From assembly GCA_010405405.1 (NCBI GenBank), contig MU004236.1, positions 793,457-857,456 on the forward strand: 64,000 nt of DNA. The letters run 5' to 3'. A program made the translations under genes and the position numbers. The first letter of the stretch is position 1. Each line of letters starts with the position of its first letter. Of this stretch, positions 1 through 64,000 are shown piece by piece. The DNA is from Microthyrium microscopicum. Its lineage: Eukaryota. Under the pieces are notes generated by a model, which saw nothing but the letters and a program-made list of their open reading frames with translations, was not told the origin of the DNA and did no database searches.

Positions 1-1700
1 CTTAATTTTCCATAATTCTTATAAATTAGGAATATCTTTCCTATAATACTTTTCTAATTTAGAAATACCTTCACAAATAGCATTAATAAAATAATGTTTT
101 TCTAAATGCTCATTCATAGGATTATGTTCTTTATCTATAGCTAGTCTTTTAGCATCTAGTTATTTAAATAATCTATAAATATATAATAAAGTCTAGTTAA
201 TAGTAGTATAAACCTAACCTTATAATCTAATAGAAGGATAAGAGAAATATTCTAATATATCTCTTAGATTTTCTAAAGCATAAAAATCAACACTATTTAA
301 AGCTAATTGATTCTTAAACTTATTTTTAGATATATTTATAAAAATATATAAAACTGCCTTTTTAAGCTATAAAAAGCTAGAAATACAATTAAAAGTAGAA
401 TTCCATCTAGTATCATTATTAGGCAATATTCTATTAATTTTAATAGATTTAGGAATATCACCATCTTCTCTTAATACTTTTAAACTAGTAGCAAATAATC
501 GTTAATATAATCCAACGTATTTAATAGAAGTAATAATTCTTCTTACTTTAACTATTAATCCTAAAGGTTTAGTAAGATCTTCATCTTCTTTATCTTCTTC
601 TTCATCATCATCGTTAGTTAATTCTAGTATACTATTAATATATCTAGTTAAACTAACTTCAGTATCATAAGATACTAAAAAGTATTTTAAAATATCTTTA
701 GCTACTAAATTAATAATATAAGCTGCATAACGAATATTATAAAAATTAGTAGTATTTCTAGCTACATGATTTTTACGCATTAATTACTTTACTAAAGTAT
801 TATTATTACCTGCATTATCTCTAGTAAAACTAATAATATTTAACATAGATAAGCCGTAACTTTTTAAACAATTATTAAAAACTTCAGAAAGATAAACGCC
901 TATATAGCTTTTAGTTAATTCTTCAAAGCCTATTAACTTATATTGTACTTTAATATTATTATTAATATAAATTAATATAATACCTAAAAAGGCTATTTAA
1001 TTACAAGCTATCCAACCATCTAGAGTTATTAAAAAGTAATTTCCACTATTTACTACTAGTTAAATTTTATATTTTAATACTTTTAAACTATTAGAATATA
1101 TAGTTTCTAATAGGTTTTGAATATTACGACAATTTACTATAGGTCCAGTAACGTTATAATATTCTAAAAGATCTCTAAACGATTAAGAATCTATAGTATT
1201 AAAAGATAAGTTATTATCTACAACAAAAGCTAACACTAAGTGTAAAGCTTCTTGTTCTATAAACTCATAATTAGTACTAGAACGCATTCTTTTCCTATTA
1301 ATAGTATTACTACTACTAGCTGCTTACGTAAAAGGATTATTAGAAAGAGGATCTAAAGAACTAGCATTTTCTGCTTATTTAATTAAATATTCTTCTAAAG
1401 TATCCTTCTTTTCATAATCTCCTTTACTAGCAGCTATTAAAGGATATTAGCTAGTATAATGTTTAGCAAAGTTAGAGCTTAAAAAGTCCTTTACATCTTT
1501 AATTTTATTATAACCACAAATAATACAAGTTAATTTAAATTGCCTTTCTTTATTCCAATCTATAAGTAGTAGTTCTCTAGTAAAAAGACTATATTTAAAA
1601 ATATAGGCCATTCTACGAGTATTATTATTAGGAAAAGTATATATAGTTTAGTTTCATTTATCTCTTTTATATCAATTTAATCCAATAATAATTTAAGAAG
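1..1700 (-). pseudogene. RIP-inactivated hAT-family transposase (runs off the left edge)
   Basis: Minus-strand translation gives hAT hallmarks in order: CxxC...H BED-finger remnant (~1460-1530), TLDGWIA (first catalytic Asp, ~1000-1027), RDNAGNN (~800-822), RYAAYIINL (mutated RCxxHxxNL, ~710-735) and NDTRWNSTF (~390-425). Many TAA/TAG stops. Confidence 0.85.
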
Positions 1701-2768
1701 CACTATTACTAGGACCTATACTAGTATCTAAATTAGATAGTTAGCTAGCAGGTTAAGTATTAGGTAAATTAAGATTAGAATTAGTGTTATTTATCTTAAT
1801 ATTAATTATAGAACTTATTTTATAAATAAGAATAGAAATATAATAATAAGTATCTCTTTTATTTCTAGATTAAAATCTAGAGCTAAATAAGAAATTCTAA
1901 ATCAGTAGATCTATTAGAAATATACAAAAGTATATAGTATAAAATTTACTAGTCTTAAATAGTACAACTAAGTAAGAAGTAAATAAAAACAGAAAAGAAA
2001 TATTTTTTTACTATTTTTTATTTTTTTAGTTTTTTAATATAAATCTATATAGAATATAGAAAGATATAATATAATAACTCTAGTAAACTAGAGAATACTA
2101 TAAAAATAGATTAAGATAATAAAGAGTCTATAAAATAGCTAATAAATAACTAAGTTATAGAAAACTTAAGTAGAAATTAAGAAATAAAAACTATATTATA
2201 GAATAATAATAGCTTTTAAACTTTATTTTAGCTAAACAATAAAGAATAGCATATAGTATATACTATAAAGATAAATCTTAAATAGAATAAAGAAATATTA
2301 GAAAAAATATAAATATAATCTCTAATAAAAATAGTAATAAACTAAATTATAAAAGTTAGTAAAATATTTCTAAAATATAAATAAATAACTTACTACTAAT
2401 AATAATACTAAAAGTATAAAGTAGAAATACTACTAGAAAAGAAGCCTAAATTAAATATTAGAATATAGTAAAAAAAGTAAAAAAAAGTAAAAAAAAATAA
2501 AAATAAACTTACTAAAAAAAGCTATAAAAAGCTTTAAAAAAGTATTTTCTATACTTCTAAAAATAGAAATAAAAAGTAGAGACTACTTAGTAATATACTA
2601 AATAACTAAAAAAAAAGTTAGTTAAAAAAAGTAAAAAAAGTAAAAAAAACTTACTAGAAAAACCTATAAAAAAAGTAGGAATATATACCCTAAAAGAATA
2701 ATAATATATAAACTAGTTAAGAGTAATAGTACTTTAGAATATATTTCTAAAAAGTAATTTTTTTATAA

Positions 2769-2943
2769 AATTTAAGAAAGAAGAATTAAAAGAGAGGAAA
2801 GAGCACCTTATATAGAGATTTTAGATCAAATTAACTATAATCTAGCTTAGAATATAGTTAAACCAATTAGAATATAGTTAGTCTAATCTAAAATCTCTAT
2901 ATAAGTTGCCCTTCCCTCTCTTTTAATTCTTCTTTCTTAAATT
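2769..2943. repeat. Long inverted repeat/hairpin (~70-bp arms)
   Basis: aatttaagaaagaagaattaaaagagagg...ttaactata (2769-~2839) is the reverse complement of tatagtta...cttctttcttaaatt (~2873-2943). The few mismatches are mostly transitions. Confidence 0.9.
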
Positions 2944-3128
2944 ATTAAAGTTTTATCTTTTTAGTTTCTAGCTATAGCTAGCATCTAAAAGATATTATTT
3001 TTATATCCTTTTTTCCTCCTCTTTCTAGCTATAGTCTTCATCTAGCCTATCTTAGCCTAGTTTATAAGTTATTCTAATTTTTATAAAGATTTTTTTATTT
3101 TTTACTTTTATTAACTTTTTAAATTAGA

Positions 3129-4316
3129 ATGCCTCAGCTAGACCCCTACGCAATAGAACCTATTAGTAAGTAACTAAACCCTTTATATAACTAATACTAA
3201 TAACAATAGAGCGTTCTTTCTTACGTAAGCAGCTCACTAAAGCTTAGAGATTTTAAGCAGAGTTTTTAGGCTACTAAAATACCTTAATTTCAAACGAAAG
3301 AATGTCCAATCTTAAAATCTTTATTCTAAAAAGGGATAGCGCCATTAATAGCCCTCATTTAGGCTATATAGTCTTCTTTACAGACGAACAGAAACTTAAA
3401 TATACCTATTTTAGTATCAAAAACAACCTACTTTACTAAGGAATTAATCTTAATTATACTTTTACTATATATTACGCTCTAGAAGTACGTAAGATTAACA
3501 TAAATTACACCTTCCTACATAATCAAGTAGATACTACTATACCCATTCTGTCTACTACTATCTAGATTTAGACTAGTATAGGTCGTTAATAAATAATTAA
3601 TACACTAGTATTAAGTACGAATTAGTTAGGGCTAAAAACAGCCTTTGAAAAGCAACTTGAAAGGTATCTGGAAGCTACAAAGTAAGTAATATTCTTTTAT
3701 TTTATTAATTAATTAATTAAATAATTAATAACTAATTATTAAATAGATCTCCTCCAAGCCCTAGTTACGAACTATCTTCTCCTCCTACTAGTGCTTTTCA
3801 ATTTAGGATCCTAAGGTAAGTTATATTCTATTATTTTATTAATTAATATCTAATAAATAATAGTCATCCTAAAAGCCTTGTTTTTAGACCCTAAGAAGCA
3901 ACTATTTAGGAAGCTCTTCATATGCTTACTAAAAAGCATTCAGCCTAAAAAGCTACTAAAAAAGAAGCTATAAAAGCTAAAAGAGCAGCTTTTAGAGCTA
4001 AATCACAACAAAAGCACTTAGATAAAGTAGCAAACGATCAGGCTGTTAAAAAGGCTAAAAAAGCAGCTACCGCTATTAAGCATATAGCTCATATTATAAG
4101 TTACTAATTATTATTAATTTTAATACTTTAGCTAATTTCTTTTAGGCAGAAAAACAGACTTTAGCAAAGCCAAAACCAGTAGCTTTTAAAATGGCTCTAG
4201 ACGATTATATTTCCAAATTAGGAAATACTTCTTATCTTAGCGCTAGTTTTATTACTACCATTAATAAAGAAGATAAAGTAGACTTTAAACAAGAAGATTT
4301 AGATGTTACAGATTAG
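3129..4316 (+). pseudogene. RIP-degenerate spliced ORF of unknown function within the repeat block
   Basis: ATG at 3129 (MPQLDPYA...), higher GC than flanks, GTAAGT...CTAAT...TAG intron signals (~3682-3746, ~3816-3863) and Lys/Ala-rich coding-like stretches interrupted by stops. Confidence 0.35.
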
Positions 4317-7047
4317 TAGTTCTTATTTTTAGTTTTTGTTTTTACATCTACACTCATTTAGTTTTTCTTTTATACTAAAACAAAGGGAAAAGATAGCCTA
4401 GAAAATACAGTATTTTTTTCTAATTATAATGCATATCTTTTTATATCTTATCTTTTAGTTATAACTATAATAACTATTAAAGTATAATATTATTCTAAGA
4501 ATTTATATTATTAAAATTAAATTTAGATAAGAGAAACTAAATACGCTATACTATAGAGCCTAGTGTTCTCTATAGTATACTAAGTTTATTAAATTAAAAT
4601 TCTAAGTATTTACTAGTAATAATAAATAATTAAGAATATACATTTTTATATTAAATATTTATAATAATTATAACTATTATTTATACTAAATATAACTACT
4701 TATATATAGAACTAGCTATACTAAAGTAAATTATATCTTTATAACCTCTTTACTACTACTATAAAATAATATATAGTTACTTTTAAGTAATAAACATTAT
4801 AAAAAGATATATAACTACTATAAATAGTTAATTATAAACTAAAACTAACGTACTAGCTTATAATAGCTATATTTATTAGTATAATATAGTACAAATATTA
4901 TCTTATTCTCTTATAGTTATAGCTATAATAAATAAATAAGAAGTTTATTTATTTATTATATTATTTTATAAATCTATTTATATCTCTATAAATAATAGTA
5001 TATAAGAAAAACTAAGACAAGATTTAGATTCTCCTAGTCTAGAGCTATCAAATGCTATAGTTTTTATTAAAAAATAATTAAGTTTAGTATAAAAACTAGT
5101 ATTTACTATTACACTATTATAATAGTAATTATAATAGTTTTTACTAGAGTAGTATTATTAAATACTAGTATTAGAATAGAGTAATCTTAGAGCATACTAG
5201 ATAGTAGTATAGTAGAATAGCGCTAAAATTTTCTCGTACTAGTATTAGAATAGAGTAGACTAGACTAATAATAGAGTAGTTTATACTAAGTAGTTTACCA
5301 ACCCTGGAGGTAACGAACTCTGGGACCGAATGATAGCTAGGAAGGTACTCTTCTCGTAACTGTGACCTGATTGAATACCAAAGATGGTACTGGGCAGGCA
5401 TCTGCTCGTGGGTATCAAGGCAATTGTAACCTGCAACGGTTTGCTTCTTCGGGGTTCCTGAACAGGGCTCTCGAGTCTCGACAGATGCATCCCACGCCGC
5501 TCACCTGATTTGATAACATGTCCCTGGACTTCGATTCATCTCATCATTAACCCTGGAATGCATCAAGCAATTGGGCGGGCAGCTCTTAGAGTCAATCGAT
5601 CCCAAGCAATCCCAACCAGGAATCTGCACATGGCTCAAAACTGACGGTTTCTTGTCAAATCTGATCCTCTGGAACGAAGCCTTTTGGCCTCCCCAGCGCC
5701 CATGCAGCCTATCGCACGTTCCTTGGCTAGAAGGATGCATTGTGCAGATGTCGAGCGCGAGGTGCCCTGGATCCGGATATCAGTATTTGCAATATTGGTT
5801 TGCGGAGACAGCTTTTGGTGTTTGTCTGCCTCTCCGATTAAACAACGTCTTTAAACTCTCCACCACCAACCACACGCTTCCAACTCTGCGGCATCTGTAA
5901 TTCAGTCAATGCTCCACCATGTCTTGGACAATTTGCCAATTTAAGCACCTCTTTTGGCAATGGCTGGAGCCACAATACCGCCCCCGCTCTGGGCCCCCGT
6001 AAAGCCTGTCGAGCGGCTCGATTCCCATTTGCCGCCTGGTGTCACCCCCGTACAGAAACTATTCCTCTTTGGCAATCTCGTGGCTGAAGGCATCTCGCAA
6101 ATGCCCCTAGCTCCCCGTGCTCCCTTAGATGCCGTCGAGGGCGTTGGAGCGATTCTCAATCCTCTCCAGCCTCGAAGCCAACCTGCGTGGCCCCGGAAGT
6201 TGTGCTGGTGCATGCCACCCTATTTTCCTTTCCCCCATCGCTCACTGCTCAGAGCCTTGTCGCCCATCGTCCGTCTTCCAGTAGCACTTCCACCCAGGCT
6301 CTCAAGGCTCGCCAGCCTGGTCAGCGCTCAAGCTGGTGGTAACGCTGGTCCGGCACTCCGAAGAGCCTGGAGGCCATAATAATGGCTCATAGCATGGTCC
6401 AAGCATGCTCACTGGTCTCGCATGGGTCGTAAACAGACTATCTTTTCGACCTTCCCAGGCGTTCGAGCTTGAGACAGACGTCCAGGGGGCAATATTTGTC
6501 TTCGCTTCCCGCGCTGTTCCCGCTCTTGCATCCGTTCTAAGAGGCTTGCTCTCCACCTTACTAGCCTTGATCTTCCTGCATCTTCTACTTCTTCTTCATC
6601 TGCTGCTGCTGCTTGCTTGTGTTCCTGTGCTCTAATCCTACCCTTACTGCACTGTCGGATTACTTCCTGCACACGTCCGCCTTCCGTGCATTATCCTCAA
6701 CCTCCCCATCTTCGCATGTAGCAATACAACGACTTTGAGCTACCTTCCAACCGGTCCAAGTGTCTGTTTGTGCAAGCCGCTAAACGAACGGACGTACGGA
6801 GTAACTCGACATTGTTCATCCTCAGGAACTATCAAACCGGAGACATACCAGTTACATATTAGTGTACAACAAAGCATATACGCACCAGGATAGCTTCCTT
6901 TCGCCTTGATCGGTCAGCCTCTTCTCAGCCTCGTCCATCCCTTTCCACGTGTTTTGCGCTCTCAAATGTCGACATCCGTCCCAACATTAGAACATTAGCA
7001 GATAGACAGCTTTCTCTCTCACTCTGCAGGAGCTCAAGCCTCTGAGC

Positions 7048-8750
7048 ATGGACCCTGACCAACATCCCCACGACCAGAATAACGGGATGCATGACGTTCA
7101 TGGAATGTGGGTGGAAGGGGGAACCCCATATCAATCTCACCATCAATCTCCGGTTCATGAGTACCCTGGATTTGCATTCAATGGCATGTCAATGGATTCA
7201 GTATATGCGCCAAACTCCATGCCACCACCAACACGAAATACACAACCACAGCTCTATCCCCTTATAACAACACCATGGCCAAGTATGCTGACCTCCAGTC
7301 AATCGAATCATGGAACACCTGTATACAATTCACCTCCAGCTTCTGGAACTTCAGTATCAACACCAATGTCCGCACCTCCAACTTCAGGAAGGACATACGA
7401 CAGACCGAGAAGAACGTTAACAGATGTTGAACGGAGAAAAATGTGTGAATACTCGGAAACTCATCCGGGAGTAAAGCAAACGGAGATAGGAGGTAAGTTT
7501 AAAGAGTCAAAGCTCATCTACATGAAAAGCTAACAACTAGTCCAGCCATGTTTGGAGTGGAACGAAGGTATGCATATGTTGTGCTCTTTGCTTGTTCCCG
7601 CTGACCTGTGCACAGTACCGTTTCAAAGGTTCTGAGGAATAAAGAAAAATACCTATCCCAGGATGAGAGCGCAAAGACGCAGCTAAAGGCAAAAGGCAAA
7701 TTCCCAGACATTGAACGCGCACTTTCCAACTGGGCCAAAAATGAGAAAAAGCACAATCGACCAGTTACAGACGCGCAGATATTGGAGAAGTTCAAGCATT
7801 TTGCGAGAACAGTGAGAGATCCCGATCAACAACTCAAATCTGTCAATACCAGCTGGCTTGCTGGCTTCAAGCAAAAGAATGGTATCAACACTTCTAAATC
7901 GAGGAAGAATTCAGCCGCTGAAGTTGCCGATACAAGAGAAAGCGTGGAATCGAGTGTACCAACTCCAAACATATCACCAACTTCGCCTCAAATCAAGCGC
8001 GATGCGTCACCATCCGGTATTGATATTTTGAAAGAGGAGAAACTACCCAAGAAAATCAAGTCCGAAAGCCCACCTGCACATTTCTCAGACGCTGGCCATG
8101 GGCACCGCCCCTATGCTTCTATTGGGAGTGCCTTTACCGATGTTGGCTCAATATCGTTTTCTACTGACACACTCAGCCCGACGCCGTCGTTCTTTTCCAA
8201 TACCAATCCCTTCAATAACCAGCAACCTGTTCAGCCAGTACATGCTGGAATGAACACAGGATATCAGAACACTAGACCACGTAGTCAAACATTCCCGATA
8301 GGAACGAGTGCTGACAATGGTTCCTACGCATCGACACCTACCTCAGACGCGCAAATGTCACATTTTCTAATGGCATCCGGACCACTCGAATCAACCCCGG
8401 AGCTGCTTCCCACAGCTCATACGCAAGAATCCTTTCTTCCAACAACGTCAATGTCTAAAGAAGGCACTTCTTCCCCAGGTCTTGGTCTAATAGCATCATC
8501 ACCTCTTACTCCAGCAGCGTCAGTCGCATCAGTTTCAACGCCTTCTATTGACGAAACGCGACGAGCCTTGGAGGTTGTCCTTACCTTCATGAATCAACAG
8601 CATGCCATGAATGAGCAAGAATTCCAAGTGATGGCAAAGTTGATGGAGAAGCTTCGACTGCAATCCGGTCATGCTGGTGAGATACCTGGTAGCAGACTAC
8701 ACTCGATTAGTGAGGCTGTATTCCCTCTTGGACGCAGCATTGCCGAGTAA
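7048..8750 (+). CDS. CENP-B/Psq-type helix-turn-helix DNA-binding protein (no DDE domain); 3 exons
   Basis: RRTLTDVERRKMC...KQTEIG|AMFGVER|STVSKVL is the CENP-B N-terminal HTH, and GKFPDIERAL..W...W..GFK is the second HTH. Introns at ~7493-7545 and ~7568-7615 flank a 22-nt micro-exon. Confidence 0.85.
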
Positions 8751-10209
8751 AGCAAACACATTGGAGCCCTTTGCAGTGAACTCTTCGTTCCTCGCAGGGC
8801 TTCGTACGACGCAAAGAGTCAACGATCTGGGGGAACATTTCGACGCAGAGCTTTTCTTATTGGCCACTCTCTGGAGTTACACGGATGGTATCTCTTTCTC
8901 ACTCTGAACTGAACGCATTTCCTATTCTAGCATGACTGGGCGAGTCTCAGACTCGGCGGGTTTGCATTTGTTTCAGGGGACAATTTTCCAAGGTTTCTGT
9001 CATCGAAAAGCAGGTATTTGTAAGGGAAAAAAGAGCCCGACGGGAAATCCGATAGCACAAACGGGTGGAATGCATAATCCTGGCCCCCGGCCACGTCGTT
9101 ATTCGATCACGTTTTTTTCTGTCCTCCTCGCCTTTTCCCACTGCAACGCTGCCAAATCTCTTTCTTTCAATGGATAGCGTTTTCTTGTTAGCTTCCAAGG
9201 CGCCCTCGCATCATTTTTTCATTCCTCGTACATGGACCCTCGCGGGACAAAAAACGGGAAATCTCATCAACGATACTACTCTACGGCTGGCTACATATCT
9301 CTCCACGCAACTTTTCAACGAACCGGATATACACCGGCCGAAAGAACACCCTGTAGCCATTTTCTTTCTTCTATTCTCTCTTACTTTGCTGGGATTTTTG
9401 TATTCCGTTGTTTCTCTGTACCTGGGTGGGTTACTGGAAGAGCGTGAAAATCAGGATGATATATGGACCAAGTCTCTCTCACGAGGGCATCAAATTTCTT
9501 TTTTTAAAACTTCTTCACAACTACCCGATTCTTCACTAGCCTTGAACATTTCCTACTTCATTTCTTTTTGGTTAACATTTTCGTTGGCACTTTTCTTCGT
9601 CCTTGTCGCTTTCTTTCGGTGTTTCACAAAAAACAATATCTTCCCATACAGAACGGTACAACACGCGCGAGCGGGGCTGGATGTAGAACCTTTTGCTAGT
9701 AACTTGTAGTTAGTACAGCAACTGTTTCCCTTTTGCCTTACCAATTCGGGATGGATTCAGCGAGGGTAGGAATGGTTGTGTTTTCTCCAATTTCGGGTTA
9801 TTCGCATCTCTTGCCATTCTTCTTGTTTTTTGGAATGTTTGCTTTGATATTGGGCCAGTTCTCCGCCATGGTCCTATTTGTTGCTGAAGGGCTTGGTGGT
9901 TGGAAGGAAGATCATGGCTTGGAGCGTTTGAGATGGGGAAACTAGCACTCGATGGTAACTTATTTTCCGGTTGTCATAGCGAATACTTTGATGAAACGAC
10001 TGAGGAGAACTAGCAATGGATCATTCGATGATTATGATACTATCTTCCTTTCGACGTGATCTTGTCCTTAGGTTGTGCTTTGGGCCTGGGCTATCTAGCA
10101 TCACAGCTTTTTTGACGCTTTCGAAGTTGCATTTGTTACGCTCTTGCATTACTACAACTTCTCTAATCTTTACTACTACTACTACTACATTCTGGTAACG
10201 TTGCAAGCG

Positions 10210-13200
10210 TCAGGCAACATGCAATTTAGTGCCAAGGCGCTCTTGTAGTAGACGACTTGGGCCTTGTTCAGCCAATTCTGGTATCAGTCTCACAAGAACA
10301 AGTTCCAGCAGGGCAAACACTAGATGCTTGTTTAAATACGCGTCACCAAGAACGTCTAACCAGGCGTCAATGGCTTTCATTTGGACAGCAGGATCCTTGC
10401 TTGCAAAGTAGGTCGCACGAAGAGCAGTGGGGATGGTGCTCAGCACAGTCTCTGCGCATCGCTGTTTGATGGCAGCGATGGCAATGGCGTCAGGTATTGG
10501 CTTTGCATGGCGCGGAAAGGTGTTGGCTGGGAAAAATGTACGACGCAATGACCGCAAAACGGTTGGAATATGGGCGGGGTTCAGGAGAATACTTTGAACA
10601 CTATGCGCCAGCAGTCTGGGAAAAAATGAGTTGTCAGCAAGGGTGTTCAATGGCTGTAAATCAAGCGGGCTAAAGGCAAGGCGCGACCCTCAACAGTTGT
10701 GTAAGTAACTTCAATGGCAGAGTTCATTTCACGAGATTTTTCGGACCTCGTGGCTTGTGCAATGGATGCATGAAATAGGTCCAAATCAATAGTGACCAAT
10801 GTACTCAATTGGACCCATAAGATTTGGATTTTTGGAAGTGACGTTGGCAGAAAGTCATCCCGTGACAGCTAGTCAGCGCGGACACCCGCTTTCAATGCAT
10901 CATGGCACCAAATGAGCGGATATTTCGTGTTATGTGCATAGACAGGTGGTACATGGCATCGTGCTGGAAGAATTGGTGGACATGTCGACACGGTGATTTG
11001 TCAGTCAGCGGTCTGGGCATTAAGCCATTGGAGAAGGCATGTCTCACGGTGCAATGGAATGGACAGCTGAGGCAGGTGGTTGTCGAAACAGATGCCTTGG
11101 ACCAAGGATGTGGACATTGTAAGTTGAGGGGAAAGGCGGCGGAGATGAGAGTTGAATATGCAGGTAGTAGTTTTGGGATCAACTACGGCAATTAGTTCTT
11201 GATGGAGTTGGTCTTCAAGGGGAATAGTGGCCAGGATCAACAAGGATCAGTCGACTGTGCATTTTAGGTGGGTCATCCTGGATCATCCTGGTGTGTGTTT
11301 TGCTGGTTGACCCAGATTGCTGGAAGCTCTCAAGCTCCTGCAGCTCCATGGCTCGCATGGCTTAAGCCGGTCGCCGGACAAGGGCATGTGCGAGAATGGA
11401 ACAAAATACAAAATGTGCTTTTTCGTCGCATTCTTTTCCTCCTTGACTCGTCGCTTCAAAGTGCCCAAACGTTGAGCAGTTGACACTTGACAGTAAGCGA
11501 TAAAGTGACATATTACGGCATCTGGCACGAGTGAGCGCGGCATCAGGCTTCGGCACGGCCTGGCCCGTGGCGGCGCGTAAACGGGCTCGATGGCTGGCCA
11601 GAATTGCGATAGTTGTGCAGCTCTGCAGCTTGGTGCAGCGTCAAGCTTCAGACAGCCAGCTGCAAGCCAAAAACTAGTACGAGGCCTCGAAGAAGCTCTG
11701 GAATTCGACATGTTTCAACTTTCGGGGGTATCAGGATTCGCGCTCGCTCGCTTGATTGTGACGGCCCCAACTGGCGGTATCGATAATAAGCAAGTTAGGC
11801 CGCCTTCCGGGCTAGTGTAGGCGAGAATGTTTGCTGCATAATCGGCCATGCCACTCCTAACATGGTCCTAGACATGCTGATATCCAGATCTCCAGTAGAT
11901 GAGATATGAATATGTGAACCCTCGTCGAATAGTCCGGGTAAAGACGGTTGGCACCCATCGCGTGTTCATGCGGTGTACCAAGTCGAGGTCGCCTGTTGCG
12001 CTGCCAACGGTCCAGTGCCAGCAGCCGGTGGTGATATTGGGTTGCCGATCCCTGGCATGGTCCCTCGTTCGTTAGATCAAGGTATTCAAGGTTTGCATCT
12101 GCCATTCAGCGTTGGAAAGCCAGCTTCTTGCATCTGACTGGCTCACCGCAGTCCCGTGACTAAAAACTGATGCGAGAAATCTGGCTCTGAGTGGCCCCCC
12201 TCGTGTCAATGGCCAGCCCCCAGGCCTGTCGCACCATCCCCCTCCCTAACGTTGCTCGCCCTCTGCCCCTGGTGTCCAGACAGTCCAATAACCATGACCA
12301 TGTGAGATACCGGAAGCAGTCCATTCATAGAGCCTGGCCATGGTGGATGTACGTTGCCGAATCCGATTAAATGACACGTCCGTCCGTCTGAGCGCGCCAG
12401 AAACATCACCAATCGTCGCTGCCAGGTCGCCATACCCACTTCCGAAGAGCACTAGGAAAGGTTAAGACTCACCTATCAAGGATCCCGTTTGTTCCTCCCA
12501 TCTGGCCGAGCCTTGACACTGCCGTCAGTTGTGCTAAAGAAAGCAATCCTGATACCCAGGGCATACGCTTTTGCAATTCCATGAGATTCGCGGCCGTACG
12601 CCAAGCACCCATGCTGATGATTGGGCGGCCTTCCGACTGCGGCTGTTCCGTATCGATTGTTGCACTGGCAGTTTGTGCCCGTAGTGGCAGTTTCGACGAT
12701 GACAGCATCAGTAACAGCACTGCGCGCCCTGCCGTAAAGAGGACAATGCCATAATTCAGAGCGATCCACACCATTTTTGTCATTGAAGGCGTCCTTGCCG
12801 TATTGGGCAGTGCATCTGGCCCTCCATCTTCCGTGCTTGAATTAGATGAATGATTCAGCAAGCCATACTGTGCCAGCCGGCTTGCGGGACTCTTAGCCGG
12901 TGAATTGCTCTTCTGTGCTTCGTCCTTGCTTTTGTCGTGACTTTGACGTAGAGGGCCATCATTTCCTCGCTCTTGAACAGCATGTATCGCATTGGTGATC
13001 AGCTCCCATAGTGCCCAAGGTTCGCATAGTCGATTGCTCAGAACATTGCCGACTATCATTTCTGCAACAATCTCTTCTACAAGCGAGCGGAGACAATCAT
13101 TCTGCAAATCCTCCGTCGGCAATAGAACAGCAAGTACGCTCTGTACTAGCATGTGCCGCCAAGCTTGCTCATTCTTTTTCTGCTCCGAGAGCTCTTCATT

Positions 13201-13784
13201 ATCAGAGTGTTCAGGAACTGGCTCCAAAGCCGGATGTGGATGCATAGTATGGTAGACCATTCTCGTGGCAGGCGCCAATGGTTGAGATTCAGATTGATGG
13301 GCAATTCGAAAAGCTGTATGAAAGCAATCATGCACACGTTAGCTATTCCAGTCTTCTATTTCCCATTCGGTCAAGAAAATGCCATCCAAGACTAACCCGA
13401 TATATGACCATCTATAACTGCAGGTATCTCGTCCAACAAGAGTGCTTCCAGATCAACGTCGCGCAGTCTTTCTTCCAATGCTCTTGTACAATGCGCAATG
13501 ATCTGAATGATTTCATCCACAAAAGCATGATCAGGCGTTATTTTGCCGTACCAAGCCTGTACAAACTCCTTCAAAATGACCCCGATGATGGCATAAAGCT
13601 GAAGGTCTACCGCGTTGGAGCTGGAAAGTGGCGGTAGAAGCTCGTGGATCGATCGCGGTGGGCCAGCGGATATCGCATGATGGGCGCAAAGAGTTCGGCG
13701 AACATATGAGGCCGTAGCTTTATCGTCAATGTTGGTAGGGAACGGCGACACTGGCCTTGGAGCGGCCGACACTCGAGTGTCCAT
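10210..13784 (-). CDS. PXA-domain protein with sorting-nexin C-terminal-like region; 3 exons, 1857-nt second intron
   Basis: PXA motif VDLQLYAIIGVILKEFVQAWYGKITPD..F and HPAL...VLAVLLP.EDL.N. Exon 2 ends ...GILD-AG|GTGAGT at 12472. The branch GCTGAC plus CAG acceptor at 10616 restores the frame into RLLAHSVQ...NKHLVFALLELVLVRLIPEL. Confidence 0.85.
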
Positions 13785-14049
13785 GTTGATCAGGTATTGG
13801 GTTGGTTGAGGCGCATCTTCGATAGAAGATGGCAGTATCTTTCTGCGAAGATCGTCCTGGCCTATCTCAGGGATAGGTAGCGCTCAATCTCGAATTCTCA
13901 GGCTTGGGTTTGGATGGTCGTCAAACATGAAGCGCATTGATGCACCACGACTTTTTTGCTTAGTCATTCCCATGTGTTTGATCCGTGACCCAACTCGACT
14001 CCAACTTCATTCTTCAATCTTTTTTCATCTCATCACGTACCAAACATCC

Positions 14050-14289
14050 TATCATTTATTCCTAGCGTTACGGAGGAATACTCGGCGCGCGCGCTGTGTG
14101 TAAGCCTTGCGAAACCACTACATCAACGTATGCGTATTTGTCATGAACACAGCTGTAGGTAGACCAACATTTCTTAAACAGGAAGAAATGGCCACTTTAG
14201 GAAATGCGAAGATCAATAAAGCAGTTTGTGCATTGATCGCCCTACATTGGCATAATTCTGCACAATTGCGTCAATCATCCTAGCTTAAG
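14050..14289 (+). repeat. Left copy of ~235-bp dispersed inverted repeat
   Basis: tatcatttattcctagcgtta...gcgcgcgcgctgtgtgtaagccttgcgaaaccactacatc...ggaagaaatggccactttaggaaat matches the reverse complement of 21559-21792. Confidence 0.9.
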
Positions 14290-14810
14290 AAAAGAAGTGT
14301 ACATGTATATGTAGATTCATTGTAGGCATGGGAACGTGGGACTTGAATCTCCCCGCACATGTACTTGATTTGAAGTACACTCCCATCAAGTAGTGCGATG
14401 GCCGCCATCGACTACGTTCAATATCAAGTGCGTTTACTCCCATATGGTGCGATGTGCAAACCATTCATTTCAATGATACCGTAATAGGAGAAAGTGACGA
14501 TTTCTGATTTACATGAGCCAATATGAGCTTTCGATGCTTACTAGGTTAACCAAAAAAATTCAAATAAAATGAAACTCGATCTTTTTCAAAACCAGTTCCG
14601 CTACCTGGCAGTTGGTCGTCATGTACCAAAATCTATTAGTAGTACAGGTGCTGTGGCCAAAGACTCTAATTTGCTGACTAGCTTGGGTGTCCCCGCACCA
14701 CTTAATGGAATCTTTTACGCCCTTCCACAAATTTCATAGCTTCGCTTTATTCTCAACCCGTCAACTCTAAGCAGTCCCATTTCCCGTACTTCTCAAAGCT
14801 TTCAGCGTTT

Positions 14811-16233
14811 ATGGCAGAACCGCCGAGTGAGGCCGAAGAGCTTACATTTGCTTCCTTTTGGGATAAGCGATATCAGGATGGCGGTGCGGACACTTCTAAT
14901 ACCCAGCCAACTCACGAGTGGTTTCGGGGCTTTGAGAGCTTGAAACCATGGCTTTCGAAATATCTTTTTGATGCCAGGTAAGGTCCACTTGGCAGCTATA
15001 TCTTTCGTCAAGTACAACTAATAAGCTTTAGGCCTGCTGAAACGGCTCCACTTATCCTGCATTTAGGTTGTGGTGATAGCGTAAATCTAACGATACACCT
15101 CTGAAAGAGAATGGACAAATCAAACCGATGTGCTCCCATCGAGTGCGATAATGGCCATCGGATTTGATGGGAGCACTACGATTTCTTTTCTCAGTCGTTG
15201 AGAACACGATCATGCTAACTAATGATTTGTATCTGCAGACTGTTCCTCATGGTTTATATGTTTCAGGCTACACGCACCAAATTTGTGTCGACTTTTCGAC
15301 AGTAGTAATCAAGCAAATGGCTGAAAAATTTGCCATGGATACTGGAATTGAATGGAAATACGCAGATGTGCGTGAATTGCCAGAGCCTGATCGTAGTGTT
15401 GACGTTGCCTTCGATAAAGGCACGCTTGATGCGATGATATTTGGCAGTCCTTGGTGAGTTTTCTCCAGATCTGACAAATTTGTAGCATGATCAAAGCTAG
15501 CCATCGAGTAAGGTGGGAGCCATAGACTGCGATGAGGTTGAATTCACGGCCATACTTGGTCGAAAAGAACCTACTAAGATCCAGATCGAGTACTCTGACT
15601 TAGAGATGGCGTTCATACCTCCATGACTCACCCAGTGCAATAAGGGAGTCTCTAGCACCGATTGATCAATAACTCATAGCAACTGCCCTTGAAGAGAGAG
15701 TGTGCTTCATTCTGACCATTCTCAAATACCATGCGGCTCCAGATTACAGATATGCCATCACATTCTTTAGTTCCCATCACACTCCTTGGCTCTAATCGCA
15801 CTCTATGGCTTTTATCTCGTGCTATGGCGAGAAATGATTTTATACTCAAACTTTTCAGGAGTCCACCAGAGACAGTAAAAGAGAATACAGGTCGATACAT
15901 GGATGAGGTAAGTGCCCCCGTGCTCTCGATAGGGACCTAAGAATTGCTAACTCGAGGAAGGTTACAAGAGTGTTGAAAGACGATGGTGTGTTTTTGTATG
16001 TCACTTACAGGTAAGAAGATATAGGTAACTTGCAACCTTGTCATACACTTATAAGTTTCAGGCAGCCGCATTTCGTAAAGCCATTACTCAATCGGGACGA
16101 ACGATGGGATCTCATTGTTGAAACTCTATCTGATGGGGAAGGGTCGTTTGACTATTTTGCATTCGTCCTAAAGAAGAAACTACAACTGGATCTTATCCAA
16201 AGGCTACCTCTGGATACAGTGGAAGCTCAATAA
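14811..16233 (+). CDS. Class I SAM-dependent methyltransferase, EEF1AKMT4/ECE2-N-terminal-like; multi-exon
   Basis: Spliced translation MAEPPSEAEELTFASFWDKRY...HEWFRGF...ILHLGCGDS (motif I), VDFSTVVI, ADVREL, DVAFDKGTLDAM, RVLKDDGVFLYVTYRQPHF. The family call rests on the FWDxRY/HEWF and DKGTLD motifs. Confidence 0.85.
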
Positions 16234-16827
16234 GATCAGAGGAAGTCTTACTCAAGAGTAGAACTTAATACACGATATTACTGATTTGCGTGAGGCAAAA
16301 GTTTGGGGGTAGCATTCGCTGGCCGGCTGTACGTATTCACGAGGCACTTACTTGAACTACCTAGACTCTAGACCGCCACGTCTTCTGTCACACATGTATG
16401 TGGACAGAAAGATACGCTTGGCTACCTAGGTAGCTATTGTTCGACACGACAACATCGTTATTAACTATCGGCATGACGCAGAACTTGGTACAACCTCGAA
16501 CTAGTCGAATACAACCACTGTGCTGCTGTATCACGCGCGATAGAAAACGAATTGTTCGCAATACCTGATCATGCAATTACCCGAACACAATTCATTGCAC
16601 AATGTCCGTGCGATACTGAGAATCGACTTGGTGACCTTGTCCATTCTAGAGAAGTTGGAAGTAAGTAGCCCAGAGCGAATGGAATCATTTTTAAACTTCT
16701 TGTCTTCTGCTTAATGAGCCTATACTCACAGCAGAGATATTTTCCCACAGTCAACGGCCTTTTAGCCAGATGTGTATTGTTGCAAGTATCTATATCCTAA
16801 GCGAAATATACCTACAAGTAGGAGAGG

Positions 16828-19800
16828 ATGGCAGCCGGAATCATTACCAAAATTCGTCGAAAATGGAAGCGTGACGAAAGAAAGGTGAGTTCTTCAAGTT
16901 TAGTAAACATTTTGATAGCCTAAGTTTAATGACATGATTAGGACACAAGCAAGCAAATACATAAACCTGTGTCTATGATAGGGCCCTCCTCCAGTCAACT
17001 ATTCACGTCGACAACTGCTAGCATTCTTAGTTCTGCACAGCATGACGAATCATCTAGGGATGAACATAGCGAGAATGGCTTATCGCATCATCAACCCATG
17101 GACCGAGCGCTTATGATACATCTTGAGACTTGCTCTCGAGCTGCTTGCCCCTGCTCGGACTTGGATGATCTAGAGCATGGGATAGGTACACTGGACACAT
17201 CTTCCAAAAGTGATAAAACTTGGATTAGAGAGAAGTTGCAGAAGTCTATGCCAACACTCAAAGCTCTTCAGCCATGGATTGAAATCATTGATGCGGTTTC
17301 TCAAGTGAATCCAATCTCTGGGCAAGTCTCTGGCTGTGTCAAGGTCGCTTTGAAGGTAATGCCAAGTTCTCAAGTTCTTAACAATCGAAACTTGAATAAT
17401 TTCACTTACAACGAGATTTCTTTTAGTTGGCTGTGGTGATCGGAGACAAATATGACGAAGTGGTAAACTCTTTACAACACATTCGAGAGTTATTGATCGT
17501 TTTGGATTTGTATCAGAAAGATGGCTTGCACCCTTCCATGGTAAATGTATTACACCTAAGGTTCTAAATCCTGTTCAGTTTCCACTATACTGATTGTTCT
17601 ATAGGATATCATTGAGGCCTATGTAGAGATATTTGCGTTCATCTGTAGCGAAAACGCGCATCAACGCTCTCGCAAGGAGATCGAAGATCGGCTTGCAAGA
17701 AGCGTACATCGATTCGAGTCTAAGGCTACTCCAATGATGCTGAAAGACCTTGGAGAATTACGCATGCTTCTAACAACTACAGAGATCAAACAAAAAGGTA
17801 TTCTTAAGCTTAATCATTCAATCTACTTTAGCTCCAGCCTTGACACATCACAGCGAGCGATTGCCTGAAGGAAATACATGAAACTGGGACACACAATGAA
17901 GAGAGTATTGATATCACACGCCCAGCTCAGGGAACTTGCAATTGGTAAGGTCTTCTAAGTTTTGTCATTGCCTGATTCATAAGCATGGGTCTTAGGAGAG
18001 GACTTACACTTCTCTTCTCCGCCTAGAACAAGTGCGTGCCTTACAGCAAACGTGTACTAATGAGATTCTAAGGGTTTACGATTGCTCAACATCCATAGAA
18101 ATACAGCCCTGGCGTGATTGGAGAGATTCCAAAAATTCCGGCATTTTGTTGTTGACTGGCGGCATTGGAGCTGGCAAGTCGACTCTTGCTCTAAACGTTG
18201 TTGATGCGCTTCGCAATCATCCAATTGAAAACTACAGGTCTGTCAGTGCTTCGTTTTGCAAAGCGCAAACAGGTAAGACAGTTCTGTGTCAAATTACATT
18301 CCTTGACGACGTCTCGATCAAACCGCTTAGGGATGGCTGCCAACATTTGATGGCTCCCATAGAATGCGATGCTGATCGAGTTTTATGGTTACCAAGAGAT
18401 GCGATGGTCGTAGTATCTTTTATAAGCGATCTCTGGTTGTCATTCCATGCTGAGAACTTCTAGGTCACAACAACTTCCTGGCGATTTTACGTGGACTACT
18501 CTATGGAGTCTCACAAGAAAATGAGGAAGCACTGGACAATCTTGTGCGCTATGGAGACAAATCCAATTCTGGCAAGGCAGGAAAAGACTTCAATGCCTTC
18601 CAAAGAGATTCCGGGCTTCGTGAATGCTTCAAAAACAGCATTGCATCCCGAAAGAAGGAGGTTTGTCTTGTTGTTGACGGCTTAGACGAATGCGAAAAGA
18701 ACTCCCGGCTGCAGCTCCTAGATTTCTTCATTACCATCATAAAAGATGCCGAAAGCGTCAAGTCGAGTCCACCTGTGAAGGTTTTGATTCTTTCCCAGCC
18801 ACTAAGTACAGTGATCGAAAAGCTGAGAGGACTACCCTTCTTGGTAAGACTTGATTTGGAGAATATGCGAACGTCCGATGAGACACGGCGGGTTATAGAA
18901 TATTACGTTGGATCTAGGCTACCTCAGCTAGTTCCCTCGCTTTACCTTCAACTAACTTCACAACTACTGGAGAAGTCAGAAGGCTGTCTTCAATGGGTAG
19001 TGGTGGCTATAAATTTCCTCAGCGAAGCCGGAGTAAGCAGTCTCTTCGATGTTGGACGAGAGCTGGAAGAGCTGTCAAACGGCTCAGGGGGTTTGTCTGA
19101 CACGTACTTAAAGCTTTTTGCCCGACAATTCGAAGGTACATTGGCTGACTATGCCGATTGTGCCTTGCGTTTGATAGCTGGCTCAGCTAGACTGCTGACA
19201 ACCAGAGAGCTTGCGAATGCCATGATATTGAGATCAAGTACGCTGAATAGCAGCATATCGTCCAAGAAGGATTTCGAGGAAAAGGTAATGCTTGTTTACA
19301 AATCCCTTCCTTTGGTAATCTTATACTGACCAACGTCAGGCACTGCTTCATCGCGTGAAATGTCTGGAGCCTTTTGTCAACATTTCCAGCAGCTCAACGC
19401 GGATTTCCATGCACAATTCGTTGAAGGAACTCATATCTAGTGTTTCGAGTCTGAAAACACCCCGTAGCAATTCATCTATTGGTGGTATTAGCTCGCTAGA
19501 CTTGAGCACGGTATTAGCCAATACTTGCTTGGACTTTCTTCTCCTACCATATTTCAGAGAACATGATGTCTGGGCAGACTTTGAATTGGACTACGAAACT
19601 GACGATTGGTTGATGCGTGTCCAATCAGACAATAATGAAGATGATAAACCTGAAGAGGGAGAAAAGGGGCCGGCATTCTTCGCTTATGCTGCCAAATATT
19701 GGGCTTTACATCTTGCTAGTTCAGAGTCCCCCTCGCAACTCATCCATAAGTCCATCACCTTATCAGAGACAGGATCACGACAATGCTACAACTGGTGGAA

Positions 19801-21136
19801 ACAATATAATTCTGGAATGTCGTGGGAATCACCACAGAACCCAAGCCCACTCCTTGTCGCTATTTGGTTTGGTCACAAGTTTACTGTCCAAACCATTGTA
19901 CAAAACTCAAATGTTGAGCCAAGTTCTGCTCTTGCAACTGGTGCAATTGATTATGAGGCCCTGGAACTTGCAATAAGCGTGGGCGATGTTGACCCGTTTC
20001 GGTTGTTATTTGATGCCGTGGAAGATGAGCAAATCGAAGCCAACGGGTAGGTTATGGCATATGACGGCGGCTATTAATGGTTGGAAACTGACAAATCACA
20101 GGCATTATCTGTTACTGTCCGCCCTTGAGAGCCAACAGAAAGATATATTCAGTATACTGATCACCGATTCGAGGATTAAACTAACGCATCGAACGAACTC
20201 GAGCAGCGAGCCACGAGGCCGTACCATACTCTCGAAATTGGCTAGGAATGGTAATTCTCAAAGCTTGCAATCTCTTCTGAAACTTTTGCAAACGAGCAGG
20301 CGAGGCGAAGTCGAGGCTCTTCTTTCTGACGAGGGCGACCAAAGCAACGAACCGCTTCCAGGAGGATGCTCACCTCTTTGGTACGCCGTCAATTATGGGT
20401 ATACTCCATTTGTGGAATTAATTTGCAGCTTGGATGCAGACCTTATTCGTTCTCAACTACATTGTATCGGAACATTTGGTGATCATATCTTGATTGCCGC
20501 TGCACGAGGTGGAGACGAACGCATCATGAAAACGCTGCTAAATCTGTGTCCAGAATACGTCGATAAGCCAGGTGAGTTGGGTATTTATCCTTCATTGTTG
20601 TACATCTGGTAAAGTTCAACGGGTGAAACTTGGAGGAAGGCATCCTGAAAGCTTACCAGTTGAATGACATGATAAATGGTGCTCTTCCATTAAGTTTCAC
20701 ATTTCCCATTCCGCTTTATGCGTAGAAGGTGCTTAAATTCCCAGCGCATTTGATGGGAGTTTAAAGGTATCTCATATTCATCGGAAAGCAAGAAAACTAA
20801 CTAAATCTAGGTCCTGGAAACCATACGCCACTCTCCATGATCAGGTATAATTCGGATTACAAAGCTCCAAGGGTTGCCAGAGTTCTTCTAGACACATGCA
20901 AGGTAAATATCGAATCTACTGATGAGCATGGTAATACTCCATTGATGGGAGCATTTAGAGCTGGTAAATTGGAGCTCTGCAAAGTACTCCTTCAACATGG
21001 CGCCGACATCTCCAAGGTCATCAAATCCTCCGAACACGACAGCCATATATGTCTCGCAACCACTGGCTTTCCTGCGCAAGACCACAAGATGCAGAATGAC
21101 CTTTTCGAGTTCTGTCGCCGGTTGAATCGTGTTTAA
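16828..21136 (+). CDS. NLR-like STAND protein: helical N-terminal domain + NACHT NTPase + ankyrin repeats; many exons
   Basis: GTCNW pre-P-loop, Walker A LLTGGIGAGKST, Walker B CLVVDGLDEC, KVLILSQP, post-NACHT YAAKYWALH, and ankyrin-type motifs SPLWYAVNYG, HILIAAARGG, GNTPLMGAFRAGKLELCKVLLQHGAD. The frame is maintained across the splice junctions I checked. Confidence 0.88.
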
Positions 21137-21558
21137 GGGGATCGGAGGCTAGACGATTCAGCATGTGGGCATGAGAAGCAGATCCAAGCATCACGAACCA
21201 GAAAACAGCACATTAGGGGCTGGATAATTACTTCCTAAATGTTGGCTGTCCTGCCTTGGTTATCTTGAGTGGCCGGTTTCGACTCTGGGTTGTTAGACGA
21301 AAAGACATGCCAAGTCAAACTGTAGCATAACACGCAGTTCATTTATATCAGTCATTTGCGCTTACGGCACAATGTTGCCAGGTAGAATCATCAATGCTGA
21401 TAAACTCCATTATAATCAGCTTGCCTTGAAGCGAATGTCGTTCCTGTTTGGGACAGTTCGGTGTTTTGTTACAGGTAGTTCATCTAATCCAGCACATGTA
21501 AGGGGAGATTTAGATCCCATGGTTCTATAGTCATTATGGATCTAGACACGTCTTTCCC

Positions 21559-21792
21559 TAAGGTAGAATAATTAACGTAATTACATAGAATTATGCTAAT
21601 ATAGGGCAATTAATGCATAAACTACTATGTCAATTTTCGTATTTCCTAAAGTAGCCATTTCTTCCTATTTAGGAAATGCTAGTCTTAAGCTATGTTTATA
21701 GCAAACACGTATACGCCGATGTAGTAGTTTCGCAAGGCTTACACAGCGCGCGCGCTCCAAGCCTTCCCCCATAACGCTAGGAATAAACGATA
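21559..21792 (-). repeat. Right copy of ~235-bp dispersed inverted repeat (more RIP-mutated)
   Basis: Reverse complement aligns with 14050-14289. Differences are dominated by C>T/G>A changes. Confidence 0.9.
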
Positions 21793-21972
21793 CCCAAGAT
21801 ATATGAGGTACGATTCAATCTATTTACAAAAGGGAAGAAGGGTATCTATAATTGCATCCAGCCAGTAACGCCAGATGTGTAGAAATCCTCTTTACCATCA
21901 AGAATAGGGTTGTAGCTGACGATGATCTATTACATGTTCGTTGACTCAAAGCTTTCCGTGCTCTCAGTCATT

Positions 21973-24900
21973 CTAGAGGGGTGGATATTCTGCCGATGGT
22001 GACCAATTTGATTGTTGTATAGATGGAATGCTTGACTGTCTCCGTTGATACTTGCGGGAGCGTTTGGACTGAAGCTCAGCGTAAAATTCTTGACATAGTC
22101 GTTCCACAACATACGACTCCACAACGTCGCTCTCGGCTTCCCTGTCGTCTCCCGGGCGAAAACTGCCACATATCATCTTCTGAACCTTTCCAGTCCAATG
22201 AGTATGATCTACAACATCACTATTCAAGATTAGCAAGGTGATCGGCTTCAAATTCACCAGTATACGTACGGAAACGGTTGACCGTTGATAGTGTACTCTT
22301 GTTCAAGGCAAAGCTGATCATCAAGGCGTTGGAGCCTGCTTTTCGACGTCGGATCATGACCTACGCGAATGAATTGTATTGTGTAATGGCGATCCTTCAA
22401 ATTCGGCCATCTACTCGTCATTGCTCTGATGAAGGCGACAAGCTCTGTTTCTACCTTGTTTTCTGGTTCCATATCGGACCAAAGCCCATCAGTGATGACG
22501 AGTAAAGTGCTTGCGCGAGGTGGACTGGATTTTGGGAGTTGCAGATACTCGGTGTAGCGTTTTTGTAATATTTCCGCCATATCCGTCCTCTTCTCGACTC
22601 TACCTTCCCTCTGCCAAATTTGTGGGCTGAGAAGTACTTCCCGAAACTTGTCTGCGACGTTAGATTTGACCATTGGTAGAGAATCAAGGCTGTTAGTAAA
22701 GTATAAGCTCAATCCATTTTCAACACAGCCCGTCATATGTTGGGCCAAAGTTTCCACGATAAATGCCACAAGAAAGCGGGAGTGTTCCGAAGAGCTAGAA
22801 TTGTCGACAATAATAGTCTAAGCATGGTTTAGTGAACTGTTCACTATATCTCATGGTATTGACTCACGATATCTCGGTTCTGCAAACGAGTTGCGAAATA
22901 ATCAGATCCGGATCGTTTCTCACCAGACTTGAAAATTCCTTCAAATTTTTGCATAAATCCTTTTGAATTACTCACGGAACGACTCATTCTTCGCCGAGAT
23001 GTGAAGATGTCGTATGGCAGTTCCTCAATTGATTGTGGATCTGCATTCCGGTACGAGTTTGAAAGGCCGTAGTTATGTGGCTGTTGTGAGAGTTGAGCGT
23101 CTGATTGTTTTGGGCTGGATAATGGAGTGCGAATTACTTCAAAAGAAGCCGAGCTTCGTTGGTCTTTAATGTTCTTGTGACTATGAAATGATCCTTGAGG
23201 TGTATTGGGAATATGAAGACCTGACGTGAGAGGAGCAGAGACAGGGTAAGACGGTTGGCCATCTGGCCTAACGGTTGGGATCTCATCATGCCCAAGCTTC
23301 GGGCTAGAAATTCGTGGGCTCTGAGGTTGATCTATGGCTGGTTCTTTTGCACTGTTCGTGGTGCTCATTTCCTCGGGCCTACCTTGAAGAATTTCCATGC
23401 CTGGACTACATCCTTGCAACTCTATCGGCTGAACTGGTCCACCATTTGTCAAAGTCTCGTTAGCCACTAGTGCTCGGGGACGAGGTTCTTTGAGAGTTTG
23501 TTGAACAGTTAGATGCGCTGAAGGCCTACTAATTGACAGCTTTGGTACATCTAAACTAGGAGTCCGCACGCTGAGAGGCTTTGGATATAACGGTTGTTGA
23601 TCCGTGGTCTCTACTGGTTGTTCAGACTCGCGGTGCGTAGAGAGTGTGGGTACTAAGCTTGTTGTGGGTTGTCTCACTGGCGAGCGAGAAGAATTAGGTA
23701 TAGACACGCGTCTGCGATGGGAAATGCCACCGAGTTGAGGTTGCATCCCCTCAGGCTGTGGTGGTGCTTGCTTGTGGCGTTTGCTTAGAATTTCTTGCAA
23801 AATTTCTTTCCGATGAGGAGTTGGCGTTAGGACAACTTTGTCAAGCTTGTCTGACTTCTCAATGCGTCTTGATTTAGTTGATCGCTGGAATGGAATGGTG
23901 AAGGTCTTTGGTCCTACGGCTATGTGGAATCCATTCTGGCTAGAGTTGGAAGACTCAGACGTAGCCTCATAAGCTGCTCTCTCAATGGCCAGAAGAAGTT
24001 GATCTATTGATGCATCGTCATCGTGCTCTGCAATGATGCCCTCTTTGATTTTTTTCTTATAAGCTGTGTCTGCAAGTTGTTGATGATCTGCCCATTTCTC
24101 ACATATGACCGTGAAGCCTAGACGAGAGGACGCCTTTGGGAGCAGCATATACCTTTCGACCAACTCCAGGACAAAAGCTGTGACCGTATCGCAAACTCGA
24201 ATGCTATTCTTCAAGCGCCGAATCCAGCCTTCGATAGCGGGGAGCATTTTATGCCCGTCGTGAAAGGAGTCCTGGGCAGCCAAAGACGCTGACTCGTCAA
24301 ATATGGCCCTCAGATTTCGGTCGTGCTTCTCGTCTTTGTCATTGATCTGCCTAATGCTCATTATCCGAAGCTTCTCGAATTGTAAGACGCCTTGGCGTCC
24401 CAGCACAACCCAGGTAGCAAACACGAGGAGAACGCAACCAAACGACCAAGTGTCGATGTTGTGAGTCACTTGTTTACCATCCTGGATCTCGGGTGCCCCT
24501 TAGTGTTGTTAGCGTGACCTAAAGCATAAAAGCACATCAGTCATATATACCATATGTTTTCGTAAACCCTGAAGCTGCTAGCATATCTCCTTGTGTGTCA
24601 CGACTAAATGCTGAAAACCCAAAATCTATCAGCTTGAAGTTGTTTTTCACGATTAAAATGTTATCTGGTTTAACATCCGAATGACAACTACGTATAAGTT
24701 AGTGAGTTGCCAGGTAAATGTGAAGCCACATGACAAGCCTCAGTGAAGTAATACATACCCTCGCCAGTCGGAGTCAGGAAGCTGCAGATTTTGCATTTTC
24801 TTGAGGACCAATGCAATATCAAAAACACTATTATAGGAGCGCAGAATCTCCTCCATCGACGCTGGAGGTGAGATACCTGGGTCCGCCATATATTCGTCTA

Positions 24901-25914
24901 GATCCTGTGCACCGTATTCTAGCAAAAGATTGTGGCGTTCTTCCCAAGCGTGACCTGTATATTCGGAGATTGAGAACGAACCAAAATAGCGAATGATGCC
25001 ATCAAGACGAAATGTTTTTGAAGAACGTTCTGGTGGTGATAGACGTGATAGTATATTCTTCTCATGGTGGAAAAGAGTTTGAAACTCGTTGGAGTACGAC
25101 TTCAAAGCCATGATGTAACACTGAGGCGAATTAGCATAGATCCAATGGGGGACACACCGAAGTCACGAACCTTTCCGTGTTTCTCCAATCTCTCTGGGGG
25201 ACCAAGTGTGTTCCGTAAGGTTTCTCCAACGAATATCTCGGGGACAGCTACCTTGTAAACGATCGACGTGCCGCCTTCGCCAATTCGGATCTTTTCACAG
25301 AAAGGCAGCACAACAGCTTCCGTATAGTGCTCCGCCATACCTAGATTGATCTCAACGACACAAAACGACCATTTTGAGTCTTCCCATGCTTTAATGACAT
25401 CCTCTAGCAATTCATTGTTAGGATATCGTTCCTGTAGATGCTGAGACAGGGCGTCTCCGTAGATGCGCCCCTCAAGATGTGTCTTGTCAATGTTTGCATC
25501 CACAAAATGGGCATCTCGAAAGTCTTTGAGAAAACGGCCATGGCCAACCGCTAACAAGATAGCGAGAACTCGGACGCATCGTTGCTTGCCCTCAAGAATA
25601 TCCTCACGAGATATCGGGAATGGTGACTGGCCTGTATTGTGGTCCGGCGTCCTTTGAGAAAGCTCGTCGATAATGTCATCGATATTGTCTTCGATCCATC
25701 TTTCAATAGCGGGGGTGTTATAAAAGGTGTACCGCCCAGGCGCGTCCCCTTCATCTTTACTGGCGCCATCATCAGAGTATTCTGGTGATGTGTAGTGAGA
25801 TAGGCTCCATTGTTGCTTGAGTAAGCGCTGAAATGTCTCCGACGGGCTTTTACGCTCTTCTCTTTCGCGGCTGAGCTCTCGGCTTTCGAATTGCACGGCC
25901 GGTCGCGCAGCCAT
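21973..25914 (-). CDS. Ser/Thr protein kinase with long low-complexity linker and C-terminal vWA domain; multi-exon
   Basis: Gly loop IGEGGTSIVYKV, ALKSY, spliced catalytic loop CHSDVKPDNIL, LIDFG, GAPE, IDTWSFGCV. The C-terminus has IIVDNSSS (MIDAS DxSxS), LVITDG, IQFIRVG and DVVD...VQKMICGS. Stop at 21973. Confidence 0.85.
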
Positions 25915-26819
25915 GACACGAAACGAGTTTGACGACCTGACTGCACTTGACTGCGCTATTTTCAAAAAGAGTTGTTAAATATAATGGCGGTAGGACTCAG
26001 TCTTCGCTAGGTGGGAAGCTCGAAGCTCCAATCTACTATGCACTGGCCGTTGTTGACGGCTAACAACGCACTTGAGATGGTGATTATGAGAGGAGTTTAT
26101 GTAGAGCTCATGGTCAGTGAAACTAAGAAAACAAACTTTTCAGTCATGGGAAAATGAATGGGAATGTTGTGTCACCCATGGAAGCATGGACGGACAGCGT
26201 ATAAGAGGATTGAACCTCAGCCTGACGACGATTCAAGGCCAAAATACATTGTGTTGCCCACTTCGATGTTTGATGGGCTGAGCATATCGCAACCGGCAAG
26301 CAGCCGCACCCGTCAAATGGATCCGCAAAGTCCCTACGCAGTGGGAAATCTTCTCTCATGCTCCACTCCACAGACAAGCCTCTCAGCCTGATGCATATTA
26401 TCCTGATGGTGGGTACGAAAAGGGTTCGGCCTTGACATTGGCAGGCGCAGTCGCGCAGCATGCGGGTTCGCTCTCAGCTCAATTCGCCCTATCATCAATG
26501 CTTCTGGCACAAAGGTCAGCCCACTATTGACGAGCCGTAACTCAGAGGTCTTTTGTGCAAGGCACAGCCGGTGAGAGGTGTTCTTTCATAACCAATCGTT
26601 AGAGGGAAAGAAGTTGGAGGCCGGCGAGCGGCAGTTGGACTCGAGTGAGGCACGTCCACGGAATGGTAGTGCTAACCTTCTTGGGAATAGCGCGCAATTT
26701 CTCTACCCTGCCGCGCCTACTACTCTACTGACCGGACTGCGCTCTTGTTCTTATTGCTTTCATAAGTAACGCTACTGGTCGCTTGAGATAAGTTACAATA
26801 CATCGGCCAAAGCATGTGT

Positions 26820-28675
26820 CTACACTATGTTCCCCGAGGAGTCATTCTTCAGCATGTCGGTCTCTCGCTTGCGCTGGAAGATCGCAGACCAGCCTCCACG
26901 ATTTCGAGCTATCTTGGACATGTTGTACATTGCTATAGAAGCGAAAAATGTCAAGACAGTCAGTGGCAAGGTTACTTGTAGCCATCTATACATGGCAGCG
27001 CTTGAGAAAGTTCCTTCAGTCGGTGGGCCTCCTGGGTTCTGATATTTCACCACATCCGTACTAAAAAAAGTCTACGCTATGGTCAGCTAAATCAAATAGA
27101 AGCAAGGTAGGGAAACGTACCGAGACGAACGTTGCAGGCAAATAAATCAGAGTGATCAAGGTGATAACTCCAACTACTGCTGCTTCTTGTTCCATATGCC
27201 GATTCATCTCCTCAAGCCGTGTGGCCGACTGACCTTGAGAATGATATTGGATCTTCAGATCGGTCAGTACCTAGTAAATAATAAGGACCTTTGACACCGA
27301 AAATACTCACTAAATCTTTCCTGTCTCTAATTGCCTTGGATAGTAAGTTCCCTCTCAGGATAATAGACTCTAAACAATCAGTGATAGAATCAAGCTCGAA
27401 TTGGAACCTCTCCACGTCATCTTTGCAGTGATTCAGGGCTTGCGGAAAGCCTTTTCTCCTGTTTACATTGCCGTAATATCGTTTGAGAGATCTCATCACT
27501 CGAATATCACTTCCCAGCAGCATGTTAATCTCGTCAACTTTCTCCTGAAGAAACTGTAGATTCTGTATATCCTCTGGCTTGTACATTTTATGTGCAGCAT
27601 CAGGGTCGAGTGGACCGTAGATGGCAAGTGATGACTGGTTTGTTAGAATTTGTGTCTAAAATCAACTTCCAGTGTTTTACTCACATTTGTATCCACTTGG
27701 TTCTCCAGGGACTGTAGAAAGCGGTGCCAATTTCGAGTCGCCCATCGACAGTAAAGCAGGTGCGTAGATAAACTTGTTCTGAAACAGTTCTCTAGATTGT
27801 CAAAAGCTTGATCTTCTTCTCGACCGATTCTTGATGTTTGATCTCGGAACATGTTATGAATATCCTCTCCAGCCTTGGTCACAATCCATAAAGTGCTTCC
27901 GTCTGTGACATCAAACTGATGGTGAATCGCCACATGTCTCAATGACCAACTACTTGGAGATGAAACCATTTCATCTCTGGCCGTTACTCCTTTGAGGCTA
28001 TAGCACAACTGTATTTGGTGTCCACTTCTGACGTTATAAGGGTCTGACGGCGTCAAATTTGGACCGTCAAGAAAGGTCTGTTCAGAGAAGTCATTAAGCC
28101 TCATGTCCCGATCATTCGATAGTATGGAGAAGGTCAGCATAGCATCTACATAAGCAGGCATAACCTGATGTATTGCGAAGAGAGACAGGACAGATTGGCG
28201 AGTGACTCTCAACCGGGACTGATTGTCATCAGACCATAAATAACTGCAGAATGTTAGAACTCAACAAAGATAACTGCATTATATCTTACACAAATCGACA
28301 TTTCGGATTGACTTTGCTCAAAGTGGCCGTCTCTTTTGTGCTATCGTTCTGATCAACACAGAGTGAAATACCTAACCACTCGTTCAACATGTCGGGAGTT
28401 TGAATCCGTCTTTTGACCAGTTCTATGCTTTGTTAGCAGGTGATTCGCGAGATGTAAAGCTCAGACTTGCCTCTCCCATCGTCTCCTCTAAAATCTCTGA
28501 ATCTTATTTGAAACGTTTTCATTTCCTCGTCGTTATGTTGATCGATGAATATGTCATTCTCAGCTTGTTTCAGTCGTTGGTAGTAGAGCTCCAGGTCTGC
28601 AGGAAAGGTTCCTGCTGGTCGTATAGCCAGACCAACTGGAAAACGATCCCATCGTAATAACGGAAGACTCGACAT
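26820..28675 (-). CDS. Fungal CorA-like protein (alpha/beta N-terminus, long helices, two C-terminal TM helices); multi-exon
   Basis: Spliced PKCRFV...SRLRVT...HQVMPAYVD, QIQLCYSLKGV, WSLRHVAIHHQFD...LWIVTK and coiled helices. These are followed by TM1 VITLITLIYLPATFVS-TFFSTD and TM2 WLQVTLPLTVLTFF. Confidence 0.8.
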
Positions 28676-29209
28676 TGCCCGGTATATCGAACTCTATGCC
28701 AATCTAATTTTGAACCCTGTTCTTGAATGAAAATTTGTTCTGTTTCACTAAGCTATCTCATCATCTGAGTAGCATTCAATGGCATATTTGAACTTCTCAT
28801 ATTCTATACAGTTGCCAGGCACATGTGGCTGTGAGCGTTACAGTGCCTCATGAGATGCCTCGCAAGTTTGTTGTATTGCCGGATGTATGACACAAGACTC
28901 TCTGGCCCAATGAATCACGCGCATATATTTGTTGAAGCTCAGCCTGTCCGTACTAGGCGCCGTGACACACTGCGAGCGTCCAGCTGGCTCACCGGTCATA
29001 CTCAATAAAATACGCCTCAGCCTGATCCCACCCACCCACTGAAATAATACGTGTATGTCGGGCAAAATACGAGGCTTGCATTAACTCAGGCTTTTCAAGC
29101 TTCAAACAAGTGGCAATCTATACCTTCAAAACAAGAAATCATTTTATTGTGCCTATCTTTGCTAGTTAAAGGGCTAAGGCGACATCTGTCCCGCCCTCAG
29201 CACCATGAA

Positions 29210-29800
29210 TTATTCTTCCTCAGGCTCTGGAGACTCATTGGGACTTCTCTGGGACGTTATCACAGCCGCATCTTTGCTGTCATCCATCTGCTGCGCCGTT
29301 CCTTCGGCCTGCCCGATCTGACGGGAGTGACGAAGGTTGCTTTGACTCAAGATGTCTTTTTGGTACAGATCTCTTATCTTTGTCAGCTCGGACTCTTCCT
29401 TCTATTTCATGATTAGTTGGTGTTCATACGCTTCTAGCATGTAGAGCAATTCCTCACTCTTGTCAGGTTGAAAGTCTTTGGAAGCTCAAACACCCATGAG
29501 TCCTGTATCTAGAAAAATATTTAGGGCGAGAACGATACATTGAAACATTGGAGCGCTCACGTATTTCTCTTTGAAGTCCCACGATCTTTCTTCCAATTTT
29601 GGCCATTTCTTGTGAAGATATTCCTGTATCTTGAGCCATGGAAATGATGAGTAAGCCTTGAACTTGACCTGCTCCCGATCTTTCTTCGCCGTCGTACTGT
29701 CGTCTGTCCTTTGTCGCCTAACCTTGGCTAAGGTTGAGATGGTACTCAAATTTGAGCCAGTTCGCGTAGTCTTCCGTGAGGGTGGTGGTGGCGTCGCCAT
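29210..29800 (-). CDS. Small (160 aa) hypothetical protein; 3 exons
   Basis: Exons 29800-29561, 29508-29458 and 29401-29210 with GTGAG donors and AG acceptors splice in frame: ...KIQEYLHKKWPKLEERSWDFKEKY|IQDSWVFELPKTFNLTR|KEESELTKIRDLY...EPEEE*. Confidence 0.7.
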
Positions 29801-30567
29801 ATCTACCTACACCGCAAACGCTTTCTGGTAGCAGCTATATGGGGCGAGTGTGCCTTGCGAATGCTTCGAGTTAGCTGAGTGATAGATTTGTCTTTGGAAG
29901 AGAGGCGTGCCCATCTTGTTGGTCCGCGGCAGGCTGAGCCAAATAATGGTTTGCCTTGTACGTTCCACAGCATCCCAAAGTCATTGCGATTGGGCTAGCA
30001 CCGTTGATAAGTGAACATGGTTTAGGTTGATTGCATTGCCATTGGCTGCCTCGAGATACTTTTCAGACCGCCGGCTTCACTTTCTACTCCTGGCTAGGCT
30101 TAGCCCGCCTCGTATTTGAGGCTCTTTCTGGAGCGGGGAATCTAGTCAGGTCCACGATTCGAAGGACAATGACTTGCAATGATCAAGCGTAGATAGATGG
30201 GCCACTGTAGTCTTTTCAGTCCCTGTGTTTCTGCGGAGGATTTGTTCATACCTTTTACGATTCCTCTCGTTATCACTGGACGATAAACCTGGTTTGCGTT
30301 TGTATGAACACTGCGAGAGACATTCCCCAAATAACAATACGAAGCGTGAGCCAAGTAATTCGCTTCAGTCTACATATAAGTAAGACCTAATTTAGAAAGC
30401 TTTGGCATGTTTAAGCTCCCAAAACAGGCTAGAAGGAGAGTTTATTATCTGTTTCGTGGTGTCAAATATCTCTCTTACTTTATGGCTAATATCTTGAACG
30501 TCGAGTCACCAGGTACCTAGTGTTTAGGTTAAGGCTTTCTCATATATCAAATTGGCAAAGGAGAGAG

Positions 30568-31854
30568 TTATGGTATTGGTCTGGACAGCCAGCATTTCAA
30601 GTCCTCTCTAACCTCCATCTCATCGACCTCCGGCGGCTGCTGCCACTCCTTACTATCCACACGATGTACCGACTGCCCAAAACTACTTCCTCTAGCCTTA
30701 CCCGTCCGGAAATGCTCGTCCTTCCTCATGCTCTCACGACTAGCCTGCTTCGTATGCATACGCCGCGCATTCGAAAAGTCAGGCCATGAACCCTTTCCAT
30801 CTCCAAGCGCGCGTGCCTCTACGTCGCTCCACGTGCCAGTATCTTCAGAAGTAACACCTCGTCTGCTCGAGGTCTCGAAAGCTTCTCTGTTAGGACCCCA
30901 GCCGTCGCCGCCCGCAAAGATATCCTCTATTACTTGGTCTGCGCTGGGCTCGCCGGGTTGGGATGTCAGTTCTGCGGCGAGAGTTTTCTTATATAGTTCT
31001 CTAAGATCTTCTCCAGCTTCCTTGGATTGAGCGTTGACGGTGGGTGTCGCTGTGAATGTCAGTATAGGGTTTGGGGGTCAAGATGGACATAACTTACGTC
31101 CAGTCTCATCGGCATCCATCTGTTCACCTATTATGATCCCAGCAATGCCAACGAATTGTGGTGCAGATTTTAGTTGAGGTCTACGTGCAATAGGTTAGTA
31201 TCGGATAGATGTAACAGTAGAAGAATTCATTACGCCATGTAGTTGCGATCACCGTCTATCTGAGACATGCGAATGCAGACCTACAATACTGGATTAGCAC
31301 GGAATCGGGCGATATTTTCTGTAAAATACCTTTAACGTGCTGTTGATTTTGCTCTCCTGCAGTAGATATCGTCTTTGAATCATATCTCCTGACTGCCTTG
31401 ACGCTTCAACATACTCGGCTAGGTTAATTTTGACCACACCGAGAAGTGATCTGTCTGGCTTTCCAGCAGTAGGGACTTCATGAACAACTTCAAGGGTAAG
31501 AAGAGATTCCTCCAGCCAATTGGTTTTGTTTACGACCAGTCGGATTGTCGTGGTCTTTTCATATTCAAATAAGGCCTTGTGGTCTTTCACGGAGACCAGA
31601 CTTGTGCGGTCATCGTGGTCGGTGTTGTGAGAAATGCGCCATTTGACGAAAGCCTTGCCCGAGACGTATGGGATGTTGTTTAGATCTAATATCTTGAAGG
31701 AAACCTCAAATTTGGGCTGGAGAATTAGTAGAGGCATTGAGTGGTTAAGTGCAAGGTATGCTCACCTTGCGATTCTTGGGTGTGACTTTGCAACAATTTA
31801 GCATCTCGAAAATAATGGGAATGAACTATTGGAAAGCGTACCTAAAGTTTGCAT
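30568..31854 (-). CDS. NT-type C2 domain protein (EEIG1/EHBP1/FAM102-like); multi-exon
   Basis: MQTLVTPKNRKPKFEVSFKILDLNNIPYVSG, LGVVKINLAEYV, RRYLLQESKINSTLK, VIEDIFAGGDGW and C-terminal EVDEMEVREDLKCW. Confidence 0.8.
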
Positions 31855-32286
31855 GATGGGCTTTAATATGAGCCAGATGCGCCTTAGCACAAACGGACCC
31901 GAACTAAAGATAAGGAGAACTAGAATTACTTGGTTTGGTGGAACACGGGGTACAAACAACTTAGACGACCGGTTTGATGAGAAGTTGCCTGGTGACTACT
32001 GCGATAGATGAATTGCTGAAAGGAATGAAGTTGGTGGAGTGACCTTGAGAGTTTATACAAGAAGCTTGGGCCACATTTTCCATAGGAAGCAGCCTTGCGC
32101 TTCAGTGAAATGTTAAAATCTTCACATCAAGAGGAAAAACAATTGTGATGAGTTGGCTGGTACAAGTACATATTGAAAGACATGCATTGATGCTGACTTT
32201 CACTCGAATCGAGCAAATTCGCTCAAGTCTCGCTCTCAAACAAAGGTAATCAACTAACTTGACATCATCTCATGGTCTCCCATGGA

Positions 32287-33230
32287 CTAGACATTCTTTT
32301 TCGTTTGTCTTAGCTTATTCAAGTTGAACTCTCTGGTAAAGTACCAGTCCATCATCCATTTTGGCATGAAGGTGGAAACAAACCACACCAAATATGAGCC
32401 AAATCCCTCCCAGATATATCTAGGAGGAGACCGTACAAGCAGCTGTTTTAGCACGCTTTGCGCATACTTTTCGGTATCCATACCGACTTCTTGGCTGTGC
32501 TTGGTCCTTCGAGCGTACTCTTTAGTGATGGGCTGATAAATGGAACTTTCGCCAAGCACCCTCTCGGTTCTCGCAATATTTGAGACAACGCCGCCGGTAA
32601 CAATCGTGATAACTTTAACGTCGAATGGTGCCAGTTCTACGCGAAGAGTATTGCTATAGGCGTGAAGCGCGGCCTTGGAGGCATTGTATGCAGATCCGAA
32701 CACATACGGCATGATTCCGGCGACACTCCCAATCTGTACGATTGTGCCTTTGGCTTCGATTAGAAGTGGTGTAAAGGTCTGGCACATACGCATAACCTAA
32801 AAAAATAAGCTCGGGTGTAGTTGAGTGTGGCTTTTATCGTACCCCAAACAGGTTGGTTCTGAAGCACCCTTCAACTTCATCCATATCCAAATCCACAGCT
32901 GGGACAGTCAGATTTTTCCCTAAGAGCTGTTAGACCTTGAAATTTCAAGCACATTGGTTTTCAAGATTTGTACAAACCAGCGTTGTTGATGAGCATGTCG
33001 AGCTTGCCGCCAGTGATTGCGGCTATATCAGCCTTGAGCTTGGTGATGCTTTCAGGAGAGTCAACATCCAAAGCGAAGGCAGTAATGCCCAAAGCAGTAA
33101 GATCGCTTATAGACTCGGTCTTTCTGGCTGTAGCAAAAACCTTGAAGCCCTTGTCGTTGAGCAGCTTGGCCAGCGACTTGCCAATACCACTTGAGGTGCC
33201 TGTTATAAGCACGGTCTTGGGAGACGCCAT
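32287..33230 (-). CDS. AYR1: Short-chain dehydrogenase/reductase, AYR1-like (1-acyl-DHAP reductase)
   Basis: VLITGTSSGIG (TGxxxGxG), LINNAG, catalytic YNASK, LRVELAPFDVKV. Confidence 0.75.
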
Positions 33231-33790
33231 GCTTGTTGTATGGAGTAAACTGCGTGGAGCCTGCAGATAGAGGATATACTCAGGAGCTCTTGATAAAGAC
33301 AAGAAAAATCTGTATTGAGGGGATGTTGATGGTTGATGAAGACGTAAGCTGGAGTTTGAGTCTGAACTCGGAGCTGTCAGATAGATTGCGGTTCCCAGTG
33401 TCACTCCTCAACCTCAATTGATGCCCTCTCAACCAGCGACATCCAGAGTTCCCGCTCTCCCAGACATTGCATTCAGTATTGAATCGAAAGGTTGTGGTTC
33501 TTCAACATTCTTGTGCCATCGAGTCCTCACGTCCATCGCATATCCCCTGCCAAGCCTCGACCGTCCCACCACAGCTGCTAGACATCTCAAACTGCATCGC
33601 ATCGCGAATTTGCAGGTCACCACCGTTGCGCGCCTTCGTGCGACACGCATCTATCCGCTGCCTACATTATCGCGATCATCCTCTCTATCTCCGTCGAGTC
33701 GCTATGCTCCTTGCTCGAGAATCCCCTACCCCGGTCTCCTCATCGCCTCAATGACTTGGCAACGAGCACCGACAGCAACGTCGGCCAGAC

Positions 33791-36418
33791 ATGAATCCTT
33801 CCAACCTTCGCGTCTCCGTGCAGTTCACGCAGTCTGCCATATTCGCCGGAGAAGATGTCGAATGCATTATTACCTTCACCAACAGCGCCCTGCCTCCTGG
33901 GTTCAGCTCTCCAAATCATCCCCGTTTATCCCAACGGAAGATACCTTCCATACCTTCGAGGAAGACCTCCGCAGCTCAGAGACCTAGATTAGGCCAGCTA
34001 CCGGCTCCTATAAACAGAGTTCATCGATCATCGTCGATACAAAGCTCCCCACCCTCATCTCATCGATCCGAACGGACGAATGCTCATGAGCGCGTCAACC
34101 GCCCATCGGTTGCATCCGGCAAAAGAGCTCATGGTCGTTCACTATCCATATTATCTCTAGCATCAGAAGCTCAAGGCGACAATGAAAAATTTGGAGCAGA
34201 GAACGGCGTAAGCGCACATGGGCGAAGATCTGGTCGTGGCCATGGCAGGTCTGCTAGTCTACAGACATATCCGAATAGAGCTCCCAACGATTCATTTCTA
34301 GGTAAGGAACAAAGTGACCGGTAAGTGCCGATCGCTAACCTATAATTAGCTATCTCCTCGAACAACAGTAGTACGGTGCCTTTTCCGAAACTTGGAACGC
34401 CAGCGATCACCCTTCAAGAACCACCGTTACCGATACGAAGTGGTCGAAGCAGCAACTCACCGGCCAATTCTGATGCTAATGGAAACATCGCCTCCAGACG
34501 AAGGAGCCCTAGTACGTTACAACAAGAATACAAGTTTGCGCCTTCAGGGGAAACCGAGAATTCGTTAGACTCCCTTTCCCCAAGCGATGTAGCCGAGCTG
34601 CCTTCGGATGAGCACAATCAAGCCCCTTCTTCAAGACATACCACACCAGATCGTGAGAACCATTTGGATCCAGCAATAAATCCTGCGTCCCGGGCGATAT
34701 CTGGAAACAGTATCAATGGTGGCACTCCAAGGAGCAGCGTCGATTTCTACTCGATGAGCAATCATTCCGACGAAACACTTGCGTCTGAGTATCCCACACA
34801 GCCCTTCATCCGGCCCCCCATACGTGGGAATTCTGTACGTCGGACATCAAAGCTCTCCAATGTAGAAGAACATGTTGGACCAGAGAACATCATGATGGGA
34901 TATGCTCAAGTTATGGGTAACTTTACTTTAGATGGATCTCTGGTAAACCAGGGGCCCTTTGAAGAAGTGAAACGCAAGGGCGTTGTAGGTGGCCAAGGAG
35001 CTGGTGGAGTCGTGGGTCTGGAACGGAAGAAAAGAGACTCCGGGCTTTTTGGAGCTTTGGGATGGTCCAATATCGGGGAGTCACTAGGAGGTCTACTGAA
35101 CAGTGGAGAACTCAGTAGTATCAAAGAAATGAGGACAAAAGCTAACTCAAAGGCGATACCTCTTATCTCAACTCCGCACTCTATTCTTTTCGTTGACCTT
35201 CAATTGGAGCCTGGACAAAGTCGGCAATATTCATACAAGTTTACGTTACCCAAAGGACTTCCACCATCGCATAAGGGGCGAGCGATGAAAGTTGCTTACA
35301 CTATTCGGGTTGGGATACAACGACCGGGCTCAAATTCCAGTCAAAATCTTCGCTCAGTCGAAATACCTTTCCGGGTATTTGGAACTGTTAATGGTATGTT
35401 TCAGTGGACGAGATAATTAACACGAGAGATCTAACTGAATCTAGCTCGAGGTGATATTCTACAGCACGACTTACTGTCTCCTCACATATATCTACGTGAT
35501 CTTTCAAAAACATCTCTAATAACTAATGGCACAAAAATCAAAACACCCCCTGAATCTGATCTCCCATCCTTCCTCCACTATGTCGACGCTCTCATCAATA
35601 AACAACCCACAAGATCTGGCCTCTTATCTCCTACTACTCCTCAAACGCCTCATCTGCGCCGATCCTCCTCCATTGCTGAACCAGCAACCTCCAAAGAAGC
35701 CATCGACCTCGCTATCATGCGCTCAAACCAGTCGAACTCAAACTTCAACACCCGCTTCATCGTCTCCCGTTCCGCTCGCCCTGTTGCCACAGTCCTCATC
35801 CCACGCAGCGCCTTCCGCCTCGGCGAAACCATTCACCTCATTATTGACTTTTCGTCACTCTCACCTACCACAAGACGGCCCTCTAACGCCGCTGATGTAC
35901 CCGCGCCAAAGACCCGCATCCCCGTGCAAGCAGTACTAGTAACTCTCGAAAGCGCCGAACACATCGACTCTGCCATCGCCATGCGCTCTGGCCCAAGCAT
36001 CTTCCGCTACACACGCAAAATACACGCTCAAGCCTGCGAGTCAGCCCTCTTTGCACGGCGCCTTGCATTTGCGCTCGCTGTCCCGCCGACCGCCACCCCT
36101 GAATTTGAAACATCTGGCATCGGGCTTCAGTGGCGGATCCGCGTCGAATTCGTCCATCCACGGCTGCGCGCCGAGCGACCACCACCAGATCCTGATGCCG
36201 AGGAATCAGAGGAGCTGGCGGCGGAGGAGGATGAGTATTGGGAAGAACGTGAGTGGCCAGACTTGCTGGAGGAGGTTAGCAGTGATGATCGTGGGCGCAT
36301 TTTGCAGGGCATTGAGACGTGTCTTGTGGAGACGTTTGAGATGAATGTGCCAGTACGAATATATGGCGCGGCGGTGGGAAGTAAGGGCGATGGAGATGTG
36401 GATGACCTGGCAGTTTAA
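33791..36418 (+). CDS. RGP1: Rgp1, subunit of the Ric1-Rgp1 Ypt6/Rab6 GEF; 3 exons
   Basis: IFAGEDVECIITFTN, MMGYAQVMGNFTLDGSLV, IPLISTPHSILFVDLQL, LPKGLPPSHKG, TPEFETSGIGLQW. Confidence 0.88.
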
Positions 36419-36869
36419 TAGGCTTAAATCTTTATTTTTGGCTAGATGAAATGTATTACACAAGCACTATCAGTTTGCAAAACTTTTCACGTCCTCGAAT
36501 TAATACTTGAGCGTTTATTGCTAGTGGACGAAGTACTCACGACCTCCGATCAAATGCGATAGCTGCCATGCACTGCGCTAATTACGAAGTGCGTTAACTC
36601 CCATGTGATCTGATTGGGTTTTCAACGATGTATTTCATAGGTACTTATTTAGCTACGAGTAAGAAGTTACTCCGTACAATTTCAAAGGTGAGCATGGGAG
36701 CTCATGTGTCTAGGACTAACGTACAAAACAGGTACTATCAAGGCTTCTCAGTTCTATCCAACTCCGTGACAACCATACAATGCCGTTTCCATCCCAACCT
36801 ACACACGAATACTTTACACACTCCAATTTCTTCATGCAGGTTGACGAGTAGGAGCCCCTTCCAAAGCAG

Positions 36870-38900
36870 TTACTCGGGATAATGGTAGTACTCCAAAGCT
36901 TCATCTGAGTAGTAGGGGTTTGTCTCAACTTGTGGCGGCGAAGGTGCAACTGTTCGAGGCTGAGACTCATGGTTCTGCTGGTTCGTTTGGATATAATCCT
37001 GCAGCATTCGCCACTTGCTATCGTCGGTAAGATCTGGTGGTGGGCGGGTTGGCGGCGCTATGTTATCTTTATATGGCTGTCGACCTGGTGTAGGAACATT
37101 GTCGCGTGGAGGAGGATGGTACTGCGTTGGCGGCGGGTTTTGCTGCTGTGGCTGCTGTTGCTGCTGCTGATTTGAGTTTGGCGTAGGCGCTGGACGTGGT
37201 GCTAGGACTGGAGAGGTACCAGGACGTACATTGGAATCAGGGCGGTTGTAGTAATCACCGTTGTCACCACCAGGGGCTGCGTTCGGTGGTGCTGGTCGAG
37301 GAGCAGGCACCGGATGATAGATTGGATACTCGGGGTAGTTGGGAGCTGGGTTGGTTGGAGTCGGCTGGGGGTGGTGGTTAGGCTGAGGATTGTACTGCTC
37401 TCCGTGATTATTGGTAACTTGACCAGTCACGGCTGGCCATCCGTTTGACATGGCGTTGGCGTTGAGATCGGTGCGAGTTGGTCGAGCTTTTGGTCCGGGC
37501 ATATTCTGGTGCTCAGGAACGTTCTCATATGGCGAGCCCGGAACGTGTGCTGGCCATGGATGAAGTTCAGGTTTGGGTCGACCTTGATGCTCTACCATAT
37601 CCTCGCCTTGGCTTGGGTAACCAGGTGGCGGTCGAACAGGTGCTTCTGGCGGATAGGGAGGTCCTACCCAGTTTGGTTGCGGCGGTAGTCCTGGGGGCAT
37701 ATAATGAGGTGATGCATTTTGCTGTTCGTGAAGATTTGCCGTAGGTGTTGGGTATGGGTGCGGGTACACTGGCTGTCTAGACGGTGGTTGGGCATGATGA
37801 CCCTTTTCTGCTCCTGTGCCATGTCCTGCGCTTCCCATGGTGCCGGCCTCATCGTACTCCTTTGTGCTATCTCTATAGTCTTGGGGAGGCTTTGGTGCCC
37901 AGTATTCACCTGGTTGCTGGTGATACGGAGGGTAATCGCCCGATGGCGATACTGTTGGATAGTAGCCTCCGTTGGGGATACTTCCATGACCCTTAGGTTC
38001 TGGTGGGTGGTTATACGGGTTTTGCTGTGGGGGCGACCATCCTCCTCCATTGGGGATACTTCCATGACCCTTAGGTTCTGGTGGGTGGTTATACGGGTGT
38101 TGCTGTGGTTGCGACCATCCTCCTCCGTTGGGGATACTTCCATGACCCTTAGGTTCTGATGGGTGGTTATATGGGTTTTGCTGTGGTTGCGGCCATCCTC
38201 CTCCGTTGGGGATACTTCCATGACCCTTATGCTCTGATGGGTGGTTATACGGGTTTTGCTGTGGTTGCGACCATCCTCCTCCGCCACCTTGATATGGTCT
38301 TACTTCATTATAGTCTAATTGAACCCAGCCAGAAACAGGTGTCGGCATAGACGACACAGTGATCGTCTTAGTCTCAGTCTTCATCTCAGCTGAAGCAACT
38401 TGATTTGGTGAGGGATAATAATCCGGCCGCGGTCCAATCATCTCGATGCCTTTGGTAGGAGATACAATAATAGTGATATCACCATTCAGCGCCGGGTTCT
38501 TATATGTTGCGTGATCCGTATCCTGCTGTGCTTGATTAGGATATGGATACCAAGGTGCCTGATTTGGAGTGGCAGGCACTCCGCCTGGACGCGGATCATT
38601 ATCATAACTTTCAGGTCCTGTATGATCATCTTGTTCCGATGGATAAGATGTGACTAATGTCGGTCCGTGATGTGTGCCTTTGGAAGGGCGTCCACCTTTG
38701 CCTTTGCCCGGCCGCTTTGCCTTTTTGCCGCTTTTCAAAGGTCGCTTAGGCTTATATGGTTGTGGCGATGATGAATATAGAGGCCGTCTGGGTGGTTCAT
38801 ATGATAGGATGGAGTCTGCTACTTGGCCATCTGTAGGATATGCTGCAGTTGTGCCAATAGCGAGAACTGTGACGGCATAGAGCGCCGAAGCGTAACGCAT
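36870..38900 (-). CDS. Secreted Pro/Gln/Gly/His-rich low-complexity protein with tandem repeats
   Basis: Single long ORF. The ATG at 38900 gives the signal-peptide-like MRYASALYAVTVLAIGTTAA. It contains four 26-aa repeats. Confidence 0.75.
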   Translation of the reverse strand: MRYASALYAVTVLAIGTTAAYPTDGQVADSILSYEPPRRPLYSSSPQPYKPKRPLKSGKKAKRPGKGKGGRPSKGTHHGPTLVTSYPSEQDDHTGPESYDNDPRPGGVPATPNQAPWYPYPNQAQQDTDHATYKNPALNGDITIIVSPTKGIEMIGPRPDYYPSPNQVASAEMKTETKTITVSSMPTPVSGWVQLDYNEVRPYQGGGGGWSQPQQNPYNHPSEHKGHGSIPNGGGWPQPQQNPYNHPSEPKGHGSIPNGGGWSQPQQHPYNHPPEPKGHGSIPNGGGWSPPQQNPYNHPPEPKGHGSIPNGGYYPTVSPSGDYPPYHQQPGEYWAPKPPQDYRDSTKEYDEAGTMGSAGHGTGAEKGHHAQPPSRQPVYPHPYPTPTANLHEQQNASPHYMPPGLPPQPNWVGPPYPPEAPVRPPPGYPSQGEDMVEHQGRPKPELHPWPAHVPGSPYENVPEHQNMPGPKARPTRTDLNANAMSNGWPAVTGQVTNNHGEQYNPQPNHHPQPTPTNPAPNYPEYPIYHPVPAPRPAPPNAAPGGDNGDYYNRPDSNVRPGTSPVLAPRPAPTPNSNQQQQQQPQQQNPPPTQYHPPPRDNVPTPGRQPYKDNIAPPTRPPPDLTDDSKWRMLQDYIQTNQQNHESQPRTVAPSPPQVETNPYYSDEALEYYHYPE
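37967..38283 (-). repeat. Coding tandem repeat, 4 x 78 bp (GGGW[SP]QPQQNPYNHP[SP]EPKGHGSIPN)
   Basis: ccatcctcctcc recurs at 78-bp spacing (38037, 38115, 38193, 38271). Confidence 0.92.
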
Positions 38901-39702
38901 TGTCACTAGAACGCGATAAGTACAGCGACAGTTCTGAGTAAATCGATTTGACGAAGCGATGCAGAGGTGAAGCAAAGGCGATGGTAGCTGGTAGGATATT
39001 TCTTGCAGGCCTTATGGCAAGTGTGCTGTGTGCAGACTTGTGGTTCAACTAAAGAGTTAGTTCCGATGGAAGCGGCCATCGCGACACCAATCTCCTGTTC
39101 TTGCCACTTTGCCGCACTTATAATTCGAGATGGCCAGAACACTTTAGCAAGTTGGCGCTGTGTGAAATATGCGGCTCAAACTTGAGACACATTATGTTCT
39201 CCACCTTTCCAAAAGCTTCAGTCCTTCTGAAAACAAGTTGTCTATTGCAATTACCGCTCCATATGGACACTATGTCCATGCTGCTGCTCTTGCGTGTGAT
39301 AACTGGTTCTTGTGCTCAGAGGATTCACCGATATGCGTCTACAGTTTGGTAGACTAACGACACATGCGTTCTAAAAATAGATAGCATAGTAGGCAGCCAC
39401 ACGTGGATCGGTTGACTCGAGATGACTGAACCACTTGAAAAATTGTATTTGTGTAATATTTTTAAGGACTGCCAGGTCTATACAGTGGTACGACAAGTTT
39501 GGTACTTGGTAGAAGCTGGCATTCTATGACTGGACAACACAGCTGGTGTGTGTCCATCGACATTTGGCTTTGCATGATACGCGTCCTTTCGAACTTTCAA
39601 GGTGCCTGGATCTCGTTGCGTCCTGTAGTATTTCGAGTTCCACATACCCCGTGTCACTCATTAAATGTGACGCTCGATCAGTATATTGGTGGGCAGTCCA
39701 GA

Positions 39703-42700
39703 TCAACCAAAAATACTTTGAGAACCAGCAGTTTGAGCTAGCATAGAGTTCGTGAAAGAATTACCGGTCAGATTGATCGAAGGTTCAGAGATAGGACCCA
39801 TGGATATGTCTTGCTCGTCAGTCGTTGTCGCCACAGGGACCTTCCGTTTTGATTCCCCTTTCGCCTTTTTCGCTGGCTTATCAAGATTGAATGGATCCGA
39901 GTCTCGGTCGATACCTTTGATCTTTGTGCTACCACGTCCTTTACGACCAAATATCTGGACTGGTTTTGACAGTGGTGCCATTTGCGCTGTACCAAGTCCT
40001 TCTTCTTCCGACAGATCTAATGCTTGCACAGTTTTGATGATGCGGGAGATGCCTTGATCGTCACTCAATTGACTGGCTTCCATATGCTCAGTTTGTGTCA
40101 TGCGTTGACTTCGTTCAAAAATCGCCTCTTCGATTGTACCTTCGAGAATCAAAGTTTCTACAAACACTGGTTTCGTTTGGCCAATACGATGTGCTCGTTT
40201 AATGGCTTGCGCTTCAGCACTTGGCCGACATACGGGATTGATGAAAAAAACTCTGCTTGCTTTGTTGACATTGAGCCCGAACGCTCCTGATCTAATGTCC
40301 ATCAATAAAACTCGGATGCTATCATCCTCGTCAAAAGATACGACGTAGCGACTTTTTGACTCGTTGGAAAGTGATTTGGCGTAGATGAGATACTTGATAT
40401 GAAGAAGATCTAAGCATTGCGCAAGATAGAAAGCGGCATTGTCTCCATCGTAGAATATGATGATCTTTTCGGTTTCATGAAACTCCAGAACTCGATCAAT
40501 AAGGTAGCTTAACTTGGCAGATACGGTTCCAGTAAGCGTTGTATCGCGAAGTGATGATTCTTCAGGAAGCTCCCGAGAGTCGTAGTCTCGCTTTCGCTTC
40601 AAAGAAACCTTTGGGGTTGGAACTTCAGAAGCATCGGATGGTAAACTTGATTTAGCTTTGGAGGCTTTAAGAGCATCATCTTTCGTTGCGCTCTTGGAAA
40701 CTACTCTCTTGGGACTCGATGTGTTGTGTCTCTTCGCCGCTGAAGGCTCGCTACTCATAGCAGATTGTGGTACACCCACCTTTGTAACTTGGTGGCTGTC
40801 TTTCTTTGTTGTAGCTTTTCTATCAGCTTCTATGCTGCTCTCAAGGTCAATTGACGCGATTTCGCCAGCCGATTCGAGTCCACGCAGAGGCTCTTCATCA
40901 AAGAGTTGGTGATCCACAAAATTCTGAGCGGCTATCAATTGAGACGCTCCTATCATGTTAGGGTCTGAGTTGTTCCATGTCCAGCGAGATTTGGAACCTT
41001 CAGGCCAACTGTTGAGGAACACACCCAGTTCATGGTATCTGCTCATTGCTTGCCAGCCAGTCGAGTCCAGAACGCGGTTGGAGAAGGCTATACAGGAGTT
41101 AAGCAAGCTTCGATCTACATCAGTACATTTAATGTCGTCCTTGGCAAGATAAGTCATGCTAGTTTCGATGGCGGAAGAGATATTTTCAGCCGAAAAACCA
41201 GTCCAGAAGAAGTTGCTTTGCCGCAAATTTGTGATCAGCGCATACCGCGGCTTGGAGCTATTCTTATGAAACAGATAGTCCTGGTCAGTTCGTTCACTAC
41301 AAACGGCATTGGACGTCAAGAACAACACAAACAGGTTGGCAGTAATTTTGTCGTAGTATGAAGGCTTGAGCCTAATGATTTTGTGCTGGAGTGGGGGGAG
41401 TATTATGTCTCGCTCCACATCTTCTGGTTGAGTTTTGATAACCAAGGATTCGAGGGTTCTTCGAAGGCATGCAGAGAATGAAGAGTATGTCCGTTTTCTG
41501 TATTCGTCATGTTTGTAGATAAAGTCGTCCCACTCAACCTTTGCTTCGCCAGGGCCTGCCGCCCATGGACGCACTTGAAGAAAACACCCCGCAAGTAATC
41601 CAAGGCTTTTAGCTGCTCCTGAGGAGCCAAGCTCCTCCTGTGTGTTGAACTTCTTTCTCCTCTCAAGAGCAGTTTGTCTTAGGGATCCGGATTGCGCGAT
41701 AGAGAGAGATTCGGAGCTTTCTGGGGTCGAAGGGGAGCTTTCAGATGCAGGATCTGCCATGGAACTTGCGACGATATCCAATTCCATTGCATTATTGTCG
41801 GTAGATACATCCACTTCGATACCGTAGAGTCGATCTCGAGCTGGTGTCCCGCTAACAATCCACCGACGATCAGCAGTCACGAGCTTCTGAGCTACAAGAA
41901 CCGCATTAGAAGACGCTGATGAGAACTCATGACCTTCATCAATGATTATTCGAAGCCAATGAAGATCTTGTATTGGTGAATGATAGATTTCGTTTGAACG
42001 AAGGCAGTGGCAGTCTCGCTCTCTCGTCGCACCAATGTAGGGGCAATGGCACTCTAAGAAGGTATTGTTGGTATTTCTACCAAAGCGATCGGAGCCATGG
42101 CGAATCTCCTTCTCAAATGTCGGCTTGGAAAAGAGTACGACATCATAGTGTCTCAAGCCTTCGGCCGGAGGCATAACAGCTTTTGAGCCATCCAATACAA
42201 GAACCTTGAGTCCATTTGGACCTGACTGAACGTGTTTACGAAGCTCGGATTTCCATTGGTGAACCAGATTTCGTGGCACAACAATAATTGTGCCACTGCA
42301 AAGTAGCATCTTTCTTGCTGGTGGTGTTTGGGTCCGGCGATTGCTGCGAGGAGCTACTCCTGGTATGTAATAAACCGTAGGGTTCAGTTCAATATGTTTT
42401 GTGATGGCGAAATGGTCGATGCCCAATTCCCGTCGTATATGATCTAGATGCGCTTTTGCAGGTATCGAGTTTCGCCCAGCTGTGTCGATAGCCAGCTCAA
42501 GTAAGGAAGGCACCATCGTGCGGTCTTCTAGTCGATGTTGATACTGAGGTGGTATCTTGGGAAGGTGATGCCTTGTAGCAAGAATAACAGCAAAGCAGAT
42601 GAGCGTCTTACCAAGACCCATTGTTTCTGCAAGAATACCGCATCTATTAGATTCGTATTGTGGTGCATTTCGGGCAAATAAGAGCTCTCGTGGAACGAAA

Positions 42701-43440
42701 TAGTAAGGCCTCCCATCTGGACCCAGCCGCTCTTCGTACCGGGGATCGGGACGCAACTGGAGTGTTGATTCTTGCTGTATCATTGCAGCAGCCGAGCGTG
42801 CCTGGTACGGATATAAAGATGTCTTGAGACCTGGAAATGACTCAAACGTGTCCAACAAATCTTCCACAGAGCAGCGAGCGAAGCGATCTTGAATGCTCGA
42901 GGCATCTGGTCTGGGAGAGGGTAGTGTGTTGAATATGTAGAAGAGGGAGCCATCCTCCTCTTGGGCCCAGGGGCTGAAAGCTGACGAGAGTGCCGTGTCT
43001 TCTAAAGACCAGACCTTCCCAGAAGTATTGATTGATGACAGCAGTATTTCTAGATCCAACCGGCGGCCTTTACTATGTCTTGAAACACTTGAACGACCAA
43101 CATCGTCGGGGAGTAGGTAGACTCGATAGACAACTCTATCGTCTGCCAGATTTGCAAGGACCCGAAGCCAGCGAGCCTTCAATAGCCTGTTGAGAGCATC
43201 GACCACTCCTCCGTCAAAGGCAGATTCCCGACACTGGATATTGGCGACAGAAAAAACTTCAGTCCAACTCAGATTAGATCCGCGCAAGCACGGCAAGGCC
43301 TCGCTTGACTGGTAGCATCCTATTGGAACGTGCTGGTGAAGTGGAATTAGCACGTTCGACGATGAAGTTGATGGCGACGTTGTGGACATCTGTCCGTTTT
43401 TGTGGAGGTCAGCTAATCTTTCCAAGCAGATGGAGTCCAT
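39703..43440 (-). CDS. SNF2-family (Rad5/Rad16-like) helicase/ATPase
   Basis: GILAETMGLGKT (motif I), IIIDEGH (II), WIVSGTP (III), GAFGLNV (V), QAIKRAHRIGQ (VI). Intronless 1245-aa ORF. Confidence 0.9.
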   Translation of the reverse strand: MDSICLERLADLHKNGQMSTTSPSTSSSNVLIPLHQHVPIGCYQSSEALPCLRGSNLSWTEVFSVANIQCRESAFDGGVVDALNRLLKARWLRVLANLADDRVVYRVYLLPDDVGRSSVSRHSKGRRLDLEILLSSINTSGKVWSLEDTALSSAFSPWAQEEDGSLFYIFNTLPSPRPDASSIQDRFARCSVEDLLDTFESFPGLKTSLYPYQARSAAAMIQQESTLQLRPDPRYEERLGPDGRPYYFVPRELLFARNAPQYESNRCGILAETMGLGKTLICFAVILATRHHLPKIPPQYQHRLEDRTMVPSLLELAIDTAGRNSIPAKAHLDHIRRELGIDHFAITKHIELNPTVYYIPGVAPRSNRRTQTPPARKMLLCSGTIIVVPRNLVHQWKSELRKHVQSGPNGLKVLVLDGSKAVMPPAEGLRHYDVVLFSKPTFEKEIRHGSDRFGRNTNNTFLECHCPYIGATRERDCHCLRSNEIYHSPIQDLHWLRIIIDEGHEFSSASSNAVLVAQKLVTADRRWIVSGTPARDRLYGIEVDVSTDNNAMELDIVASSMADPASESSPSTPESSESLSIAQSGSLRQTALERRKKFNTQEELGSSGAAKSLGLLAGCFLQVRPWAAGPGEAKVEWDDFIYKHDEYRKRTYSSFSACLRRTLESLVIKTQPEDVERDIILPPLQHKIIRLKPSYYDKITANLFVLFLTSNAVCSERTDQDYLFHKNSSKPRYALITNLRQSNFFWTGFSAENISSAIETSMTYLAKDDIKCTDVDRSLLNSCIAFSNRVLDSTGWQAMSRYHELGVFLNSWPEGSKSRWTWNNSDPNMIGASQLIAAQNFVDHQLFDEEPLRGLESAGEIASIDLESSIEADRKATTKKDSHQVTKVGVPQSAMSSEPSAAKRHNTSSPKRVVSKSATKDDALKASKAKSSLPSDASEVPTPKVSLKRKRDYDSRELPEESSLRDTTLTGTVSAKLSYLIDRVLEFHETEKIIIFYDGDNAAFYLAQCLDLLHIKYLIYAKSLSNESKSRYVVSFDEDDSIRVLLMDIRSGAFGLNVNKASRVFFINPVCRPSAEAQAIKRAHRIGQTKPVFVETLILEGTIEEAIFERSQRMTQTEHMEASQLSDDQGISRIIKTVQALDLSEEEGLGTAQMAPLSKPVQIFGRKGRGSTKIKGIDRDSDPFNLDKPAKKAKGESKRKVPVATTTDEQDISMGPISEPSINLTGNSFTNSMLAQTAGSQSIFG

Positions 43441-44059
43441 AAACGCCGGGAGTTCTCTTCAGCCTTTGGACTTTTGCTTCCTGATGCAATGATTCTAGAT
43501 TCCGCTCAGTCGGAAGAGCCCCGAAGTGCTGCGCCTAGTGGTCTAGAGATGAATGATGATGCCTCCCAATAAGCGACGAACTTATTGCAGCAGTGCCTGG
43601 CATTGCTGACCCTAGCAACGTCTGAGAGCAAATAAACTGTAAGGAACGAGGCGTCAGATAAGCTGATACGAAAGTTGAAGTGTTGAGATGAACCACGATG
43701 CTCAGTGTCCAGTATTCAATGTACCATCAATCTTCAGATCTGGAGGCAACTGATTGATATTGCGCTAAGTCCAAAAAAGGACTAGTGCATATCGCAGGCT
43801 CCAATGCTCCTTCCGCGTTCATTGGGTTGGACCTTCGGATCATTACATCTCCAAAGTCATTGCCGCCCTCTACTTCTACTTCTCCTCCAATAACCCTGGA
43901 TTCCATTTGAAAGCCTACTATGACTGTCCGTCCTCACTCCCTGACCGCGACTCAGCATTTACTCAACCACGATCAACCTTTACACGCTATCATGTTAGTG
44001 TTCACTCCACAAACTCGCCTGTCGTGCTCTCCATCTACGCCACTGCAACATTCGTAAAC

Positions 44060-47000
44060 ATGGATCAGAATATCTATGAGACGCGACTTGCGCCCTCTAT
44101 ACGTCTTTCTCCCCCTTCGACGCCAATCCATCCTTCAAGAGATGGTTCTCTCCGTTTACGCCGGTCTCCCGCTAAGCAGCCGATACATCTTTTGGACGAG
44201 CCAGGTCCCACACTTGACCAGATCCTGAATGACGACTCGCTTACTGCATCACAAAAAGATCTTGCGCATCGGGTGGCCCATGCCGCGAAACGAGTCCAAG
44301 ACTGGCACAAGGAACTTGAACATTGGAAATGGACGGGCTCTTTTGATCGAGAAGTCTACGACCCAGAAGTGGGGACTGACGATGGCTTGCATACTGCAGA
44401 TGGTGATACATGGCTTGATGAGCATGGGTCCATCTCCTCTTCCATTCTCACTCAATACGAGGCTACGCTAGATCACATCCATGATGAACTACCCCATCTA
44501 GATCTCGACGACCTAAAAGAACGCATCCTGGAATTGCATCAAAACAACTCTCGACCGTCATCTCGAGGTTCGAATATAACAGCATCCAGCCTTGCATATT
44601 TAGACGACTATTCATTTTTCGTCACTCGCACACTTATTCGCATTTTGCCAGCATCTTCTAGTTTTCGGTCGCGACTAAAAACATGGTCTGCAAGAATCAG
44701 TGTTTTCCATCACATTCCAAAGTTTATGCAAAATTATCGACTAGCGCGTATTCATGTCAAAACTGCTTGGCAGCAACTCGAGAATGATATACAGTCACCA
44801 CTGAGTGAAGAAAAGATCGATGAGGAACAAAAGCATTTAGACATTGTCAGAGGGAACACTCATATTTTCATTTCGGGTGCAGGCAATATTCTTGATGTTA
44901 TGCTGGATCTTCTAGAAGATCAGGAAGATTTGTTGCCGGAAAACTGGATAGATGTCTTCGAAAGATTAGAAGCCGAGTTTTCCAATTGGTGCTGTGCTGC
45001 GCAGAGGAGAATTTTCGGCTTTCGAATAGCACTCGAATCTGCCACACATTCTAAAGCAACGCAAGAGCCAAATTTTGAGGTCAAGGAGGTGGATATTCCA
45101 AATCTCAAAACTACCGAAGCTCCTGCAGAAGGCAGAGGTCTGACTTCAGCATCGATGGGGCCAACCGTGGACGGCGTACCTCGAGAACGAGTACCCGCTG
45201 AGGATGCTACGATAGCTTCACTAGAGCAGACTTCGGATACAGCATTGTCTACAAACTCATCAACAAGTCATTTCAATTCTGGTTCATCCAAGATCTCGGC
45301 CATTGTCATGACAGATCCACCGGACCCGAATGCTTCAAATCGGACTATCCCAAGCACTTTCCCCAAACAAACTGAGCCCGAAACTAGACAAATACCCGCA
45401 GTGGCTGGAAATGCCATGTCACCACCAGCAAAAGTACTAACACCTCCCACTCTCCAGCTGCTCGCCACAGAACATAGTAAACCATTACCAGAGTCACCAG
45501 AGACACCAAGTTCACTCGTAGAAAATCCTCAGAAAATTGATGACCACGATGTTCTTTCAGTTGTCCCCGAGCTTGCGCCTCCGGAAGCAGATGATTCAAA
45601 GCCAGACGGCCAAAATAGGACTTACTCGTCGGATTTGCCCCATACACCAGTTTTAGAGCATTCTGAGCAACATCAAAAGCAACCTGGGGAAACGCCTTTA
45701 TCGTCTTCGTCAAAAGATCGTGTAGACCGGACAGTTCAAGAGATTCCGCCTCCAAAAGCAACCGAGGTCGAACCGGAAGTTTTGCCTGCTGCCAACACCG
45801 AGGACTCGTCAATGAAAAATGCCTCTACTGAATCACTTGCCGACAGTTCTGTGCTAGTAACACCCTTTATCACTGAACAAGCCGAGTGGGAAATGGATGC
45901 TACCAAACTGACAATCCCTGACATGGACGCAACAGAGATTAGCCGTTCAGATCGAGTAGGATCCCCTACCCCTAGTGAGGGTTTTGGAGATTATTCGCTT
46001 TATGAAGACATGTCAAATATGTCAGTCGTCTCGGAGTTCGAGGAACCAGATTTTGAAATGGATGATTCGCCATCCCATCGAAAGAATCGCGTCTCACAAA
46101 TGCCTCAGCCTCCCTTGAACGCTATGATGAGGAAAAAGAGAGGTGATCGCGGGCCACGGATACGACTTACTACCTTTACTGATGATAAGGACCTAATAAC
46201 CTCAACACCTCAGTATAGCCCGCTGCCATCCGCGGAAAAGACTGGATCATCACCATTTTCGCCAGTCTCCCCAGTTCTTCCGCTCGAACAGCAAATTAGT
46301 AACATTCTGGATGCAATTCCAACCCCTATTCGCCTGAGGACAGGCCCGAAGCCAAATGCTCCTGAAGTAAAAAGAAATCGCCTTAGAACAGCGTCTGCTC
46401 AAAGTCGTCGCCCATCTATTCAATCGCGTTCAGCAACTCCTTCGTTGACCTTGGCTCCGGCGGATGAATCCTCATCTCGAAGATCCAACTCAAGTGGTCC
46501 AGACATTAGACTTTACCATCTTATTCAGACAGGTCAAGATAAGCCGATCAAGTTGTTTATTAGACGAGTTGGTGAAAACGGGGAACGCGTCATGGTTCGA
46601 GTTGGAGGTGGCTGGGCTGATTTGGCCGAGTACCTACGAATTTATGCAGAGCATCATGGTCGCCGTGCAGTTAGTGATGGCCGGATTGAAATCCAGGCTC
46701 TAGGGGACAAGGCAAATGTCACTCCAAAAGGGTCTGAAAGCCGTAGGGCAACTCTTGTCAATGGTTACTCGCGTTCGAATACTCCTACCGGAGACTGGCA
46801 AGCTGAACAAGATTCAGCAACATCAACTCCACGTTTGGCTTTCGAAACTCCACAGTCAGTGGCCTCGGCTGGATCACGTCGAAGTCTAGCTTGGGACGAA
46901 GTTGGGCTGGCCGGGCCAAAGACCAAGCGTGGTGAGATGAGCGAAGAGAAGAAGGAGTGGGTCGATGCCGTGGTGGAACAGGCTAAAAGATCAATGGGCA

Positions 47001-47086
47001 AAAGTATTGAAGTTGGTGATCTTGGAAAATCTGGAGGAACACGTCGTATCTTCTTCAAGGGACGTAAACCATCCGGTGCTGAATAG
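44060..47086 (+). CDS. GAS2/GAR-domain protein (microtubule-binding domain near C-terminus)
   Basis: KLFIRRVGENGERVMVRVGGGWADLAEYL is the GAS2 signature. First ATG is at 44060. Confidence 0.85.
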   Translation: MDQNIYETRLAPSIRLSPPSTPIHPSRDGSLRLRRSPAKQPIHLLDEPGPTLDQILNDDSLTASQKDLAHRVAHAAKRVQDWHKELEHWKWTGSFDREVYDPEVGTDDGLHTADGDTWLDEHGSISSSILTQYEATLDHIHDELPHLDLDDLKERILELHQNNSRPSSRGSNITASSLAYLDDYSFFVTRTLIRILPASSSFRSRLKTWSARISVFHHIPKFMQNYRLARIHVKTAWQQLENDIQSPLSEEKIDEEQKHLDIVRGNTHIFISGAGNILDVMLDLLEDQEDLLPENWIDVFERLEAEFSNWCCAAQRRIFGFRIALESATHSKATQEPNFEVKEVDIPNLKTTEAPAEGRGLTSASMGPTVDGVPRERVPAEDATIASLEQTSDTALSTNSSTSHFNSGSSKISAIVMTDPPDPNASNRTIPSTFPKQTEPETRQIPAVAGNAMSPPAKVLTPPTLQLLATEHSKPLPESPETPSSLVENPQKIDDHDVLSVVPELAPPEADDSKPDGQNRTYSSDLPHTPVLEHSEQHQKQPGETPLSSSSKDRVDRTVQEIPPPKATEVEPEVLPAANTEDSSMKNASTESLADSSVLVTPFITEQAEWEMDATKLTIPDMDATEISRSDRVGSPTPSEGFGDYSLYEDMSNMSVVSEFEEPDFEMDDSPSHRKNRVSQMPQPPLNAMMRKKRGDRGPRIRLTTFTDDKDLITSTPQYSPLPSAEKTGSSPFSPVSPVLPLEQQISNILDAIPTPIRLRTGPKPNAPEVKRNRLRTASAQSRRPSIQSRSATPSLTLAPADESSSRRSNSSGPDIRLYHLIQTGQDKPIKLFIRRVGENGERVMVRVGGGWADLAEYLRIYAEHHGRRAVSDGRIEIQALGDKANVTPKGSESRRATLVNGYSRSNTPTGDWQAEQDSATSTPRLAFETPQSVASAGSRRSLAWDEVGLAGPKTKRGEMSEEKKEWVDAVVEQAKRSMGKSIEVGDLGKSGGTRRIFFKGRKPSGAE

Positions 47087-48102
47087 AGTGAGGGACTGGT
47101 GGTTATATCGAGCTCGCCTCGGATCGCGAAGTCGAAACTGGCTGGCGATTTTTAGGCATTTCTTTTGTTTTATCACATTTTTAGGCTGATATGGTCTCCC
47201 ATTGTCAGGTCAAGATGTATGGTCTTCTTGAGCTTCAAATTGATGGAGACTTTATCAGCTGTCATTTCCATATCTTTTCCTTTTCATCTTTCAGTCCTAT
47301 TTTCGTTCTATGGACCTGGATCCAGGCGGATTATACCCCAGGGAGCGGCGCGATTCTGGCATTTTATCCCTTTACAGTCTTTAGCATTTCTAGCCTGATC
47401 TTACTCAGAAATAGACCGACTTCCGAATTTCAGCTGAGGTTTGAGCAACTCTCATGCCAACTTTTTCCTGTAACCGCACCGCGTGTGAACTCTTTTACGT
47501 ACTTTGTAGCAAAAGTAGACCAGAAATCAAGCGGACAATGCCGAAGCTTGTTCAGTCAATGATCGACGAATGCTACCTCTTGATACCCACGATGATGGTC
47601 CGCTTGCACTCATTGGCCAGCTCCAGATTCGAATATGGTCAAAGTGCTGCAGGTCCGATCAATCTTCTGCAACACCATGCAACAATCCCACTCCCAATAC
47701 TATCCTACATTCCCAATCTAGTTAACATTGAATTATTAGCTCTCTCTTGAACCTTTCCGGATCATTTGCTACTCCACCTCCCAGCCTCCCACTGGCTACC
47801 ATACCATCAACTTTCTGCTCTCCACACGTCATGCCGCCACCGGCCGGAAGCAATCTGTATTTCCAGAAAGTTGTATCTTGCCCCTCCAAAGATGATTTCG
47901 TAGAACGGCCTATCCTATAGCTTCAGCGTACAAGATGCACGTGGGAAGCATGATCCATGCAATCCAGGATCAGAGGTAGACAATCCAGCATGCCGGGCTC
48001 AAGATCATATATGATGAGCTTGCTTGCCCGCCCAAGCTAGGTAAGCTGTACAATATCCTTGCTGAAGATTTACTTCGCGAACCATATATACCGAACAAAA
48101 TC

Positions 48103-49263
48103 ATGGTCGCTCAACTATTGCTTGCTGCGTCTTTGGCTGGTGGGGTGGTGGCCTCGTTGTATGGCGAGTCGAACTTGAATCATACATGTGTGCTTTCGCA
48201 GCCGCTTCTTTCTTGTTCTCCGCCTACGTTGGTGGCTAATGTTAGCAAGTCGATTGATACTTGCTGTGTAGAGACTTTTGGAGGTAAGTTTGATTATGTG
48301 GGTCTTGGGGATTGTGTCTGATTGGGGTTGTAGGATTGTTTTTGTCGACGCAGTTTTGGGATACTTATACGGGTTTGGAATCTCAAGGTCAAAAGCTTCC
48401 TGCTGATTCTTGGACACTTCATGGTCTTTGGTAAGTGTTTACACTAATCTCACTGGTGACAAGCTCCATTGAAATGCACGCAATAGACCAACAACAGACA
48501 TTAGTTAACAGTTTTTTAGGCCCGATTTCTGCAACGGAAGTTACACACAATATTGCGATCTAAATCGCCAATATGACCCTACACCATCCCCAAACACGAC
48601 AAATGGTCTTCCAAATGGCACTGCAGTCCCAGCGTACAAAGGTGCTCCAGTCAGTACTTTTCTCACTGCCCTCGGAAAGCTAGATCTTCTTGCCTTCATG
48701 AATAAGTTCTGGATCAATCAAGGAGCGCCAAACACAGACTTTTGGGGCCATGAATTCTCCAAGCACGCCACCTGCTTCAGCACATTCGATGTGCCATGCT
48801 ATGGTCCCCTATACGTGCAGCACCAAGAAGTTGCCGAATTCTACGAGACCGCCATCAAGTACTACCAGCGCCTCCCTACCTGGGGTTGGCTTACACAGGC
48901 AGGAATTCGACCTTCAAACACTACAAGCTATAGTCTCTCGGACATCCAGACGGCATTGACCAAAGGATATGGCAAACTTCCTTACATTGCTTGCTCTGGC
49001 CCGGCTTATAACACCACTGCTGCTGGTAAGGGTTCCACTGATGCAGGCAAGATATACCTAAGTGAAACTTGGTACTATTTCTATGTGAGTTGATCAAGTT
49101 ACTAATGCTGAATATACACTAATGGTTGTAGGCGTATGGTAGACCTCAGGATGGACAATGGGCGCCACAAAATGCTAGTGTTTCTAATTCGCCTGTTACG
49201 AATTGTGCGACGTCAAAAGGAGCTGTGCAATATTTGGAGCGTACTGCATCTTCGCTACAATGA
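48103..49263 (+). CDS. Secreted ribonuclease T2; 4 exons
   Basis: Signal peptide, DTCCVETFGG, CAS I WTLHGLW|PDFC, CAS II FWGHEFSKHATC. Confidence 0.92.
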
Positions 49264-49630
49264 GTAATTTGACGGGACCTTATAGATTGATTGGCTACGT
49301 CAACCAGAGTACATTAATGTCAATTTCTAATAATCAATAATTTAAACATCTTGTGACATTTTGGGGGAAAGTGTGAAACGATAATTAACCAAGAGCTTTT
49401 CTACATGCTCTAGTCACTATTGCAATGGTATAAAAGTGGACAACTTCCAAACAGCCTTCGCTCCGGAGTGTTCAGCTATTTATTCCTCAGCCTTGTGCCT
49501 TCAGCCTTGTGGGTCGCGACGGGTGGTCCAAGCGTTGAAAAAGAGAACTGCCAAAACTCCGAGATCTCCTGTCGCGAAATATTTAGACAACTTTCAATCC
49601 ACCTCTTCTTGGGTATGCCCCGAATACTAA

Positions 49631-52600
49631 ATGCTTGCGCCGGTCCGTCGCGGCATCCAGTTGCAGAAAGCACGATGCTCTCATCGTCCCCTATGCATTC
49701 CTTCCCTCCGACCCTCTCCTCGTCTACCTCCTTCTCGATGTTACGCCACAGGACTTCCTGCAGAACAAGATTCACAAACATCATCATCTGGCAATGACAC
49801 TCGTGCGACAGGCGAGGCGCCGTTATACTCATCGCAAAAGAATACTAAAGGAGTTTCACTGCGACTCGGACGCATTCGTAATAAGAAAGATGGAAAGACC
49901 TTCCAGTCTAAGAGCAAGCAGCTGGCGGTCGACTCCTTCGGCAAACCTGCGGAAGTTCTGATCTTGGCTCAATCAGAGTCGAACAACGACGATATCGACG
50001 ATGTTGACAAAGGAACCAAGATCTTGGAGTTCAAGAGTCAGGCGGAAGGGTCTGAAAGTTCAGAGCCGTCGCAAAGCCAAAACGTGGATACGGATGACGC
50101 GCCAGCAAATGCACCGCGTAATGAATCTACGCAAACCACCCTCTCCAAGATTGTCAATAGCGCAGACAACAAAACTGGCGAAGATGGCTCAGACTTGCAG
50201 GACGTGTTTGCTGATTTTGAAAAGCTAAGACCGCAAAGAGTATCTCCGACTGTGCCCCCGGTTCTGTCCTTTGCAGAGGCAGAGTCTCTTCAAGAATTGA
50301 TTGCAAAAACATTTACAGTCGGACAAATTACGCAATACCGCAAGGCACATCAACAGAAGCTTAACCCAAAGCGAAGCCTTGAGTCTCCATGGACTCAGCG
50401 TGAAATCAAAAAAGAGCAGCACGCAGCGCCCAGTTCAGAGTCAAAATCTGCCAAACCCGTTTCCAAGAAACAACGACAGGCGGCGCATAAGAAAGTATTG
50501 ATAAGTGGTATGCTCAAGGCTTGCTGGGAAGTCGAGACGGAAGGAGAGTACTCGAATATTGTTTCCGCCTCTCGGCCAATGAACCAACATAACTGTCACT
50601 TCTTGACTGTTGGACGTGAGTTGATATAGCCAATCTTTAGGAAGTCTACTAACGAACAATCAAGAACCTTCGAATATTCAAGAAATTGAAGATTACCTTA
50701 AAGTCAAGATTGAAATTGACACAGAACGGGATTTGCACGCCGAGCAAGCGCCGAGAGTTTTCAAAGCCGATGAAAGCATAAACGAAGGTCTCTCTGACTC
50801 TTCTACGGAGGCAGACACTACCGACAACGGTCATGTCACTATTGAAAACGCGACTAATAAGGACGGCCCTGCTCGATTCATACGGGTAACTGGAGCTCAA
50901 CCGATGGTAAAGCACGCTACTCACCGCATCAATGAATTGTGCAGAAATATCATAACTGAACGCATCGATCTCATTGCTATGCAAACTTCCTGGAGTCCAA
51001 AACCAGACAAGACGAGGGACGACCAAAAGTCCAAAGGAGAAGCCAGCGATCGTCCAAAATCACTCTCCCAAGAACATTCAATTTCCAAAACTCAATTCGA
51101 CAAACGACCTTTCCAGGTTGAAATCCAATCTAAAGACCTACAAAACATTGCTGATCGAAATCGCTGCATTATAACATGGGCGAAGAAATCGGACAGCACG
51201 ATCAATGGTCAAGAAGACGCGGTACAGACAGAACAAAGAGTGATCAAAATCCTGGCAGGCAATCGTCTGGATCTGATATCCGTCAAGCATGCATTGTTGT
51301 CGTTGACCAAGTATTTTGAGACTGTTCAGAGAGTTACAATACCTTTGCCTGTGGGCCGAAGAAAAAATAGGCTGCTAACTAATCGGTTGGTCCCAGTCCC
51401 TAGTCACATATCTTCCAGTTTTCTTCCAGTACCGTTCTTGCGAACAGTTGAAGTATCGACAACAAGCGATGAGCAGAAGGATGTCTCCTTTAAAGAAACC
51501 AATCTTCACATAGCTCAAAGCAAAAAGAAAGAGCTTCTCTGGAAAAACTTATACCACGTATTTGCACCCTATGAGAAGGGTCACGATCTGAACAAGGAGA
51601 GCCGTGGCAAGTTTGGACCAGCTTGTAGCTGGCTTACAAAATGCAACGTCAGTACTTCTGCAACGTTGGGATACTTTCTATCACAAGCTGGACCACAGAA
51701 CTCGAAGTTACCTGAATCTTTAAAGCACATTGCTGAACCCTTCCAATTGCCACAGACAGAGTTTCTTGCAGATCCAAGTACAACAACTTTCCTCCCATTT
51801 ACTCCAAACCTATTCCCGCTACTTCGCGAGCTCAACTATTCGGAGCATTTCAAGCGTCGCACCAAACTAAAACTCCACCTTGTACCTGAGCCGCTTCCAG
51901 GCAGGAAATCCAACACAATACCATTTCAATTTCCGGAAGTCGAGGTTGTTTTCAGATTGAATCCCACAGACAGGGCTACGACATATATCCAAAGCATTGC
52001 TGCAGTCGTCAAAAACGAAACCCACAACCTTATGCTTCCTCATATGCCTTTAGATCTGCAATTTTCGACTACAATAGAGTCTAGTCATAAGACCATACAA
52101 AGACACAACATCACCGCCGGCCCCAAATCTACAACCAAACCCAACATAGCGGATGACATGACGCCCGCTGAGCTCTTGGAGACTCTTGACGAGAGAGCGT
52201 CTTTGGAAGATCTTGAAATTGCGAACAACGTCAAAATTGCTAGCCAAACCTCAAATGATTCCATAATCTTTGGAAAAGAATACGGAGATGGTTTCGATCT
52301 CACTCAGCACGAAGGCTTTGCTCCCTTTCTCCGACAGATTCTGGCTCAAATCGTCGAGAATAAGCCCATCAAGCAGCTCCATGCTGAACCAATACTCTCA
52401 TTTCCCCACAGCTTACTGGCTACTACGCCCCAAGCAATTAAGCCCAGGTTCAATAAGATCCGTTACATGATTGCCGATGTACAAAAACGAGAAACTCTCT
52501 CATTTTCTGTAGCCAATCAATCGGAAGACCCTGCTGAGCTTCGGACCTGCGAGAAATTCCCAGCATCATTGTCCATGCTGTCCCTGCCTAATGGTGGGCA

Positions 52601-52778
52601 GGTGGGATCATTCTCGTTGCATTTGACTGGCGATCCAAACGTAGAAATAGCGGATACAACATCCCCATCAAAGAACAAGAAACAAACTACCGAGCTCCGA
52701 AACCGCATGGCGCGACAATTTGTTGACACTTCTCTATGGCTTGTGGACAAAGTCGCAGAACTTCACAAAAAGACATGA
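49631..52778 (+). CDS. Mitochondrial protein, probably SLS1-like inner-membrane regulator; 2 exons
   Basis: Arg/Ser-rich presequence, LAVDSFGKPAEVLIL motif, C-terminal FPEVEVVF...NLMLPHMPLDLQF resembling fungal Sls1 family members (from memory, not searched). Confidence 0.5.
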
Positions 52779-53031
52779 AGCATTGAGTGTACAATACAAA
52801 CACCGACCCCTTCTCAATTGTAAAGTAGAATATGCTGGCGCATATGGCGGAGTTTTAATTCCCTTCTTGTAAAATACACCAGAGCATAGCATGCATAGTA
52901 CAAGCGCTTAGATCTCACGATACCCTACTCCACATCACACATGTATATCTATCTTGTATCAATAAACACATCAACCATCAAATCATCACCCATCAATCCA
53001 TAATCCAACCGTGCCACATCTCATTTTCTAC

Positions 53032-53613
53032 TTATTTCCTCTTCAGCCATTTCCACCCCTGTTCCTCCGCATCCGCAAGCCGATCGCCCAGATCTTTTGC
53101 AAACCTGCTAACTTCTCCCCATATGCCAGCTTCCTCCTTCTCCTCCTCGACTAGACTTTGGTACCGCGCGCGCTGCTCGGCTGTGCCGTCAATGTAGGGG
53201 TTTTGCATGTAGTTTGGCGGGTGCACTAGCGAGTGCCTTCTAGGCTCTGCGGGTGGACTGCCCATTTGCCGGTGTGGGTAGGAGATTGAGTGGCGCGTGT
53301 GGAAGGTGTTGGGGGGTGCTGGGAAGTGGGTTGGTGAGGTTGGTGAGGTTGGGCTTGCGGATGCTGTGGATGGTGCCCAGGTTAAGGGACGGTTGGTTTG
53401 AGATGGTTCTGCCTGGTTTGGCGGCGGTAGTCTTTGAGGTGGTGGTGGCGTTTGGAGTGGTGAGCTGGTTGGTGATGTTGGCTCACTTGGCCCGGCTTGC
53501 ATGTCGGTTTGCATGTGGAGGTTCTTTGTTGGAGAGTCGTCGGTTGACTTGTCTGTCTTTGCACCCTTTTGTGGCCGTAATGGCGAGTTTGTAAATGTTG
53601 GTACTGGCGACAT
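53032..53613 (-). CDS. Hypothetical Pro/Ser/Thr-rich protein
   Basis: 193-aa ATG ORF with HPPNYMQNPY and a C-terminal helix ending WKWLKRK. Confidence 0.65.
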   Translation of the reverse strand: MSPVPTFTNSPLRPQKGAKTDKSTDDSPTKNLHMQTDMQAGPSEPTSPTSSPLQTPPPPQRLPPPNQAEPSQTNRPLTWAPSTASASPTSPTSPTHFPAPPNTFHTRHSISYPHRQMGSPPAEPRRHSLVHPPNYMQNPYIDGTAEQRARYQSLVEEEKEEAGIWGEVSRFAKDLGDRLADAEEQGWKWLKRK

Positions 53614-54246
53614 GGCGGAAACCTGGCGATGTAGTTGGGGGCTTCCGCGCGGATATCAAATCGTAAAGTATATGTTTTTTGTGGTAATTTTCTGGGACAA
53701 GGAAGTAACAGTCCTGATTGACGTTTCAAACCGGAATAACAATTGTGGGTTGGATTCTTTCTTTGTTAAATATGACGATTGCGGTGTGGTTTGCGGAATG
53801 TGTCACTTCACTCTCATCGCAAATCTTATGACGAAGAGATCATCATTCTGTAGAATAAGATGAGAGTGAACGTTTCAGATTTCTGAATTGTGGATTTAGA
53901 AACATCTCATCGATTCCCCTGAATGATAACCGTCATCAGATGTGGGTCTGCTAATGCTAAGCTAAATCCCCTTTCTGGGCAAGGCTGATATTCCAGGATC
54001 GTCGATGAAAGGGAGCAGTCAAAAAATCGACTGTGATCTATCAATTGCGAGTATATTTAAATGTACCTTAGTATGCATATCATCGTAGCCTTCCTAGGAG
54101 TACTGTAGGGTGCCATATCTGATTGCGGGCCACCCATCATGTTCAACTTTCCATCAAATGATCTCTTCCATATCTCCTAGAATTATGTACAAACTCTTGC
54201 CTATGACCAATTCCTCAATGCGCTTTTAAAGTTCCAATTCTTTGTG

Positions 54247-55218
54247 TTACAAACTATTTTCCAATGCCATGACTTCTGCAATGCCATCCTTAACATGCTT
54301 CACCTGCTCATCCGACAGTCGCTTTAACGGACTTCTTGGATATCCGCCGTATCCATAATAGCTTTGTATTGCGCTCTTTGTGCCCGGGATCGCCGCCTTT
54401 GTCAACACCCAGTCGCCCTTGCTCAGCACCTTCTGCATAGCAATCGCCTCATCGTATTTGCCCTCCGCCCACAGATTCCACACCTTGACACATGTCTTGG
54501 GTAATACGTTGGCGCCACCTGCAATGATACCACTGCCACCGCTCGCTGCCGTCTGCGCAGTAAAGTCTGCCATGCCGCCAAAGGCCATGTACCCTGATCC
54601 CTCGCTCTTTGGTGTCTTTGCATCGACCGCGAGCGCCACGCGTGTAAGCTTGCCTGTGTTTCCGCAGGTGAACTTTGTCCCGATGATATTTGGATGCTCC
54701 GCCAAACGAATCAGGAAATCAGAGTCCATGTCAATACCAGCGACAGCGCCAGGATAGTTGTACAGCACGATCGGAATAGGCGAGCCATCTGCGACCTTTG
54801 TAAAGTATGTATATAGCGCGTCCTCGTCCATAGCATAGCGATAATACGAAGCGGACACCAGAAGAGAGTATTCACCGCCCGCCGAAGCAGCATCTTTGCA
54901 GAGCTCGATTGTATTTCGGATGGAATGGTCAGAGGTGCCGACCATGATAGGGATATGCGAAAAGCCAGCCTCGTCGAGCGCGGCACGGGTTTCTTTCGTT
55001 ACAGTGATCTTCTCTTCTCTTGATAGATGGACAGCCTCGCCATTTGAGCCCATGGTGACGATCCCTTGTAATCCAGCTTCGGCCAGTCGGACGGCGTGTT
55101 TTCTGATGGTGGGGATATCGAGGTCCTCTGTTGTTGGGTCGAAGAAGGTCATGACTGGACTATATATGCCTGGTCGGAGAGGATTACGCTGCCTCGCGGT
55201 GCCATTTGCTTGAGCCAT
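54247..55218 (-). CDS. gaaC: L-threo-3-deoxy-hexulosonate (2-keto-3-deoxy-L-galactonate) aldolase, DHDPS family
   Basis: PLRPGIYSPVMTFFDPTTEDLDIPTIRKHAVRLA, GSNGE, LYNYPG, GTKFTCG (Schiff-base Lys). Divergent from the gaaA homolog, as in Aspergillus niger. Confidence 0.88.
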   Translation of the reverse strand: MAQANGTARQRNPLRPGIYSPVMTFFDPTTEDLDIPTIRKHAVRLAEAGLQGIVTMGSNGEAVHLSREEKITVTKETRAALDEAGFSHIPIMVGTSDHSIRNTIELCKDAASAGGEYSLLVSASYYRYAMDEDALYTYFTKVADGSPIPIVLYNYPGAVAGIDMDSDFLIRLAEHPNIIGTKFTCGNTGKLTRVALAVDAKTPKSEGSGYMAFGGMADFTAQTAASGGSGIIAGGANVLPKTCVKVWNLWAEGKYDEAIAMQKVLSKGDWVLTKAAIPGTKSAIQSYYGYGGYPRSPLKRLSDEQVKHVKDGIAEVMALENSL

Positions 55219-56323
55219 TACTTCCAAAACTCTCGTCGAGAGCAAAATGTGTGATAGTAGTTTGGATCGTGAGATCTATGGAATGGTAGTACTGTTACCA
55301 CAGGTCCTGATATAGTGAATTTTGTGGGAGATTTGGTGTTTTATTCCCAGTGATCCTGTGACATGAATAGAATAGAGTCAGCAATGGGTTTGAACCGATA
55401 GAGTAAACGAGTAATGAATGAATCCCGGGCCTTTGAATAACAACCGAAAACCCCGGAAAAGCAATCTAACAAAAAAGCTTCAATCCTAGCGAGATCGGGT
55501 TGACGATGGGAATAGAAATCGGCATTGAACGTCAACGGACCAAAGTGCTACTCTTATAAGCTCTTGACTGTGGATACTAGATATTTTGACATTAGGACCC
55601 TGCAGAAAAGAATGGGTAGAGACGCTGAAGGCTATCATTGTATTTGATAATGACATCCCACACCAACTGGTCGAATACCCATTCAGAGCCTCGAATCGAT
55701 GCGCCATCGCACGAGACTGGCCAACGGCCGCGATACAATTGGTCAAGCATTACGAGGGGGAATCTGTACTAGAGCCTGCGGCCTCAATGTACACTCCAAA
55801 GGGCTAATATCTTGTCCTGAAATTGGCCAGAACTTTCCAGGGTCCGATTGCGGTTTGGGACATATCGCTCAATGCAAGCCGAGGAGGGGGAGATTTAGCA
55901 AGTTATAATTGCTTAGCTTCATTTGACCCTGCAGTTCAACCAGCTGCACGAAGGAAAAACATAGTCATGCTGCTAACGGTTCATATACTGCTGGCGATTC
56001 GTCGGTTGACAGTGGGGAACTGGGGAGCAGTAGCTGCAGCATTTTATGCTAGGCGACTGATATATTCTTCCACGAATTAGATATACCCATGATCGCGGGA
56101 TCCTCACCAGTACCAGTACAATATCCGAAGTTAATTGATCCGAGACTATGCCCTAAGAGGAAGTGAGTTGTGTTTGGAAGAAGACTGTTAATAGACACTG
56201 GAGTGACCTAAAATAAGGAGATGTACTTTTAGCAAGCTCATCTACTTATCTAGTCTAACAAGATTGAAGACGTCAGTCGAATTCGACCTGGAAGATTGGA
56301 CTGTTTGTGAAATTTGATCAATC
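55219..56323. promoter_or_regulatory. Shared bidirectional promoter region of gaaC/gaaA, with CreA-type SYGGRG motifs
   Basis: Head-to-head start codons. GTGGGG (~56012), CTGGGG (~56020) and CTGGAG (~56198) match SYGGRG. Confidence 0.55.
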
Positions 56324-57712
56324 ATGGCGCCACTTAACGTTTTGATGGTACGTTGACCTTGACAACACCTCGAAAACCAGACTAACATGATCAGGTCGGG
56401 ACAGGAGAGTACACCACTGGCTTTGTCGGTGGTGGAGCCTCTGGGTCAGACAAAAAGGTTGGAGTGGTTGGATTGACGCTCTTTGATTTGCGAAGACGTG
56501 GAAAGGTTGGCAACTTGAGCATGGTTGGGACGACAGGGAAGAAATACCCTGGAATTCGTAAGTTGATCCGAAATGGTGACCAGTAAATACGCTAAAAGTA
56601 AACAGGACAACATCTTCAGAAGAACATCACGGAAGTGTACAACGGACTGGATGTATCCTTCACATCATACCCAACAGACGAGACCGAGCGCGACCCAGAC
56701 GCATACAAAGCCGCCATTGATGCGCTTTCTCCAGGAGATGCCATCACAATCTTCACTCCAGATCCCACCCATCACCCCATTGCGCTCTATGCAATTCGAA
56801 AGGGGATTCATGTGCTCATTACCAAGCCAGCCGTCAAGACGGTAGCAGAGCACCAAGAGCTCATGGCCGAAGCTCGCAAACACAATGTATTCGTTTACAT
56901 TGAGCACCACAAGCGATATGATCCAGCGTACGCAGACGCACGCCACCGAGCCAAGTCGACTTTGGGAGACTTCAACTACTTCTACTCGTACATGTCCCAG
57001 CCCAAGTTCCAGTTGAAGACTTTTGCTGCCTGGGCTGGCAAGGATTCTGACATTTCGTACTACCTCAACTCTCATCACATCGACATCAACGAGGCTATGG
57101 TGCCCGACTATAAGCCCATCAAGGTCACTGCGAGTGGGTCCATGGGAATCGCTGCCAGTTTGGACTGCGATCCAAAGACTGAGGATACCATTACCCTCCT
57201 GGTTGATTGGATCAACACCAAGGACTCGAGCAAGAAAGCGACTGGTGTCTACACTGCGAGTTGGACTGCCCCTGAAGCTGCCGGAGTGCATAGCAACCAG
57301 TATTTCCACTACCTAGCAAGCAAGGGTGAAGTTCGAATCAACCAAGCCAAGCGTGGCTACGACGTTGCTGGCGATTCTGGTAGCATTGCCTGGTTCAATC
57401 CGTGAGTTATATTCAAGAGCGCAGGACCAATATACTGATAAAGAAAGATTCTATATGAAGTACGCTCCAGATGAGAATGGCGAGTTTGCAGGACAGTCGG
57501 GTTATGGATATGTATCATTTGAGAAGTTTGTCGATGGCGTTCAAGCTCTCAAAGATGGCAAAGCCAGTCTCGATTCGTTGGACAGCAAAGATCTACCAAC
57601 GCTGAAAAACACCCTTGCAACAACTGCGATTCTTGAGGCCGGAAGACGCTCCCTGGACGAAAACAGAGCTATTGAGATTGTCAGAGATGGCGATGTGTGG
57701 AGCTTGAAGTGA
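56324..57712 (+). CDS. gaaA: D-galacturonate reductase (Gfo/Idh/MocA family); 4 exons
   Basis: [81 protein letters not shown]. Confidence 0.9.
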
Positions 57713-57852
57713 ACAAACTTACCACTTCCGTTATGATCCAAGATAAAAATGCAAGTTGACTTTTGGCGAAAGCATATAACAATATGAGCGACTTAACGAC
57801 CACCATAGTGCGATTATTTGATCGGATTTGGCATGTTTTCTTCCCCTGTATA

Positions 57853-58357
57853 CTATTCCCGCCATTCTCGGGCGCACTCGATACACTGTCGCAAAGTCAT
57901 TAGTAGGTGTTCGGCACTCAGATAAGTCCTCGTACCTTGTAGAAGATTGTCATCGGCTCATCGGCACTGCGGATCTGGACGGTGTGGAAGAAGGCCTCTC
58001 GTGATTCGCACTTGTCGTTGACGCACTGCACTGATACATCGTTAGATCCCGCTCGAGTACGTATTGAAGCATGATCAATATACCCTCTGTCTTGGAGCAA
58101 TTCTCCCATGCGCTACCACCGCTAACAATGTCTTCGGCTTCCTTTCGCTTTAGGTCTTTGCGGTCAAAGTATCGTTTGTTCAGGACAAATTCGAAGGGAC
58201 AGGTTCGGCATTCTAGACGATTCTTGCCAACATCCTTCTCGTCGCAACCTGTGCTTGTCTTCGTGACGATGAGCAAGTTGGAACACGAAGGGCAGACTGG
58301 TGAAAGGTTAGCTAGGCTGCGCGCTATAGGACGTTCTAGACGCGTACAGAGCTGCAT
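57853..58357 (-). CDS. RPC11: RNA polymerase III subunit C11 (RPC10/RPC11); 4 exons
   Basis: MQLFCPSCSNLL, CRTCPF zinc ribbon, TFIIS-like QIRSADEPMTIFYK|CIECAREWRE*. Confidence 0.92.
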
Positions 58358-58756
58358 AGTGGTCAATGATTTGTGGGCGTATACGTGAATATAAGCGCGA
58401 TTGCTGAAGGTCTGGAAGTCTGGAAGTGGTCGATGTAGTGTTGACAAAAAAACAGAGCTGTGAGAGCTTGGTACTGCTGTCCTAAAATAAATTTATAGGT
58501 GGGGGGCGTCGACCGTCTACCAGGGCTGACGGCCAACTGCCCCCTCTAGTTCATGAAACTCAAGGACCAACCGACCACAAGCTGGAGCACACTGAATCAA
58601 ATCATACTCCTTGACCCTAACTCTTCAATCCTTCAAGTTACTGCCGTCAAGACTTTGTGGTGACTTCTTGTCTTCACCAACTCGTCACTCACTAGCATTC
58701 ATCCATACCCTTCGTAAACCACCCCACTACCCGAATAACGACTTTAGGCATACAAC

Positions 58757-59439
58757 ATGGCCGACGAAGTAAGCTGCCTTTCACTGGTACCCGATCACTC
58801 TAATGGTCATCTATAGGGTGCTTCTCCCAAAGAAATTGTATTAGAGGCGTCGCGCCGAAATAACACCGACCTTCTCCACGATGTTCTCGAACAATTCAAC
58901 AAAACACATGGCAAAAAGGCACCTGAAGCGATTGCTCAACTGCTAAACAGTGCAAGAGATGGCATAGGCATGGGCGTACTTCACCTTGCTGCAGTGGGTG
59001 GAAACTGTGAGTCTACTCAAGGGATGAACATAAGCGGATCTAATTTGACGTAGACGATGTTCTGGATCTTCTGCTGGATCAGGAGGGTCTCGAAATAGAC
59101 GAACTAGATCGCATGGACAAGGACACTCCACTTCACAAAGCTGTCAGATATACGAACGAGCTAGACAAGGCAAACTGGGACGTGGGACAGCAGATCGTAG
59201 ACATTCTGATCGATGCAGGATGCGATCCAAGGTATATAATTAGAGTGAAATTTTGGCATGCGCTGACAGAAGACAGAATACGAAATGCCGCAAAACTTCG
59301 ACCATTTGACCTAGTCGACCCTCGCAACAAAGAGCTCCGCACACTTCTACAACAAGCCGAGTATAGCATGACAATGGGAGACGATGTTGTTCAGGAAGAC
59401 GACGATGGCCCGACAGGTAGTGGATCGGAGAGCGACTGA
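58757..59439 (+). CDS. Small ankyrin-repeat protein; multi-exon
   Basis: MADE|GASPKEIVLEASRRNNTDLL, GVLHLAA, DTPLHKAV, LIDAGCDPR and an acidic tail. Confidence 0.8.
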
Positions 59440-59756
59440 GAAGGACATGAAAGATGATCTCTTGCATTATGTGCTTACATATGCGCTATCTGGTCAGAGG
59501 CGCAGAGCATCGGCGTCGGTTGGGAAGTGGCTTTTAATGGCTCATTCGTAGATGGCCTTTTGTAGAACTTTAGCTCGGATGGATATAAAAGCCCCGTCAT
59601 CACACATCTCTTTCTTTGTAGAACCAAAACCGCCTTGACGGAACATTACCGTGTATGCTCTAGAACGGTCCTCATCGCGCGCGCCATCTTATTGTATTCG
59701 TGACCTCCGTCGTAGCGCTCCTAGCATATTCGATTCCTCGCGACTTGATCTGACGT

Positions 59757-60058
59757 TCAGTCCTGTACCTCTGGTGGTTTGCCAACTGGTTGTACCATTT
59801 TCTACTTCCACGTTAGCGTACTCAGAACAACGAGGCATAAAGACTTACCTCGATCATCATCGCGCGGACCTTTTCCTTGCTCTCCCCCATACCGAGAGCC
59901 ATATATTCAAGTAGTGGCGCATGGCCTACGAAGGACGAGCATGTGTCGCGGGCAATGTTGCTGGTCCATTCGAATTTGGTTGTATCGGCGTGTCCTGTTC
60001 CGACATAGCGAGCTTGAAGCTGCTCAAGCTGTTGCTGGGCTCGGAGTTTGTCAGCCAT
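59757..60058 (-). CDS. SF3B5: Splicing factor 3B subunit 5 (SF3b10/Ysf3); 2 exons
   Basis: MADKLRAQQQLEQLQARYVGTGHADTTKFEWTSNIARD...MIE|KMVQPVGKPPEVQD*. Confidence 0.92.
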
Positions 60059-60368
60059 GATAGCTTTGACTCTATTAGATGGATTGTAGATGGATTTTGC
60101 TGATGTGGAGATGGAAGCACATGCAAGGAAAGAAGTTTGGTCGTGGTTCCCAAATATGCGGCGCAAGCTTTGACCTCCTAACCGTACAGCTACTACCTAG
60201 CTGTGGGGTACATCTTTGATTAAGTCTCCTTGTCTCCAAACTCAACGCCAACAACTCTACATCTCCAACTCATCATGTTTGATATGCCCAGCTGAGCTTA
60301 TCATCCATCAGTTCAACTACATCTCATCAACGAAACTCCCATACATCAACAACTCCTACTACAACAAG

Positions 60369-60941
60369 ATGAACCCTCACAATAATCAGCCCCCGGCTTT
60401 TCCCAACCAACAGCCCTCCTCCAACCAGCAACAAAACCCAGCTACCTCGCCAACACCAACGTACGATTCCAACTTTGCCGATACCTTGACAGCAGCCATA
60501 CTCACACCAGACCGCCCCGTACCACCCAGTCAAATCCCGACAAACCCATCCGGGCCTGTTCCACTCTCATCATCAGAGCGTGTCTACCCCTCATCCCTCA
60601 ATGAGTCTATCCGCCTTACACACCCACATGGCAGTCTACTGGGCGGACCCGGTCCCGTCCCGGCCGCCGATCTGCGGGCGTACGCTCAGGACGTGGCTGA
60701 AGTACACGGTCTAAAAAGCCAACAAGAACTGGAAGCTTGGGCGCGAAAAGGGCTGGCAAGAGCTGGAGAGGATGTGAGCAAAGTATTGCAAGAGCGAGAA
60801 CGTTACATCGAGCACAATGAGCGGAACCAAAAAAAGATAAGCGAATTGTTGGAGGAAAGGGAAATGGAGGAAAAGGTTGCGGCACGGTTGCGAGCAAAGT
60901 GGGCGCGAAAAAAGCAGCAGCCGTCGCAAAACCAGCAATAG
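60369..60941 (+). CDS. Hypothetical protein with C-terminal coiled coil; TAG at 60939 may be premature
   Basis: ATG at 60369 and an open frame to TAG. Coding-like sequence continues in frame to 61112. Confidence 0.6.
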   Translation: MNPHNNQPPAFPNQQPSSNQQQNPATSPTPTYDSNFADTLTAAILTPDRPVPPSQIPTNPSGPVPLSSSERVYPSSLNESIRLTHPHGSLLGGPGPVPAADLRAYAQDVAEVHGLKSQQELEAWARKGLARAGEDVSKVLQERERYIEHNERNQKKISELLEEREMEEKVAARLRAKWARKKQQPSQNQQ

Positions 60942-61202
60942 AATGAAGGTTCTGCGGCGGCTGCGGGAGATGAGAGTGAGGAGGAAGAGGAAGAAGAGGA
61001 GGAAAAGCCTGGTCCGGGGTCTATCAGCGACCCTTTTGAGCCTGATATGTCGTTGGCGGGCAAAACACGTCGTCAGGTAGCTAAGGAAAAGAAGGAAAAG
61101 GAGGAAAAGTAGTAATGTAATTAGTCCAAGAAATACAATTCTTAATATTTGCTCGTGTCAATTTCTATTTTTCTTAATATTCGCGATATACCCAAAATAG
61201 TG

Positions 61203-61682
61203 ATGGCTCCCAGCGCATTCGATATTTCTGATCGAGTGCTATGGCTACCAGCGCATTTGATATTTCTGATTAGGTGCCATGGCTCCCAGCGCATTCGATA
61301 TTTCTGATTGAGTGCTATGGCTACTAGCGTATTTAATATTTTTGTTTAGGTGCCATGGCTCCCAGCGCATTCGATATTTCTGATTGAGTGCTATGGCTAC
61401 TAGCATATTTAATATTTCTGTTTAGGTGCCATGGCTCCTAGCGCATTCGATATTTCTGATTGAGTGCTATGGCTACTAGCGCATTTGATATTTCTAATTA
61501 GGTGCCATGGTTCCCAGCGCATTCGATATTTCTAATCGAGTGCTATGGCTACCAGCGCATTTAATATTTCTAATTAGGTGTCATAGCCACCAGCGCATTC
61601 GATACTGCTGATCAAGTGCTATGATTACTAGTGCATTTAATATTTCTGATCAAGTGCTATGGCTGCCATCGCATGCGATGGG
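61203..61682. repeat. 38-bp minisatellite, 12 full units plus a partial, alternating A/B variants (76-bp higher order)
   Basis: Units start at 61203, 61241, 61279 ... 61621, 61659. Consensus atggctMccagcgcattYgatatttctgatyRRgtgcy. Confidence 0.95.
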
Positions 61683-61965
61683 CGTTTTGCCGTTTCACGC
61701 GGAAGAGGATAAACGGTATTTTCATCCACATTTCTCGACGGAATCGGAGGATACCAAAAACGACACAACTCCCATCGCAGCTGATGGCTCCCATAGGATC
61801 TGTTGTTGATCAAGTGCTATAGTTCCCACCGCACTTGATGGTATACACGTACTAAGACTCTTTCATGATTTTGCATTAGCGAAAAAAGGACTTTGTGTAA
61901 AGTTATGCCATGTATTCAGTTGTACCATAAATTCGTATCACCATATCATACCACAAAAAGCTATA

Positions 61966-64000: not shown

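Follow-up and report, generated by a model that had tools for sequence, protein, structure and literature searches.

Do the four genes that lie side by side in a 64,000-nucleotide stretch of Microthyrium microscopicum DNA (the window) belong together, and what would such a set do? An earlier note on this DNA had read a NACHT-ankyrin NLR, a kinase-vWA fusion, a CorA-like membrane protein and a small partner as one immunity or cell-death module. The observation itself is confirmed: all four genes are intact, their introns agree with spliced contigs of one public run (X1), and the set runs from the NLR start codon at 16828 to the small-gene start codon at 29800 (Table 1). The small, CorA-like and kinase-vWA genes share the minus strand and converge with the plus-strand NLR gene. 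The stop codons of the NLR and kinase-vWA genes are 837 bp apart, and the spacer is covered by X1 contigs. A single 12,467-nt contig of this run extends across the four genes, spacers included, which may mean that the transcripts overlap. The flanks are of housekeeping type, as described before (PXA on one side; NT-C2, SDR, Rgp1 and SNF2 on the other), and repeats do lie nearby, namely an inverted ~320-bp repeat around the NLR, a Tc5-type transposase fragment and an AT-rich block. We favor, with a probability of roughly 0.6, an ancient three-gene kinase/channel cassette conserved in Pezizomycotina, to which the NLR is a separate neighbor and in which, we infer, the kinase is the switch of the channel.

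Table 1. Positions of genes, exons, domains and repeats in the window.
Feature	Position	Strand	Remarks
Inverted repeat, left copy	14050..14373	.	~320 bp; 105-nt arms 83% complementary
NACHT-ankyrin NLR gene	16828..21136	+	1132 aa, 10 exons; nine GT..AG joints in spliced contigs
Inverted repeat, right copy	21483..21792	.	between NLR and kinase-vWA stop codons
Kinase-vWA gene	21973..25914	-	1222 aa, 6 exons; model identical to deposited P0001
Kinase-vWA exons	25914-25171, 25120-24759, 24687-24551, 24498-22868, 22817-22270, 22219-21973	-	gene model
vWA domain	22150..22817	-	intron at 22269-22220
Protein kinase catalytic domain	24332..25302	-	residues ~205-470; Pkinase 9.2e-17
CorA-like gene	26820..28675	-	534 aa, 6 exons; two C-terminal TM helices; gene model
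CorA-like exons 1-4	28675-28471, 28422-28290, 28243-27685, 27634-27311	-	GC-AG intron after exon 1
CorA-like exon 5	27252-27121	-	TM1, ending ...YLPATFVS
CorA-like exon 6	27071-26820	-	TFFSTD loop and TM2
Small-protein gene	29210..29800	-	160 aa, 3 exons; deposited protein P0011
Small-gene exons	29800-29561, 29508-29458, 29401-29210	-	gene model

The splicing of the CorA-like gene is seen in a joint (27071/27121) and a piece end (28471) of spliced contigs. The deposited model P0003 (439 aa; precomputed family PF26616) retains the intron at 27310 and is without both TM helices. The predicted structure of a 47%-identical relative (P0005, pLDDT 87) has a CorA fold; in the PDB it matches T. maritima CorA best (Foldseek: E 1.9e-9, probability 1.00, TM 0.57 on target). 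The protein shares with the CorA/MIT-superfamily Mg2+ channels (T. maritima CorA; PF01544) the cytosolic alpha/beta domain, the very long stalk helix leading into TM1, the short outer loop and TM2, and its P-x-T-F at the end of TM1 resembles the MPLTF motif that CorA has there. The GMN motif, hallmark of Mg2+-selective CorA channels, is absent from the CorA-like protein; S-T-D, within TFFSTD, stands in its stead, and the cytosolic part, at ~410 aa, is larger than that of CorA. At the position of CorA's GMN loop, LPATFVSTxFxTD is nearly invariant in the family. In sequence the resemblance stays near or under threshold: PF01544 scored 16.1 bits on P0005 against a cut-off of 27, and the family profile did not find PDB CorA. 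When 185,579 prokaryotic species genomes were scanned by pattern, 43 matches came up, and none of them was confirmed as a relative.

All five introns of the kinase-vWA gene were seen as joints in spliced contigs. Its product begins with a family-specific region, followed by the protein kinase, a linker of ~350 aa that is of low-complexity composition as judged from sequence, and the C-terminal vWA. The catalytic-loop exon alone matches Pkinase at 2.4e-8, and the glycine loop GEGGTS, the lysine in IMALK, the catalytic loop HSDVKPDN, DFG and APE are in place. With its catalytic residues retained, the kinase is of the non-RD type and predicted to be catalytically competent; non-RD kinases are associated with immunity. 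H-x-D (x never R) and D[FL]G were present in 15/15 loci readable in one exon, from 26 kinase-bearing loci. The closest PDB match, PRP4 (5e-9), is confined to the catalytic loop. MIDAS-type residues mark the vWA (D-N-S-S-S, T in TDM, D in ITDG); PF00092 matches 7 of 16 relatives (best 6e-7), and for the predicted vWA structure of relative L061 (pLDDT 80) the PDB matches listed are without exception vWA domains or proteins that contain one; ANTXR2 ranks best (1.2e-6). The C-terminal module differs in relatives, with ankyrin repeats in P0004 and no vWA match in L055. A kinase-vWA orthologue is present in Bathelium mastoideum.

The small gene has an exon boundary (29401) that coincides with the end of an X1 contig piece. 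Its product has a conserved core in two parts: the last stretch of exon 1 encodes Y-x(2,3)-[FL]-x-W-x(2)-[IL]-x(2)-[YF]-L-x(3)-[WF]-P, and exon 2 encodes D-x-W-x-F-x(2)-P.

To place these genes in other fungi, metagenome contigs were scanned with the CorA-like family alignment, which yielded 80 loci in 59 dereplicated groups (at least 95% nt identity). The synteny evidence consists of these contigs and of a single merged model taken from a genome with a name, the deposited 1542-aa P0004 of Cudoniella acicularis, in which small-like, CorA-like and kinase parts follow one another as the genes do in the window. Thirteen groups extend 5 kb or more to either side. Every one has a same-family kinase at a distance of 1.3-3.6 kb from the CorA-like gene, in tandem in 8 (the arrangement of the window), divergently in 4 and convergently in 1, a pairing that sets the family apart from CorA. 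The linked kinase carries a vWA in 12 of the 13, and the small gene is also present in 10. When only 3 kb or more downstream were required (22 groups), 13 were tandem, 5 had another arrangement and 4 (L018, L024, L030 and L072) had no kinase; these four have less than 2.3 kb upstream, and a divergent kinase may lie beyond. Among the 31 groups with at least 1.5 kb upstream, 23 have a small-gene homologue upstream of the CorA-like gene, at 0.5-1.1 kb, and in 8 none was detected; two independently seeded HMMs found the same places.

In a quick CorA-like tree, the two deep clades (SH-aLRT 99 each) both contain CorA-kinase pairs, and outer flanking genes vary between loci. The same quick tree is discordant with the classes of the named species.

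The linkage recurs in 13/13 long dereplicated loci, and chance falls far short of explaining why the three minus-strand genes lie side by side; the result that would have counted against the earlier note, co-location no more frequent than chance, was not obtained. Its module survives in part: the small, CorA-like and kinase-vWA genes form a conserved set (kinase in 13/13 groups, small gene in 23/31) and probably act as a single unit, and the NLR drops out (0/80).

This NLR is by all appearances a sound gene. Its frame is open over 1132 aa once the nine introns are removed, and single exons match the NPHP3_N/NACHT-type P-loop (1.9e-8, 1.2e-9) and Ank/Ank_2 (2.6e-9, 6.5e-8). The Walker A motif GGIGAGKST lies at 18158-18184, the ankyrin repeats fall within 20102-21136, and the N-terminal domain is unclassified. 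A circuit of all four genes, in which the NLR senses, the kinase-vWA relays to a CorA-like pore and the small protein serves as an adaptor or an inhibitor, would agree with the convergence of the NLR and kinase-vWA genes across an 837-bp spacer that X1 contigs cover. It would also agree with the presence of NLR- or HET-type genes no more than 10 kb away in 5 of the 17 long related loci (the rate of HET/NLR neighbors set against this is general background). However, tblastn (E<1e-3) with the NACHT and ankyrin parts found no relative of the window's gene in any of the 80 loci. The NACHT/WD40 or HET genes of the five loci keep no constant place, differing in type, distance and strand, with other genes intervening (e.g., a serine carboxypeptidase in L001), and in the remaining 12 long loci the neighbors are all of housekeeping type or unassigned. 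The repeat, which when extended covers 324 nt at 75% identity with 21792-21483, fits a separate insertion; the NLR possibly entered with the segment that it bounds. We consider the four-gene circuit very improbable. Even less probable is that the linkage reflects mere co-regulation or a common chromatin context of products that have no direct functional coupling. Close gene spacing and the X1 contig over all four genes are consistent with it, but the kinase stays within 1.3-3.6 kb through tandem, divergent and convergent arrangements, and the linkage persists in two deep clades while the outer flanks change from locus to locus, which pure co-regulation does not explain.

An ordinary role is harder to set aside, although we deem it unlikely: the CorA-like protein would transport divalent cations with altered selectivity, a dedicated kinase would tune its activity, the metal-binding vWA/MIDAS would sense cations, and neither immunity nor cell death would be involved. 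The CorA fold, the nearly invariant pore-loop motif and the spliced contigs in X1 are in keeping with this. So is the spread of the family over Dothideo-, Eurotio-, Sordario-, Leotio- and Lecanoromycetes. All cassette parts are under purifying selection (dN/dS 0.14-0.56), which is strong on the channel (0.14-0.24). The high allelic diversity that the earlier note had proposed to look for did not appear, hyper-diversity being absent from the two near-allelic pairs compared. Against an ordinary role stand the missing GMN motif, the discordant quick tree and the seemingly variable C-terminal module of the kinase (vWA, ankyrin in P0004, no module detected in L055), a variability that one would not usually expect of a dedicated metal sensor. 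Kinase-vWA fusions are, moreover, tied to immunity elsewhere (Lr9; PMC10260399). The same is true of non-RD kinases.

How does the three-gene cassette compare with known systems? The conflict-associated TerY-P triad of bacteria has separate genes for a vWA protein (TerY), a PP2C phosphatase and a Ser/Thr kinase. The parallel drawn earlier is an analogy only, vWA and Ser/Thr kinase occurring together in a conflict-associated context; unlike the triad, the fungal vWA and kinase are fused and have a CorA-like partner, and no PP2C gene was found among the ORFs of the window or the flank ORFs of 17 related loci. The parallel with type III CRISPR CorA-family effectors is likewise an analogy only, and no PADLOC model matched the CorA-like and small proteins (P0005, P0003, P0007). 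These effectors are reported to be SAM-AMP-activated (PMC10600005, PMC12255297). In both cases a CorA-family membrane protein would be the conditional output of a sensing system and not a housekeeping Mg2+ channel; the CRISPR system, as described there, is prokaryotic, employs a nucleotide second messenger and is without the kinase, vWA and small partner of the fungal cassette.

The wheat protein Lr9/WTK6-vWA is, like the fungal protein, a kinase fused to a C-terminal vWA; in the portions of the paper used here, a role in immunity is proposed, with the vWA as recognition or decoy module (PMC10260399). The plant proteins have a vWA/Vwaint pair and RLK-type kinase domains, whereas the fungal kinase has no more than a generic relationship to known kinases, and those portions report no linked CorA-like or small gene. 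The fungal and plant fusions are likely of independent origin.

Fungal regulated-cell-death clusters of two or three genes combine an NLR with HeLo/HELL effectors, or gasdermin with a protease, according to a review (PMC12881547). The cassette resembles them in being compact, in joining a regulatory enzyme to a membrane-targeting protein, in lying sometimes near HET/NLR genes and, as far as seen, in being confined to filamentous ascomycetes. It differs in that HeLo/HELL, gasdermin, protease and amyloid motif are absent, an NLR is not a conserved member and the candidate executioner has a CorA fold. For the terms searched, that review contains no CorA proteins, and the only place where it mentions vWA is the legend to a figure of NLR domains. 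In RIPK3-MLKL necroptosis, as summarized there, a kinase phosphorylates and thereby activates a membrane-permeabilizing partner. The logic proposed for the cassette is similar, with the coupling read solely from gene linkage; the two membrane partners lack homology, one being a four-helix bundle and the other having a CorA fold, and the cassette has no RHIM motif. A targeted literature search found no description of a small/CorA-like/kinase-vWA cassette.

Under the three-gene reading, the CorA-like protein would form a CorA-type oligomeric channel with a selectivity other than GMN-dependent Mg2+, and the kinase-vWA would be its switch. The vWA/MIDAS domain may dock onto a partner or ligand, and the kinase may then alter gating by phosphorylating either the channel, on its large cytosolic domain, or the small protein; the small protein would be an accessory or inhibitory subunit. 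As to what this would serve, regulated cation homeostasis is possible at slightly lower odds than a defense-type role, and some other role accounts for the rest. The strong purifying selection on the channel, the lack of allelic hyper-diversity in the compared pairs and the wide spread in Pezizomycotina argue against defense. The Lr9-like fusions, the variable C-terminal module, the faster evolution of the kinase than of the channel, and the HET or NACHT/WD40 genes in the flanks of 5 of 17 long loci and of the window itself lead toward it. We hold it quite possible, at somewhat less than even odds, that the cassette mediates a conditional ion flux triggered by danger, stress or nonself, which would be an immune- or cell-death-like role.

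The window is of fungal origin, since two deposited hypothetical proteins of M. microscopicum are encoded in it letter for letter, and its G+C content is ∼45-50% except for an AT-rich block at 1-5.5 kb. Both strands of the region were read and spliced models were then assembled in scripts. Three minus-strand genes, coding for a small protein, a CorA-like membrane protein and a kinase-vWA fusion (together termed the cassette), and a plus-strand NACHT-ankyrin gene (NLR) were modeled.

Gene models and other features of the window
Feature	Position	Strand	Description
Kinase-vWA gene	25914-21973	-	6 exons, 1222 aa; identical to deposited P0001
CorA-like gene	28675-26820	-	6 exons, one intron of GC-AG type, 534 aa
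GC-AG intron of the CorA-like gene	28423-28470	-	perfect CTAAC branch site; same junction used by deposited P0003
Small gene	29800-29210	-	3 exons, 160 aa; deposited P0011
NLR gene	16828 (start codon)-21136 (end of stop codon)	+	nine introns, open frame of 1132 aa
Inverted repeat	14050-14373 / 21792-21483		324 nt at 75% identity, 105-nt core at 83%
AT-rich block	1-5500		22-31% G+C, of the kind left by RIP-degraded repeats
Transposase ORF	7605-8750		Tc5/pogo-type transposase DNA-binding domain
Tandem array	37888-38355		78-nt period; lies within the long ORF 36870-39011 (no Pfam match)
Tandem array	61127-61734		11 overlapping 228-nt matches at 38-nt spacing (38-nt period)

The sole public sequencing run covering the stretch (X1, contigs only, type guessed as RNA) says nothing of transcript ends, strand or level, and it was used solely for splice sites and the existence of spliced forms. 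The X1 contigs omit the predicted introns exactly. Among the joints listed were nine GT..AG joints in the NLR gene, five CT..AC joints in the kinase-vWA gene and the joint 27071/27121 in the CorA-like gene, and contig pieces ended at modeled exon ends of the CorA-like (28471) and small (29401) genes. The donor of NLR intron 3 lies at 17547 according to the contigs, versus 17541 in the first model. The frequent frame changes of the NLR gene are nine real introns, which rules out that it is a pseudogene. A single 12,467-nt contig (16751-29401) contained all four genes, with introns removed, plus the intergenic spacers; neighboring transcripts may overlap or read through, and this contig is no proof of one transcript.

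The three cassette genes were found together elsewhere. A deposited 1542-aa model of Cudoniella acicularis (P0004) follows the order of the window with an N-terminus resembling the small protein, a CorA-like stretch and a kinase of the cassette family, and ends in ankyrin repeats. We take it to be either a fusion or a merged model, and same-strand adjacency is evident in both cases. P0002 of Bathelium mastoideum is an orthologue of the kinase-vWA protein, with 32% identity over both parts. Metagenome contigs were scanned with the CorA-like alignment A1 (203 pattern matches, of which 85 were confirmed and 80 loci kept), and the loci were searched by tblastn with the window proteins and parts of P0004. 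Dereplication (at least 95% nucleotide identity over at least 400 nt) left 59 groups, each represented by its longest locus.

Among the groups with at least 5 kb on both sides, the kinase gene was present in 13 of 13, 1.3-3.6 kb away from the CorA-like gene, a count that rules out chance adjacency. It was tandem downstream in 8 groups, divergent upstream in 4 and convergent in 1; the vWA part was found in 12 of these 13 groups and the small gene also in 10. Of 22 groups with at least 3 kb downstream, 13 were tandem, 5 had another arrangement and 4 had no kinase. The kinase was not found in loci L018, L024, L030 and L072, all four of which have under 2.3 kb upstream. Among the long loci, only L055 has a convergent kinase (L055:11826-14636, minus strand), and neither a vWA part nor a small gene was detected in it.

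To find the small gene in the loci, one HMM was seeded from clade I sequences and another, independently, from clade II; after iteration both converged on the same places. It was present in 23 of the 31 groups with at least 1.5 kb upstream of the CorA-like gene, and went undetected in the other eight (L043/L074, L053/L072, L066/L070, L079, L031, L055, L071 and L078). All matches but one (L007) were on the strand of the CorA-like gene, and the same-strand matches lay 0.5-1.1 kb upstream of it. The small protein is most closely tied to the channel gene: it lies directly upstream even where the kinase has switched to the other side. Conserved gene order is rare in fungi, apart from metabolic clusters and some few immune or cell-death pairs. 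Since the three-gene set survives tandem, divergent and convergent rearrangements and occurs in two deep clades, the data point to a functional unit, and the co-location of the small, CorA-like and kinase-vWA genes proposed in an earlier note is borne out by the kinase and small-gene counts.

The small protein itself has no Pfam match. Among 1.84 billion representatives, HMMER retrieved just six matches at E ≤ 1e-3, namely the protein itself, three true relatives (P0012, P0015 and P0016) and two repeat proteins, which we judged spurious. When the small protein and the cytosolic region of the window CorA-like protein were modeled as a complex, the result (score 0.01, mark 0.34) was no evidence either way.

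The deposited CorA-like model (P0003, 439 aa) continues into the intron that begins at 27310 and so lacks the last two exons, with both TM helices, in the stretch 26820-27310. The 534-aa model was preferred because spliced contigs and full-length relatives (e.g., P0005) agree with it, and the deposited gene model, devoid of its membrane part, is now corrected. The relative P0005 (47% identical to the largest CorA-like exon of the window) was modeled by AF2 with 58 relatives (pLDDT 87, pTM 0.77). The model has the cytosolic alpha/beta domain, the long stalk helix and the two C-terminal TM helices of the CorA/MIT fold, and all Foldseek matches listed were T. maritima CorA (best E 1.9e-9, probability 1.00, ∼450 aligned columns). 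Direct reading of the window protein reveals the same two hydrophobic helices.

Domain and profile searches returned little of this likeness. P0005 scored 16.1 bits with PF01544 versus a gathering cut-off of 27, and neither P0003, the relatives P0007 and P0009 nor any exon of the window CorA-like protein was matched; PF01544 is among the precomputed domains for part of the family. The precomputed label PF26616.1 (‘CorA-like transporter domain’ according to UniRef) is carried by P0003 and all 120 relatives listed, and hmmscan of the Pfam copy used gave no PF26616 row; the family assignment used here follows the precomputed label. The likeness to CorA is visible only by fold search, because the family profile against PDB sequences found no CorA and just a chance match to a designed protein. 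Pfam on single exons missed both the CorA and the vWA assignments.

Where TM1 meets the outer loop, the window protein reads YLPATFVS-TFFSTD and so lacks the G-M-N signature, and GMN was likewise not seen there in the related loci read. A nearly invariant LPATFVSTxFxTD occupies the GMN position in the family, with T454, F456, T458 and D459 nearly invariant among 58 relatives. Judged by this motif, the CorA-like protein lies outside the Mg2+-selective CorA family. An intron directly follows the segment LP[AG]TF[VI]S at the TM1 end; its position is old, because it is shared by nearly all loci of both clades.

The kinase domain of the fusion protein matched Pkinase (9.2e-17, 61.7 bits versus a cut-off of 31.7), and no other kinase family at E ≤ 1 beyond PK_Tyr_Ser-Thr and APH. 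The kinase is expected to be active because the catalytic motifs are all present (GEGGTS glycine loop, IMALK lysine, HSDVKPDN catalytic loop, DFG and APE). It is a non-RD kinase (H-S-D). In relatives the x of HxD is A, Q, G, N, Y or L, never R, and the kinase is non-RD in 15 of 15 loci with the motif readable in one exon (26 loci bear a kinase), as well as in P0002 and P0004. Similarity to PDB sequences was generic only (best PRP4, 5e-9, over the catalytic loop), as were the PADLOC matches, and the N-terminal 215 aa found only unnamed Ascomycota clusters in the ESM Atlas, with scores below 0.85.

The vWA exon of the window alone had no Pfam match, and the vWA part of P0002 matched at E 0.15 only. 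In an alignment of 16 vWA relatives (A2), D-x-[SAG]-x-[ST] ... T-D ... L-T-D-G-x-W is conserved; PF00092 matched 7 of the 16 (best 6e-7) and VWA_2 matched 4. The profile weakly matched the vWA domain of anthrax toxin receptor 1 in the PDB (E 0.026). The AF2 model of locus L061 (pLDDT 80) has the Rossmann-like alpha/beta fold, and the Foldseek matches listed for it were all vWA domains or vWA-containing proteins (ANTXR1/2, Rpn10, factor B and integrin I domains; best 1.2e-6). The MIDAS residues (D-x-S-x-S ... T ... D) are present in the window as VDNSSSS, TDM and ITDG; across relatives the first Ser varies (S/A/G), and the D, second S/T, T and D are kept. In P0004 a cassette-family kinase is followed by ankyrin repeats (residues 1362-1485), with no vWA domain; either the C-terminal module was exchanged or a fourth gene was merged in.

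The NLR gene is intact and codes for a NACHT-type P-loop NTPase (NPHP3_N, 1.9e-8 and 1.2e-9; Walker A GGIGAGKST) followed by ankyrin repeats (Ank/Ank_2 match); its N-terminal domain had no Pfam match at E ≤ 0.01. The earlier note had placed this NLR in one module with the putative effector genes. Recurrent adjacency of the two was not observed: tblastn with six NLR pieces and the ankyrin part of P0004 found a relative of the window NACHT or ANK parts at E < 1e-3 in none of the 80 loci. The NLR and its 2.4-kb upstream region are bracketed by the inverted repeat; the cassette begins immediately beyond one arm, and the PXA gene beyond the other. Such a layout would fit a separate insertion of the NLR segment; the repeat may mark such a segment, or may be two copies of a small element.

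Pfam was also run on all 278 six-frame ORFs of at least 140 aa from 17 long loci. HET or NACHT/WD40 genes were found in 5 of the 17, at varying places: an NPHP3_N gene with WD40 in L001 (4.5 kb away, with a carboxypeptidase gene between), HET genes in the flanks of L008, L038 and L042, and HET plus WD40 in the flank of L060. The remaining flank neighbors were housekeeping-type or without assignment. The share of 5/17 looks higher than the approximate HET/NLR gene frequency of these fungi would lead one to expect. That the cassette tends to sit in HET/NLR neighborhoods is a lead and not evidence of a fixed partner.

A quick maximum-likelihood tree of the CorA-like core (57 rows) has two deep clades (SH-aLRT 99 each), and kinase pairing occurs in both. 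Named species are not grouped by class in this tree, and the branch leading to the window copy is long (1.45 changes per column versus a median of 0.31). The window protein is only 30-39% identical to 58 relatives (A5), which are 43-59% identical to P0005.

Two pairs of close loci were compared for selection (dN/dS by Nei-Gojobori). Between L001 and L003, nucleotide identity was 92.5-94% in the flanks, 92.7% in the CorA-like gene and 88% in the kinase-vWA gene; between L066 and L070 it was 96.2, 95.9 and 94%, respectively. The dN/dS values of the two pairs were 0.14 and 0.24 for the CorA-like gene, 0.29 and 0.53 for the kinase and 0.33 and 0.27 for the vWA part. Values of 0.49 were obtained for the kinase N-terminal region, 0.56 for the linker, 0.40 for the small gene (60 codons only) and 0.19 for a flanking peptidase. 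Every part of the cassette is constrained, and the kinase evolves faster than the channel. The high allelic diversity anticipated earlier did not appear, there being no hyper-diversity in these two close pairs.

Of 8000 candidates scored in the profile search, at least 624 CorA-like (PF26616) protein clusters matched at E ≤ 1e-5. Dothideo-, Eurotio-, Sordario-, Leotio- and Lecanoromycetes are all represented among the 120 best matches listed, and Coleophoma crateriformis appears there with two members under separate locus tags. In prokaryotic genomes a pattern scan gave 43 pattern matches, none of which was confirmed as a CorA-like relative. The spread over five classes, together with the purifying selection on all parts, makes a selfish toxin-antidote or drive element unlikely.

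The cassette resembles a kinase-controlled channel, perhaps RIPK3-MLKL or the CorA effectors of CRISPR systems. The earlier note had drawn parallels to the type III CRISPR CorA effectors and to the TerY-P triad. As membership, neither parallel holds. PADLOC models did not match P0003, P0005 or P0007, no prokaryotic relative was confirmed in the pattern scan and the context is eukaryotic. The TerY-P triad consists of separate genes for a vWA protein (TerY), a PP2C phosphatase and a Ser/Thr kinase, whereas the vWA and kinase of the cassette form one polypeptide, and no PP2C was detected in either the scanned ORFs of the window or the 278 ORFs from the flanks. The cassette lies outside the PADLOC families and, NLR adjacency being absent, outside NLR-effector clusters. 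Targeted literature searches turned up no account of the cassette or any PF26616 protein; supplements of genome papers might list the genes uncommented. The functional unit seems to be undescribed.

Most likely, the cassette is a three-gene unit with the CorA-fold membrane protein as its output and the non-RD kinase, with its vWA docking or sensing domain, as its regulator. The CorA-like protein would presumably oligomerise and pass ions, and the kinase may phosphorylate the channel or the small protein. For its biological role we lean slightly towards a conditional ion flux triggered by danger or nonself (probability about 0.4). The kinase is non-RD, and non-RD kinases are associated with innate immune receptors. 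The exchangeable C-terminal module of the kinase and the HET/NLR-rich neighborhoods speak for the same role. Kinase-vWA fusions are also linked with plant immunity (PMC10260399), and fungal cell-death genes are habitually clustered (PMC12881547). Regulated cation homeostasis is a nearly as likely role for the cassette, and is supported by a pore loop that does not vary, by strong constraint and by a wide taxonomic spread.

A more specific form of the danger-triggered flux, which we regard as less likely than not, is a so far unrecognised cell-death or danger pathway that extends across the Pezizomycotina. In such a pathway (i) the non-RD kinase would detect a cue via a C-terminal module that is exchangeable (a vWA domain, in some species ankyrin repeats); (ii) phosphorylation by the kinase would open the GMN-less CorA-type pore; and (iii) the small protein, encoded upstream, would act as a brake on the pore. 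If the cell-death reading is true, the cassette would be a fungal counterpart of the kinase-to-executioner logic of RIPK3-MLKL, built on the membrane fold that serves as an effector in type III CRISPR systems.

Three groups of ‘hypothetical proteins’ are hereby given a partner, and hence a testable hypothesis: the large PF26616 family, with at least 624 clusters, the divergent family of kinase-vWA proteins, and the small protein, which belongs to no family. If the kinase-gated pore is true, it would represent a new type of executioner for fungal regulated cell death, and would link the defence logic of fungi, plants (kinase-vWA) and prokaryotes (CorA effector). If the cassette is instead a regulated cation transporter, it would define a new selectivity class of CorA-fold proteins.
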